This document shows, in pieces, positions 1-40,158 of a stretch of DNA of 40,158 nucleotides. Source of the DNA: Patescibacteria group bacterium (GTDB lineage: Bacteria; Patescibacteriota; Minisyncoccia; Moranbacterales; GWC2-37-73). Under the pieces are notes generated by a model. That model did no database searches, was not told where the DNA came from, and was given only the letters and a program-made list of their open reading frames with translations. The stretch's first letter is position 1. The number at the start of each line of letters is the position of its first letter. Location of the stretch: NCBI GenBank assembly GCA_036391995.1, contig DASVYU010000021.1, positions 1 to 40,158 of the forward strand. The letters run 5' to 3'. A program made the translations under genes and the position numbers.

Positions 1-625
1 GGAAGTCATCACGGGTCTCATTAAGGCCAATATTCCGACGCGCATCGCTTTCAAAGTCGCAACGCAGATAGATTCACGTACGATTTTGGATGCTGGCGGA
101 GCTGAAAAGCTTTTGGGAAATGGCGACATGTTGTTCTCTTCCGTGGGTGCTAGCGGCATGAGGCGTCTGCAGGGCGTTTATATTTCCGAAAACGAGGTGC
201 ATCGCGTGGTGGAATTCATCAAGAATCAGAAGTTTGACAAAATGGAAGATGACTTGGAAGATGAGATTGTAGACAGTGGTCCGAAGCGCGACAGGAATGG
301 CAATGGCGAAGTCACCAGCGGTTTTTCAGGAGACAAGATAGATTTTGCCGCCATCGCTTCCAATGACCAAGAGGATGCACTCTATGATGATGCCAAGCAG
401 ATTGTGATCCAAATGAAAAAAGCATCCACCTCTCTGTTGCAAAGAAGATTGCGAGTCGGTTATTCGCGCGCTGCAAGGTTGATCGACATGCTGGAGGACA
501 ATGGCATCATTGGGCCGCAGGATGGAGCCAAACCGCGCGAAGTCTTGGTGGCGGATGGCGAGAATCACACCGGCTATGAAGATGCTATGGGAGACCAAAC
601 AATCAGGGATAAGTGGCAAATGTAA
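1..625 (+). CDS. ftsK: DNA translocase FtsK/SpoIIIE, C-terminal part; the 5' end lies outside the window
   Basis: The frame is open from position 2. The translation carries the FtsK motor end and the gamma winged-helix tail (EVITGLIKANIPTRIAFKVATQIDSRTIL ... LYDDAKQIVIQMKKASTSLLQRRLRVGYSRAARLIDMLEDNGIIGP). Stop at 623-625. Confidence 0.85.
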   Translation, partial: EVITGLIKANIPTRIAFKVATQIDSRTILDAGGAEKLLGNGDMLFSSVGASGMRRLQGVYISENEVHRVVEFIKNQKFDKMEDDLEDEIVDSGPKRDRNGNGEVTSGFSGDKIDFAAIASNDQEDALYDDAKQIVIQMKKASTSLLQRRLRVGYSRAARLIDMLEDNGIIGPQDGAKPREVLVADGENHTGYEDAMGDQTIRDKWQM

Positions 626-1647
626 AAGCTGTATATATGGTAGGATTCACGACTAAAAAAATAGATTCACTGACTCTGGGAGAACGGATGAAAAAAATCC
701 GCAACGAGCACCGATTGAGTATCCAGGATGTTTCCAAAAGCACGAAAATACAAGCAAAATACCTTGAATATTTGGAAGAAGGAGAATATTCCAAGCTTCC
801 TGCTGATGTTTATGTCAAAGGCTTCTTGCGCAGTTACGCGATCAATATGGGACTCAATGAAGCTGCCTTGATCAAGCAATTCGAGCGTGAAAAAGGCATT
901 CACAGGAACATCAAGAAAACGGATGAACCTACAAAGTCCAATAAGCCGATCAAGTCTTCCGGCTTCGTGGTTACACCCAAGCTTATCATCGTAACTTCTG
1001 TCATGGTGGTGTCGCTGGCAAGCTTTCTCTACTTGTATAAGGAAGTGGACAGTTTCGTTTCGACTCCGCGTTTGGCAATCCTTACGCCTAGTGACGGAGC
1101 GACTGCTGACGGCAGCAGCGTGCATGTTGCTGGAGTGGCTGAAAAGGATGCCATGGTCTCAATCAATGATCAAGCTGTGCTTGTCAATGAAAAAGGTGAG
1201 TTCAGCGAGGATGTAGGACTTAAGAATGGTCTCAATACCATCATTGTGAAGGCGCGCAATCGCTTCAATAAACAAGCCACGCAATCCATTTCCGTGAATG
1301 CGCATATAGCAGAAGCAGTGGACAACAACAGTCAGCCTGTACAAATTGATCCGCAGCAAGAACAGATAACAAATGACGGAAGTGCTACTCCGTTTACGAT
1401 TGAAGTTTCAGTCAATCCTGATCCGACTTGGTTGTCGATCGAGGCTGACGGAAACTTGGTGTATAGCGGAGTATTGTTGCCAGGATCTAATCAGACTTTT
1501 TCTGCTCAGCAGATGGTCAGTGTGGCTTCAGGCAAAGGCAATGAGACATTTGTCAAAGTCAACGGCAAGGATATGGGTGCTGTAAGCAGTGAACCTGGTT
1601 CTGTTCGGGATATCCAGTTCAATGCAAGCGGCAAAATAAAGAAATAG
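613..1647 (+). CDS. rodZ: RodZ-like cytoskeleton protein: XRE-type HTH, one TM helix, DUF4115-like C-terminal domain
   Basis: N-terminal HTH (LTLGERMKKIRNEHRLSIQDVSKSTKIQAKYLEYLEEGEYSKLPADVYVKGFLRSYA), a single TM segment (IIVTSVMVVSLASFLYLY) and a RodZ C-domain-like tail. Possible starts are GTG 613, ATG 637 or ATG 688. The start overlaps the ftsK stop. Confidence 0.65.
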   Translation: MANVKAVYMVGFTTKKIDSLTLGERMKKIRNEHRLSIQDVSKSTKIQAKYLEYLEEGEYSKLPADVYVKGFLRSYAINMGLNEAALIKQFEREKGIHRNIKKTDEPTKSNKPIKSSGFVVTPKLIIVTSVMVVSLASFLYLYKEVDSFVSTPRLAILTPSDGATADGSSVHVAGVAEKDAMVSINDQAVLVNEKGEFSEDVGLKNGLNTIIVKARNRFNKQATQSISVNAHIAEAVDNNSQPVQIDPQQEQITNDGSATPFTIEVSVNPDPTWLSIEADGNLVYSGVLLPGSNQTFSAQQMVSVASGKGNETFVKVNGKDMGAVSSEPGSVRDIQFNASGKIKK

Positions 1648-1689
1648 ACAATATTAAACAAAGATTCAAAATGTTAAAAAGAAAATAAT

Positions 1690-2706
1690 ATGGCAAAGAA
1701 AACAACAACAACGAAAGAAATAGCGGAGAAAACAGAAAAAAAGAACGTGGATAAGGTTTTGGAAGACATTCAGGAGAAATTCGGTGAAGGCATGATCATG
1801 AAACTGGGAGATCTGCCCAAGGTGGATGTGGAATCCATTCCGACTGGTTCTGTTTCGCTGGACATCGCAATGGGAATCGGCGGTGTGCCTAGAGGTAGGA
1901 TCATTGAAGTTTATGGACCTGAGTCTTCCGGTAAGACGACTCTGGCTTTGCACATCGTGGCCAATGCTCAGAAAAAAGGTGGTACAGCGGCTTTTGTGGA
2001 TGCCGAGCATGCTTTGGATCCGGAATATGCTAAAAAGATAGGCGTCAACATCAATGAATTGCTCATTTCACAGCCTGATGCTGGCGAGCAGGCCCTGGAC
2101 ATTGTAGAGACGCTTGTGCGTTCCAATGCAGTAGATGTGATTGTGGTGGACTCTGTGGCCGCACTGGTGCCTCGCGCTGAAATCGAGGGCGATATGGGCG
2201 ACCAACATGTGGGAAGACAGGCGCGTCTTATGTCGCAAGCACTTAGAAAACTCACCCCAATCGTTTCTAAGACCAATGTGGTGGTGATTTTCATCAATCA
2301 GATCCGTATGAAGATCGGTGTGATGTTTGGCAATCCGGAAACGACGACTGGCGGTCAAGCGCTCAAGTTCTATTCCTCAGTACGCGTGGAAGTTAGAAAA
2401 GCCGCCCAGATCAAGAAAGGTGAAGATGTGGTGGGCAATCGCGTAAAGATTAAGATCGTGAAGAACAAGGTAGCGCCGCCTTTCAAGACTGCGGAATTCG
2501 ACATCATGTATAACGAAGGCATTTCTTTCACAGGGGACCTTTTGGATGCAGGCGTCAAATATGAAGTGCTCAAAAAATCCGGCAATTCTCTGTCTTATGG
2601 CGAGGAAAAACTTGGCGCTGGACGCGAAGCAGCGAAGGCTTATTTGAAGGAAAATCCGAAAACAGCCGACAAGATCTTCAAGGAGATCATGGCCAAGACC
2701 AAATAG
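1690..2706 (+). CDS. recA: Recombinase RecA
   Basis: Walker A ([12 protein letters not shown]), L1/L2 regions and a full RecA core ([37 protein letters not shown]). No SD upstream. Confidence 0.95.
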
Positions 2707-2709
2707 GCT

Positions 2710-2738
2710 TTGACAAAAACATAAAAAAGGAGTATAAT
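2710..2738 (+). promoter_or_regulatory. Perfect-consensus sigma70 promoter: TTGACA, 17 nt spacer, TATAAT
   Basis: TTGACA at 2710-2715, a 17-nt spacer, TATAAT at 2733-2738. The predicted TSS falls at about 2745, which is the A of an ATG. Confidence 0.5.
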
Positions 2739-2744
2739 TGATAT

Positions 2745-2843
2745 ATGCAAATAGTAAAGCGGGCTTGCCTCGCTGAAGTTCTTGAGACGAAAGCGGGTTT
2801 ACCTCGCCGAAGTTAACGAAGGCGGGTGCAAGCCCGCTTTTTT
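2745..2843 (+). ncRNA. Short structured transcript or leader after recA: attenuator-like element, or leaderless 23-codon ORF, ending in an intrinsic terminator
   Basis: Three GCGGG copies (2759-2768 GCGGGCUUGC; about 2793; 2822) compete for a single CCCGC at 2833-2837. The terminator hairpin GCGGGUGCAAGCCCGC plus U6 is at 2822-2843. The alternative is a 10-bp long-range stem GCGGGCUUGC/GCAAGCCCGC. A small ORF, MQIVKRACLAEVLETKAGLPRRS, runs 2745-2816. Confidence 0.35.
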
Positions 2844-2895
2844 CTTTTGGCAAAATATCAGCTATAATAAATCCATAAATCAATAAACAAAAACT

Positions 2896-3786
2896 ATGCC
2901 ACTAATAATCCTGCTGTTCATCATCATTATTGTGTTTATTTTGCCTAACATAAGGATTGTCAAACAGAACACAGTTCTTGTTATTGAGTTTTTGGGAAAA
3001 TACAAGAGAATCATGAGCGCGGGGCTTAATGTGAAAATTCCGCTCTTGGAAAGAGTTGCTAACGAAGTTTCTCTCCGCCAGCAGAATTTTTCAATCGGCG
3101 GCAAATATCCTTCCGCAGACAAAGTTATCGTGGATGTGGCTACCAACCTCATCTATTCTGTTAATCCGACCGAAGAAGGCGTGAAACGCTTTACTTATGT
3201 GTTGCTGGATCCCAAGCAATCCATTGGCGCCATCATTGAAAACTCACTTCGAACATACATTGCCAAGGAAACGCACGAAGGAATCTTGGAGAAAAAAGAA
3301 GAACTGGCCTTGCACATCAAGAGCGATCTGGACAAGCAATTCGCCGAATGGGGTATGCTCATCAGCAGCTTCCAGATCACTAATGTGAATTTCCCATTGG
3401 CCATTACGGACGCCATGTCTGAAGTCGTGGCTTCCCAGCAGCTAAGGAAGGCAGCGGAGAACAAAGGCGAAGCCATCAAAATCCAAGCCATCAAGGAAGC
3501 AGAAGCGGAAAAAGAAAGAAAAAGATTGCAAGGAGAAGGAATTGCGCTGGAACGTGAAGCCATTGCTGAGGGTCTCAAGAAATCCATTGAGACTGTACAG
3601 CAGGTTACCAATCAATCTTCCAGTGAGATTATGGCGATTCTGAGTCTCACTCAATATCTCGATACTTTGAAAGGCGTCGGTTCAAGTGAGAATTCCAAAG
3701 TCATTTTCATGGATACCAACATCCAGAAAACAGGAGATCTCATGCAGCAATTGGTTTCATCTTTGGAGGCTAATAAGCAAAATTAA
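2896..3786 (+). CDS. SPFH/band-7 (stomatin/HflC-like) membrane protein
   Basis: N-terminal TM segment, an SPFH core (VIEFLGKYKRIMSAGLNVKIPLLERV...KVIVDVATNLIYSV...ITNVNFPLAITDAMSEVVASQQLRKAAE) and a coiled-coil tail. Confidence 0.8.
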   Translation: MPLIILLFIIIIVFILPNIRIVKQNTVLVIEFLGKYKRIMSAGLNVKIPLLERVANEVSLRQQNFSIGGKYPSADKVIVDVATNLIYSVNPTEEGVKRFTYVLLDPKQSIGAIIENSLRTYIAKETHEGILEKKEELALHIKSDLDKQFAEWGMLISSFQITNVNFPLAITDAMSEVVASQQLRKAAENKGEAIKIQAIKEAEAEKERKRLQGEGIALEREAIAEGLKKSIETVQQVTNQSSSEIMAILSLTQYLDTLKGVGSSENSKVIFMDTNIQKTGDLMQQLVSSLEANKQN

Positions 3787-3799
3787 TTTTTTTTAAAAA

Positions 3800-4675
3800 A
3801 TGCGAATGCGTAAAATTATTTTGTTTGTTGTGATATTTATAATAATGACTGTGGGCGCAGACAAGTCTAGTGCGTATTATTACGGTTCGCAAGGTTATAG
3901 TTCTACATGGTATCCGGGCGGAATAGGTAGTGGTCTGGATTCTCCTCAGTACACACATTCTTACGGTAGTTCATATTGGAATGCGGCCAATGATCCTACC
4001 TGTGTTTATCATTACTGTTCAAACCCTGGAGAAGATGAACAATACAAAAATGATCAGATCAAATATTATACTGAAAAAGTTACCACTTTTTGTTCTGTCA
4101 CCGGGGATCAGAAAAAATGTGACAAATATTGTGCAAGTTTGAAATCTTATAGTGGCAAAAGTGCGCTTTGTGGAGATGTCATCAAAAAAACATCTCCTGA
4201 CAAAAATGTTGATGCGAACAATGTTTCAACTGAAAAACAGGACAGTGAATCAAAAAAATCGGAAGATGCAAAAAAAGCAGAAGAGGCGAGAAATGCAGAG
4301 ATTGCGCAAAAAGAAAATGATGCGAAAACGGAAGTGCAAAACATGACACAGGAAGGTTCTGATTCAAATGTTCAAGTCACAGATGCGATAAATTCTTTAA
4401 ATAGAACTGGTGCTATTAGAAAGTTTTTTCTGGGCGTTGATATGTCTAAAATTGATAAATTGAAGGAAAGTTTTAGAAAAAACAAAGAAATAATACAACA
4501 GTTAGAATCTGTTTCACAACAAGAAGTTGCAAGTAATAATAGTGAAATAATGAATTCCGTTCAGCAGCAAATTGACGAGCTCAATAAAAGAAATATTTTG
4601 ATAGAAAATGCAATAAATGATAATGAGCTAAAAGTGGGCTTTATTTATTGGTTGAAAGGAATTTTTAGGAAATAA
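3800..4675 (+). CDS. Secreted hypothetical protein: signal peptide, an 8-Cys N-domain, a K/E-rich linker and a coiled-coil C-terminus
   Basis: MRMRKIILFVVIFIIMTVGA signal peptide, then a Cys-rich region (CVYHYCSNPG...FCSVTGDQKKCDKYCASL...ALCGD), then charged, coiled-coil sequence. No recognisable family. Confidence 0.5.
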   Translation: MRMRKIILFVVIFIIMTVGADKSSAYYYGSQGYSSTWYPGGIGSGLDSPQYTHSYGSSYWNAANDPTCVYHYCSNPGEDEQYKNDQIKYYTEKVTTFCSVTGDQKKCDKYCASLKSYSGKSALCGDVIKKTSPDKNVDANNVSTEKQDSESKKSEDAKKAEEARNAEIAQKENDAKTEVQNMTQEGSDSNVQVTDAINSLNRTGAIRKFFLGVDMSKIDKLKESFRKNKEIIQQLESVSQQEVASNNSEIMNSVQQQIDELNKRNILIENAINDNELKVGFIYWLKGIFRK

Positions 4676-4694
4676 TTATTTTTAAAATAAAAAA

Positions 4695-5537
4695 ATGGAA
4701 GAACAGTTTATTCAGCAGGCTGGGGAAAGAAATGGAAACAATAGAATTTTTAAGAGGTTTTTTGAAATCTTCAAGCCTGGTTTTTTAGCTGAAAATTTAG
4801 ACACGATAGACTCTGGCAAGACTTGGAAATTTTGGTTTTTGAGCAACACTTTAGTTGCAATAGTTTTGACAATTATAATAGGATATACCATAAACAAAGG
4901 CATTGATGAAACTGCCAAAGAATTCCTTTTGAAATATCCTAATGCGAAAATATTTGTCAGTGGTGGAAAATTAAGCACTGAGGGCATAGACGAACCAATA
5001 TTTGAAAAATCAGACGATGGATCTGTGTTTGTTTTGGATACGAAAAATCAGAAATACGATGAAACTGTCCTTAGTGATTACAAAAAAGGCGTTTTTATCT
5101 CTTCTGACAAGATTTACAACAAAAAAAGCTCGATAGAAACGCAACAGTATGATATTTCAAAAATAAACAGGAATTTTTCTTTTACTCAAAAAGATCTCCA
5201 ATCAAAAGTTTGGATCTTGAAAGTATTTTTTATAGGCGTAGGCATATTTTTCGGATGGATTTATTTGAATGGTCTTAGATTGATCAGTGCTTTCTGGTGG
5301 GCTTTTTGGTTCTGGCTTCTTGCTGTTATCATGAAAATAGAAGGGGTTGGTTACAAGAATATATATTTTGCCGTGCTTAACTTTTATATCATTCCTCTGG
5401 TAATTTCGCTAGTATTGACGCTGTTTGGTTTGAATGTTGCATTTTTGACAACAATAATATTTTCAATCTTGTTTGTTGTAAATTTCTTGTTTATGAAAAA
5501 AAATCAAAAACAAAAAGAGGTTGTTATTAAAGAGTAA
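4695..5537 (+). CDS. Polytopic membrane protein, hypothetical
   Basis: One TM segment after about 50 aa, a soluble loop of about 120 aa, then 4-5 TM segments (WILKVFFIGVGIFFGWIYL...WWAFWFWLLAVIM...). No family could be assigned with confidence. Confidence 0.5.
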   Translation: MEEQFIQQAGERNGNNRIFKRFFEIFKPGFLAENLDTIDSGKTWKFWFLSNTLVAIVLTIIIGYTINKGIDETAKEFLLKYPNAKIFVSGGKLSTEGIDEPIFEKSDDGSVFVLDTKNQKYDETVLSDYKKGVFISSDKIYNKKSSIETQQYDISKINRNFSFTQKDLQSKVWILKVFFIGVGIFFGWIYLNGLRLISAFWWAFWFWLLAVIMKIEGVGYKNIYFAVLNFYIIPLVISLVLTLFGLNVAFLTTIIFSILFVVNFLFMKKNQKQKEVVIKE

Positions 5538-5611
5538 AATGGGGCGTAAAGAAGTTTTTATTTTATCTTTAAATTAGTTACAATTAATTTATAAATTTTT
5601 AAAACAATAAA

Positions 5612-6646
5612 ATGGAAGAAGGAAATATGGCAAATCCATTCGGAGCGGAGAATGCTTCAGAGGCGCAAACAAGCAGCGAGCAAAAACCTGAGCAAATCGT
5701 GGCGCCGGTTTCACAGGCTGCTGAAGTAAAGTATGCTGGTTTTTGGATTAGGTTGTTAGCTACTATTATAGATTTATTTCTTCCCGGAATTGTTGGAGTT
5801 ATTTTGGGATTTGTGGTTTTGTATATTTCACCAAAAAGTACTGGCAGTATTTATTTGACTATTACAAAGCTTATCATTATATGGGTTTACTATATTTGGA
5901 TGACTAACAAATATCAGGCAACGTTAGGCAAGATGATATTTGGATTAGGGGTTCAAAATAATGAGGGGAAAAAAGTTACTTTGGGGAAAATAGTGCTCAG
6001 GGAAACTATAGGGAAAATTCTTTCATGGATAACTCTTTCAATTGGTTTCATAATGGCTGGATTCACGAGGAGAAAGCAGGCTTTGCATGACAAAATAGCA
6101 GGTACAGTAGTTGTATATAAAGATAGCGGATTCCAGTCTTATTCCGGGCTGGTTTTGGGAGGATTTATTTTGGGAATATTTTCTTTTATTCCAGGTCTCG
6201 GTTTGTTTATTGGAGTTTTGGCTATTATATTTAGCGCAATTGCTTTTTTGGATGCAAAAAAGAATAAAAAACCCGGTAGGCGCATTGCAATAGCTGGAAT
6301 AATTCTTGGAATATTGGGAATAATGTTTACTATAGCACTTTATTCTTCATTGTATTATTTTGGATTTAAGGCTAAATCTGGCCCATTTACTGATATTAAA
6401 ATAGAAACAACAAAAACTATTTTGCAAAATACAGCAGGCTCCTTGGAGCTTTATAAAAAGGAACATGGAAACTATCCTGCTTCCATAAAGGATTTGCAAT
6501 CTGATAACAAAAGCGTTTTTGGAGAAGATTTTTATCAACAGCCACTATATTACAAAGTTTCTGGCGATGGACAATCATACGAGTTAAGAAGTATTGGTCC
6601 AGATGGGCAATATGGAACAGTGGATGATATTATTTTTGGCAAGTAA
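5612..6646 (+). CDS. Fusion protein: RDD-family membrane domain + DUF4190-like TM hairpins + C-terminal type II secretion pseudopilin (GspG-like) globular domain
   Basis: RDD-like N-terminus (YAGFWIRLLATIIDLFLPGIVGVILG). DUF4190-like segments (GLVLGGFILGIFSF...GRRIAIAGIILGILGIMF). The C-terminus matches the GspG C-domain pattern (LELYKKEHGNYPASIKDLQS...YELRSIGPDGQYGTVDDIIF) but has no prepilin leader. The start may be ATG 5627. Confidence 0.6.
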   Translation: MEEGNMANPFGAENASEAQTSSEQKPEQIVAPVSQAAEVKYAGFWIRLLATIIDLFLPGIVGVILGFVVLYISPKSTGSIYLTITKLIIIWVYYIWMTNKYQATLGKMIFGLGVQNNEGKKVTLGKIVLRETIGKILSWITLSIGFIMAGFTRRKQALHDKIAGTVVVYKDSGFQSYSGLVLGGFILGIFSFIPGLGLFIGVLAIIFSAIAFLDAKKNKKPGRRIAIAGIILGILGIMFTIALYSSLYYFGFKAKSGPFTDIKIETTKTILQNTAGSLELYKKEHGNYPASIKDLQSDNKSVFGEDFYQQPLYYKVSGDGQSYELRSIGPDGQYGTVDDIIFGK

Positions 6647-6672
6647 TAAGAAAATACAACTTTATAAACATC

Positions 6673-6702
6673 AAAACCGCTTATTGCAGAGCGGTTTTGT
6701 GT
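6673..6702 (+). terminator. Rho-independent terminator, potentially bidirectional
   Basis: AAAACCGC-ttattgcaga-GCGGTTTT hairpin immediately after the 5612 gene and before the convergent RAYT gene. Confidence 0.5.
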
Positions 6703-7262
6703 TATATGAAGATATTTTCAATGTTGTTTCTGTCACGTTCCCACATTTTGGGATTTGTCTGGATGTATTCGCGGATTTTATTTAACGATTCATCATTACG
6801 GATAATGTGGTCGTAGAAACGTGGTTGCCAGGAGAAATATGTATTGTGCATGGTAGCAAATTTTTTAACGCCCACCTTGAATCCTCTAATAACGGACGCC
6901 AGATTTTCTGATTGTGGTCCAAATTTATTACCATTCACGTGTAGAGACGCAAAATTTTGCGTCTCTACATTTAAATGATTGATGCCATTCCAATTAATTT
7001 TTATAATTCCATGCATGTGGTTTGGCATGATGACAAATTCATCCAAATTTATAAATGGAAAATGGTTTGGAATTTTTTTCCAATATTCTTCTGCAATCTT
7101 TCCAATTTCCGATAGAATAATTTTTCCATCAACAATATCACCGAAAAAATGTTCGCGATCACGCGTACAAATTGTGATGAAATACATTCCATCTTGTGAA
7201 TAATTATATCCTGCCAATCTTGAAGATTTTATTGCGTATTTGTTTTTGAATTTATCATGCAT
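6702..7262 (-). mobile_element. REP-associated tyrosine transposase (RAYT), IS200/IS605-type Y1 HUH transposase
   Basis: HUH motif (MPNHMHGII) and a catalytic Tyr region (WQPRFYDHIIRNDESLNKIREYIQTNP). The N-terminus is typical of RAYTs (RLAGYNYSQDGMYFITICTRDR). The likely start is the ATG at 7262; the ORF tool extended it to 7301. Flanked by REP-like palindromes. Confidence 0.75.
6941..6970. repeat. REP-like 30-bp perfect palindrome, copy A, lying in-frame inside the RAYT CDS
   Basis: tgtagagacgcaaaattttgcgtctctaca, preceded by attcacgtg. It encodes NVETQNFASLHV within the transposase. Confidence 0.8.
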
Positions 7263-7304
7263 AAAAAATAATAAAATCAAAATATATACATATTTTAACA
7301 CAAA

Positions 7305-7330
7305 TAAAATCGGGTTTAAACCCGATTTTA
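7305..7330. repeat. 26-bp perfect palindrome between the RAYT start and efp
   Basis: taaaatcgggtttaaacccgatttta; a hairpin-forming element upstream of the RAYT start. Confidence 0.7.
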
Positions 7331-7336
7331 TTGAAA

Positions 7337-7378
7337 TTCACGTGTGACAGGTAGAGACGCAAAATTTTGCGTCTCTAC
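7337..7378. repeat. REP-like palindrome, copy B, with the same attcacgtg leader
   Basis: attcacgtgtgacag-gtagagacgcaaaattttgcgtctctac. It lies 6 bp from the efp stop codon and could double as the efp terminator hairpin. Confidence 0.8.
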
Positions 7379-7383
7379 AATTA

Positions 7384-7941
7384 TCAGGCGCGGGAAACGT
7401 ACTCTCCTTTTTCCGTGTTGATGATTAACTTGTCTCCTTCGTTGATGAAAAGAGGGGCGCTGACCTTGAGTCCGGTTTCCATGGTCACAACTTTGCCGCC
7501 TGTACCAGCAGTGTCGCCCTTGATTCCTGGAGGAGCTTCCACGACTGTCAGAGTAACTTTGATCGGCAGTTCGATGTTTACTGGATTGCCATTGAAGTTT
7601 AGTACAGTTACTTCGGTGCCTTCCAGAAGATAAAGATAGGCGTCGCCAATCACATCTTTGCTGAAAGTGAACTGCTCATAAGAGCTCATGTCCATGAAGA
7701 CATAACCCTCTGGTTCGTTGTAGAGATATTGAGCTTTGGTTTTGCTCATATCGGCCTCATCTACTTTTTCTGACCCCTGGAAAGTCTTGTCCAACACAGC
7801 TCCAGTCAGCAGGTTTTTGAGCTTGGTACGCAGCACTGCGCCTGCGCGTCCGGTCTTGGAATGCTCATGAGTGAGGACAACATAAGGCTGTCCTTCCCAG
7901 AGAATATTCTTGCCGGATTTGATATCGCTAAGTCCTAGCAT
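7384..7941 (-). CDS. efp: Elongation factor P
   Basis: A full EF-P three-domain sequence (KTGRAGAVLRTKLKNLLTGAVLDKTF...). Confidence 0.9.
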   Translation of the reverse strand: MLGLSDIKSGKNILWEGQPYVVLTHEHSKTGRAGAVLRTKLKNLLTGAVLDKTFQGSEKVDEADMSKTKAQYLYNEPEGYVFMDMSSYEQFTFSKDVIGDAYLYLLEGTEVTVLNFNGNPVNIELPIKVTLTVVEAPPGIKGDTAGTGGKVVTMETGLKVSAPLFINEGDKLIINTEKGEYVSRA

Positions 7942-8042
7942 AGTACTTTTATGTTATGCTAATCCACGAATTTAACACTAATCTGCGAATTACGAATTCG
8001 CAATTAGTGGATTGGCATTTATTTGCGGATTAGTATCTTTGC
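7942..8042. promoter_or_regulatory. Paralogous dyad-symmetric intergenic element E1, upstream of efp
   Basis: Shares a core with 8250-8370 and 8854-8971: atgctaatcNacgaatNNaacactaatctNcgaatt ... aattcgcaNttNgNggattggcatttattNgNggattag. It ends 10-25 nt before the start codon and carries no SD. Confidence 0.6.
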
Positions 8043-8249
8043 TTATTTAACTACAAAAGGTACCAAAGCCATCACGCGAGCGCGCTTGATAGCTTGGGAA
8101 AGCGTTCTTTGGTGCTTCGTGCAGATGCCATGGCGCTTTGGAGGATAGATTTTTCCTTGGCTGTTCATGAAGCGGCGGATGAGGTAAGCATCCTTGTAGT
8201 CGATTTTGTCCATCTTCTGATCACAGAAGTAACAAGTCTTTTTTTCCAT
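8043..8249 (-). CDS. rpsR: 30S ribosomal protein S18
   Basis: The translation (MEKKTCYFCDQKMDKIDYKDAYLIRRFMNSQGKIYPPKRHGICTKHQRTLSQAIKRARVMALVPF) is a full-length S18. Confidence 0.9.
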   Translation of the reverse strand: MEKKTCYFCDQKMDKIDYKDAYLIRRFMNSQGKIYPPKRHGICTKHQRTLSQAIKRARVMALVPFVVK

Positions 8250-8370
8250 AATTCAATGTGATGCTAATCAACGAATGGAACACTAATCTACGAATTGCGA
8301 ATGGATTTCAACAGAATTTATTCGCGATTTGTGGATTGGCATTTATTTGTGGATTCGCATCGTTTATTAT
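8250..8370. promoter_or_regulatory. Paralogous intergenic element E2, upstream of rpsR
   Basis: Same architecture as E1 and E3: two direct ctaatcNacgaat half-sites plus an inverted pair ggattgg/ggattcgca. Confidence 0.6.
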
Positions 8371-8853
8371 TTAAAACGGTACATCCTCGATTCTTACTTC
8401 GTCGGATTCCTCATCCAGATTGATGGTCGGAATCTCTTCTGCTGCTGGAGCTGCAGGTTTGCTAGCAGGCGCTGGAGTCGAGGCTTGTGGGGCAAGGCGA
8501 TTGTAGCTTCCGCTTCCCGCGCCGCTTGGGCGGCTTCCCATTTGCATATTCTCGGCAATTATTTCCGTAGTCCTTCTTTCCACTCCATCTTTGCCAGTGT
8601 AGGCACGTGTCTCTAGGCGTCCTTCGAAATAAGCCTCCTGACCTTTAGTGAGGTATTGGCCGGCTATTTCAGCTAGGCGTCCCCAGATTACGATGTTGTG
8701 GAACTCAGTCTTTTCCTGCTTCTGACCGCTCTTGTCCATCCAGGTGCGTCCGGTGGCTAAACCGACGGTCGCTACCGTCTGTCCTGAAGGAGTGGTGCGG
8801 AGTTCGACGTCACGCGTGAGGCGTCCGATGAGTTGGACTTTGTTCAAATTCAT
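8371..8853 (-). CDS. ssb: Single-stranded DNA-binding protein
   Basis: OB-fold N-domain (MNLNKVQLIGRLTRDVELRTTPSGQTVATVGLATGRTW), a Gly/Pro/Ala-rich linker and an acidic tail ending DEESDEVRIEDVPF. Confidence 0.9.
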   Translation of the reverse strand: MNLNKVQLIGRLTRDVELRTTPSGQTVATVGLATGRTWMDKSGQKQEKTEFHNIVIWGRLAEIAGQYLTKGQEAYFEGRLETRAYTGKDGVERRTTEIIAENMQMGSRPSGAGSGSYNRLAPQASTPAPASKPAAPAAEEIPTINLDEESDEVRIEDVPF

Positions 8854-8971
8854 AGAATTTGTGTGATGCTAATCTACGAATGCAACACTAATCTACGAAT
8901 TGCGAATGGATTCAAGTTTGTTTTATTCGCAATTTGCGGATTGGCATTTATTGGCGGATTAGCATATTTAA
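8854..8971. promoter_or_regulatory. Paralogous intergenic element E3, upstream of ssb
   Basis: gatgctaatctacgaatgcaacactaatctacgaattgcgaatgg ... attcgcaatttgcggattggcatttattggcggattagcata. Confidence 0.6.
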
Positions 8972-9577
8972 TTAGATGTTGAGCAATTCGTCCAGCTGCT
9001 TGTCGATGTCCTTGGACTCGGCTTCTTTCTTGCTCTTTTTTGGAGCTTCTTTCACCTCTTCAACTTTGGTTTCCTCGACTTTTTCTTCTTTGACTTCTTC
9101 CTTAATTTCAGCTATAGGCTTAACTTCCTCTTTGACTGCTTCCTTGGCTTCTGGCTTTGGGGCAGCTTTCTTTTCTGGGCGCTGAGCTTTGACTGGAGCT
9201 TGCTTGGCATTTCCGAGCTCTTGCTCTTTGCGGCGCTGCTTGGCTCCGAGATCTGGCAGATCTTCAGTCTTCACGATCAGGAAGCGGAGCACATCATTGT
9301 TGAGGTTCAGTTTGTTGGTGATGGCTTGGATGCCGAATTCTTTCTCAGCATTCTTTTCGTCAGCCCAATATTCGACCTCAGGAAGTTCGAAACGGCGGGT
9401 GATGTAGGTTCCGCGATTCTGGTGCTTGATTTCATAGGCAAGCTTCCTTTTTTCAACAATCTCTTCTTCGAGTATTGTTGCTCCTTCTTGAGTGAGCATG
9501 GCGCTCACGCTATTGCGGATCGCGTCGAGATTGGCCTCTTGGCGTTCTCCGACGAGATAGAACAGTTCGTACTGCAT
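8972..9577 (-). CDS. rpsF: 30S ribosomal protein S6 with a long K/E/A-rich C-terminal extension
   Basis: The S6 core begins at MQYELFYLVGERQ (ATG at 9577; the ORF tool start at 9592 adds MYNKI). A low-complexity KEEVKEE tail of about 90 aa follows. Confidence 0.85.
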   Translation of the reverse strand: MQYELFYLVGERQEANLDAIRNSVSAMLTQEGATILEEEIVEKRKLAYEIKHQNRGTYITRRFELPEVEYWADEKNAEKEFGIQAITNKLNLNNDVLRFLIVKTEDLPDLGAKQRRKEQELGNAKQAPVKAQRPEKKAAPKPEAKEAVKEEVKPIAEIKEEVKEEKVEETKVEEVKEAPKKSKKEAESKDIDKQLDELLNI

Positions 9578-9598
9578 AATTTTATTATACATTATTTA

Positions 9599-9660
9599 TT
9601 AACGGGTTAACGGGTTAACGCGTTAGGGATTCCAACTCGTGAACTCGTGAACTCGTGAAC
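9599..9660. promoter_or_regulatory. Upstream module, left copy: 3x CCGTTAAC-type tandem octamers and 3x CTCGTGAA tandem octamers; reads toward rpsF
   Basis: ttaacgggttaacgggttaacgcgtta ... aactcgtgaactcgtgaactcgtgaa. The reverse complement is present at 16120-16182. The distance from the GTTAAC repeats to the rpsF ATG is 21 nt. Confidence 0.6.
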
Positions 9661-9735
9661 TGTTGAATAAATAAACCCTCCAATAAAGAAAGCCGCGCCT
9701 TTTGGAGGATTCTTCCGACTTATCCTTTTGTTAAG

Positions 9736-9758
9736 CCCCGAAGGGGTCCCTTCGGGAC
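9736..9758. other. Two adjacent tetraloop-type hairpins in an untranslated region
   Basis: ccccgaagggg followed by gtcccttcgggac, a C(UUCG)G-type loop, between divergent rpsF and the island promoter. Confidence 0.3.
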
Positions 9759-9822
9759 AAAAAAGGCGAGTCAGAATCGGACTTTCTAAATTGTTTAAAT
9801 AGTATACACTATTGACATAATT

Positions 9823-9857
9823 TGTCAAATATGCTAGATTACACAGTTCACATTTTT
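9823..9857 (+). promoter_or_regulatory. Candidate promoter with an overlapping palindromic operator, for the flotillin island
   Basis: TTGACAtaattTGTCAA (an inverted repeat over the -35), a 17-nt spacer, then TAGATT. Further inverted repeats downstream: gagtatttttt/aaaaaatactc and ctggaa-N6-ttccag. Confidence 0.4.
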
Positions 9858-10019
9858 GATCTTTAGAGTATTTTTTGTAGTGCGAAAAAATATAAAAAAT
9901 ACTCTGGAAGTCAATTTCCAGGCTAGCAATCTTTACAACTGAATTAATGAAATGAAAGGAGGGAAAAGGATTTGAGATTGTAAAATCCAAGAGAGGACTG
10001 AGTGGAAGTTAAACATCAA

Positions 10020-11981
10020 CGACAAGAAAAGGAGAGTAAGATGAAAGAAATGATTCCGCATTTGCCCTCATGGATCCCGTACCTGCTGTTTCTTCTGCCC
10101 GTTGCCTTCTGCATCGTCTTCTACCGTCTCGTGATCCGGATCGGCGGAGTGGTCATCATTCCGGAAGATTCCATAGGGATCGTGAACAAGAAGTTTGTGC
10201 TCTGGGGGACAAACAAGAACTTGCCCGACGGCAAGATCATCGCCCTCAATGGCGAGGCTGGCTGGCAGGCCGACGCGCTTGCTCCCGGTGTGCATTACCG
10301 GAAGTGGCCATGGCAGTACGAGATCAAGATTGAGAAGATGTTCGTCGTGCCGGCTGGTAATATCGCTACTGTGTATGCCAGAGACGGCGTCGCGATCGAG
10401 GGAGGCCGAGTTCTCGGCAGGAAGGTTAACTGCGACACATTCCAGGATGCCAGGAAGTTTCTGGTAAACGGAGGGGAGCGCGGTCAGCAGATCGCCTTCA
10501 TTCCCCAGGGAACATACCGTATCAACACCGCTCTGTTTGAAGTAAAGACGGAAAAGGTCTACGAAGTTCCGAGCGGGAAAGTCGGCGTTATCACGACCAA
10601 GGATGGCAAAGAACTGCCCAAGGACGAGATCGCCGGTGAGAAAGTAGATGGGCACGATTCCTACCAGAACGGCCAGGCTTTTATGGACAATGGCGGCTGG
10701 AAAGGGCGTCAGGCGCAGGTCATTCTTGCCGGACGGTATTTTATCAACCCGTTCTTTGCCGAAGTGGAACTGGTCGACATGACGGAGGTTCAGATCGCGC
10801 ATGTAGGCGTCGTCATCCAGCTCTACGGCAAGGCTGGTACCGATGTTTCCGGTGATGATTTCCAGCATGCCAGCCTGGTTGGACAGGGAGAGAAGGGCGT
10901 CTGGAGGGACCCACTTGACCCTGGTCTCTATGCGATCAACCCCTGTACCCACAAGGTTGTCCAGGTGCCCACGCAAAACATCGTCCTTAACTGGGCCGAT
11001 GATACCTTTGAATCGCACAGGTATGACGAAAAACTGAGCTCGATCACTGTCCGTTCCATGGACGGTTTCAGCTTCACGCTGAACGTCAGCCAGATCATCC
11101 ACATTTCCCGTAACTATGCTTCCTACGTGATTGCGCAGTTCGGCAGCGTGGAGAGTCTGGTCAACAACGTGTTGTCGCCGCTGATCGGAAACTACTTTCG
11201 AAACAGTGCGCAGAACAGCAATGTGATCTCTTTCCTGAGCGAGCGCAACCAGCGCCAGGATCAGGCCAAGGACAAGATCCAGGAAGTTTTGACCAAGCAT
11301 CATGTCACTTCGGTCGACACGCTGATTGGCGACATTAATCCGCCGGAAGAACTGCTCGAACCGCTCAAACAGAAACAGATCGCCGAGCAGCAGAAGCTCA
11401 CCTTCGCTGTCCAGCAGGAAGCTCAGGTGGAACGGCAAAAACTGGAACAATCTAGAGCCATGGCTGAAACCCAGGCGAGCGTCGTTTCTTCGGAGCGCCA
11501 GGTGGCGATCAAAAAGTTCGGTGCTGAAGCTGTCCAGGAAGAAGCCAAGGGTACGGCCGGCGCCAAGACGATCAACGCCAAGGCGGACGCTGAGGTGCTG
11601 AAAGTCGTCGGTATGGCCGAGGCTGAGAAAATCAAGGCTGTCGGTGGTGCCGAAGCGGATGTTATCAAGCAGAAGATTGATTCCATGGAAGCCGGTAACT
11701 ATGCCCTGGTTCTCGTGGCGGAACATCTGGCTAAAGCTGGGGTGCCCTTGGTACCGCAGATCACGGCTGGTGGAAGTGGTGGTGCTGAAGGCGGGCTGGT
11801 CAATGTCCTCCTCGGAACGCTGCTTCACGACAACCTGAAAAAGGCGGCTGTAACACCAGCTGCGGCTCCGCAGGCTGCCCATCTCGAAGCCGTAGCAGCT
11901 GCTGAACCGGCTGCAGCACCCGCTGCCTCGGCGTCCGAAGAGAGGAATGAGCCGGCTGCAGGCGAATCTGTCGAGGAATAA
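10020..11981 (+). CDS. Flotillin-like SPFH protein (YqiK/FloT family), in a high-GC island
   Basis: N-terminal TM (IPYLLFLLPVAFCIVFY), an SPFH core, and a flotillin-type C-terminal AEAE region (VVGMAEAEKIKAVGGAEADVIKQKIDSMEAGNYALVLVAEHLAKAGVPLVPQI). Strong SD (aaaaggagag) before ATG 10020. Local GC about 57%. The ORF tool start at 10002 is 6 codons longer. Confidence 0.75.
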   Translation, partial: RQEKESKMKEMIPHLPSWIPYLLFLLPVAFCIVFYRLVIRIGGVVIIPEDSIGIVNKKFVLWGTNKNLPDGKIIALNGEAGWQADALAPGVHYRKWPWQYEIKIEKMFVVPAGNIATVYARDGVAIEGGRVLGRKVNCDTFQDARKFLVNGGERGQQIAFIPQGTYRINTALFEVKTEKVYEVPSGKVGVITTKDGKELPKDEIAGEKVDGHDSYQNGQAFMDNGGWKGRQAQVILAGRYFINPFFAEVELVDMTEVQIAHVGVVIQLYGKAGTDVSGDDFQHASLVGQGEKGVWRDPLDPGLYAINPCTHKVVQVPTQNIVLNWADDTFESHRYDEKLSSITVRSMDGFSFTLNVSQIIHISRNYASYVIAQFGSVESLVNNVLSPLIGNYFRNSAQNSNVISFLSERNQRQDQAKDKIQEVLTKHHVTSVDTLIGDINPPEELLEPLKQKQIAEQQKLTFAVQQEAQVERQKLEQSRAMAETQASVVSSERQVAIKKFGAEAVQEEAKGTAGAKTINAKADAEVLKVVGMAEAEKIKAVGGAEADVIKQKIDSMEAGNYALVLVAEHLAKAGVPLVPQITAGGSGGAEGGLVNVLLGTLLHDNLKKAAVTPAAAPQAAHLEAVAAAEPAAAPAASASEERNEPAAGESVEE

Positions 11982-11997
11982 CGAACCGCAAGGTTCA

Positions 11998-12031
11998 CTG
12001 TCGAGGGGTGGAGCGGATTCGCTTCACCCCT
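11998..12031 (+). other. Compound hairpin between the flotillin gene and the small gene
   Basis: GAGGGGTG-gagcggattcgctt-CACCCCTC; an 8-bp stem enclosing an inner AGCG/CGCT hairpin. Confidence 0.4.
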
Positions 12032-12056
12032 CATTTCATAGGAGGAAAATCTCGCA

Positions 12057-12508
12057 TGAAAAGAGCTCCATTGTTTTGCAAGGGCGTAATCATCGTCTGT
12101 GAAGACTTCCGACTTCATCAGCGCCCTGATGGAAGCAATGTCGTGGCGGAGCTCGTCAAAAAGCTTGGCTACGATTGCGACATCATTACGCGTGGGGGAG
12201 GGATTCTTGATCTCGTTTCTCCTGAAGACGTTGGAGCGGGATTCGACAGATCAATGATGCGTGACATCAAGGTGGCGGAAATTCTTCATCAGGCCGAGGA
12301 AATCACGATCATCGGTCATGAGGACTGCCGCGCCTACGGTTACCGGCATATGCCCACAATGCAGGCTGAACTGAATCTGATTCATGCTGACATGCGTCGT
12401 GGCGCCAGCGTGCTGAAACGTATCTTTCCGAAAGCGAACGTATCTCTCCAGGTTGCAAGACTTCTGGCGGGATCTGTCGACAAGTTTGAACTTACGAAAC
12501 TTGCGTAA
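12057..12508 (+). CDS. Small hypothetical protein with beta-carbonic-anhydrase-like (Cab-type) C-x-D-x-R ... H-x-x-C motifs
   Basis: VIIVCEDFRL ... ITRGGG ... IIGHEDCRAYG. The spacing roughly resembles small beta-class carbonic anhydrases, but the assignment is tentative. SD ggagga before ATG 12057. High GC. Confidence 0.3.
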
Positions 12509-12530
12509 GAATCGACATGCAATTGCAATG

Positions 12531-12561
12531 CCCTACTGAGCAATCGGTAGGGTGTTTTTTT
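12531..12561 (+). terminator. Rho-independent terminator
   Basis: CCCTAC-tgagcaatcg-GTAGGG followed by a T7 run. Confidence 0.6.
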
Positions 12562-12659
12562 ATTCAATAAATATTGACAGATCATTTGATTTATGATACG
12601 TTTTTAAGTTCGCAGTTCGTTGTTATTATCAAAAAACACTCCAAAGGGGGAGCGACCAA

Positions 12660-13781
12660 ATGGCAAACTTGATCAAAGTGTGGTGGAAAAGAAGTTTTTT
12701 CAGAAGAATGTGGCGGGAAACATATGGACATCACTCTTCTGGAAACAATGAATATGTCCAGATGGGCAGCACTAAAGTTGAGAGATCAAGGGAATTGGAG
12801 GGAGAATCTCAGATAAAGTTGTCTGAGCCTCCACAGTCATCTCCCAAACCGATGACTGAATCGGAATTCAGATGTCTGCTCGGAGGAATCAGTGACTTCA
12901 AAGAGCTGAAAAGCCAGTATGACAGCTGTCCTTCACAATTTGATCCGATTATTGGCGAGAGACTGAAAAAAATTCTTTCCAACGTCACGGATATTGAAGA
13001 GTTGGAAGATGCGAGTCAGCTGGACTTCGGCGAATTCAACGAAATTATTGATGAACGATACGAGAAACTCCTCCCTGCTTTTCTTAGGGATGCATCGCTT
13101 GAAGACATCGAAGCGCGTTATGAATATTGCCCTGATCAGGAGCGTTTCGGCGAGCAGATGAAAAAGCGCTATGCAGAACTTCTGGATGAAATTGATTCAT
13201 TTGATGATCTCGAAGAACGCAGAAAGGCATGCCCGGAAGATTTCGCTGAGCTTTTTCGCGTCCCGTATCAGAAGCTTCTCTACGCGATTAGTTCGGTCGA
13301 AGAGCTTGATGATTATTTCGACAATTGTCCGGATGAGTTTGAAGATTTCTATCTAGGACCATATGACAAGTTGCTTGCTGAATTAGAAACGCTTGAAGAT
13401 CTGCAGGGGCTGTATAGAGAGTCCCATGAACACTTCGGCCCATTGTATGGCTACCATTACAAGAGGCTTCTAGAAAAGGAAGAATCTCTTGAAGGCCTTG
13501 AAGGAACATACAATGATTGCAAGGAGGATTTTGATGGACTCATAATCGTTCGCTATTCGCAGCTCCTTTGGAAAGTCGATGGCATAGATGAACTAAGTAA
13601 TCGACTTGATGAATGTCCTGCGGCGTTCAATGGTCTGATATATGCCCGTTGTCGCGAGCTTGTATTCCAGAAAATGCCGAGAATGTCGGCGAGCGAGCGC
13701 GATTCGCTGTGTGAAGACATTGCTGATGATTTCAAACCGATTGCCGTCGCTTGCCGCGATCTGTTGAATTTAGAGAAATAA
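12660..13781 (+). CDS. Novel tandem-repeat protein: 8 repeats of about 33 aa
   Basis: Repeats such as SLEDIEARYEYCPDQERFGEQMKKRYAELLDEI / DSFDDLEERRKACPEDFAELFRVPYQKLLYAI / SSVEELDDYFDNCPDEFEDFYLGPYDKLLAEL give the consensus s-h-E-E/D-L-x3-Y-x2-C-P-x2-F-x7-Y-x-K-L-L. The N-terminus is basic and aromatic (MANLIKVWWKRSFFRRMW). SD aaggggga upstream. Confidence 0.6.
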   Translation: MANLIKVWWKRSFFRRMWRETYGHHSSGNNEYVQMGSTKVERSRELEGESQIKLSEPPQSSPKPMTESEFRCLLGGISDFKELKSQYDSCPSQFDPIIGERLKKILSNVTDIEELEDASQLDFGEFNEIIDERYEKLLPAFLRDASLEDIEARYEYCPDQERFGEQMKKRYAELLDEIDSFDDLEERRKACPEDFAELFRVPYQKLLYAISSVEELDDYFDNCPDEFEDFYLGPYDKLLAELETLEDLQGLYRESHEHFGPLYGYHYKRLLEKEESLEGLEGTYNDCKEDFDGLIIVRYSQLLWKVDGIDELSNRLDECPAAFNGLIYARCRELVFQKMPRMSASERDSLCEDIADDFKPIAVACRDLLNLEK

Positions 13782-13802
13782 TATTTTCCGAAATCGGAAG
13801 CA

Positions 13803-13833
13803 GCCCTACTGGGAAAATAGTAGGGCTTTTTTA
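13803..13833 (+). terminator. Rho-independent terminator
   Basis: AGCCCTAC-tgggaaaata-GTAGGGCT followed by T6; the same CCCTAC/GTAGGG stem family as the terminator at 12531. Confidence 0.65.
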
Positions 13834-13987
13834 TGGACAATTCGGTTGTAGAGTTGTAATATATATAACTAAGTCTAAGTTTTAAATTTTAAGTTTGAAA
13901 TGAGTTTTAAATGACTAAATGTTTTAAAACTTAGGCATTTAGGATTGAATTAAAATTTAAAAATTAGCCCTTAAAACTTGTGTAGTC

Positions 13988-15946
13988 ATGGATTTTGAGA
14001 TTTCTAGCAAATATAAGCCTGCCGGCGATCAGCCGCAGGCCATTGAATTGCTCACATACGGGCTGGAACATCAGCAGAAGTTTCAGACGCTTTTGGGTGT
14101 GACTGGATCGGGCAAGACTTTCACGATTGCCAATGTGATCGAGAATGTGCAGAAGCCCACTTTGGTGATCGCGCCCAACAAGACTTTGGCAGCGCAGCTG
14201 GTGCAAGAATTTCGCACCTTCTTTCCCAAGAACGCTGTGGAATATTTCGTGTCCTATTACGACTATTATCAGCCGGAAGCCTACATCGCTTCGACTGATA
14301 CATATATCGAAAAGGAAGTACAGATCAATGATGAGATCGACAGATTGCGTCATGCTGCAACCTCCGCTTTGCTTTCCAGGCGCGATGTGATCATCGTTGC
14401 ATCGGTTTCCTGCATCTACGGCTTGGGAAGCCCGGACTATTATCGTGAAGGGACTGTTTCGGTTGTTGTCGGAGAAAAAGCTTCACGCGAAGCGATCATG
14501 AAAGGCATGATAGATATGCAATATCATCGCAGTGAGGTTCTGGAGCGCGGCAAGTTCCGCGTGATCGGCGACACGATCGAAGTGATCACGCCTGGCAGAG
14601 AGATCGTGTCACGCATCGAATTGGAAGATGGCTTGGTCAAAAGAATCCAAGAATATGATTTCCTGACGGGCGAAAAACTGGGAGATCTCAAGCAGACGCT
14701 TATTTATCCAGCCAAACATTTTGTGGTGCCAGAACCTGTCATGCAGGCAGCACTGGAAGAGATTGAACAGGAAGCCAAGGAAAGAGTGGAATATTTCAAA
14801 GCCAAAGGCAAGCTTCTGGAAGCGGAGAGGATTTCTCGCAGAACCAAACAGGATCTGGAGATGATGCGCGAGATCGGCTATTGCAATGGCGTGGAGAATT
14901 ATTCGCGCTATCTGACAGGCCGTAATGAAGGCGAGCCGCCATACACTTTGGTGGATTATTTCCCGGAAGATTTTCTTTTGGTGATCGATGAATCGCACGT
15001 GACCATCCCGCAGCTTAGTGCCATGTATAACGGGGATCGTGCCAGAAAAGAAGCGCTGATCGAAAACGGCTTCCGTCTGCCGAGCGCTTTTGACAATCGC
15101 CCGCTCAAATTTCCGGAATTCGAATCGCACATCAACCAGCTCATTTTCACTTCGGCTACTCCTGGAGCATATGAGAAGCAGAATTCTTCCCAGATGGTGG
15201 AACAGATCATCCGCCCGACGGGGCTCATCGACCCGGAGCTCATCATCAGGCCAGCCAAGGGGCAGGTCAAAGATGTGCTGCCTGAAATAGAGAAGGTCAT
15301 CGAGAAAAAGGAACGCGTCTTGATCACGACGCTCACTAAGAAGATGGCGGAGGATCTGGCGGAATTCTTGAAGGAACATGGCATCAAATGCGAGTATCTG
15401 CATTCCAGTGTGGACACTCTGGATCGCATCAGGATATTGGAAGGCCTCAGGCGAGGGGATTTCGACGTGCTGGTGGGAGTCAATCTTCTGCGCGAAGGCT
15501 TGGATCTGCCGGAAGTTTCCCTGGTAGCCATTCTGGATGCGGACAAGGAAGGATTCTTGCGCAGCGAGACTTCGCTCATCCAGACCATAGGCCGCGCCGC
15601 GCGTAACGTGAACGGCAGAGTGCTTCTCTATGCTGACAACATGACCGGCTCCATGCAGAGGGCGATCGATGAGACCAATCGCCGCCGGGAGAAGCAGCTG
15701 GCCTACAACAAGAAGCACGGCATCACCCCTAAGACTATCCAGAAGAACATCAAATCCATCGTGGATCACGAGATCAACCCCCAGGTACCGACTGATTTTT
15801 CACAAGTGGAATCCCTAGAGGACATTGCTGGCTACATCAAACAGAAAGAGAAAGAGATGAAAGACGCGGCCCGTGCCCTGGAGTTCGAGAAAGCGGCTCT
15901 TATCCGCGATGAGATTTCCCAGCTCAGGAAATTGCAAATAAAATAG
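13988..15946 (+). CDS. uvrB: Excinuclease ABC subunit B
   Basis: Helicase motifs (GVTGSGKTF; DESH), a beta-hairpin region and a C-terminal UVR domain ([18 protein letters not shown]). Confidence 0.95.
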
Positions 15947-15954
15947 GCGTTCTT

Positions 15955-16051
15955 GCCCGCACACCAACCCAGGCGTTTTTATTTTGTGTGATTTGTTTTA
16001 TCTGCTTGTATTTATGCAATAAATATCAACATGAAAGGTTGGTGTGTGGGC
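15955..16051 (+). other. Long-range inverted repeat forming a hairpin of about 100 nt downstream of uvrB
   Basis: gcccgcacaccaaccc at 15955-15970 pairs with ggttggtgtgtgggc at 16037-16051, with one mismatch, across a U-rich interior. Confidence 0.35.
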
Positions 16052-16119
16052 TTGCGTACATTTATAATGCCTAGTAAAATACAAGAGACTCAAGGTCTCC
16101 TTTGTAGTTGGTTGAAAAG

Positions 16120-16182
16120 TTCACGAGTTCACGAGTTAGCGGGTTTATTTATCCAACGCGTTAACCCGTTAACCCGTTAACT
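16120..16182. promoter_or_regulatory. Upstream module, right copy: 2x TTCACGAG and 3x GTTAACCC-type octamers; reads toward the DsbA-like gene
   Basis: ttcacgagttcacgag ... aacgcgttaacccgttaacccgttaac is the reverse complement of 9599-9660. It sits 18 nt before ATG 16201, the same geometry as at rpsF. Confidence 0.6.
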
Positions 16183-16200
16183 GAATAATAAATATTCAAT

Positions 16201-17268
16201 ATGGAAAACGAAGACAAAAAGGCAGAAGGGAAAGTTGAGGAGAAAAAAGCAGCATCGACGACATCAGCATCTCCGGCTTGGAGCGACAAGAAGAAAACCT
16301 GCAAAGACAAGCTGTGTGCTTTCTGGGACAAGCATAAGAAAACTGTCTTGGCTGTGCTGGTACTTCTGGTTTTGGTGGGTGGCAGCTTCGCATATAAATA
16401 TTTTCCAAAAAGAACTGACATTGGTCCTGCAGCGGCAAAAACAAAATTGACTGACTTCATTAACAAGAATCTTCTGCAGCCAGGCACGACTGCTGACATA
16501 ACTGAAATCGTGAAAGAAAACGGTCTCTATAAGGTGACGGTCAGCGTGGGATCGCAGAAAATCACCGCTTATTTGACTGAAGATGGCAGCAAGTTCTTTC
16601 CTCAAGTGATTGATCTCGATGCTGCTCCCAAGCAAGACAATCAACAGGCAGCGAATGAAAAAAGCGCACCTGATCAAAAACAGGATGTTCCGGAAGTGAA
16701 ACTTTTCGTGATGAGCTACTGCCCATATGGACTTCAAATGGAAAAAGGATTGTTGCCTGCCATTGAATCTCTTGGTAGCAAGATCAAATTCAGTTTGGAA
16801 TTTGTTGATTACACGCTGCATGGACAGAAGGAAGTTGATGAGAACACTAGACAATACTGTATCCAGAAAACTCAGCCGGCTAAATTGGACAGCTACCTTA
16901 AATGCTTCTGGAAAGATGCTTCCGGCGCGTCTGATGCTTGCATGAAATCTGTTGGCATCAATACTGCCCAGGTTTCCAGCTGCGTAAGCGATACCAATAA
17001 GCAGTTTGCTCTAACAGAGAAAGACTACGGTATCAACAAGGATGACAATGATAAATACGGTGTGCAAGGATCTCCTACGCTTGTGGTCAATGGTACGACT
17101 GTTTCCTCTGGGCGTGATAGCGCTAGCGTGCTGAAAGCTATCTGCAGCGGATTTAATAATGCCCCAAAAGAATGTTCAGCTGCGCTTTCTTCTACTGCGC
17201 CAGCCCCAGGTTTTGATAGCCAGGGAGCAGGCAGCGGATCTGCAAGCTCTGCAGCATCTTGCCACTGA
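16201..17268 (+). CDS. Membrane-anchored DsbA-family thioredoxin-fold protein with a degenerate CPYG active site
   Basis: TM anchor (VLAVLVLLVLVGG). A thioredoxin_4/DsbA-like C-domain with FVMSYCPYG, i.e. a single Cys where CxxC is expected, and a cis-Pro motif VQGSPTLVVNG. Confidence 0.6.
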   Translation: MENEDKKAEGKVEEKKAASTTSASPAWSDKKKTCKDKLCAFWDKHKKTVLAVLVLLVLVGGSFAYKYFPKRTDIGPAAAKTKLTDFINKNLLQPGTTADITEIVKENGLYKVTVSVGSQKITAYLTEDGSKFFPQVIDLDAAPKQDNQQAANEKSAPDQKQDVPEVKLFVMSYCPYGLQMEKGLLPAIESLGSKIKFSLEFVDYTLHGQKEVDENTRQYCIQKTQPAKLDSYLKCFWKDASGASDACMKSVGINTAQVSSCVSDTNKQFALTEKDYGINKDDNDKYGVQGSPTLVVNGTTVSSGRDSASVLKAICSGFNNAPKECSAALSSTAPAPGFDSQGAGSGSASSAASCH

Positions 17269-17283
17269 TCCGAACTTTTTTTG

Positions 17284-17312
17284 AAAGCCATCTGTTGAGG
17301 ATGGCTTTTTTA
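17284..17312 (+). terminator. Rho-independent terminator
   Basis: AAGCCATC-tgttgag-GATGGCTT followed by a T6 run. Confidence 0.6.
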
Positions 17313-17387
17313 TTGCTGAAATTAAAGTTGGCAGGGCATGTATTACATGGCAACGATTTGACCGAAAAAAGAAAAAGGAGGTGTGCC

Positions 17388-17759
17388 ATGAAACCGAAGG
17401 AATTTTCGGACGAGTCATTTTTTCAAGAGATCATTGAAAATGGGCAGCTCAGGGCTGTGATTGTAATCGGAGCCCAATATAGCGCTGACGTGTTCAGAAT
17501 GGTAAATCGCGCCATGCCGGCAATAGCTGAAAGCTACGGAGAAAGGGTGCTTTTCGGTTTTGTATATACGCATGACAGGAGAGGGGAAGTTGTGAATCCC
17601 TTGGTTTTCCAAAGATATCCAATCGGAACACATCCGCTCATACTGGGTTTCAAGAAAGGTATTGAGGTGTGCGGCAGGATAGTGTCCATGGGCAACATTG
17701 ATCAGCAGATGGCTGATCTTAAAATGGTTGCAAGAAGGGTTTTGATGCGGCCGAGATAA
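17388..17759 (+). CDS. Thioredoxin-like small protein without redox cysteines, hypothetical
   Basis: Thioredoxin-like topology (VIVIGAQYSADVFRMV ... PLILGFKKGIEV), with AQYS in place of CxxC. Strong SD (aaaaggagg) and elevated GC, unlike the flanking native genes. The ORF tool start at 17259 is unlikely. Confidence 0.4.
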   Translation: MKPKEFSDESFFQEIIENGQLRAVIVIGAQYSADVFRMVNRAMPAIAESYGERVLFGFVYTHDRRGEVVNPLVFQRYPIGTHPLILGFKKGIEVCGRIVSMGNIDQQMADLKMVARRVLMRPR

Positions 17760-17917
17760 TATATTGTCCCATGCTTGTAATTGGCAGTACTGGCGGTCCT
17801 CCAAAGAAGGGCCGCTTTTTCTTTGCATTGATTTTTAATCCGAGGCGTAGTATTATGGGACATGGTTTTAAATGTATAGCACGCGTGCATTTGCGCGACA
17901 ATTTTCCTTTTTGGCAC

Positions 17918-17948
17918 GCTTTTGGATGAATACACGATATCCAAAAGC
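17918..17948. promoter_or_regulatory. 10-bp perfect inverted repeat upstream of uvrA
   Basis: GCTTTTGGAT-gaatacacgat-ATCCAAAAGC. A perfect GCACGCGTGC palindrome lies nearby at 17879-17888. Confidence 0.3.
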
Positions 17949-18029
17949 TCAAGAGCCGTTACCGCCGGCTATTGGCCAAAAAGAAAAACAGTCGCGCCTA
18001 ATAAAATTCGCAAGTCATGATTTAAACAA

Positions 18030-20948
18030 ATGGAAGACAAGATAATAATCCGCGGGGCAAGGGAACATAATTTGAAGAACATAAACCTTGATCTGCCGCG
18101 AGACAAATTCATAGTGTTTACGGGACTTTCAGGGTCGGGAAAATCGACCCTGGCTTTTGATACGATTTTCGCTGAAGGACAGAGGAGATATTTGGAAAGC
18201 CTTTCAAGCTACGCGCGCCAATTCTTGGGGCAGATGGACAAGCCGGATGTGGATCATATCGAAGGGCTTTCGCCGGCTATCTCCATCGACCAGAAATCTA
18301 CCACGCACAACCCGCGCTCGACCGTGGGAACTGTGACGGAAATCCATGATTATCTGCGTCTGCTCTATGCCAAAATCGGCGTTCCGCATTGTCCGGTCTG
18401 CGGACGTGAGATTTCTAAACTATCCACTGATGAAATCGTGGATCGCATTTTGGAGCTGTCTGAAAAACATTCGCAGACAATTGAGATCCTTGCTCCGGTC
18501 GTGCGCGAAAGGAAAGGTGAATATCTGGCGCTTTTGGATGACATGTGGAAAAGAGGATTTTCCGAGGCGACAGTGGATGGCAAACGCATGCAGCTGGAAG
18601 ATTTCAAGGATATGAAACTTGAACGTTACAAGAAACACAGCATCGACATTGTGGTAGACAAATTGACTGTCAGTGAAGATAGCATCACGCGCATATTCGA
18701 AGGCGTGGAAAGATCGCTTCGCATGGCGGAAGGATTGGTGAAAATAAGATGCATCTCCAATGAAGCTAAAAGCCAAAAGCTAGAAGCTAAAAGCCATTCG
18801 AAGTGTTTTGCGGAGCAGATTTTCAATCAGAAACTTTCCTGTCCGATCCATGACATCCAATTTCCGGAATTGGAGCCGCGTCTTTTCTCTTTCAATTCTC
18901 CCTATGGCGCCTGTGAAGCTTGCGAAGGATTGGGACTCAAGAAGGAGATCGATCCGCATCTGATCATGCCTGACATAAACAAGACGATCGCGGAGGGAGG
19001 TTTTGCTCCTTGGAATTTCAAGAAAAACAACTATTATGGCGGCGTGATACTGTCAGCCGCACGCTTTTTCAATGTGCCCGACAATGTGCGCTTGCGTGAT
19101 CTGCCCAAGAAGAAGCTCAATCTAATGCTCTACGGAACCACCGAAGAAGGCATGGAGGCGACAGAGGAAGATGCTGAGGAGATTCCGATCACCATAAGGG
19201 CCAAGACTGGTACTAATTGGAAATTCTACATGGAATGGCACGGCGTGCTTGGTTTCATGCGAGACAGGTATTTTAAGACCGAGTCAGACACAGTGCGTGC
19301 GAACATGGAGAAATATATGTCGCAGAAGCCTTGCAGTGTCTGCAAAGGCTCACGTTATAAGCGCGATGTGCTTTTGGTGACGGTGGGAGAAAAAAACATC
19401 CATGAAGTCTCCACTTTGAGCGTGTCTGATTCCAAGCAATTCTTCGAAGATTTGAAACTGACCAAAAGAGAAACCATGATTGCGGGCAGGATCCTCAAGG
19501 AAATAAACGCGCGCCTGACATTCTTGAACAATGTGGGCTTGGATTATCTCACGCTGCATCGCGCGGCTTATTCTCTTTCAGGTGGTGAAGCACAGCGCAT
19601 CCGTTTGGCTTCGCAGATCGGCTCGCAATTGGTGGGAGTCTTGTATATCCTGGATGAACCATCGATCGGACTGCATGCGCGTGACAACACCAAGCTCATA
19701 GAGACTCTTAGGCAATTGCAGGAAATAGGCAACACTCTGATCGTGATCGAGCATGATGAAGAAATGATGCGGCATGCAGATTGGTTGGTGGACATCGGAC
19801 CAGGCGCCGGCAAGCATGGCGGCGAAATCATTGCACAAGGCAAACCTGAAGATGTTATCGCAAGCAAGAAATCCCTGACGGGCAAATACCTGCGAGGCGA
19901 ATTGGAAATCGAAATTCCCAAGATGCGCCGCGCAGTCAATAAGAAAAAATTCATCACGGTGAGAAATGCCAGTGAGCATAATCTCAAGAATGTGACAGCG
20001 GAATTTCCGCTTAGAGTTTTCACTTGCGTGACAGGTGTTTCCGGCTCGGGAAAATCGACTTTAGTGGAAGACACTTTGTATAAAGCTTTGGCCAACAAAC
20101 TGCACCGCGCTTTGGATGTGCCTGGCAGGCATCAGGAAATCGTGGGTATCGAGAACATCAACAAAGTCATCATGATCGACCAGTCGCCGATCGGACGCAC
20201 GCCGCGCTCGAATCCTGCGACATATACGGGACTTTTCACGCATATCCGCGAACTGTTCGCGCAGACAAAAGATGCCAAACTCCGAGGCTATGGTCCAGGC
20301 AGGTTCTCATTTAACATTGCCGGCGGGCGCTGTGACAACTGTTCCGGAGAAGGATTCTTGAAAATAGAGATGCAATTCATGCCAGACGTCTATCTGCCTT
20401 GTGATGTCTGCTCAGGTAAGAGATATAACAGTGAGACATTGCAAGTGAAATATAAAGGCAAGAATATTTCCGAAGTTCTTGGCATGACTGTTTCGGAAGG
20501 CGCGGAATTCTTCGCAGCTTTTCCTAAGATCGCTGAACCATTGAAAGTTTTGGAAGATGTAGGATTGGGCTATATCGAGCTAGGGCAGAGCGCAACGACT
20601 CTCTCTGGAGGAGAAGCGCAGAGAATCAAGTTGGCAGCGGAACTTTCGCGCCGTGCGACGGGTGACACGCTGTACATTCTGGACGAGCCAACCACGGGCT
20701 TGCATTTCGATGACATTAAAAAACTTTTGGGAGTATTGAATCGTTTGGTGGATGCTGGCAACACAGTGGTTGTCATTGAGCATAATATGGATGTCATCAA
20801 GACTGCAGACTGGATCATAGACATGGGACCGGAAGGTGGAGATGGCGGAGGACGCATCGTGGTAACAGGCTCGCCGGAAGAAGTCATCAAATATCACAAG
20901 GAAAGCTACACGGCGAAATATCTGAGAGAAGTGCTCAAGAAAAAATAG
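18030..20948 (+). CDS. uvrA: Excinuclease ABC subunit A, full-length class I type
   Basis: Two ABC modules ([10 protein letters not shown]; [12 protein letters not shown]), signature LSGGEAQR twice, zinc-finger and insertion domains. Contains an in-frame tandem-repeat insert at 18762-18800. Confidence 0.95.
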
Positions 20949-21009
20949 AAATGATTATTCCACAAAAAGACGATCGTCTAAAAGTGGGATAATGCTTTGA
21001 GAAGAATAA

Positions 21010-21045
21010 AAAGCTGATGCACGCGTGGGCGCATCAGCTTTTTTG
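21010..21045 (+). terminator. Rho-independent terminator after uvrA
   Basis: AAGCTGATGC-acgcgtgg-GCATCAGCTT followed by T6. Confidence 0.65.
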
Positions 21046-21061
21046 TTACCAGATTCCTGAT

Positions 21062-21469
21062 TCAGGATACTGACTCTAAAAATGTCTTCAGAGAATGATA
21101 GATGACTCTCAGGAAGACCACATTCTCTCCCGGAAGTTTTTTCTCCAGCGTGGCATTTCTGAAGAACTCTTCCAGTGTCACTTTATCGGGAATCTGCTGG
21201 AGTTCTTCGAATTTCATGCCATTGGAGTTGGCAATTTGCGGTATGTATTGGCAGAGCATGTTATCCAGGCGGTCTTTGAGCCTGGAGTCTATGTTCCTGT
21301 TCCAGATGGCAGTCTGGATCTGCTGCAGAAGCTGCTTCACCATCCTGTCGCTGCCCACGAGCCCGACAATAGACGGACAATACTTGCCGAAGCTGACTTG
21401 CTCGAGCATGGGCAAAGCCCTTCGAAAATCATTTCTGCTGGCTGGGCGGTTCATTTTTGCGGCCATCAT
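21062..21469 (-). CDS. Hypothetical protein, 135 aa: gene B of a higher-GC two-gene insert
   Basis: Own SD (aaaggagaag) before ATG ATG. No recognisable domain. GC near 50%. Confidence 0.45.
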   Translation of the reverse strand: MMAAKMNRPASRNDFRRALPMLEQVSFGKYCPSIVGLVGSDRMVKQLLQQIQTAIWNRNIDSRLKDRLDNMLCQYIPQIANSNGMKFEELQQIPDKVTLEEFFRNATLEKKLPGENVVFLRVIYHSLKTFLESVS

Positions 21470-21511
21470 CTTCTCCTTTGGGTTGGTGTTGAAATCATTT
21501 CGTTTTACACA

Positions 21512-21856
21512 TTATTCATGGCTGTCGAGGATTTGCTTCTTGATCGCGTTGATTCTGGAGTCTTCGATGAAACTGAAGTTTTTGAATAAGGAAGTGAGTC
21601 TGTGGTAGAGCTCGTAGAAAGCATCGGACGTAGTTGAGTTGTTGGTATACTTTACGTCGGTATATTTGCCGATAATCTCCAGCATCCGGCATGTTTCTTT
21701 TTCGTGATCCGCAACGACATCATCGGACATCCGGAAATATTTGATGCAGTCCTGGAGCCATTCGTGGTAGGTGCTGCGTTCTGTGGGAAGCAGGAGTGTT
21801 TGTTCGAGATCATCCATGAAATCCCTTCCTTGCGGGGTTAATTTCCACTTGACCAT
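21512..21856 (-). CDS. Hypothetical protein, 114 aa: gene A of the two-gene insert
   Basis: SD aaaggagga 6 nt before the ATG. No recognisable domain. Co-oriented with gene B and 42 bp upstream of it. Confidence 0.45.
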   Translation of the reverse strand: MVKWKLTPQGRDFMDDLEQTLLLPTERSTYHEWLQDCIKYFRMSDDVVADHEKETCRMLEIIGKYTDVKYTNNSTTSDAFYELYHRLTSLFKNFSFIEDSRINAIKKQILDSHE

Positions 21857-21940
21857 AATCCAATCCTCCTTTGCCTTTTTAAGGCAATCAGTTGTAATAT
21901 TCAGTTGGATAGGTACGACATTATATTATACTCCTTTTTT

Positions 21941-23329
21941 ATGAATTTGTCCAGTATAAAGCAAAAAATAGCTCAGTTGCCTCAGAATCCGGGGGTATAT
22001 TTTTTCTGCGACTCGGCAGGGGCAATCCTCTATATAGGCAAGGCGACGAATTTGAGAAGCCGGGTTTCTTCCTATTTCCGTGGTTTTGGTGCGGGGGAGT
22101 TGAGCTCCCAAATGCAAAAAGGGAGCTCAACTCCCTTTGTGGCTGGAAGAAGTGAGTGGATTGGTTTAATGGTTTCGCAAATTGCAAATATTGATTTTCA
22201 AGAAACAGACAGCGTCTTGGAAGCGCTCATTCTGGAAAGCAACCTGATAAAGAAGCATCAGCCCAAATACAACACGCTGGAAAAGGACGACAAGAGCTTT
22301 GCGTATTTTGTGATTACCAAAGAGGATTTTCCACGCATCTTGATTCTTCGAAAAACTGATATTGATTTTGAAAATCTAGAAGCTAAAAGCTATAAGCTAA
22401 AAGCTATCTTCGGCCCATACACAAGCAAATACCAGATGGAAACGGCGCTCAAAATCATGCGCCGGATCTTTCCGTTCCATGCGCTCAAGCAGAAAACAGA
22501 AAAAGGCTGTTTGGATTTCCAGTTGGGCATGTGTCCTGGTCCATATGAAGGCGCGATCTCCAAAGAGGATTACAAAAAGAATATCCGCGGCATCCGGATG
22601 ATCCTGGAAGGCAAGAAAAAAAGATTAGTGACGACATTGGAAAAAGAGATGCAGATCCTTGCCAAAAAAAACGAATTCGAAAAAGCTGCCGAGATTCGCA
22701 ACAAAATATTCGCACTCAATCATATTATGGATATTGCGCTTATGACTAGAGATTTTGATAATTTAGAATTTCCAATTTCGAATTTCGAATCAAATCAGAA
22801 TGACATAATTTCGAAAAATAAATCATTAGAAATTCATTCAAAATTCAAAATTCAAAATTCAAAATTGTTCAGGATTGAGGCATATGATATTTCAAATATT
22901 TCTGGACAAAATGCAGTGGGCTCAATGGCGGTTTTTGAAAATGGAAAACCTGCTAAATCACAATATCGCAAATTCAAGATAAAAACGATTGAAGGCAGCG
23001 ATGATGTGGGCAGCATGCGAGAGGTCTTGTCACGGCGCTTCCACAATGATTGGCCGATGCCTGATCTTATTCTGCTCGATGGTGGGCAAGGGCATTTGAA
23101 TATGGCAACAAAACTGTTATTGGAAGAAATGGGCTTGGCTTTGAATATCGCAGCTGTTGCCAAAGGTCCCACCCGCAAGAAGTTGGATGTGCGAATCGCT
23201 GGATCTGTGCCACCTTCAGTCAAGTATATTCTGGCGGATCAGAATCTTTTGAAGTCCATCATGGATGAAGCGCATCGTTTCGCGATCACATTCCATCGCA
23301 AGCTCCGCCGCAAAAACGCTTTGCAATGA
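21941..23329 (+). CDS. uvrC: Excinuclease ABC subunit C, compact form lacking the C-terminal HhH domain
   Basis: GIY-YIG (GVYFFCDSAGAILYIGKATNLRSRVSSYF ... EALILESNLIKKHQPKYN), a UVR domain (EFEKAAEIRNKIF) and an RNaseH-like endonuclease domain (RIEAYDISN...). Likely start at ATG 21941. Carries three in-frame inserts (22095-22135, 22372-22404, about 22760-22870). Confidence 0.85.
   Translation: MNLSSIKQKIAQLPQNPGVYFFCDSAGAILYIGKATNLRSRVSSYFRGFGAGELSSQMQKGSSTPFVAGRSEWIGLMVSQIANIDFQETDSVLEALILESNLIKKHQPKYNTLEKDDKSFAYFVITKEDFPRILILRKTDIDFENLEAKSYKLKAIFGPYTSKYQMETALKIMRRIFPFHALKQKTEKGCLDFQLGMCPGPYEGAISKEDYKKNIRGIRMILEGKKKRLVTTLEKEMQILAKKNEFEKAAEIRNKIFALNHIMDIALMTRDFDNLEFPISNFESNQNDIISKNKSLEIHSKFKIQNSKLFRIEAYDISNISGQNAVGSMAVFENGKPAKSQYRKFKIKTIEGSDDVGSMREVLSRRFHNDWPMPDLILLDGGQGHLNMATKLLLEEMGLALNIAAVAKGPTRKKLDVRIAGSVPPSVKYILADQNLLKSIMDEAHRFAITFHRKLRRKNALQ
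22095..22135. repeat. Perfect 15-bp-arm palindrome inserted in-frame in the uvrC GIY-YIG region
   Basis: GGGAGTTGAGCTCCC-aaatgcaaaaa-GGGAGCTCAACTCCC. It encodes extra residues (GELSSQMQKGSSTPF) between SYFRG and the conserved MVSQIANIDF. Confidence 0.8.
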
Positions 23330-23426
23330 GCCAAAAAGAAAAAAAGAGCTTTTTCGTATTAATTGATATGTTTGGGCAAAAACTGACGCCGCTTGCTCTT
23401 CGCAGCAAGTGTGTCATAATTGGAAC

Positions 23427-23825
23427 ATGAAAATATTGCGAAAACAATCTGTTGCTGTTTTGGTTCTCATCTCACTGTTTACTTTAGTGAGTGGTCTTTG
23501 TTATGGAACATTTGCGTCTGCTTCTACTTCTGCGCAATATGCTGCCATGCCTGCTATGGACATGTCGCATTGCGGCAATCAAACCGTTTCTTTTGAAAAA
23601 GGCAGCCCTTTGAACAATGCTGTGATGCCATGCTGTGTGGATCGCCATGATGGACAAGCCACAACTCTGCCGACCATTTTGAAAGACAAGGTTAAATTTT
23701 CTGCCGACTTGATTGAAGTGCAACCCTTGCAAACCAGTCTTGATTTTGCTGTGCAATGCAATTCTTTCGCGCATGCTCCGCCGGGGCAGCCGGACATACT
23801 TTCTTCTGTTGTTAAAATAGAATAA
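23427..23825 (+). CDS. Small secreted Met/Cys/His-rich protein, putative metal (copper) binding
   Basis: Signal peptide (MKILRKQSVAVLVLISLFTLVSG) and MPAMDMSHCG / MPCCVDRHD motifs. Sits directly upstream of the copper cluster. Confidence 0.4.
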   Translation: MKILRKQSVAVLVLISLFTLVSGLCYGTFASASTSAQYAAMPAMDMSHCGNQTVSFEKGSPLNNAVMPCCVDRHDGQATTLPTILKDKVKFSADLIEVQPLQTSLDFAVQCNSFAHAPPGQPDILSSVVKIE

Positions 23826-23895
23826 ATTTTCTTCTTGAAGCTCTTGTTTGAAAAAGAGCTGTTTTGGCATAGCTAAGTAATCTTGGATATATTTT

Positions 23896-23985
23896 TGTTT
23901 TTTACCGGGAGCCCTCTTTACGATCTGATTTTTTTCATCAAGGAAGAATCCCCATGTAAAAAACAAAAAATATCCTCGCTCACCT
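23896..23985 (+). promoter_or_regulatory. Conserved upstream element, copy a, before the HMA-permease gene
   Basis: ttttttaccgggagccctct...tcaaggaagaatccccatgtaaaaaacaaaaaatatcctcgct is about 80% identical to 25910-25995. A TTTTGTAGTTTT direct repeat follows at about 23999-24033. Confidence 0.5.
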
Positions 23986-24037
23986 TGGTTAGCATGCACT
24001 TTTGTAGTTTTGTAAATATTAGTCATTTTGTAGTTTT

Positions 24038-25879
24038 ATGAAAAACAAAATAACCGTGCCCATAAGCGGTATGCATTGCCGCTCGTGCGAGATTCTGGTT
24101 GAGGAAAATCTTTTAGAGATTCCTGATGTTGAACGCAGTGTAGTTAATTATAAAAAAGGTACTGCTGAAGTACATTTCAAAGACCGGGAGCCGAACATGC
24201 GAGAAATCGAAAAAGCGATCCGCGAAGCTGGATATTCCATTGGTACCAATGGAAAAAAACCACTGCTCAGCAAAAATCCTGAAGACTACAAGGATTTAGG
24301 AATAGCTCTGATTTTTCTGGTGGGCATATATATCATTCTGAAAAATTTGGGATTCTCGGGAATAAATCCGGGAAACATTTCCAATCCATCTAGCTTGGGA
24401 GTGGTGCTTTTGGTTGGTTTGACTGCGGGAGTGTCATCATGCATGGCTCTTGTGGGTGGACTGATTCTTGGGATATCCGCGCGCCATGCGGAAAAGCATC
24501 CGGAAGCTACTCCTGCGCAGAAATTCAGACCGCATCTTTTCTTCAATTTGGGAAGAATTGGCGGGTATGCTCTTCTGGGTGGCTTGCTTGGGATGATTGG
24601 AAGTGCGGTGCAATTTTCAGGAGGGACACTTGGATTGCTTACGATCGCGGTGGGAGTCGTGATGCTCATGCTTGGAATGAAACTGATTGGTATTTTTCCA
24701 CGCATGGAAAATGGCGGACTGACTTTGCCAAAATCCGTGGCTAAATTTTTCGGAATCAAAAAGGACACCAGAGAATATAGCCATCGCAGTTCCATGATTA
24801 CCGGGGCGCTGACTTTCTTTTTGCCTTGCGGATTTACGCAGGCTATGCAGCTTTATGCTGTTAGCACCGGAAGCTTTATGCGCGGAGCATTGATCATGGG
24901 AGTGTTTGCACTTGGAACTGCGCCAGGACTCCTTGGTGTGGGAGGACTAACTTCTGTCGTTAAGGGAATATTCGCGCAGCGTTTTTTCAAGTTTGCAGGA
25001 ATTTTGGTGATTTTCCTGGCTATGTTCAACATTGCCAATGGCTACAATCTGACAGGTTGGCAAGTTGCTCCGGGTGCACCGCTTGCATCTCAAGCCAGTG
25101 ATTCTAATGTAAAATTGGAAAACGGCGTGCAAGTCGTTTCTATGACGGAAAGTTCCAGGGGATATGCCCCAAACAGTTTCACGGTCAGAAAAGGAGTGCC
25201 TGTGCGTTGGGAAATAGATGCTCAGGATCCATATTCTTGCGCTTCAAGTCTGATTATGAACAAGATGGGCATAAGAAAGACATTGGTTTCAGGAAAAAAT
25301 GTCGTTGAATTTACTCCGACTGAAACAGGAAAAATACCTTTTTCTTGTTCCATGGGTATGTATACAGGATCATTTACGGTTGTGGATGAAAATGGTAATG
25401 GTTCTGGTGTGTCCCAGGGCTCAAATTATGCACCTTCAAGCTCACCATCTGGAACTTGCGGCGGAGGGGCGGCTACTGCAAATGGCCCTGCTACAAGCAG
25501 CTGTGGCGGCTCAGGCGGTGGTTGTGGAGGGTGTGGTGGAGCTGCAAGACAGGTAACACCAACTCAAGGAACAACCCAAACAACTCAAGCGGCAAATAGC
25601 GCCAGTGCACAGGTTGTAAATACTATATATACCTACAGCCAAGACATCCAACCAAACACATTCAAGGTGAAAGCGGGGCAACCTGTTAAGTTTATTGTGG
25701 ATGTTAAGGAAAATGGAGTTGGTTGCATGAGTACGATCATGATTCCTGGTCTTTATAATCAGCCGCAGCAACTCATTGCCGGCAACAAGATAGAGATGGA
25801 TTTTACTCCGACCAAACCTGGAACATATCAGATCACATGCGCCATGGGCGTGCCTAGGGGAACGTTGACTGTAGAATGA
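24038..25879 (+). CDS. HMA-domain membrane permease (DsbD_2/TauE-like TM core) fused to two C-terminal cupredoxin-like domains; putative copper handling
   Basis: N-terminal HMA (ISGMHCRSCE), a 6-8 TM core (LVGLTAGVSSCMALVGG ... FFLPCGFTQAM), a Gly/Cys-rich linker (CGGSGGGCGGCGG), and two beta-sandwich domains ending FSCSMGMYTGSFTVV and ITCAMGVPRGTLTV. Confidence 0.6.
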   Translation: MKNKITVPISGMHCRSCEILVEENLLEIPDVERSVVNYKKGTAEVHFKDREPNMREIEKAIREAGYSIGTNGKKPLLSKNPEDYKDLGIALIFLVGIYIILKNLGFSGINPGNISNPSSLGVVLLVGLTAGVSSCMALVGGLILGISARHAEKHPEATPAQKFRPHLFFNLGRIGGYALLGGLLGMIGSAVQFSGGTLGLLTIAVGVVMLMLGMKLIGIFPRMENGGLTLPKSVAKFFGIKKDTREYSHRSSMITGALTFFLPCGFTQAMQLYAVSTGSFMRGALIMGVFALGTAPGLLGVGGLTSVVKGIFAQRFFKFAGILVIFLAMFNIANGYNLTGWQVAPGAPLASQASDSNVKLENGVQVVSMTESSRGYAPNSFTVRKGVPVRWEIDAQDPYSCASSLIMNKMGIRKTLVSGKNVVEFTPTETGKIPFSCSMGMYTGSFTVVDENGNGSGVSQGSNYAPSSSPSGTCGGGAATANGPATSSCGGSGGGCGGCGGAARQVTPTQGTTQTTQAANSASAQVVNTIYTYSQDIQPNTFKVKAGQPVKFIVDVKENGVGCMSTIMIPGLYNQPQQLIAGNKIEMDFTPTKPGTYQITCAMGVPRGTLTVE

Positions 25880-25909
25880 TTTAAAAAATTTAAGCTCGAA
25901 TATGTTTTA

Positions 25910-25995
25910 ATTTTTTCCGTGGGAGCCCTCTGACATTTGGAAATATGTTCAAGGGAGAATCCCAATGGAAAAAAATTAAAAATATTCTCGCTATT
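25910..25995 (+). promoter_or_regulatory. Conserved upstream element, copy b, before copZ
   Basis: ttttttccgtgggagccctctgacatttgg...tcaagggagaatcccaatggaaaaaaattaaaaatattctcgct. Confidence 0.5.
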
Positions 25996-26003
25996 GGAAT
26001 CAT

Positions 26004-26207
26004 ATGAAAAAAATTAACTTTAAGATAAAAGGCTTCCATTGTGATGCTTGTGTGAAACTTGCTACAATGAAGCTGAAGAAAATAACAGGCGTTGATGCTG
26101 TTGAAGTTGAACCTGATGGACAGGCAACGCTTGAGGTTGAAAGGGAAATCGGTTTTGAAGAGATAGAAAAAGCTCTGGACGGAACAGGTTATGGCGTGGA
26201 AATGTAA
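26004..26207 (+). CDS. copZ: Copper chaperone CopZ-like HMA protein
   Basis: A single 67-aa HMA domain with GFHCDACVKL. Confidence 0.8.
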   Translation: MKKINFKIKGFHCDACVKLATMKLKKITGVDAVEVEPDGQATLEVEREIGFEEIEKALDGTGYGVEM

Positions 26208-26239
26208 CAAGATCTAAAAAACTTCAATAAATAAGTCTT

Positions 26240-29017
26240 ATGAAAAAAAAGATAACACTGGAGATTTCCGGAATGCATTGCTCCTCATGTGAGCTGATCA
26301 CTAGGGAAGAATTGGGGGAAATGGAAGGCGTGAGTGAGATAATGATTGATCATCAAAACGGCACTGGAAGCGTCGTGATTGATGATGAAAAAACATGCAG
26401 TGAGCATGTGATTGCAGCAATAAAGAAGGCTGGCTATGAAGCTAAGGTGGTCAAGGAGGAATCTCTTAAGGAAACTACCGACGACATGCACCAGCTCAAA
26501 CAGGCAGTGCTGGGCATGGCCATTGACGTGAAAGAGCTCAAGAATGCCGTGCTTTCTTCCAGCCCGACTCAAACAAAAGTCAGTCCGACTGCTGCAAATG
26601 CGCCGACTACTGGAGATGCGAACAAAAGAGTGAGTTTGTCGCTTATCGGTATGCACTGCGCGTCTTGCGCCAACATTATTGAGCGCCAGCTCAAGAAGAC
26701 TCCGGGAGTTAAACAGGCTAATGTGAATTTTGCGGCTGAAAAGGCTTCCGTGGTTATGGATGAAAATGCGACAGATATCCAGAAATTGATCGATGCTGTT
26801 TCGCGTGCGGGATATAAAGCTGAAACGGTCGATGCCAAAGATACGGAATATGAAACAAGAAAGCGTGAAAAAGAAATAGCATCCTATTTCAACAAGTTTA
26901 TCTTCGGATTGGTTTTGAGTCTGCCGATGCTATATTTCATGCTGCTCGATTTCTTCAAATGGCTGCCTGGTGAAAAGACGCTGGCTCCATATGTCGGGGT
27001 GTTCTCATTGCTGCTGACCATTCCGGTGCAGTTTATTATTGGCGCAGGATTTTACAAGGGTGCTTGGGCATCATTCAAAATGAAGACGTTCAATATGGAT
27101 AGCTTGATCGCGATCGGAACATCGACAGCTTTCTTTTACAGTTTGTTCAATTTCGCTGCATATGCTGCCAAGAATGGTTCGCTTATAGGTTTGGATGGAA
27201 TGAAAATTCCCAATCTTTATTTTGAAACGGCAGCATATTTGATCACTTTCGTTGTGTTGGGAAAATGGCTGGAAATACGCACCAAAGGCAAGACATCTGA
27301 CGCGATCAAGAAGCTGATGGGATTGCAGGCCAAGACAGCGCGAGTTATCAGAAATGGACAGACACTGGATGTTGCGGTGGACGATGTTTTGCATGGTGAC
27401 ATCGTGATTGTGCGTCCAGGAGAAAAAGTTCCAGTGGATGGAAAAATTACCAAAGGATCTTCAGCTGTGGATGAATCTATGATTACGGGAGAGAGTATCC
27501 CTGTGGAGAAAAATGTCGGAGATTGTGTCATCGGGGGAACAGTCAATAAGACAGGAAGTTTTGAGTTCGAAGCGACCAAAATCGGAAGCGAAACTGCTTT
27601 GGCACAGATAATTCGCTTGATTGAAGAAGCTCAAGGATCCAAAGCGCCAATACAGAATTTTGCTGACAAAATTTCAGCGTGGTTTGTGCCAGTCGTTATT
27701 GGTTTGGCAATCATTACATTTGTGGTTTGGTATTTTGCTCTTGGTGAGACGCTGACATTTGCGCTTATGGCATTCACTTCGGTGATTGTGATTGCTTGTC
27801 CGTGCGCATTAGGGCTAGCTACTCCGACCTCGCTCATGGTTGGAACTGGCAAGGGCGCTGAATATGGAGTGCTGGTCAAAGGCGGGGAGGCTTTGGAGGC
27901 TGCTTCGCATATTGATGCAGTGGTGTTCGACAAAACCGGAACTCTTACGCATGGAAAACCTGAAGTTACGGATATCTTAGCTTTGAGTGATATGGACGAG
28001 GATGAGATATTGGCAGTTGCTGCCAGCTTGGAAAAGCTTTCAGAGCATCCATTGGCGGAAGCCATCTGCAATTATGCCGAAGAAGAGGATGTTGCGCTGG
28101 AAGAAGTCCACAATTTCAATTCGATCACTGGCCGAGGCGTGCAGGGCGATGTGAGTGGGGTGACATATTATGTTGGAACGCGCAAATTGATGATCGAGAC
28201 CCTTGGCTTGGATGTGAAAAAGATTGAACGCAAAATGGCTCGCTTGGAAGAGCAAGGGAAAACCGCAATGCTCTTGGCAACCAAAGAAGGATTGGTTGGA
28301 ATCATCGCAGTGGCTGACACGGTCAAAGAAACTTCGCGCGAAGCTGTGGAAAAACTCAAGAAAATGGGAATTGAAGTTTGGATGATCACGGGAGACAATA
28401 CTCGTACTGCCAAAGCGATCGCTTCGCAAGTCGGCATAACCAATGTGCTTTCGGAGGTTCTGCCCGAGGATAAAGCTAATGCAGTAAGGGCTTTGCAGGG
28501 AGAAAACATTTCTTCTATAAATGAAAATTGGAAATTGAAAATTGAAAATTTAGGAGCGAAGCGACGAGTGGCTATGGTTGGAGATGGCATCAATGATGCT
28601 CCAGCACTTGCTCAAGCCAATGTTGGCATAGCCATGGGAAGCGGCACGGATGTGGCTATGGAAGCAGGTGACATTGTGATTATGAAAAATGATCTCAACG
28701 ATGTTGTTACCAGCTTCCAATTATCCAAGGAGACAATGGGCAAGATCAAACAGAACATGTTCTTTGCTCTTTTCTACAATGTGATCGGTATTCCGATTGC
28801 AGCTCGCGTTTTCTTCGCATTCGGTTTGGTGCTTAAGCCGGAGTTGGCGGGACTAGCCATGGCCATGAGTTCCATTTCAGTGGTGGGAAATTCCTTGCTG
28901 CTTAAGTTGTTTAAGTCAAACAAGCGCAATTGGATTTCCATGGTGGCGCCGATTGTCATGATTGTTATGTTTACTTTGGGATTCATTATGTTTGCGCGTT
29001 TCAGTTCGCAGATGTAA
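26240..29017 (+). CDS. copA: Copper-translocating P1B-type ATPase
   Basis: Two N-terminal HMA domains (SGMHCSSCE; [10 protein letters not shown]), the CPC motif ([11 protein letters not shown]), DKTGTLT and GDGINDAP. An in-frame AT-rich repeat insert at about 28503-28556 encodes [18 protein letters not shown]. Confidence 0.9.
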
Positions 29018-29147
29018 TTCTTGTTCCTGAAAGATCAAGAAGTATGACGCAAATAGCAGCTCCCGCTGATTTGGAGGGTGCTGCTTTTGTGTTATAATGA
29101 AACAACGAATCGCAGTTTTTTATTTGCGGGATTGAAGTTGTCCTTCC

Positions 29148-32100
29148 ATGATCAAATTCAAAAAAAATAAAAACAAAAGAATAAGGTTTATTTTAGAACG
29201 AAAGCGAAATCTGACCGCTTTTGTGTTGGCATTTGCTTTTCTGTTTGCTTTGGGCGCTCATTTTCAGTTGATTTCCAGAATTTTCGCTTCCTCGGCAAGC
29301 TCTGTTACAAAAACGACAGACGTGGACTTTTCGCAGGGCGTTTTTTCTTCCACTGGAGTAAATGGGACCGGGGTTGGTGCAAATGTCCAGTTTTCTGGCA
29401 GCAGTTATCAAGATGCAATATTGGCTACCCCAACTGTTGTCTCTTATTGGAAAATGGATAATGATTGGACTGATAGCAAAGGTAGCAATAATGGAACGCC
29501 TGTTGGCGCAGGTTTCACTTCTCCGCTCATAGGGACTGGAGCCGGTAACTTCAATGGCAGTTCCAAAGTGAGCTTTGCAAACAGTGCCAGTATTAATTTT
29601 ACGGATGATTTTTCGGTTGAATTCGTAATAAAACCAGTTTCTGTGTCGGGAACTACTTCTGTATTGGACAAGGGTGATGGCGCCTCTGTTGCAGGTACGA
29701 GATACTCTGTTCTCATAGAGAACGGGAAAGTTCGATTTATTACGGAAACAGGTTCTACCCAAAACGACTTATATTCCACTCAGACCATTTCTGTTGGCCA
29801 GCAATATCACGTAGTTACCAGGAGAAAGGCTGGCGTTATGGAAATATTCATCAATGGTGTGAGCAGTGGAACGTTGAATGCTCCAGGAGTTTTAAATACG
29901 GAAAATAATCCTTTGGTGGTAGGAGTTTATCCTAATGGCAGCATGTATTATAACGGCGTGCTTGATGAGCTTGCCATGTATAGTTCAGCACTGGATAATG
30001 CCACAATAGCTGCACACGCCAGCTCAGCTAGTCAAGGCGGCGCGCCGATTTCTGGCACTTGGGAATCAGCAACCAATTCCAATGCCATTGAAACACTTGG
30101 CAATGTGGGTTGGGATAACACTGCTGCTCTTACAGCAGATCTGTCGAGCATGTCTGCGTCTGCAACAATCCAGTTTTCTGTGCGCACAGCTGACACAGCT
30201 GCAGGCTTGTCTAGTGCGGCATATTCGAATATCGGCAGTCCTGTCACAACAAACGGTACAACCACGTTTACTGCCAGTAATTTAGGCGCTGTTACTCCGC
30301 GCAGGTTTGTCCAAATCAAAGCGGTCTTTGCGCGTCCAAACGGCGTGACGGTATCGCCTCAACTCAATTCATTCACAATAAACTACAAGAAAGATGTCGT
30401 AGCTCCGGAAGTCAATCTTTCAAGCTTATCCATGAAGCGTACAAATGGGGGGGAGGCGGTGGTTTCCAATGGGTGGACTAATCAGAAATCACCGTATTTT
30501 TCTTGGAACAATGCAGTGGATTCCGAATCTGGTGTGAGAGGCTATTGCATGTATCTCGGAACAGATCCAGCTGGAAATCCGCTTTTATCTTCCGGTATGC
30601 TTTTGAACTCTCCTGTAGATGTGGCAATACTTAAAAAATCCGATGGTTCCCCCCAGTGCCAATTCGCTGTAAATGCGCAGCCTGGTGCAACTTCATCTTT
30701 TGATTTCGGATCAGGAATATATGGGACGAATGGTTTGGCGACATCCACAAACCCTTATTATCTGAATATCGTAGCTATTGATAATGGCAATAATGTAAAC
30801 ACCTCCTTGGTGCAATTCCAGTTTCGTTTTGATAACACTGCTCCTACTAATCCGGCCTACATAACTTTGCCTGGATATTATGTCTCTGATAAGAGCGCTT
30901 CCTTTACATGGCCAACAGGTGGGAACTCTGATTCGGCAAGCGATAATATTTCCGGTCTCAAGGGGTTTCAATACAAAATAGGCGATAACGGAACATGGTA
31001 TGGAAGTTTACATACTGGAAGTCAAGATGCAAGTGATCTTTTGAATCCTGCCGGAGGCATCTATACATTCCAGAATATTCCTGATTTTGCCAATATAAAC
31101 ATCGGATCTAACTATATTTATTTGAGGACTTGGGATAATGCCGGCAATGTCAGTACGCAATATGCTTCGAGTGTTCTTAAATATGATCCAAATCCGTTGT
31201 CTGCACCGCAGAACGTTTCGGCAACGCCATCTGATTCGCAGAGTAACTCCTATAGTTTTTCTTGGCAAGCCCCGGCTCAACTGTCTGGGGAGCATGATTT
31301 TGAACTCAGTTATTGTTATACGGTCAACGTGTTGCCTTCAGCTCAGACATGCTCGTTTACAACTGCAGGCGTGACTTCACTTTCAGCAGATGCTTTCGCT
31401 ACGCAGCCGGGAAAAAATACTTTTTATGTCACCGCAAAAACAAGCGGTGGCAAAATAAATTATGATAACTATGCCTCAGTTGATTTCACATATTCAGGAT
31501 CAGCTCCTGGTGTTCCACGTAATCCGGATATTTCGGATATTTCCATTAAAACCACTGCCAATTGGAAATTGGCTCTCACTTGGGATGAACCAAGTGATAA
31601 AGGCGCGGGCATAAACACATATAAGATTTTCCGCAGTGAGAATAATGTGCCTTGTCTTGGCAATTCCAGTGCTTATTCGGAAGTTGGTTCAACTTCTGGA
31701 ACTTCCTATGTTGATTCGGGATTGTCCCAAAAGAATTATTATTATTGCATACGGGCTTGCGACAGTGCCAATAGCTGCGGAGCCTCTTCTGCAACGGTTA
31801 CGAAATATCCGACAGGCAAATTCACTTCACCGGCTAACATTGTTTCGGGTCCTGATGTTACGGGTGTATCTACTCGCAAAGCCTCCATTTTTTGGTCTAC
31901 CGACAGAAGCAGTGATTCCAAGATTTCCTATGGTACGAAATCGGGAGAATATTATCATGAAGAGCCTTCTGTGGCGGATCAAACGACGGATCATGCCATT
32001 TCGCTTTCCAATCTTGATCCTGATACTGCTTATTATTATCGCGCCAAATGGACTGATGAAGATGGCAACACTGGATCTTCTGAAGAAAAGGCTTTCAAGA

Positions 32101-33065
32101 CCGACCCAGCCCCTACTGTGAAGGATGCAAGCGTGGATAGCGTCGGCATATCTTCAGCCGTAATCCACTTCAATGTCAAAGGAGCAGGCAAGGTTAAGGT
32201 TTATTATGGACAAAGCTCCCAATTCGGAGGTTCGAAGGAGGTCCAGACTTCATATTCGGGAGGTAATTACACTGTAGAACTGAAAGATCTGAATGATGAT
32301 ACTAAATATTATTACAGAATAAATGCTTTCGATGCTGATGGCAATGAATATGATGGAACGACTCTGGATTTCACGACGCTTCCGCGCCCTCGCATTTCCA
32401 ATGTGAAGATCCAGGATGTGCAAGATTCTGCTCAGTCGACGATAGAGATAGATTGGTCGACAAACACGGAAACATCATCCATTGTTTCTTATTATAGACA
32501 GGGTGATGCGGGAAGTGCTCGCAATCAGATGGATGCTGATTTCAAAGCAGGTGATCATACGATGAAGATCGCTGGACTTTTGGCTAAGACGCCATATGTT
32601 GTCGTTGTCAAAGGACGCGACAAGATTGGTAATGAAACTCAATCTGATCAATACACATTTACGACAGCAACTGACACGCGCCCGCCTTTGATTTCAAATC
32701 TGGATGTCGAAGGCATGATTTCCAAGGATGCACAATCAAAAGATAGCAGTGCTCAACTGGTCATCTCATGGGATACTGACGAACCTTCAACTTCACAAGT
32801 GGAATTTGGGGAAGGTTCCGGCGATAATTATTCCCAGCAAACCCAGGAAGACGGCAATCTGACATATAATCATATCGTAGTTATTTCAGGGCTCACGCCT
32901 TCCAAGGTGTATCATGTCCGAGCCCTTTCAAAAGATGATTCGAATAATATTGCTCGTTCTGTGGACACGGTAACGATCGCCCCTAAAGCGGTGGATAATG
33001 CGCTTGATCTGGTTGTTTCCAATCTGCAACAGATTTTCGGATTCATCGGCGGTCTTGGTAATTAA
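29148..33065 (+). CDS. Giant cell-surface protein: signal anchor, LamG/ConA-like domain, and multiple FN3 / purple-acid-phosphatase-N-like domains
   Basis: LamG-like block (FSVEFVIKPVSVSGTTSVLDKG ... GVLDELAMYSSALD). Repeated FN3-like units (SIFWSTDRSSDSKISYGTKSGEYYHEEPS...DPDTAYYYRAKWTDEDGN, etc.). Confidence 0.7.
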   Translation: MIKFKKNKNKRIRFILERKRNLTAFVLAFAFLFALGAHFQLISRIFASSASSVTKTTDVDFSQGVFSSTGVNGTGVGANVQFSGSSYQDAILATPTVVSYWKMDNDWTDSKGSNNGTPVGAGFTSPLIGTGAGNFNGSSKVSFANSASINFTDDFSVEFVIKPVSVSGTTSVLDKGDGASVAGTRYSVLIENGKVRFITETGSTQNDLYSTQTISVGQQYHVVTRRKAGVMEIFINGVSSGTLNAPGVLNTENNPLVVGVYPNGSMYYNGVLDELAMYSSALDNATIAAHASSASQGGAPISGTWESATNSNAIETLGNVGWDNTAALTADLSSMSASATIQFSVRTADTAAGLSSAAYSNIGSPVTTNGTTTFTASNLGAVTPRRFVQIKAVFARPNGVTVSPQLNSFTINYKKDVVAPEVNLSSLSMKRTNGGEAVVSNGWTNQKSPYFSWNNAVDSESGVRGYCMYLGTDPAGNPLLSSGMLLNSPVDVAILKKSDGSPQCQFAVNAQPGATSSFDFGSGIYGTNGLATSTNPYYLNIVAIDNGNNVNTSLVQFQFRFDNTAPTNPAYITLPGYYVSDKSASFTWPTGGNSDSASDNISGLKGFQYKIGDNGTWYGSLHTGSQDASDLLNPAGGIYTFQNIPDFANINIGSNYIYLRTWDNAGNVSTQYASSVLKYDPNPLSAPQNVSATPSDSQSNSYSFSWQAPAQLSGEHDFELSYCYTVNVLPSAQTCSFTTAGVTSLSADAFATQPGKNTFYVTAKTSGGKINYDNYASVDFTYSGSAPGVPRNPDISDISIKTTANWKLALTWDEPSDKGAGINTYKIFRSENNVPCLGNSSAYSEVGSTSGTSYVDSGLSQKNYYYCIRACDSANSCGASSATVTKYPTGKFTSPANIVSGPDVTGVSTRKASIFWSTDRSSDSKISYGTKSGEYYHEEPSVADQTTDHAISLSNLDPDTAYYYRAKWTDEDGNTGSSEEKAFKTDPAPTVKDASVDSVGISSAVIHFNVKGAGKVKVYYGQSSQFGGSKEVQTSYSGGNYTVELKDLNDDTKYYYRINAFDADGNEYDGTTLDFTTLPRPRISNVKIQDVQDSAQSTIEIDWSTNTETSSIVSYYRQGDAGSARNQMDADFKAGDHTMKIAGLLAKTPYVVVVKGRDKIGNETQSDQYTFTTATDTRPPLISNLDVEGMISKDAQSKDSSAQLVISWDTDEPSTSQVEFGEGSGDNYSQQTQEDGNLTYNHIVVISGLTPSKVYHVRALSKDDSNNIARSVDTVTIAPKAVDNALDLVVSNLQQIFGFIGGLGN

Positions 33066-33862
33066 TGAAAACAATGAGAAGCAGGAATACAAAAATAAAA
33101 CCGAAAATGCGCACCCTGATCGATGTGTGCAACGTGTTCAAATCATTTCAGGTGGGGGTGCAGAACATTCCGGTCTTGAAGGATGTTTCTTTTGAGGTGA
33201 AGGAAAGGGATTTTGTGATCATTCACGGTCCTTCTGGCTGTGGGAAATCGACTTTGCTCTACACCTTGCTGGGGCTGGAAGTGCCAACCGGCGGTTTTGT
33301 TTATTTTTTCGACACCGATTTTTATAAAGAAACAAACGAGGATCAGCGGGCCATGATGCGCAAAAAGCATATCGGGATGGTTTATCAGCAATCGAACTGG
33401 GTAAAATCACTGAATGTTTTGGATAATGTCGCATTGCCGCTCTTGCTTAAGGGAGCTTCCCAGCAGGAAGCCCGCATCCAAGCTGTCAAAATGCTGCAAG
33501 TGGTCCATATGGATCAATGGGCTTATTACCATCCAACGGAACTGTCCAGTGGGCAACAGCAGAAAGTAGCTGTTGCTAGGGCTTTAATTACCGACCCTGA
33601 CATTATTGTGGCAGATGAGCCGACGGGTAATCTTGATTACGAATCCGGCATGGACGTGCTGCATCTGCTCGGCGATTTGAATCACTTGGGAAAAGCTGTG
33701 GTGATGGTTACGCACGACTTGGAATATCTTAAATATGCCAAGACGATTGTGAAAATGAAAGACGGTCAGATTGTGGAGATTTACGACGAGTCTTCAAAGA
33801 GAAATGTTTCAGTGGAAGATCAATGCAAGAAATTGGAACGTTTCTGCGCTGTGAAAAAATAA
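33065..33862 (+). CDS. ABC transporter ATP-binding protein, MacB/LolD/FtsE type
   Basis: Walker A (GPSGCGKSTLL), signature LSSGQQQKVAVARAL, Walker B (IIVADEPTGNLD). The start may be internal (MRTLIDV at about 33107). Overlaps the preceding stop. Confidence 0.85.
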   Translation: MKTMRSRNTKIKPKMRTLIDVCNVFKSFQVGVQNIPVLKDVSFEVKERDFVIIHGPSGCGKSTLLYTLLGLEVPTGGFVYFFDTDFYKETNEDQRAMMRKKHIGMVYQQSNWVKSLNVLDNVALPLLLKGASQQEARIQAVKMLQVVHMDQWAYYHPTELSSGQQQKVAVARALITDPDIIVADEPTGNLDYESGMDVLHLLGDLNHLGKAVVMVTHDLEYLKYAKTIVKMKDGQIVEIYDESSKRNVSVEDQCKKLERFCAVKK

Positions 33863-33878
33863 TCGTAAAAATTCAATC

Positions 33879-35399
33879 ATGGACATCATCAAAAAAACAG
33901 AACCGCGACTGCGCAGAGATTTTTCGCCCAAACAGGAAAGTCGCTTGTTGAAATTTTTCAAGGCACCCTTTGTTTTTTTTAATGTTGTCATCTGGCACAC
34001 ATTGGGATTCACTTTGACGCTCTTTCTTTATTTGGCTGTGAATCTCGTTTATTTTGTCTTGGCAAAGCTGCTTTTCTTGAAAAAAACCGGTGCTGTTGTC
34101 CATGAAAAGGGCATGGCTTTTTGCAAGAGATTCTCTCTGATTTTTTTCCGATCCACAATCGAGTCGATCAGTCAGGTTGATTTGATAAATCTGGCAGTAT
34201 CTAATCTGCGCATCAAGAAGACAAGGACTTTTGTCACTGTGGGAGGTATGATGATGGGTATCGGCGCAATCGTTTTCTTGGTTTCCATCGGTTATGGCTT
34301 GCAGAATCTTGTGATTTCGCGCGTGGCTAAGTTGGAGGAAATGCGCCAAGCGGATGTGGTGATGCAAACAGGCAGGCAAGTGAAGATAACTGACAAGACA
34401 GTGGAGGATTTCAAGCAGATTTCAGGAGTGGATGCGGCTCTTCCTTTGATTTCCGTTGTGGGCAAAGTTAGTTTCAATAGCTCAGTGGCTGATATGGCTG
34501 TTTATGGAGTACCGGCCGATTATCTGAAAAATTCCGCGATCCATCCCACTAGTGGCGCATTATTTGACAGCAATGAGACAAGTCTGACCGACGTCCAGCC
34601 TGCAAGCAGTGGGGAGCGCCAAGCGGTGGTGAATAAGCCGATGCTCAGCATCTTGGGAATCCAAGAAGATGAAGCGATCGGCAAGACTTTTTCTGTTTCC
34701 TTTATTGCACCAAAAGAACTCCTGGATGATGATCAGGCCAAGATAGAATCCAGCCCGATGGAATATAAGATTGTGGGCGTCGTGCAAGAGGGGGCAATTC
34801 CCTTGTTCTATGTGCCGTTTTTGGATCTTCGCTCACTGGGAATATATAATTACTCGCAAATCAAAGTCGTGGCCAATTCGCAGCCCAGTCTGGATCTCGT
34901 ACGCAAGAAAATCGAAGCTATGGGCTATGTGACGCATTCGGTTGTGGACACTGTCAATCAGATCAATAATCTGTTCACGAACATGCGCCTGGGCTTGGCA
35001 TTGATCGGCATGATCGCTCTGGGAGTGGCTGCTTTGGGCATGTTCAATACATTGACAGTATCGCTCTTGGAAAGGACGCGCGAAGTTGGCCTTTTGAAAT
35101 CCATGGGCATGAGTTCTTCGGAAGTGCGCAAACTTTTCTTGACGGAATCAATGACAATGGGATTTTTCGGTGGAATCATGGGAATTCTGGCTGGCTATTT
35201 GGCTGGCAAAGGCGCTGGACTTATGCTGAGCATGATAGCGCTTACCAAAGGGGTTGGCATGGTAGACGTTTCTTCTGTCCCTTGGAAGCTATCGGTCAGT
35301 GTCGTGCTTCTTTCGGTGATTGTCGGATTTTTGACAGGACTTTATCCGGCTCGTCGCGCCACCCGCATCTCAGCACTGGACGCCCTGCGTTATGAATAG
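33879..35399 (+). CDS. ABC transporter permease, FtsX/MacB-like
   Basis: MacB-type N-terminus (NLRIKKTRTFVTVGGMMMGIGAIVFLVSIG), a periplasmic domain of about 200 aa, and a C-terminal FtsX domain (LGLALIGMIALGVAALGMFNTLTVSLLERTREVGLLKSMGMS). Confidence 0.75.
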   Translation: MDIIKKTEPRLRRDFSPKQESRLLKFFKAPFVFFNVVIWHTLGFTLTLFLYLAVNLVYFVLAKLLFLKKTGAVVHEKGMAFCKRFSLIFFRSTIESISQVDLINLAVSNLRIKKTRTFVTVGGMMMGIGAIVFLVSIGYGLQNLVISRVAKLEEMRQADVVMQTGRQVKITDKTVEDFKQISGVDAALPLISVVGKVSFNSSVADMAVYGVPADYLKNSAIHPTSGALFDSNETSLTDVQPASSGERQAVVNKPMLSILGIQEDEAIGKTFSVSFIAPKELLDDDQAKIESSPMEYKIVGVVQEGAIPLFYVPFLDLRSLGIYNYSQIKVVANSQPSLDLVRKKIEAMGYVTHSVVDTVNQINNLFTNMRLGLALIGMIALGVAALGMFNTLTVSLLERTREVGLLKSMGMSSSEVRKLFLTESMTMGFFGGIMGILAGYLAGKGAGLMLSMIALTKGVGMVDVSSVPWKLSVSVVLLSVIVGFLTGLYPARRATRISALDALRYE

Positions 35400-35423
35400 A
35401 AACCGTTCTTGTTTTTAGTCTTA

Positions 35424-35449
35424 AAAACAGAGCAGGGCTCTGTTTTTTT
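35424..35449 (+). terminator. Rho-independent terminator
   Basis: CAGAGC-agg-GCTCTG followed by T7. Confidence 0.6.
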
Positions 35450-35471
35450 GTTACGTAACATGTTACGTAAC
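35450..35471. promoter_or_regulatory. Tandem pair of the 10-bp perfect palindrome GTTACGTAAC
   Basis: gttacgtaac-at-gttacgtaac, immediately after the terminator and about 175 bp upstream of the second uvrA. Confidence 0.4.
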
Positions 35472-35644
35472 GACTGCAAATAGACTGTCTTTACTTTTCA
35501 GGTTTTTTCTGGTACCATGTGTTATTAGCAAATCATAAATCTGAATTTATAAGTCCTAAGTGTAATAGGTTTAAAAATACGGGCTTTCTCGGGTTTTGAA
35601 TTTATTTAGAAATTAGGATTTAGAAATTAGAAATTTTATTTATT

Positions 35645-38479
35645 ATGCCTCTCAAAAAAGCTGCTTCCAAAAACGACAACGAGATCGTGATAAAAGGTGC
35701 CAGGGTGAATAATCTAAAAAACATCGACGTCAATGTGCCGCGTGACAAATTCGTGGTAATCACAGGCCTTTCAGGGTCGGGAAAATCTTCTTTGGCTTTC
35801 GACACCATTTATGCCGAAGGCAATCGACGCTACATGGAAGGACTTTCCTCGTATGCGCGCAATTTTTTGGATCCTTCCGTGAAGCCGGATGTGGATAAGA
35901 TTGAAAATCTTTCGCCTCCGATCTCCATTGATCAGAAAAGCATCTCACGCTCCCCGCGTTCAACAGTGGGCACGCTGACGGAAGTGTATGACTATCTTCG
36001 CATTCTATATGCCAAGGTGGGAGTGTTGCATTGTCCGAATTGCGGTGCATCCATGCAAAGAAGAAGCAACAAAGAAATTTTGGATGATATTCTGGCTTTG
36101 CCGCATCATACTCAGATTGCAATCCTTGCTAAACCGAAAGAGAACCTGGTTGGAAAGGATCTTTTGAAACATATCCAGCAATTGGGTTATGCACGGGTGC
36201 GTATGGGCGGGCCTGCCTCGACTCGCGAAGACGCATCGTCGACGCGAGGCGGGAAGATGCTGACTGTGGCTGAAGCTTTGATGTTTGAAGAGCAGGAGAT
36301 GAGCCAAGACATCGACATGGTAATCGATCGTGTGATTTTGGATATCAAAAATCCGGACACTGAACGCATGGTGGACTCAATTGAAACAGCTATGAAAGTC
36401 GGTGGCGGCGCCATGAAGATGCTGATCGACAATAGTGAAGAGAGATCGTATAATCAGGACTTCTTCTGTTCTAATTGCGGCGTGAAAATCAAGGAAGTTA
36501 CTCCGCGCCACTTTTCTTTCAATAGTCCCGAAGGAGCGTGCGACAATTGCTCTGGTTTGGGATATACCTTGAAAGTCAACGAAGAGCTTGTGATTCCAAA
36601 CAAGAACCTGTCGCTTCTGGAAGGCGCGATCCAGCCTTGGAGCAAATCCGGAGGCAAGATCAATGGGCAAAGCAGCCAGATCCAGATGCTCAAGGATATT
36701 GCTAAGAAATATAAATTTTCCGTCAGCGTGCCTGTGAAAAAACTTACCAAGCAGCAATTGGACATAGTACTGGATGGCAAGGATGGTTTTGAAGGTGTTA
36801 TTCCTGCTTTGGAAGAAAAATATGCCCAGACCAAATCGGAATATATGCGCACGGAAATCGAGAAATATATGACTGCACATGTGTGCGGCAGCTGCATGGG
36901 CAAACGTCTCAAGAAAGAATTCTTGGCTGTCGAGATCCAGGGCCAAGGCATTGATGATCTGGTAAATATGGGAGTGACCAAGCTCAAGGAATTTTTCGAG
37001 GGCGCTGAAAATTGGCAACAGACTTTACAGGAAAAAGAAATTACGCGGCCAATCGTGCGCGAGATGCTCAGTCGTCTCAGAGCTTTGGAAAACGTGGGCT
37101 TGGAATATCTGAATCTGGGACGTTCTGCTCAGACCATTTCCGGCGGAGAAGCGCAGCGCATCCGTTTGGCTGCCCAATTGAATTCTCAACTCATGGGCAT
37201 CGTGTATGTTTTGGATGAACCGTCTATTGGTTTGCATAATCGCGACACGGAAAAACTCATCAAGACCATGCAATCTTTGCAAGGGGTTGGTAATTCCTTG
37301 GTGGTGGTTGAGCATGATGAAGCTATCATTAAATCGGCAGATTGGATCATCGATATGGGACCCGGTGCAGGTGAGGAAGGCGGCATTGTGGTTTTTGAAG
37401 GAGACTACAAGAAGCTGCTCAAATCCAAGAATCTTACTGCGCAATATATTTCCAGAAAAAAGAAAGTTTCCGACAAAAAATCCTATCGCAAAGGCTCTGG
37501 CCAACATATCGAGATCATCGGCGCAGAGGAACACAATCTTAAGAATGTGGATGTGTCCATTCCGCTGGAAAAATTCGTAGCAATCTGCGGCGTGTCAGGC
37601 TCAGGCAAGTCCACGCTTGTCAAAGACATTCTCTCCAAAGCGCTTTCGCGTCATTTCTATGGCACCAAGGATCTGCCTGGTAAGCACAAGAAGATCAAAG
37701 GTTTTGAACATGTCAAAAAAGTCATTTCCATCAATCAGAATCCGATCGGACGCACGCCGCGCTCCAATGCGGCAACCTACACTGGAGTGTTCTCATATAT
37801 CCGTGATCTTTTTGCGCAGACGGAAGAATCCAAGAATCGTGGCTATACTGCCAGCCGTTTCAGTTTCAATATGAAAGGCGGACGCTGCGAGGTTTGTCAG
37901 GGAGAAGGCTACAAGAAGATCGAGATGCATCTTTTGCCTGACATGTATGTTAAATGTGAAGCATGTGACGGAACGCGTTTTTCCAAGAAGACTTTGGAGA
38001 TTGAATACAAGGGTTACAATATAGCGCAGGTCCTGGATATGGATGTGCGGTTCGCTCTCAGATTCTTTGCGCGCCATCCTTTGATTGCGGAAAAACTCAA
38101 GACCATGGAAGATGTGGGATTGGGATATTTGAAACTGGGGCAAAGCGCAACAAATCTTTCAGGTGGTGAGGCTCAGCGCATCAAGCTGGCCACGGAACTG
38201 GCTAGAAAATCTACAGGCAACACCTTGTATATCTTGGATGAACCGACAGCTGGTCTGCATTTCGATGACATACGCAGATTATTGGTTGTACTCAATGCTT
38301 TGGTAGACAAAGGCAATACGGTTTTGGTGGTGGAGCATAACCTGGATGTTGTGCGTGACGCTGATTGGGTGATTGAGTTGGGACCGGATGGCGGAGACAA
38401 AGGCGGCTATGTCAATTTCGAAGGTACACCGGAAAAGCTCAAGAAGGATAAGGAAAGTTGGACAGCGAAGTATCTGTAG
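35645..38479 (+). CDS. uvrA: Second full-length UvrA paralog
   Basis: [10 protein letters not shown] / [19 protein letters not shown] twice, and the zinc-finger and UvrB-binding-region-length insertions all present (944 aa). It lacks the repeat insert seen in the first uvrA. Confidence 0.9.
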   Translation: MPLKKAASKNDNEIVIKGARVNNLKNIDVNVPRDKFVVITGLSGSGKSSLAFDTIYAEGNRRYMEGLSSYARNFLDPSVKPDVDKIENLSPPISIDQKSISRSPRSTVGTLTEVYDYLRILYAKVGVLHCPNCGASMQRRSNKEILDDILALPHHTQIAILAKPKENLVGKDLLKHIQQLGYARVRMGGPASTREDASSTRGGKMLTVAEALMFEEQEMSQDIDMVIDRVILDIKNPDTERMVDSIETAMKVGGGAMKMLIDNSEERSYNQDFFCSNCGVKIKEVTPRHFSFNSPEGACDNCSGLGYTLKVNEELVIPNKNLSLLEGAIQPWSKSGGKINGQSSQIQMLKDIAKKYKFSVSVPVKKLTKQQLDIVLDGKDGFEGVIPALEEKYAQTKSEYMRTEIEKYMTAHVCGSCMGKRLKKEFLAVEIQGQGIDDLVNMGVTKLKEFFEGAENWQQTLQEKEITRPIVREMLSRLRALENVGLEYLNLGRSAQTISGGEAQRIRLAAQLNSQLMGIVYVLDEPSIGLHNRDTEKLIKTMQSLQGVGNSLVVVEHDEAIIKSADWIIDMGPGAGEEGGIVVFEGDYKKLLKSKNLTAQYISRKKKVSDKKSYRKGSGQHIEIIGAEEHNLKNVDVSIPLEKFVAICGVSGSGKSTLVKDILSKALSRHFYGTKDLPGKHKKIKGFEHVKKVISINQNPIGRTPRSNAATYTGVFSYIRDLFAQTEESKNRGYTASRFSFNMKGGRCEVCQGEGYKKIEMHLLPDMYVKCEACDGTRFSKKTLEIEYKGYNIAQVLDMDVRFALRFFARHPLIAEKLKTMEDVGLGYLKLGQSATNLSGGEAQRIKLATELARKSTGNTLYILDEPTAGLHFDDIRRLLVVLNALVDKGNTVLVVEHNLDVVRDADWVIELGPDGGDKGGYVNFEGTPEKLKKDKESWTAKYL

Positions 38480-38648
38480 TTTTCTGTTTAATATTTAGCA
38501 AAAAATACAAATTTTTCTGCGAATTAAACTCGAACCCATATTTTCTAGCTGAAATTTTTCGTGGTCAAAAATGGGAAACAAAAAATTTCAGAGAAAAGAA
38601 GGGTTCTCAGACAGAAATTCTCGAAAAATTTTATTTTTCACTAAAGTA

Positions 38649-39107
38649 TCAAAGTAACATAAGTACGATTGCCAATATTGAAAAGATGATGTCGTTTCTG
38701 CCATTTCGTAGATTCCAATCATAACGTTTGTCGCCTTTGGGGTAGGGGTGGACCCAAGCATGGAACTGGAAAAGCTTGTAGAGTAATTTGAAATTAAGTT
38801 TCCAATAAAGCACAGTGAGCAGGTCGGGAAACATGGAAGCAAAAGTTCCAATCAGGATGTTTCTGATGATTAAGATGGTAGGGTGAAAAAGCAGAATATA
38901 TGCACCCACAATGGAAAGACCAGCAACAAGATCGATTGCGACTTTCCACCAAGTGTTGGCAAATGTGGATTTGCGATTGAGATATTCTCCGTGGCGAAAA
39001 CTATCCAAAAAGAAATGTAGTGGCAAAGCAATGAGTATTATTAGCCAAGGGTTGGAAACATGTTTTCCCAAGGCAGCGCCGACCAAGGCATGAGTGGTGA
39101 GGATCAT
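38649..39107 (-). CDS. Membrane protein, possibly a YdjM/DUF457-like membrane-bound metal-dependent hydrolase
   Basis: Starts MILTTHALVGAALG, then 3-4 TM helices. The family assignment is tentative. Confidence 0.4.
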   Translation of the reverse strand: MILTTHALVGAALGKHVSNPWLIILIALPLHFFLDSFRHGEYLNRKSTFANTWWKVAIDLVAGLSIVGAYILLFHPTILIIRNILIGTFASMFPDLLTVLYWKLNFKLLYKLFQFHAWVHPYPKGDKRYDWNLRNGRNDIIFSILAIVLMLL

Positions 39108-39246
39108 AGGGATTAAATTTTCAATTTATAATTTTTAATTTTCAAACAATGTTCAATTTTTCAATGATTCAAATTTCAAACATTTAGAAGTTTGGTCATT
39201 GGAAATTGTTTAGAAATTGAAAATTGAAAATTAGAAATTCATTTTT
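39108..39246. repeat. AT-rich heptamer-repeat divergent intergenic region of the (GAAAATT)n / (AATTTTC)n family
   Basis: The left half is rich in aattttcaa units and the right half in gaaattg/gaaaatt units, making an imperfect large dyad between the divergent YdjM-like gene and rsmI. Similar tagaaatt repeats lie at 35581-35644. Confidence 0.6.
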
Positions 39247-39960
39247 ATGAATAAAAATGGAACATTATATATCGTCGCGACTCCCATCGGCAATCTGGAA
39301 GACATCACTTTCAGGGCCGTGAGGATTTTGGGCGAAGTTGATCTGGTTGCCTGCGAAGACACGCGTGTGACCAGCAAACTTCTTTCGCATTATAGCATAT
39401 CCAAACCGCTCATTTCTTTGCATCATCACAGCGGCAAAGCTCAATTTGAAAAGATCGTTGCGGAGCTGGAAAACGGAAAAAATGTCGCTTATTGCTCTGA
39501 TGCTGGCACGCCCGGAGTGTCTGATCCGGGAAACAGGCTTGTGGAAGATGCGCTGCAAAGCAATATTGCTGTCGTACCGATTCCTGGAGTCTCTGCTCTA
39601 ACGGCTCTTGTGAGCGTGGCTGGTATGGATATGCAGAACTTCTCTTTTGCCGGCTTTCCTCCACACAAGAAAGGCAGGGAGACTTTTTTTAGGAAAATCG
39701 TGAACACCCAGGAACCTGTCATTTATTATGATTCTCCGCACAGGGTAATCAAGAACATCCAATTGCTAAAAGAATTGACTGAAAAAGAAAAGAATGTCTC
39801 TGATCTCGCGGCCGGCACTTTTGGCAAGCAAATCATCATCGGTCGCGAGCTGACAAAGATGTTCGAACAGATCGTCAGAGGCAATATGGGCGATGTCATC
39901 GCCTATTTTTCCGAGCATCCAGATAAGCTCAAGGGCGAATTCGTTATTATTGCTTATTGA
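39247..39960 (+). CDS. rsmI: 16S rRNA (cytidine1402-2'-O)-methyltransferase RsmI, tetrapyrrole-methylase fold
   Basis: LYIVATPIGNLEDITFRAVRILGEVDLVACEDTRVTSKLL ... a typical RsmI. Confidence 0.85.
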   Translation: MNKNGTLYIVATPIGNLEDITFRAVRILGEVDLVACEDTRVTSKLLSHYSISKPLISLHHHSGKAQFEKIVAELENGKNVAYCSDAGTPGVSDPGNRLVEDALQSNIAVVPIPGVSALTALVSVAGMDMQNFSFAGFPPHKKGRETFFRKIVNTQEPVIYYDSPHRVIKNIQLLKELTEKEKNVSDLAAGTFGKQIIIGRELTKMFEQIVRGNMGDVIAYFSEHPDKLKGEFVIIAY

Positions 39961-40158
39961 AGCCTAAAATGGCCGAATTTGGCAATGAATTTTTGCTGTT
40001 ATAATTATTTATCCACACCTGTTTGGTGCGGATTTTATTTTGTGGTATAATCATGGCAATGGATTTTTTTCTTTAATTTTTTTAAACATAAACAAAATAA
40101 ACATGAAAGCTTTCTTCAAAAGGAATGCAAAAAAGACGGGGTATGTCTTCGGCATAGT

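Follow-up and report, generated by a model that had tools for sequence, protein, structure and literature searches.

A perfect in-frame hairpin in the uvrC gene of a Patescibacteria genome and its relation to known palindromic repeats

In 2000, Ogata et al. reportedly described Rickettsia palindromic elements (RPEs), which are said to be dispersed both between genes and in frame within them, leaving the genes intact and adding insertions that are typically surface-exposed. RPE host genes include repair genes such as uvrB (PMC3733652). Intragenic REPs of the GTAG/CGTC type were surveyed by Di Nocera, De Gregorio & Rocco in 2013 (PMC3733652) and were found to be in-frame stem-loops of 20–40 bp. 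Replication and excision-repair genes of other phyla carry such in-frame REPs, and in recB of Xanthomonas different REPs occur at about the same site (PMC3733652). CPR genomes were absent from that survey. An insertion of a REP inside the tnpA-REP genes of subclass 2.4 (RAYT group 4) has also been published already (Quentin et al. 2018, PMC6006769). In the mitochondria of Nematomorpha, coding palindromes show concerted evolution of their arms, for which template switching was proposed (PMC6649704), and template switching creates and maintains perfect hairpins (PMC8794818, PMC7202029). No account of in-frame hairpin repeats in CPR/Patescibacteria was found in the literature searched. An earlier sequence-only reading of this DNA was likewise not aware of palindromes in open reading frames for this type of genome, and in-frame REPs are known in other phyla (PMC3733652).

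The window, i.e. the whole stretch of 40,158 nt that was analysed, contains a uvrC gene with a hairpin and, 15 kb upstream on the same contig, a gene for a RAYT with its own REPs (Table 1). The former gene encodes UvrC (excinuclease ABC subunit C), as its product scored 360.8 bits against the equivalog TIGR00194 (NCBIfam cut-off 285.45) and matched GIY-YIG, UVR, and UvrC_RNaseH_dom in Pfam. It is devoid of the C-terminal HhH region of long UvrCs, and so are its CPR orthologs (403–587 aa). The arms of the hairpin are 100% complementary over 15 nt and in frame, as had been claimed for a "perfect palindrome" at this place. However, 11 nt separate the arms, and the feature is thus an interrupted inverted repeat and no gapless palindrome. 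The feet are GGGAG and CTCCC with the flanks gcgg and tttg, and the left arm on its own is almost self-complementary (GGGAG-N5-CTCCC). In the uvrC reading frame the hairpin encodes residues G52–P65 (GELSSQMQKGSSTP), so that the earlier count of about 14 residues fits the hairpin itself, whereas the net insertion is larger. The insertion adds about 16 residues between SYFRG and VAGRSEW (protein stretch GAGELSSQMQKGSSTPF). A second in-frame insert of the same gene has arms of 52 nt with 75% complementarity and pLDDT values of 33–36, and varies among orthologs.

Table 1. Positions of the uvrC and RAYT features in the window
Feature	Position	Strand	Description
uvrC, 462 aa	21941-23329	+	GIY-YIG, UVR, RNase-H-like endonuclease domains (Pfam, TIGR00194)
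48-nt in-frame insertion (GCGG + hairpin + TTT)	22091-22138	+	DNA/protein alignments, gap in 1YD6, AF2; deduced, with edges that may shift by a few bases
Hairpin left arm GGGAGTTGAGCTCCC, 15 nt	22095-22109	.	nearly self-complementary by itself
Hairpin spacer/loop AAATGCAAAAA, 11 nt	22110-22120	.	
Hairpin right arm GGGAGCTCAACTCCC, 15 nt	22121-22135	.	
Second in-frame uvrC insert	22760-22866	+	AT-rich imperfect inverted repeat; residues ~271-307, linker preceding endonuclease domain
RAYT / TnpA-REP-like Y1 transposase gene, 186 aa	6702-7262	-	HuH motif PNHMHGI, tyrosine motif WQPRF...YIxxNP
Internal "double-foot" REP TGTAGAGACGCAAAATTTTGCGTCTCTACA	6940-6969	.	perfect gapless 30-bp palindrome; in frame, between HuH and Tyr motifs
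External REP copy	7350-7379	.	~90 bp upstream of RAYT start codon, just downstream of efp

Comparison with orthologs supports an in-frame, lineage-specific insertion, as had been anticipated from the window. In the protein alignment, most of 120 UvrC orthologs continue uninterrupted at this site. In an alignment to the DNA of P0009, an ortholog without the insertion, the net gain was about 48 nt or 16 residues, and relative to the solved UvrC domain of B. caldotenax (PDB 1YD6) the extra length is about 20 residues, with the gap opening between residues 52 and 56 of that structure. The spacing from SYF to DSVLEAL is 43 residues in the window protein versus 24–27 in baseline orthologs. In an AF2 model, the insert falls between helices 38–45 and 72–80 with a pLDDT of about 53 at residues 51–70 versus 75–94 around it, and it lies in the loop that joins helix 1 to helix 2 of GIY-YIG. 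Carriers of hairpins are scattered across the ortholog tree amid insert-free sisters, and some other orthologs hold unrelated inserts at the same site. A metagenome search for UvrC relatives gave distant genes alone (at most 45% identity), and close orthologs were therefore collected singly.

Six further uvrC genes of the Moranbacteria-like type (L001, L002, and L203–L206) have hairpins of their own at this site, all with perfect stems of 15–22 bp and with differing sequences. These homologous hairpins come from independent Logan, ENA, JGI, and NCBI assemblies. In the aligned uvrC hairpins, whose arms were registered by hand with a dummy loop, 90 of 90 stem cells were Watson-Crick pairs and none was a G-T pair. 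Pairs were altered in both arms in 11 of 15 cases and in a single arm in none, and none of 500 shuffles matched the observed pairing values; the hairpin sample is biased, as several of the loci were selected for carrying inserts. The ortholog P0025 differs from the window in two swapped stem pairs. In the right arm the swaps are synonymous and GSSTP is kept, but in the left one they change amino acids (ELSS to ESNS). The symmetry of the DNA was kept and the peptide was not. The 11-nt loop AAATGCAAAAA is identical in these two genes, the proteins of which are just 63% identical. Two uvrC orthologs hold perfect zero-loop palindromes of 34–44 bp, and a zero-loop palindrome cannot form an optimal RNA hairpin. 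The uvrC hairpin has the features of concerted arm evolution, namely a perfect coding inverted repeat and paired substitutions between relatives.

Hairpins of the same design were also found in other genes. A pattern scan of genome contigs listed at least 27 perfect GGGAG-N5-CTCCC hairpins in low-GC loci, a biased sample as the pattern demanded GGGAG/CTCCC feet, and many of the matches listed were unrelated and GC-rich. About half of the hairpins listed fall in long open reading frames. Among the matches listed, the in-frame host genes encode FolD, LigA, RpoB, ThrRS, UvrD, and TsaD, further host genes encode a Wzy-like protein and a Mur ligase, and the class V aminotransferase genes of two genomes carry hairpins with a different stem at the same site. 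Each hairpin of the family consists of a pair of GGAG-N5-CTCC units in inverted orientation, both of which are almost palindromic on their own, and unrelated genes and genomes have the GGGAG...CTCCC feet and a few cores in common. Members of the family are also intergenic, and the in-frame copies use all usable reading frames. One Nomurabacteria genome carries an identical 34-nt copy in folD and ligA (L038, L115), one Portnoybacteria genome has three hairpin variants, and one Omnitrophota genome has at least seven copies. In the 21 kb of L002, a related hairpin occurs three times (intergenic, in uvrC, and in argS). These hairpins (AAAGCTCAACTTT) and the window arms have a 9-nt core in common (AGTTGAGCT) with the opposite order of arms, which is only suggestive of a kinship. 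Neither a transposase nor a target-site duplication was found linked to the hairpin family.

At somewhat better than even confidence, we explain the uvrC feature by a short hairpin repeat, selfish or neutral, that inserted in frame where UvrC has a permissive loop at its surface and is tolerated there. Such an element would spread at the DNA level, and the insert, assumed here to be translated, would form a floppy loop of the protein. Survival would be restricted to sites where the frame is kept and stop codons are absent. Copying from arm to arm during replication (intrastrand template switching or quasi-palindrome correction) would keep the arms perfect, and selection on an RNA fold would not be the cause of their complementarity. 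As many other CPR genes carry hairpins of this design in frame, with several copies per genome, the analogy to the Rickettsia elements drawn from the window proved apt and holds for the lineage. Several observations count against the favoured explanation. The hairpin is a single copy within the 40-kb contig, where a second one is absent and the 15-mer has one site only, the family showed no link to a transposase or a target-site duplication, and one exact site recurs in seven diverged orthologs. Together with the identical 11-nt loop, this recurrence means that the hairpin could be functional or site-targeted.

A more far-reaching proposal is a Patescibacteria-wide class of self-correcting, untagged GGAG-N5-CTCC coding hairpins. 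They would turn over at fixed hot spots of essential genes with a bias to DNA-repair genes (uvrC). They would then be more than junk and be recognised as DNA by a hairpin-specific system, such as an enzyme of the HuH or another structure-specific type or a signal in replication or repair. Such recognition would explain both the targeting and the strictly Watson-Crick stems, and the proposal is speculative and rather unlikely.

That the hairpin is functional in cis, is under selection for its structure, and has been conserved here since the Moranbacteria ancestor is unlikely. Its role might be in mRNA stability or processing, in pausing or attenuation inside uvrC, or in the binding to DNA of a protein that is dimeric or recognises hairpins. 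The perfect stems, in which 11 of 15 pairs show compensation among orthologs, the site common to seven uvrC genes, and the identical loops of the window and P0025 are in line with such a role. The RNA of the hairpin also folds strongly (-36.5 kcal/mol, z = -5.1), and among the unselected loci uvrC holds three of four in-ORF hairpins on 13.7% of the bases (P = 0.009). However, the hairpin is absent from most orthologs including close sisters, unrelated inserts occupy the site in others, some versions are zero-loop palindromes, and the same design is found at arbitrary positions of unrelated genes. An RNA helix would tolerate G-U/G-T pairs, but none was seen in 90 cells. Rfam at the gathering threshold matched no family anywhere in the window, and the terminator scan flagged nothing on the + strand at the hairpin, with only a weak mini-hairpin in antisense.

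More specific identities of the hairpin were considered and rejected. An intrinsic terminator or attenuator was rejected, as the hairpin is followed by TTTGTGG and the scan left the sense strand unflagged. In a relic of a tRNA T-arm, the loop would have 7 nt, whereas GGGAG-TTCGA-CTCCC has 5 nt, and Rfam gave no tRNA. For a pair of DNA-uptake sequences, the 15-mer is far too rare with one site in 40 kb. In viral contigs, the GGGAG hairpin design had seven matches, of which none had complementary cores, and there is thus no sign of a phage vector.

Another explanation holds that each hairpin was made in situ without any mobile element, by template switching at a flexible loop of low constraint that creates and extends local inverted duplications, as the creation of hairpins by this mechanism is known (PMC8794818). 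In many copies, the palindrome continues for up to 10 bp more into the AT-rich flanks, which are different at each site. The palindrome of L002 exceeds its counterpart in L206 by 5 bp per side, and the loop of the window hairpin resembles the left flank of the palindrome in P0028. However, a purely local origin predicts no sharing of sequence, and thus the GGGAG...CTCCC feet and the few cores that recur in unrelated genes and genomes count against it, as does the identical 34-nt copy in two genes of one genome. We consider an exclusively local origin improbable.

A REP mobilised by the RAYT of the same contig is a further candidate source of the uvrC hairpin. The motifs PNHMHGI, WQPRFYDH, and REYIQTNP of this protein align to TnpA-REP 4ER8, its best PDB match, and its homologs bear the name RayT. 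The NCBIfam model REP_Tyr_transpos matched with E = 3.7e-17 and 62.6 bits, which is under the 80-bit cut-off, and Pfam Y1_Tnp matched weakly (E = 5e-4), the domain being split by the insert. The 30-bp palindrome reported earlier at 6941–6970 is real and in frame but off by one in position (actually 6940–6969), and encodes NVETQNFASLH. The contig holds two copies of the palindrome, and the external one at 7350–7379, which had been overlooked, differs by one mismatch at the outermost base. With its GTAG foot, its stem-loop, and its place beside a RAYT gene, the palindrome is a REP, and the ends of GTAGAGACGCAAAATTTTGCGTCTCTAC are GTAG and CTAC. Its exact 28-mer occurs once in each of five viral contigs.

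The internal palindrome had previously been likened to elements that colonise open reading frames. It is no local colonisation of the gene, as at least 101 of 120 RAYT homologs from several phyla carry it at an identical nucleotide position, and such insertions are published (PMC6006769). The position is constant, and the palindrome is read in different frames among homologs. In four genomes with an external copy, the internal REP is far closer to this copy than to the REPs of other genomes. The RAYT palindrome is the transposase family's own GTAG...CTAC REP, a feature by which published TnpA-REP genes of subclass 2.4 are marked, and it is unrelated to the uvrC hairpin. RAYT-like proteins act on hairpin DNA (PMC3733652), and one is encoded with its own REPs in the window. 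However, the uvrC hairpin is without a GT[AG]G or CGTC foot and has no sequence in common with the GTAGAGACGC REP, and the uvrC ortholog loci that carry hairpins are without a nearby RAYT, which makes mobilisation by this enzyme very improbable. That the inverted repeat arose by chance or in the assembly is refuted, and nothing speaks for it other than the origin of the contig from a metagenome assembly. Stems of at least 14 bp that pair perfectly around loops of at most 15 nt number four in the window versus a mean of 0.01 in 100 dinucleotide shuffles, hairpins at the same site come from independent assemblies, and the frame is kept.

If the favoured hairpin repeat is present genome-wide, the tiny CPR genomes with their scant intergenic space tolerate hairpins within RpoB, LigA, tRNA synthetases, Uvr proteins, and other conserved proteins. 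The inserts also matter for annotation, as they break up Pfam domains and domain scores fall under their cut-offs. In five insert-carrying orthologs, GIY-YIG is only a faint or weak precomputed match, and for P0112 it is unlisted. In alignments of marker genes and in phylogeny, they produce hypervariable, non-homologous columns. The strictly perfect arms that change in pairs are a natural data set for the maintenance of palindromes at the DNA level in bacteria.

Compared with the published subclass 2.4 (PMC6006769), the window RAYT shows no essential difference. Both have a double-foot REP (5' GTAG ... CTAC 3') that lies in frame between HuH (beta3) and alphaC/Tyr with a loop of variable length, and in both, REP copies adjoin the gene. 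It is a Patescibacteria member of this subclass, and this part of the locus simply carries a published feature into another phylum. The uvrC hairpin differs from the GTAG/CGTC REPs in the missing defining foot and in its pairing, as G-T pairs are frequent there, whereas the stems at the uvrC site are strictly Watson-Crick. Similar to the palindromes of Nematomorpha (PMC6649704), it is a perfect repeat in a coding gene with both arms presumably translated, and paired substitutions keep it perfect despite changes of amino acids. Those palindromes, however, belong to animal mitochondria, have arms of up to 284 bp, and are not a dispersed family of short repeats. Template switching at quasi-palindromes (PMC7202029, PMC8794818) likewise perfects imperfect repeats and yields, in a single step, double changes that look compensatory, but it is a mutational mechanism and no element family, and its role at uvrC is suggested by the pattern. 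The hairpin also resembles the RPEs. As in these, the palindromic element is in frame and the uvrC reading frame stays open. The window contig has one copy, and in other CPR genomes hairpins built in the same way are multi-copy, both coding and intergenic. Classic RPE-1 gives longer insertions, and RPE-4 and RPE-6 have a CGTC tag (PMC3733652), whereas the uvrC element has 41–48 nt, no CGTC at either foot and thus no tag, and two nested near-palindromic units, and is found in Patescibacteria. The uvrC hairpin and its family probably represent selfish DNA of a kind already known elsewhere, for which the CPR are a new host group.

The window, a whole contig of 40,158 bp, belongs to an NCBI third-party-annotated metagenome-assembled genome labelled 'Patescibacteria group bacterium', and the nearest relatives of its UvrC protein are labelled Candidatus Moranbacteria. 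Its genes are ordered as an RDD-family gene, RAYT (a TnpA-REP-like Y1 transposase gene), efp, ssb and rpsF (RAYT to rpsF on the minus strand), uvrB, uvrA, uvrC, an HMA/DsbD protein gene and a P-type ATPase gene. With the exception of RAYT, the same order was found in three related loci.

The hairpin within uvrC had been called a perfect palindrome in the sequence-only reading. Its arms of 15 nt each are indeed fully complementary, but 11 nt lie between them, and it is thus an interrupted inverted repeat. The window contains four perfectly paired, short-looped stems that are 14 bp or longer, versus a mean of 0.01 in 100 dinucleotide shuffles, and as RNA the hairpin has a fold energy of -36.5 kcal/mol (z = -5.1). 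It codes for UvrC residues G52-P65 (GELSSQMQKGSSTP). That most orthologs lack the extra residues, as had been claimed, was confirmed: in an alignment of 120 orthologs, the segment from SYF to DSVLEAL comprises 24-27 residues in the majority versus 43 in the window, and when aligned as DNA with P0009, an ortholog free of the insertion, uvrC of the window has about 48 nt (16 residues) extra. Relative to the solved Bacillus caldotenax domain (1YD6), these residues map between chain positions 52 and 56, a site between helices one and two of the GIY-YIG fold. An AlphaFold model from a 40-sequence alignment gives a pLDDT of about 53 at residues 51-70 and of 75-94 in neighbouring regions, and the insert would presumably be carried as a translated loop of UvrC. 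A second in-frame insert further downstream is an AT-rich imperfect inverted repeat (52-nt arms, 75% complementary; pLDDT 33-36), and the linker in which it lies has similar FKIQNSK/ISNFES peptides in several orthologs. At a second uvrC hot spot, where other orthologs have LPTGQAGG, one locus (L204) carries an in-frame palindrome.

Coordinates and sequences of the features in the window, in uvrC orthologs (P) and in loci of other genomes (L)
Source	Feature	Coordinates	Strand	Description
Window	RAYT	6702-7262	-	HuH, W and Tyr motifs of TnpA-REP
Window	Internal REP	6940-6969		Perfect 30-bp palindrome, coding for NVETQNFASLH
Window	AT-rich palindrome	7303-7332		Perfect, 30 bp, AATAAAATCGGGTTT/AAACCCGATTTTATT
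Window	External REP, second copy	7350-7379		Upstream of RAYT start codon
Window	GCGAAT-type inverted repeat	8890-8942		Between ssb and rpsF
Window	uvrC	21941-23329		TIGR00194 score exceeds cut-off; contains hairpin in frame
Window	uvrC hairpin	22095-22135		GGGAGTTGAGCTCCC-AAATGCAAAAA-GGGAGCTCAACTCCC (arm-spacer-arm)
Window	Second uvrC insert	22760-22866		Residues ~271-307, LEFPISNFESNQNDIISKNKSLEIHSKFKIQNSKL
P0025	uvrC hairpin			GGGAG-TCGAA-CTCCC; 11-nt loop identical to window's
P0022	uvrC hairpin			ACGGAG-TCGAA-CTCCGA
P0070	uvrC hairpin			TCGGAG-TCCGA-CTCCGAA
P0112	uvrC hairpin			CGGAG-CTAAG-CTCCGA
P0028, P0052	uvrC palindromes			Zero-loop, 44 and 34 bp respectively, based on GGGA-CTAAG-TCCCC
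L002	Hairpin copies	3533-3569, 10938-10973, 17161-17196		Upstream of uvrB; in frame in uvrC; in frame in argS
L204	uvrC palindrome	11039-11068		Perfect, 30 bp, TCCGCCAAAGGCGGA/TCCGCCTTTGGCGGA
L209	REP pair, internal and external	4293-4320 and 4583-4610		One fully compensated pair different
L210	REP pair, internal and external	2251-2270 and 2543-2570		Internal copy decayed, external perfect

The hairpin site is an insertion hot spot, as inserts of 4-55 residues and of at least six unrelated kinds occur there in about 30 of the 120 orthologs. DNA was retrieved for six orthologs, picked because their inserts appeared related, and in all six the site is taken by a perfect hairpin of 15-22 bp, with a different sequence in each. 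In a neighbour-joining tree, hairpin carriers are dispersed between insert-free sisters. When the arms were aligned, with the register set by hand and a dummy loop inserted, pairing was Watson-Crick in 90 of 90 cells, and 11 of 15 stem pairs were altered on both sides and none on one side only, values matched by none of 500 shuffles. Between the window and P0025, right-arm changes are synonymous (GSSTP retained), whereas left-arm changes are non-synonymous (ELSS to ESNS). What is maintained is thus nucleotide symmetry and not the peptide. Just upstream of the hairpin, four loci (L001, L002, L205 and L206) have short repeats rich in GCGAAT, which in translation read TNTRINAN... or NLQMNANGANMQ..., and an inverted repeat of this type lies elsewhere in the window.

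Species-representative genomes were surveyed with a pattern of two GGGAG-N5-CTCCC units, which gives a pattern-biased sample. At least 27 hairpins with fully complementary cores were found in low-GC loci, among the matches listed mostly from Patescibacteria and Omnitrophota, and about half of those listed lie well within long ORFs. By Pfam, the host ORFs encode FolD, LigA, RpoB, ThrRS, a Wzy-like protein, UvrD, TsaD, a Mur ligase and a class V aminotransferase. Two genomes share the hairpin position in the aminotransferase gene but have different stems there. Relative to the GGGAG foot, the hairpins are read in all three frames (GSSTP..GVELP, WELGS..GAELP, LGAKLPFGSLAPK). An identical 34-nt hairpin is present in folD and ligA of one Nomurabacteria genome, three variants occur in rpoB, thrS and the wzy-like gene of one Portnoybacteria genome, and at least seven copies, most of them intergenic, were counted in one Omnitrophota genome. 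The genome of P0028 (L002) holds three copies of a related hairpin, AAAGCTCAACTTT-N10/11-AAAGTTGAGCTTT, within 21 kb. As the hairpins are multi-copy and both intergenic and in frame in other genomes, the design acts like a repeat that is scattered over the genome and enters genes too, as expected from the proposed analogy to Rickettsia palindromic elements (RPEs). In the 40-kb window, a search for a second copy of the uvrC hairpin found none. The L002 hairpin and the window arms have a 9-nt core in common (AGTTGAGCT), with the arm order reversed.

No stem contains G-T pairs, some orthologs have zero-loop palindromes, and palindromy in many copies extends into AT-rich flanks differing from site to site. 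Taken together, this suggests that the arms are maintained at the DNA level and not because an RNA helix is selected for. In intrastrand template switching (quasi-palindrome correction), an imperfect inverted repeat is turned into a perfect one, and a single event leads to apparent compensatory double changes (PMC7202029, PMC8794818); the process might likewise keep the uvrC hairpin arms perfect. Neither a transposase linked to the hairpin family nor a clear target duplication was seen. A function of the hairpin has some support from its recurrence at the same site in uvrC orthologs and from 256 kb of unselected CPR uvrC loci (L123-L150), in which three of the four perfect hairpins situated well within long ORFs (stem length 12 bp or more) were in uvrC, a gene with 13.7% of the bases (binomial P = 0.009; small sample). 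Against a function, the hairpin is absent from most orthologs, and others of its design are found at arbitrary positions of unrelated genes. The uvrC enrichment echoes published observations that intragenic REPs favour repair genes.

The RAYT palindrome is in frame in its gene, as stated before, but is a family hallmark and not a local colonisation. A palindrome-type peptide follows the HuH motif in at least 101 of 120 homologs (from Patescibacteria, Bacteroidota, Zixibacteria, Ignavibacteriota and Nitrospirota), the remainder having mostly slightly degenerate versions and some homologs two or more copies; in-frame REPs in tnpA-REP genes were already published by Quentin et al. (PMC6006769), and the internal REP is thus already known. 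In the DNA of four homologs (L207-L210), it lies at ORF nucleotides 293-325. Of the window and these homologs, four have the outer stem GTAGAGAC...GTCTCTAC in common, and in the internal L210 copy it has decayed to an 8-bp stem. Inner stem and loop vary between genomes. Reading frames vary as well (RRDAINRVST, CRDEALPRLYT, GRDALQCVST), and the frame that would produce a TAG stop codon is absent from the window and the four homologs. Where an external copy exists, as it does in four genomes, the internal REP is far closer to it than to REPs of other genomes. The window and L207 each have two identical copies, and none was present outside the gene within 4 kb in L208. The external REP of RAYT homologs (L209 and L210) may follow the stop codon rather than precede the start codon. 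In the window, the AT-rich palindrome located between the external REP and the start codon of RAYT may be a bidirectional terminator or operator. The exact 28-nt REP GTAGAGACGCAAAATTTTGCGTCTCTAC was also observed once in each of five IMG/VR viral contigs (L219-L223, GC 0.40-0.56), outside any RAYT gene.

In a literature search, no description of elements like these came up for CPR/Patescibacteria, in line with the earlier statement on this type of genome, and the uvrC hairpin is a known type of element in a new lineage. GTAG- and CGTC-tagged REPs in frame within genes were reported by Di Nocera et al. 2013 (PMC3733652), who also tied RPEs to the CGTC class. The uvrC hairpin is alike in behaviour, but has neither tag and therefore falls outside those REP classes. 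It also resembles the coding palindromes of Nematomorpha mitochondria, which are likewise perfect and lie in coding DNA, and for which template switching was proposed too (PMC6649704).

What the first reader, a model, noticed from the sequence alone, without database searches (positions are those of the whole stretch)
22760..22870. AT-rich heptamer satellite (GAAAATT/CAAAATT family) present both in intergenic regions and in-frame inside uvrC and copA
The same repeat family that builds the intergenic regions 35581-35644 and 39108-39246 appears inside uvrC between the UVR and endonuclease domains (…tttcgaatttcgaat…aaattcaaaattcaaaattcaaaatt…, about 35 extra aa) and inside copA just before the GDGINDAP motif (28503-28556, encoding [18 protein letters not shown]). 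Units of 7 nt expanded in 21-nt blocks would preserve the reading frame.
Basis: partly seen in the sequence, partly recalled or inferred. Interest (0 to 1): 0.55.

Follow-up and report, generated by a model that had tools for sequence, protein, structure and literature searches.

The report
Hairpin mobile element inside bacterial genes
The "heptamer satellite" is a small palindromic, transposon-like repeat of Moranbacteria (ultra-small CPR bacteria) whose two arms are runs of 7-base units, and copies of it sit between genes and also, in frame and translated, inside the repair gene uvrC and the copper pump gene copA.

Summary
Period-7 arrays are far above chance in the window: 10 segments against about 0 in shuffles.

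- **uvrC, 22760-22866:** a discrete 107-nt imperfect palindrome of the form (AATTTCN)4 - centre - (CAAAATT)4. A profile built only from 56 metagenome copies matches it end to end.
- **39116-39239:** an intergenic copy of the same family.
- **copA (about 28499-28552) and 35598-35635:** single-arm remnants.

The family has sharp termini (AATTTTCAATT...TTAGAAATT), length modes of 107 and about 124 nt, and a conserved non-repetitive core. That core was found 92 times in metagenome contigs. Empty orthologous sites exist.

In-gene copies carry stop-free unit variants and make in-frame insertions:
- 36 codons in the disordered UvrC linker (pLDDT below 50);
- 18 codons before CopA's GDGINDAP motif, absent from two orthologues and from solved CopA.

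The coding-compatible subtype also sits in a glycosyltransferase gene, and a copy lies in a 16S rRNA loop.

The closest analogues are Rickettsia palindromic elements and MITEs. I found no description of this for Patescibacteria. The transposition mechanism is unknown.

The parts
22760..22866 (-). Full-length 107-nt palindromic element inside uvrC, with the element's '+' strand antisense to the gene. On the coding strand it reads (AATTTAG AATTTCC AATTTCG AATTTCG) - 51-nt centre - (CAAAATT)x4. It encodes UvrC residues 274-309, NLEFPISNFESNQNDIISKNKSLEIHSKFKIQNSK(L).
   Evidence: Inverted repeat I1. nhmmer profile of 56 metagenome copies: model 1-119, E 1.9e-6, minus strand. Hairpin -32.4 kcal/mol (z -5.25) antisense and -18.0 (z -2.9) in the mRNA sense. 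pLDDT below 50 for residues 265-307.
21941..23329 (+). uvrC host gene (462 aa; GIY-YIG, UVR and RNase H-like endonuclease domains; no HhH domain found by Pfam).
   Evidence: (100% match to an NCBI 'MAG TPA Patescibacteria group bacterium' UvrC).
28499..28552 (-). Single-arm remnant of the element inside copA. It is an 18-codon in-frame insertion ([18 protein letters not shown]) just before [14 protein letters not shown]. The arm is GAAAATT GGAAATT GAAAATT GAAAATT; the one G substitution avoids an in-frame TGA. Boundaries are good to about 6 nt.
   Evidence: Orthologue DNA and protein comparison. Gap against 3J09. Profile hit 28504-28550, model 1-47, E 0.0095 and 4.5e-4. Same-site hits in L002 and L004.
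26240..29017 (+). copA host gene (925 aa P1B-type Cu+ ATPase with two HMA domains).
39116..39239 (+). Full-length 124-nt intergenic copy filling the spacer between a 152-aa gene (38649-39107, minus strand) and an rsmI-like TP_methylase gene (39247-39960). Each end lies 7-8 nt from a start codon.
   Evidence: Profile hit, model 1-119, E 2.9e-21. Hairpin -34.6 kcal/mol, z -5.7. The orthologous spacer in L084 is 23 nt. The same element sits upstream of uvrB in L005.
35598..35635 (+). Solo right arm (TTTAGAAATTAGGATTTAGAAATTAGAAATT), 10 nt upstream of the start of the second uvrA paralogue (35645).
   Evidence: TRF. Profile hit, model 87-124, E 9e-4. Sequence.
13874..13966 (.). AT-rich heptamer-periodic hairpin upstream of uvrB: (AAGTTTT/AAATTTT)...(AATTAAA/ATTTAAA). 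It may be a degenerate relative but the family profile does not detect it.
   Evidence: TRF. Period scan. Fold -19.3 kcal/mol, z -2.6. No nhmmer hit.
18761..18797 (+). Second heptamer family (AAGCTAA/AAGCCAA) in frame in uvrA. It encodes [13 protein letters not shown], inside an insertion of about 17 aa relative to the shortest orthologues.
22370..22409 (+). Same AAAAGCT-type heptamer array in frame in uvrC (ENLEAKSYKLKAIF). This segment is modelled with high confidence, so it is not a disordered insert.
   Evidence: pLDDT about 92-93 for residues 141-160.

Best explanation
**What it is.** The repeats are copies of a small non-coding palindromic mobile element, MITE-like and functionally analogous to Rickettsia palindromic elements. 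It is widespread in Candidatus Moranbacteria.

**Anatomy.** A full copy is 107 or about 124 nt:
- a left arm of 3-4 AATTTTC units;
- a conserved core (CAAACAATG ... TCATTGGAAATTGTTTAG) around a variable centre;
- a right arm of 2-4 AGAAATT/GAAAATT units.
The whole folds into one long hairpin.

**Where copies sit.** Most copies fill short AT-rich spacers between a stop codon and the next start codon. A coding-compatible subtype has its TAA, TAG and TGA codons replaced. It survives inside genes only where the insertion is in frame and lands in a permissive loop or linker, and there it is translated as a disordered peptide.

**A consequence of the 7-nt period.** Because 7 and 3 are coprime, a stop-free heptamer arm encodes the same 7-residue repeat in all three frames (QNSKFKI, GNWKLEI). 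So only the centre and the total length constrain the frame.

**After insertion.** Palindromes decay to single arms, as in copA and at 35598. Arms are homogenised by 7-nt slippage.

**Shown and inferred.**
- Shown: family membership, dispersal, empty sites, stop-free adaptation, and location in a linker.
- Inferred: active transposition, its enzyme, and neutrality for the host.
For: **1. A discrete family.** The 23-mer core was found in 92 metagenome stretches, several contigs carrying 2-3 copies. The 74 unique copies share sharp termini and have unrelated flanks. Length modes are 107 and 124-125 nt.

**2. The window copies belong to it.** A profile built without any window sequence hits uvrC 22761-22866 end to end (E 1.9e-6) and 39116-39238 (E 2.9e-21). 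It hits the copA segment as a left arm.

**3. Non-orthologous sites.**
- The same element lies upstream of rsmI in the window and upstream of uvrB in L005 (86% identity).
- The coding subtype lies in uvrC of four genomes and in a glycosyltransferase gene in L128 (82-85% identity).
- A half copy lies in a MiaB-like ORF.
- A full copy lies in the h17 loop of a 16S rRNA gene.

**4. Presence and absence.**
- L041 is filled where L006, L033 and L008 have a 15-nt spacer.
- The window is filled where L084 has a 23-nt spacer.
- CopA of L003 and L007 is empty.
- Element-bearing UvrC sequences are scattered over the tree.

**5. Younger than, or more constrained than, the host gene.** The uvrC insert is 88-89% identical between genomes whose uvrC is 68-70% identical. 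Third codon positions are 75-91% identical in the insert against 47% in the rest of the gene.

**6. In-gene copies are translated.**
- 56 of 58 intergenic copies have stops in all six frames.
- In-gene arms use stop-free variants instead: intergenic AG 206 and GA 183, against genic CA 33, TC 21 and GG 35.

**7. Permissive sites.** UvrC residues 265-307 are coil with pLDDT below 50. The CopA insert faces a gap in 3J09.
Against: - No target-site duplication is visible.
- No longer element with the same termini and a transposase was found, though this was not searched systematically.
- No within-population polymorphism could be examined.
- The core 23-mer is absent from viral contigs, so no vector is known.
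- The full uvrC-type centre gave 0 hits in the first metagenome scan.
- In-gene copies are nearly all in one orientation (20 of 22), although that orientation has more stops in the intergenic consensus. This points to a dedicated coding subtype or to selection on mRNA structure, not to random insertion.
- Many other heptamer families at the same linkers (AACATGG, AAATACC, ATCAGTC, AAAAGCT) are not palindromic and are not explained by this element.
Confidence: 0.7

Rival explanations
1. In-situ microsatellite. AT-rich heptamers expand by replication slippage wherever a seed exists. Inside genes only changes that are a multiple of 3 nt, such as 21-nt blocks, are kept.
For: - Period 7 is the only strongly enriched period in Moranbacteria loci. 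There are 115 arrays in 1.25 Mb with many unrelated units.
- Heptameric SSRs are reported as over-represented in many bacteria, possibly through polymerase slippage (PMC4692102).
- Orthologous copA arms differ as homogenised arrays.
- Arm copy number varies from 2 to 5 between copies.
Against: - It does not explain the conserved non-repetitive core, the fixed termini or the fixed 107/124-nt lengths.
- It does not explain the inverted pairing of the arms.
- It does not explain near-identical whole elements at non-orthologous sites.
- Insert lengths are not multiples of 21.
Confidence: 0.1
2. A host-selected functional module, not selfish DNA. The hairpin would act in cis, for example as a 5'-leader or intergenic RNA structure, a terminator or RNase III site, or a nucleoid-protein or replication-related DNA site. 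Alternatively the encoded heptad-like peptide would act as a useful flexible linker.
For: - Copies abut start codons (0-13 nt) and stop codons in most of 58 contexts.
- Most genes in the window lack Shine-Dalgarno sequences and have AT-rich leaders.
- One strand folds better in 47 of 56 copies (Wilcoxon p 6e-7).
- Nucleotide conservation exceeds that of synonymous sites in the host gene.
- The peptide FPISNF...SKFKIQNSK recurs in several proteins.
Against: - There is no orientation preference relative to flanking genes: start/end 22 against end/start 13 plus none/start 8.
- Orthologous spacers and orthologous proteins do without it.
- The peptide is modelled as disordered and is absent from many close orthologues.
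- No Rfam family matches.
- Copies decay to halves and carry nested insertions.
Confidence: 0.15
3. Assembly or sequencing artefact in low-complexity AT-rich DNA of a metagenome-assembled genome.
For: The source is a MAG contig, and short tandem repeats are prone to assembly errors.
Against: - The same structures occur in independent assemblies from many projects and pipelines (NCBI, ENA, JGI, Logan), at the same gene positions and with intact reading frames.
Confidence: 0.02

Closest known systems
Rickettsia palindromic elements (RPEs; Ogata et al. 2000, as summarised in the MITE review PMC10969869)
   Same: - Palindromic, non-autonomous repeats of about 100-150 nt.
- They occur between genes and, unusually often, in frame inside unrelated housekeeping genes.
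- They add a conserved peptide at positions compatible with the protein fold.
   Different: - The host lineage is unrelated (Patescibacteria, not Rickettsiales) and no sequence relationship is claimed.
- The arms are tandem heptamers, so they are frame-insensitive.
- Most intergenic copies here are not ORF-compatible; only a subtype is.
- A copy also sits in a 16S rRNA loop.
Bacterial MITEs of the ERIC, Correia/NEMIS, RUP and BOX type
   Same: - Size of 107-125 nt, with long imperfect terminal inverted repeats.
- Tens of dispersed copies, a location in short intergenic spacers next to genes, nested insertions, and solo halves.
   Different: - No TA or other target-site duplication was detected.
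- No cognate IS is known.
- The inverted repeats are internally periodic with a 7-nt unit.
Heptameric simple sequence repeats: cyanobacterial STRR heptanucleotides (from my own knowledge) and Xanthomonas GGGAATC / Nostoc GGGGA(T/C)T repeats (PMC4692102)
   Same: - Tandem 7-nt units in lineage-specific families.
- Over-represented relative to other periods, and sometimes in inverted pairs.
   Different: - Those repeats are described as intergenic, G-rich and often long arrays.
- Here the units are AT-rich, only 2-5 per arm, form part of a composite element with a unique core, and occur in frame in genes.
Small dispersed repeats and MITEs inserted in cyanobacterial genes (Elhai et al. 2008; from my own knowledge, not checked here)
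   Same: Very small hairpin-forming mobile repeats found within ORFs and within heptamer arrays.
   Different: Those are 21-27 nt, in a different phylum. No relationship was tested.

Membership tests
MITE (miniature inverted-repeat transposable element) | Small size (under about 500 bp) with no coding capacity of its own | tested here: met
   Copies are 79-151 nt with modes at 107 and 124 nt. 56 of 58 intergenic copies have stops in all six frames.
MITE (miniature inverted-repeat transposable element) | Terminal inverted repeats | tested here: met
   Left end AATTTTCAATT..., right end ...TTAGAAATT. Arms of about 35-50 nt are complementary, and whole-element hairpins have z scores of -5 to -6.
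MITE (miniature inverted-repeat transposable element) | Multiple dispersed copies at non-homologous sites, with filled and empty orthologous sites | tested here: met
   92 metagenome stretches carry the core and several contigs have more than one copy. Non-orthologous copies. Empty sites.
MITE (miniature inverted-repeat transposable element) | Target-site duplication flanking each copy | tested here: not met
   Flanking positions of 58 copies show no conserved or duplicated bases. A duplication hidden in the AATT termini cannot be excluded.
MITE (miniature inverted-repeat transposable element) | A parent insertion sequence with the same ends that encodes the transposase | not tested
   No transposase gene was seen in the window. 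Held loci were not screened systematically, and complete genomes were not available.
Rickettsia palindromic elements (RPE) | In-frame insertion into unrelated protein-coding genes, encoding a conserved peptide | tested here: met
   Found in UvrC, CopA, a glycosyltransferase, a MiaB-like protein, ArgS and UvrA of relatives. The peptide ...FPISNF(E/Q)SN.ND.ISK...EI.SKF(K/E)I(Q/R)NSK is conserved.
Rickettsia palindromic elements (RPE) | Insert lies at a surface or loop position compatible with the fold | tested here: met
   UvrC model: the insert is coil with pLDDT below 50, between well-modelled domains. The CopA insert faces a gap in 3J09; that this is a surface turn is an inference.
Rickettsia palindromic elements (RPE) | Sequence homology to one of the RPE families, and Rickettsiales host | tested here: not met
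   The host is Patescibacteria/Moranbacteria. No comparison with RPE sequences was possible. So this works like an RPE but is not a member.
Heptameric SSR / STRR-type satellite | Head-to-tail 7-nt units produced and varied by slippage, with no unique sequence component | tested here: not met
   The arms are 7-nt arrays. But the element also has a conserved unique core, fixed ends and fixed lengths.
REP/BIME elements | 20-40 nt palindromes with a GTAG or CGTC head (PMC3733652) | tested here: not met
   The element is 107-124 nt and AT-rich, and no GTAG or CGTC tag appears at its ends.
Known structured RNA family (Rfam 15) | Match at or near the gathering score | tested here: not met
   There are no gathering-level hits in the window. 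Only chance-level hits fall on the elements (rli60 E 0.79; mir-653 E 0.068).

The most novel reading that the evidence does not exclude
Heptamer-armed palindromes would be a CPR-specific class of selfish DNA specialised for living inside functional sequences.
- The 7-nt arms make them frame-neutral: they give the same peptide in all three frames.
- The hairpin makes them tolerable in rRNA helices.
- A stop-free subtype would spread between genomes into the same permissive loops of housekeeping proteins, by a mechanism that leaves no target-site duplication, possibly single-strand hairpin based.

If so, they would be a major source of the unexplained protein and rRNA insertions typical of Patescibacteria. 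The wider lineage-specific excess of diverse period-7 arrays would reflect the same machinery.
Probability: 0.3. Interest if true: 0.75.

Novelty: new variant of a known kind. Interest (0 to 1): 0.55.

Why it matters
**Annotation.** Patescibacteria are known for odd insertions in rRNA and proteins, and their origin is mostly unexplained. A defined, searchable element explains some of them: inserts in UvrC, UvrA, CopA, glycosyltransferase and MiaB-like proteins, and one in 16S rRNA. It gives a practical tool for masking the element-derived peptides FPISNF.., SKFKIQNSK and GNWKLEI, which could otherwise mislead homology searches, alignments and phylogenies.

**Evolution.** It offers a second, independent system beside Rickettsia RPEs for studying how selfish DNA becomes part of proteins.

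**The 7-nt design.** Arms that encode the same peptide in every frame are a simple, previously unremarked way for a repeat to be tolerated in coding DNA.

**If it is only a MITE.** It remains a useful but unsurprising addition to the catalogue.

Tried and rejected
1. **Metagenome scan for the uvrC-type centre** (GAATCAAATCARAATGAYANAATTTCG): 0 hits. It is uninformative, because even the uvrC orthologues carrying it are absent from that collection.
2. **Protein search with the 40-aa insert peptide:** no candidates. The exhaustive representative search returned only a spurious 5768-aa eukaryote-like repeat protein. Low-complexity filtering defeats peptide-level searches.
3. **Consensus RNA structure of 56 copies (RNAalifold):** only a 9-bp stem, because the alignment is gappy. 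No covariation claim is made.
4. **Idea that each genome has its own heptamer unit reused at many sites:** not significant. Unit sharing is 18.2% within loci and 15.1% between loci (permutation p about 0.21).
5. **Idea that the orientation bias of in-gene copies follows from stop-codon content:** rejected. The preferred orientation has more stops in the intergenic consensus.
6. **Viral contigs:**
   - The core 23-mer is absent.
   - (CAAAATT)4 arrays occur in 25 contigs but none is a full element.
7. **Rfam:** no family matches.
8. **Literature:** searches for heptamer repeats, MITEs or in-frame palindromes in Patescibacteria/CPR found nothing relevant.
9. **Translational bypass or splicing of the inserts:** considered and rejected. 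In-gene copies are specifically stop-free and in frame.
Full report
**Source and genes.** The window is a contig of a Patescibacteria (Candidatus Moranbacteria) metagenome-assembled genome. Its UvrC is 100% identical to an NCBI 'MAG TPA Patescibacteria group bacterium' protein on a 40158-nt contig, and the nearest relatives are Moranbacteria.
- ORF 21941-23329 is UvrC: GIY-YIG 17-111, UVR 227-259, RNase H-like endonuclease 308-449.
- ORF 26240-29017 is a CopA-type Cu+ ATPase.
- ORF 18030-20948 is UvrA.

- A lag-p autocorrelation scan finds 10 period-7 segments in 40 kb against 0.0 in locally shuffled sequence. Periods 4-6 and 9-13 give 0-1.
- Five arrays are intergenic and five lie inside uvrA, uvrC (three) and copA.
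- In 80 uvrC loci from species-representative genomes, period 7 is almost the only enriched period. It is concentrated in Moranbacteria and rare in other Parcubacteria.
- 78 of 115 arrays lie inside ORFs of at least 150 aa.

**Are the genic arrays insertions?**
- *CopA.* The distance from PEDK to VAMVGDG is 126 nt in the window and 72 nt in orthologues L003 and L007. L002, L004 and L005 carry 57-63 extra nt at the same point, made of GGAAATT or CAAAATT units. Against A. fulgidus CopA (3J09) the window residues [19 protein letters not shown] face a 19-residue gap just before the GDGINDAP strand.
- *UvrC.* An alignment of 27, then 120, Moranbacteria sequences shows at least five variable-length hot spots. 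The finding's site is the linker between the UVR motif and the endonuclease domain, and it ranges from about 16 to more than 50 residues. Solved UvrC endonuclease domains start aligning at residue about 311, immediately after the insert. An AlphaFold model built on the 120-sequence alignment has mean pLDDT 80.9. Residues 265-307 are coil with pLDDT below 50, flanked by confident domains.
- *UvrA.* The AAGCTAA array belongs to an insertion of about 17 residues relative to the shortest orthologues.

**What the repeat is.** The two uvrC arrays are the arms of one imperfect palindrome: 22760-22811 against 22815-22866, 75% complementary, with a 3-nt loop. The intergenic segment 39108-39246 has the same design.
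- Its 23-nt inner core TCATTGGAAATTGTTTAGAAATT occurs exactly in 92 metagenome stretches. Several contigs carry 2-3 copies.
- The 74 distinct copies have the structure (AATTTTC)3-4 CAAACAATG - variable centre - TCATTGGAAATTGTTTAGAAATT (AGAAATT/GAAAATT)2-4.
- Their termini are sharply defined, their flanks are unrelated, and no target-site duplication is visible.
- Lengths cluster at 107 and 124-125 nt.
- Some copies carry nested GC-rich hairpins and some are solo halves.

A nhmmer profile built from 56 of these copies, with no window or L005 sequence, gave the following hits.

| Window position | Model span | Strand | E-value |
|---|---|---|---|
| 39116-39238 | 1-119 | + | 2.9e-21 |
| 22761-22866 (uvrC) | 1-119, end to end | - | 1.9e-6 |
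| 28504-28550 (copA) | 1-47, left arm | - | 0.0095 |

An earlier profile also hit 35598-35635 as a right arm (E 9e-4). So the 'satellite' is a discrete dispersed element. copA and 35598 hold half copies.

**Evidence for dispersal and turnover.**
- The window's rsmI-upstream copy and a copy upstream of uvrB in L005 are 86% identical, including the centre.
- The orthologous rsmI spacer is only 23 nt in L084.
- A copy in L041 fills a spacer that is a 15-nt AT-rich stretch in L006, L033 and L008.
- The uvrC-type 107-nt copy also occurs, in frame, in a GT4-like glycosyltransferase ORF in L128. It is 82-85% identical to the uvrC copies, which are 86-93% identical to one another.
- A half copy lies in a MiaB-like ORF. 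An ArgS fragment carries the ISNFQFPISN signature.
- A full copy lies in the h17/V3 loop of a 16S rRNA gene, with the rRNA stem extending the hairpin.
- Element-bearing UvrC sequences are scattered over a (poorly resolved) NJ tree.
- Between the window and L081 or L082 the insert is 88-89% identical, while the rest of uvrC is 68-70% identical with saturated third positions. Third positions are 75-91% identical in the insert and 47% elsewhere. So the element is either much younger than the gene divergence or constrained at the nucleotide level.

**How copies persist in genes.**
- 56 of 58 intergenic copies have stop codons in all six frames.
- In-gene copies differ from the intergenic consensus exactly where stops would arise: AATTTCT becomes AATTTCC/G, GAAAATT becomes CAAAATT or GGAAATT, and TTTAG becomes ATTCG.
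- Across all held loci the unit usage differs sharply. Intergenic arms use AG 206 and GA 183. Arms read on the coding strand use CA 33, TC 21 and CG 11. Arms on the antisense strand use GG 35 and TG 18.
- This shows the inserts are read by the ribosome, not bypassed or spliced out.
- Because 7 and 3 are coprime, a stop-free heptamer array yields the same 7-residue repeat in all three frames. CAAAATT gives QNSKFKI and GGAAATT gives GNWKLEI. This follows directly from the sequence, and it explains why the same peptides recur in different proteins.
- The window's copA arm has a single G substitution that turns the in-frame TGA into TGG.
- Orthologous copA arms are each internally homogeneous but differ between genomes, so slippage or conversion acts within arms.

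**Structure and strand.** Whole elements fold as single long hairpins.
- The intergenic copy gives -34.6 kcal/mol (z -5.7).
- The uvrC copy gives -32.4 kcal/mol (z -5.25) on the antisense strand but only -18.0 (z -2.9) as mRNA.
- Across 56 copies the family '+' strand is the more stable in 47, with means of -25.8 and -22.3 kcal/mol (p 6e-7).
- 20 of 22 in-ORF profile hits place this '+' strand antisense to the gene. In that orientation the mRNA hairpin is the weaker one.
- Stop content does not explain this bias. I read it as selection against strong mRNA structure or as spread of one coding-compatible subtype. This is inference.

**Intergenic context.** In 58 copies the ends lie 0-13 nt from start codons or overlap stop codons. 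There is no orientation preference: start/end 22, end/start 13 and none/start 8. Most genes in the window have AT-rich leaders without a Shine-Dalgarno sequence.

**Comparison with known systems.**
- Functionally the closest are Rickettsia palindromic elements: in-frame, peptide-encoding palindromes in housekeeping genes (PMC10969869).
- Next are classical bacterial MITEs.
- Heptameric SSRs are known to be over-represented in bacteria (PMC4692102).
- The element meets the MITE criteria of size, inverted ends, dispersal and filled/empty sites. It does not show a target-site duplication, and no parent IS is known.
- It is not an RPE by lineage, not a REP, and not an Rfam family.
- Full-text searches found no description of such elements in Patescibacteria. 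That is absence from the held library only.

**Open points.**
- The transposition mechanism is unknown.
- It is unresolved whether the uvrC copies in different genomes are one old, constrained insertion or repeated gains.
- The many non-palindromic heptamer families occupying the same linkers in other Moranbacteria are unexplained.
- The AAAAGCT arrays in the window's uvrA and uvrC are also unexplained. One of them (uvrC 144-156) is modelled as ordered structure.

**Verdict.** The best explanation is a MITE/RPE-like palindromic element with heptamer arms (confidence 0.7). It is a new variant of a known kind, of moderate interest.

Noticed in passing
window 9594-9670 and 16109-16189: Two roughly 80-nt blocks of tandem octamers, (AGTTCACG)2-3 followed by (CGTTAACC)3, are reverse complements of each other on the + strand. 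Each sits in the same orientation 12-25 nt upstream of a start codon. One gene is rpsF (8972-9592, minus strand) and the other a 355-aa thioredoxin-like gene (16201). Period 8 is the only other enriched period in the window. They look like a shared operator or promoter module.
   Followed up: partly
L107 1837-1957 (16S rRNA gene 1382-2517): A full copy of the same palindromic element lies inside a bacterial SSU rRNA gene (Rfam 899 bits), in the h17/V3 loop. The flanking CACGA/TCGTG extends the hairpin. L101's 16S has a different 49-nt insertion at the same loop.
   Followed up: partly
L101 4789-4866 and 5435-5677: Hits to group II intron D1-D4 and to a group I catalytic intron lie downstream of the 16S gene of a related contig. 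rRNA operon introns are typical of CPR.
   Followed up: no
window 18761-18797 (uvrA) and 22370-22409 (uvrC): A second heptamer family (AAGCTAA/AAAAGCT) lies in frame in two repair genes and encodes [11 protein letters not shown] and LEAKSYKLKA. No intergenic copies were seen in the held loci. The uvrC one is conserved in many orthologues and is modelled with high confidence.
   Followed up: partly
UvrC homologues P0012, P0014, P0015, P0032, P0040, P0111, P0112 (alignment A1): Other recurrent repeat-derived peptides sit in frame at the same hot spots: ..LTRNPE..MLKQVQHDK.., SLRGSTLPKQSR..SGSPRIFEYKNSRDD, QNTRYKIQDT and MEHGTWN. This suggests that several other small repeat families colonise Moranbacteria proteins.
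   Followed up: no
L088 ~400-513, L096 ~1590-1640, L145 ~3830-3900, L129/L171: Copies of the element are themselves interrupted by short GC-rich hairpins, for example CGCCATTGGCG, CCGCCTCTTCGGCGG and CCTGCCTGCCGGCAGGCAGG. These are nested insertions of another tiny palindromic repeat.
   Followed up: no
window 21941-23329: UvrC is only 462 aa. Pfam detects no C-terminal (HhH)2 domain, and relatives are 403-587 aa. This short UvrC architecture appears typical of the lineage.
   Followed up: no
window 18030-20948 and 35645-38479: Two UvrA paralogues lie on one contig together with uvrB (13988-15946) and uvrC. The second paralogue (about 47% identity) is conserved next to uvrC or copA in many Moranbacteria loci.
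   Followed up: no
L187 12474-12501 and L192 6754-6781 (IMG/VR contigs): A sharply delimited GAATT(CAAAATT)4 block lies in otherwise GC-normal sequence that reads like a LeuRS ORF (..[31 protein letters not shown]..). These 'viral' contigs may be cellular, and solo arms occur outside Moranbacteria-like contexts.
   Followed up: no
window 10002-11981: An SPFH/Band-7 gene lies in a locally GC-rich stretch (0.55-0.56 against about 0.45 for the window), with a 604-aa antisense ORF. It may be a foreign segment.
   Followed up: no
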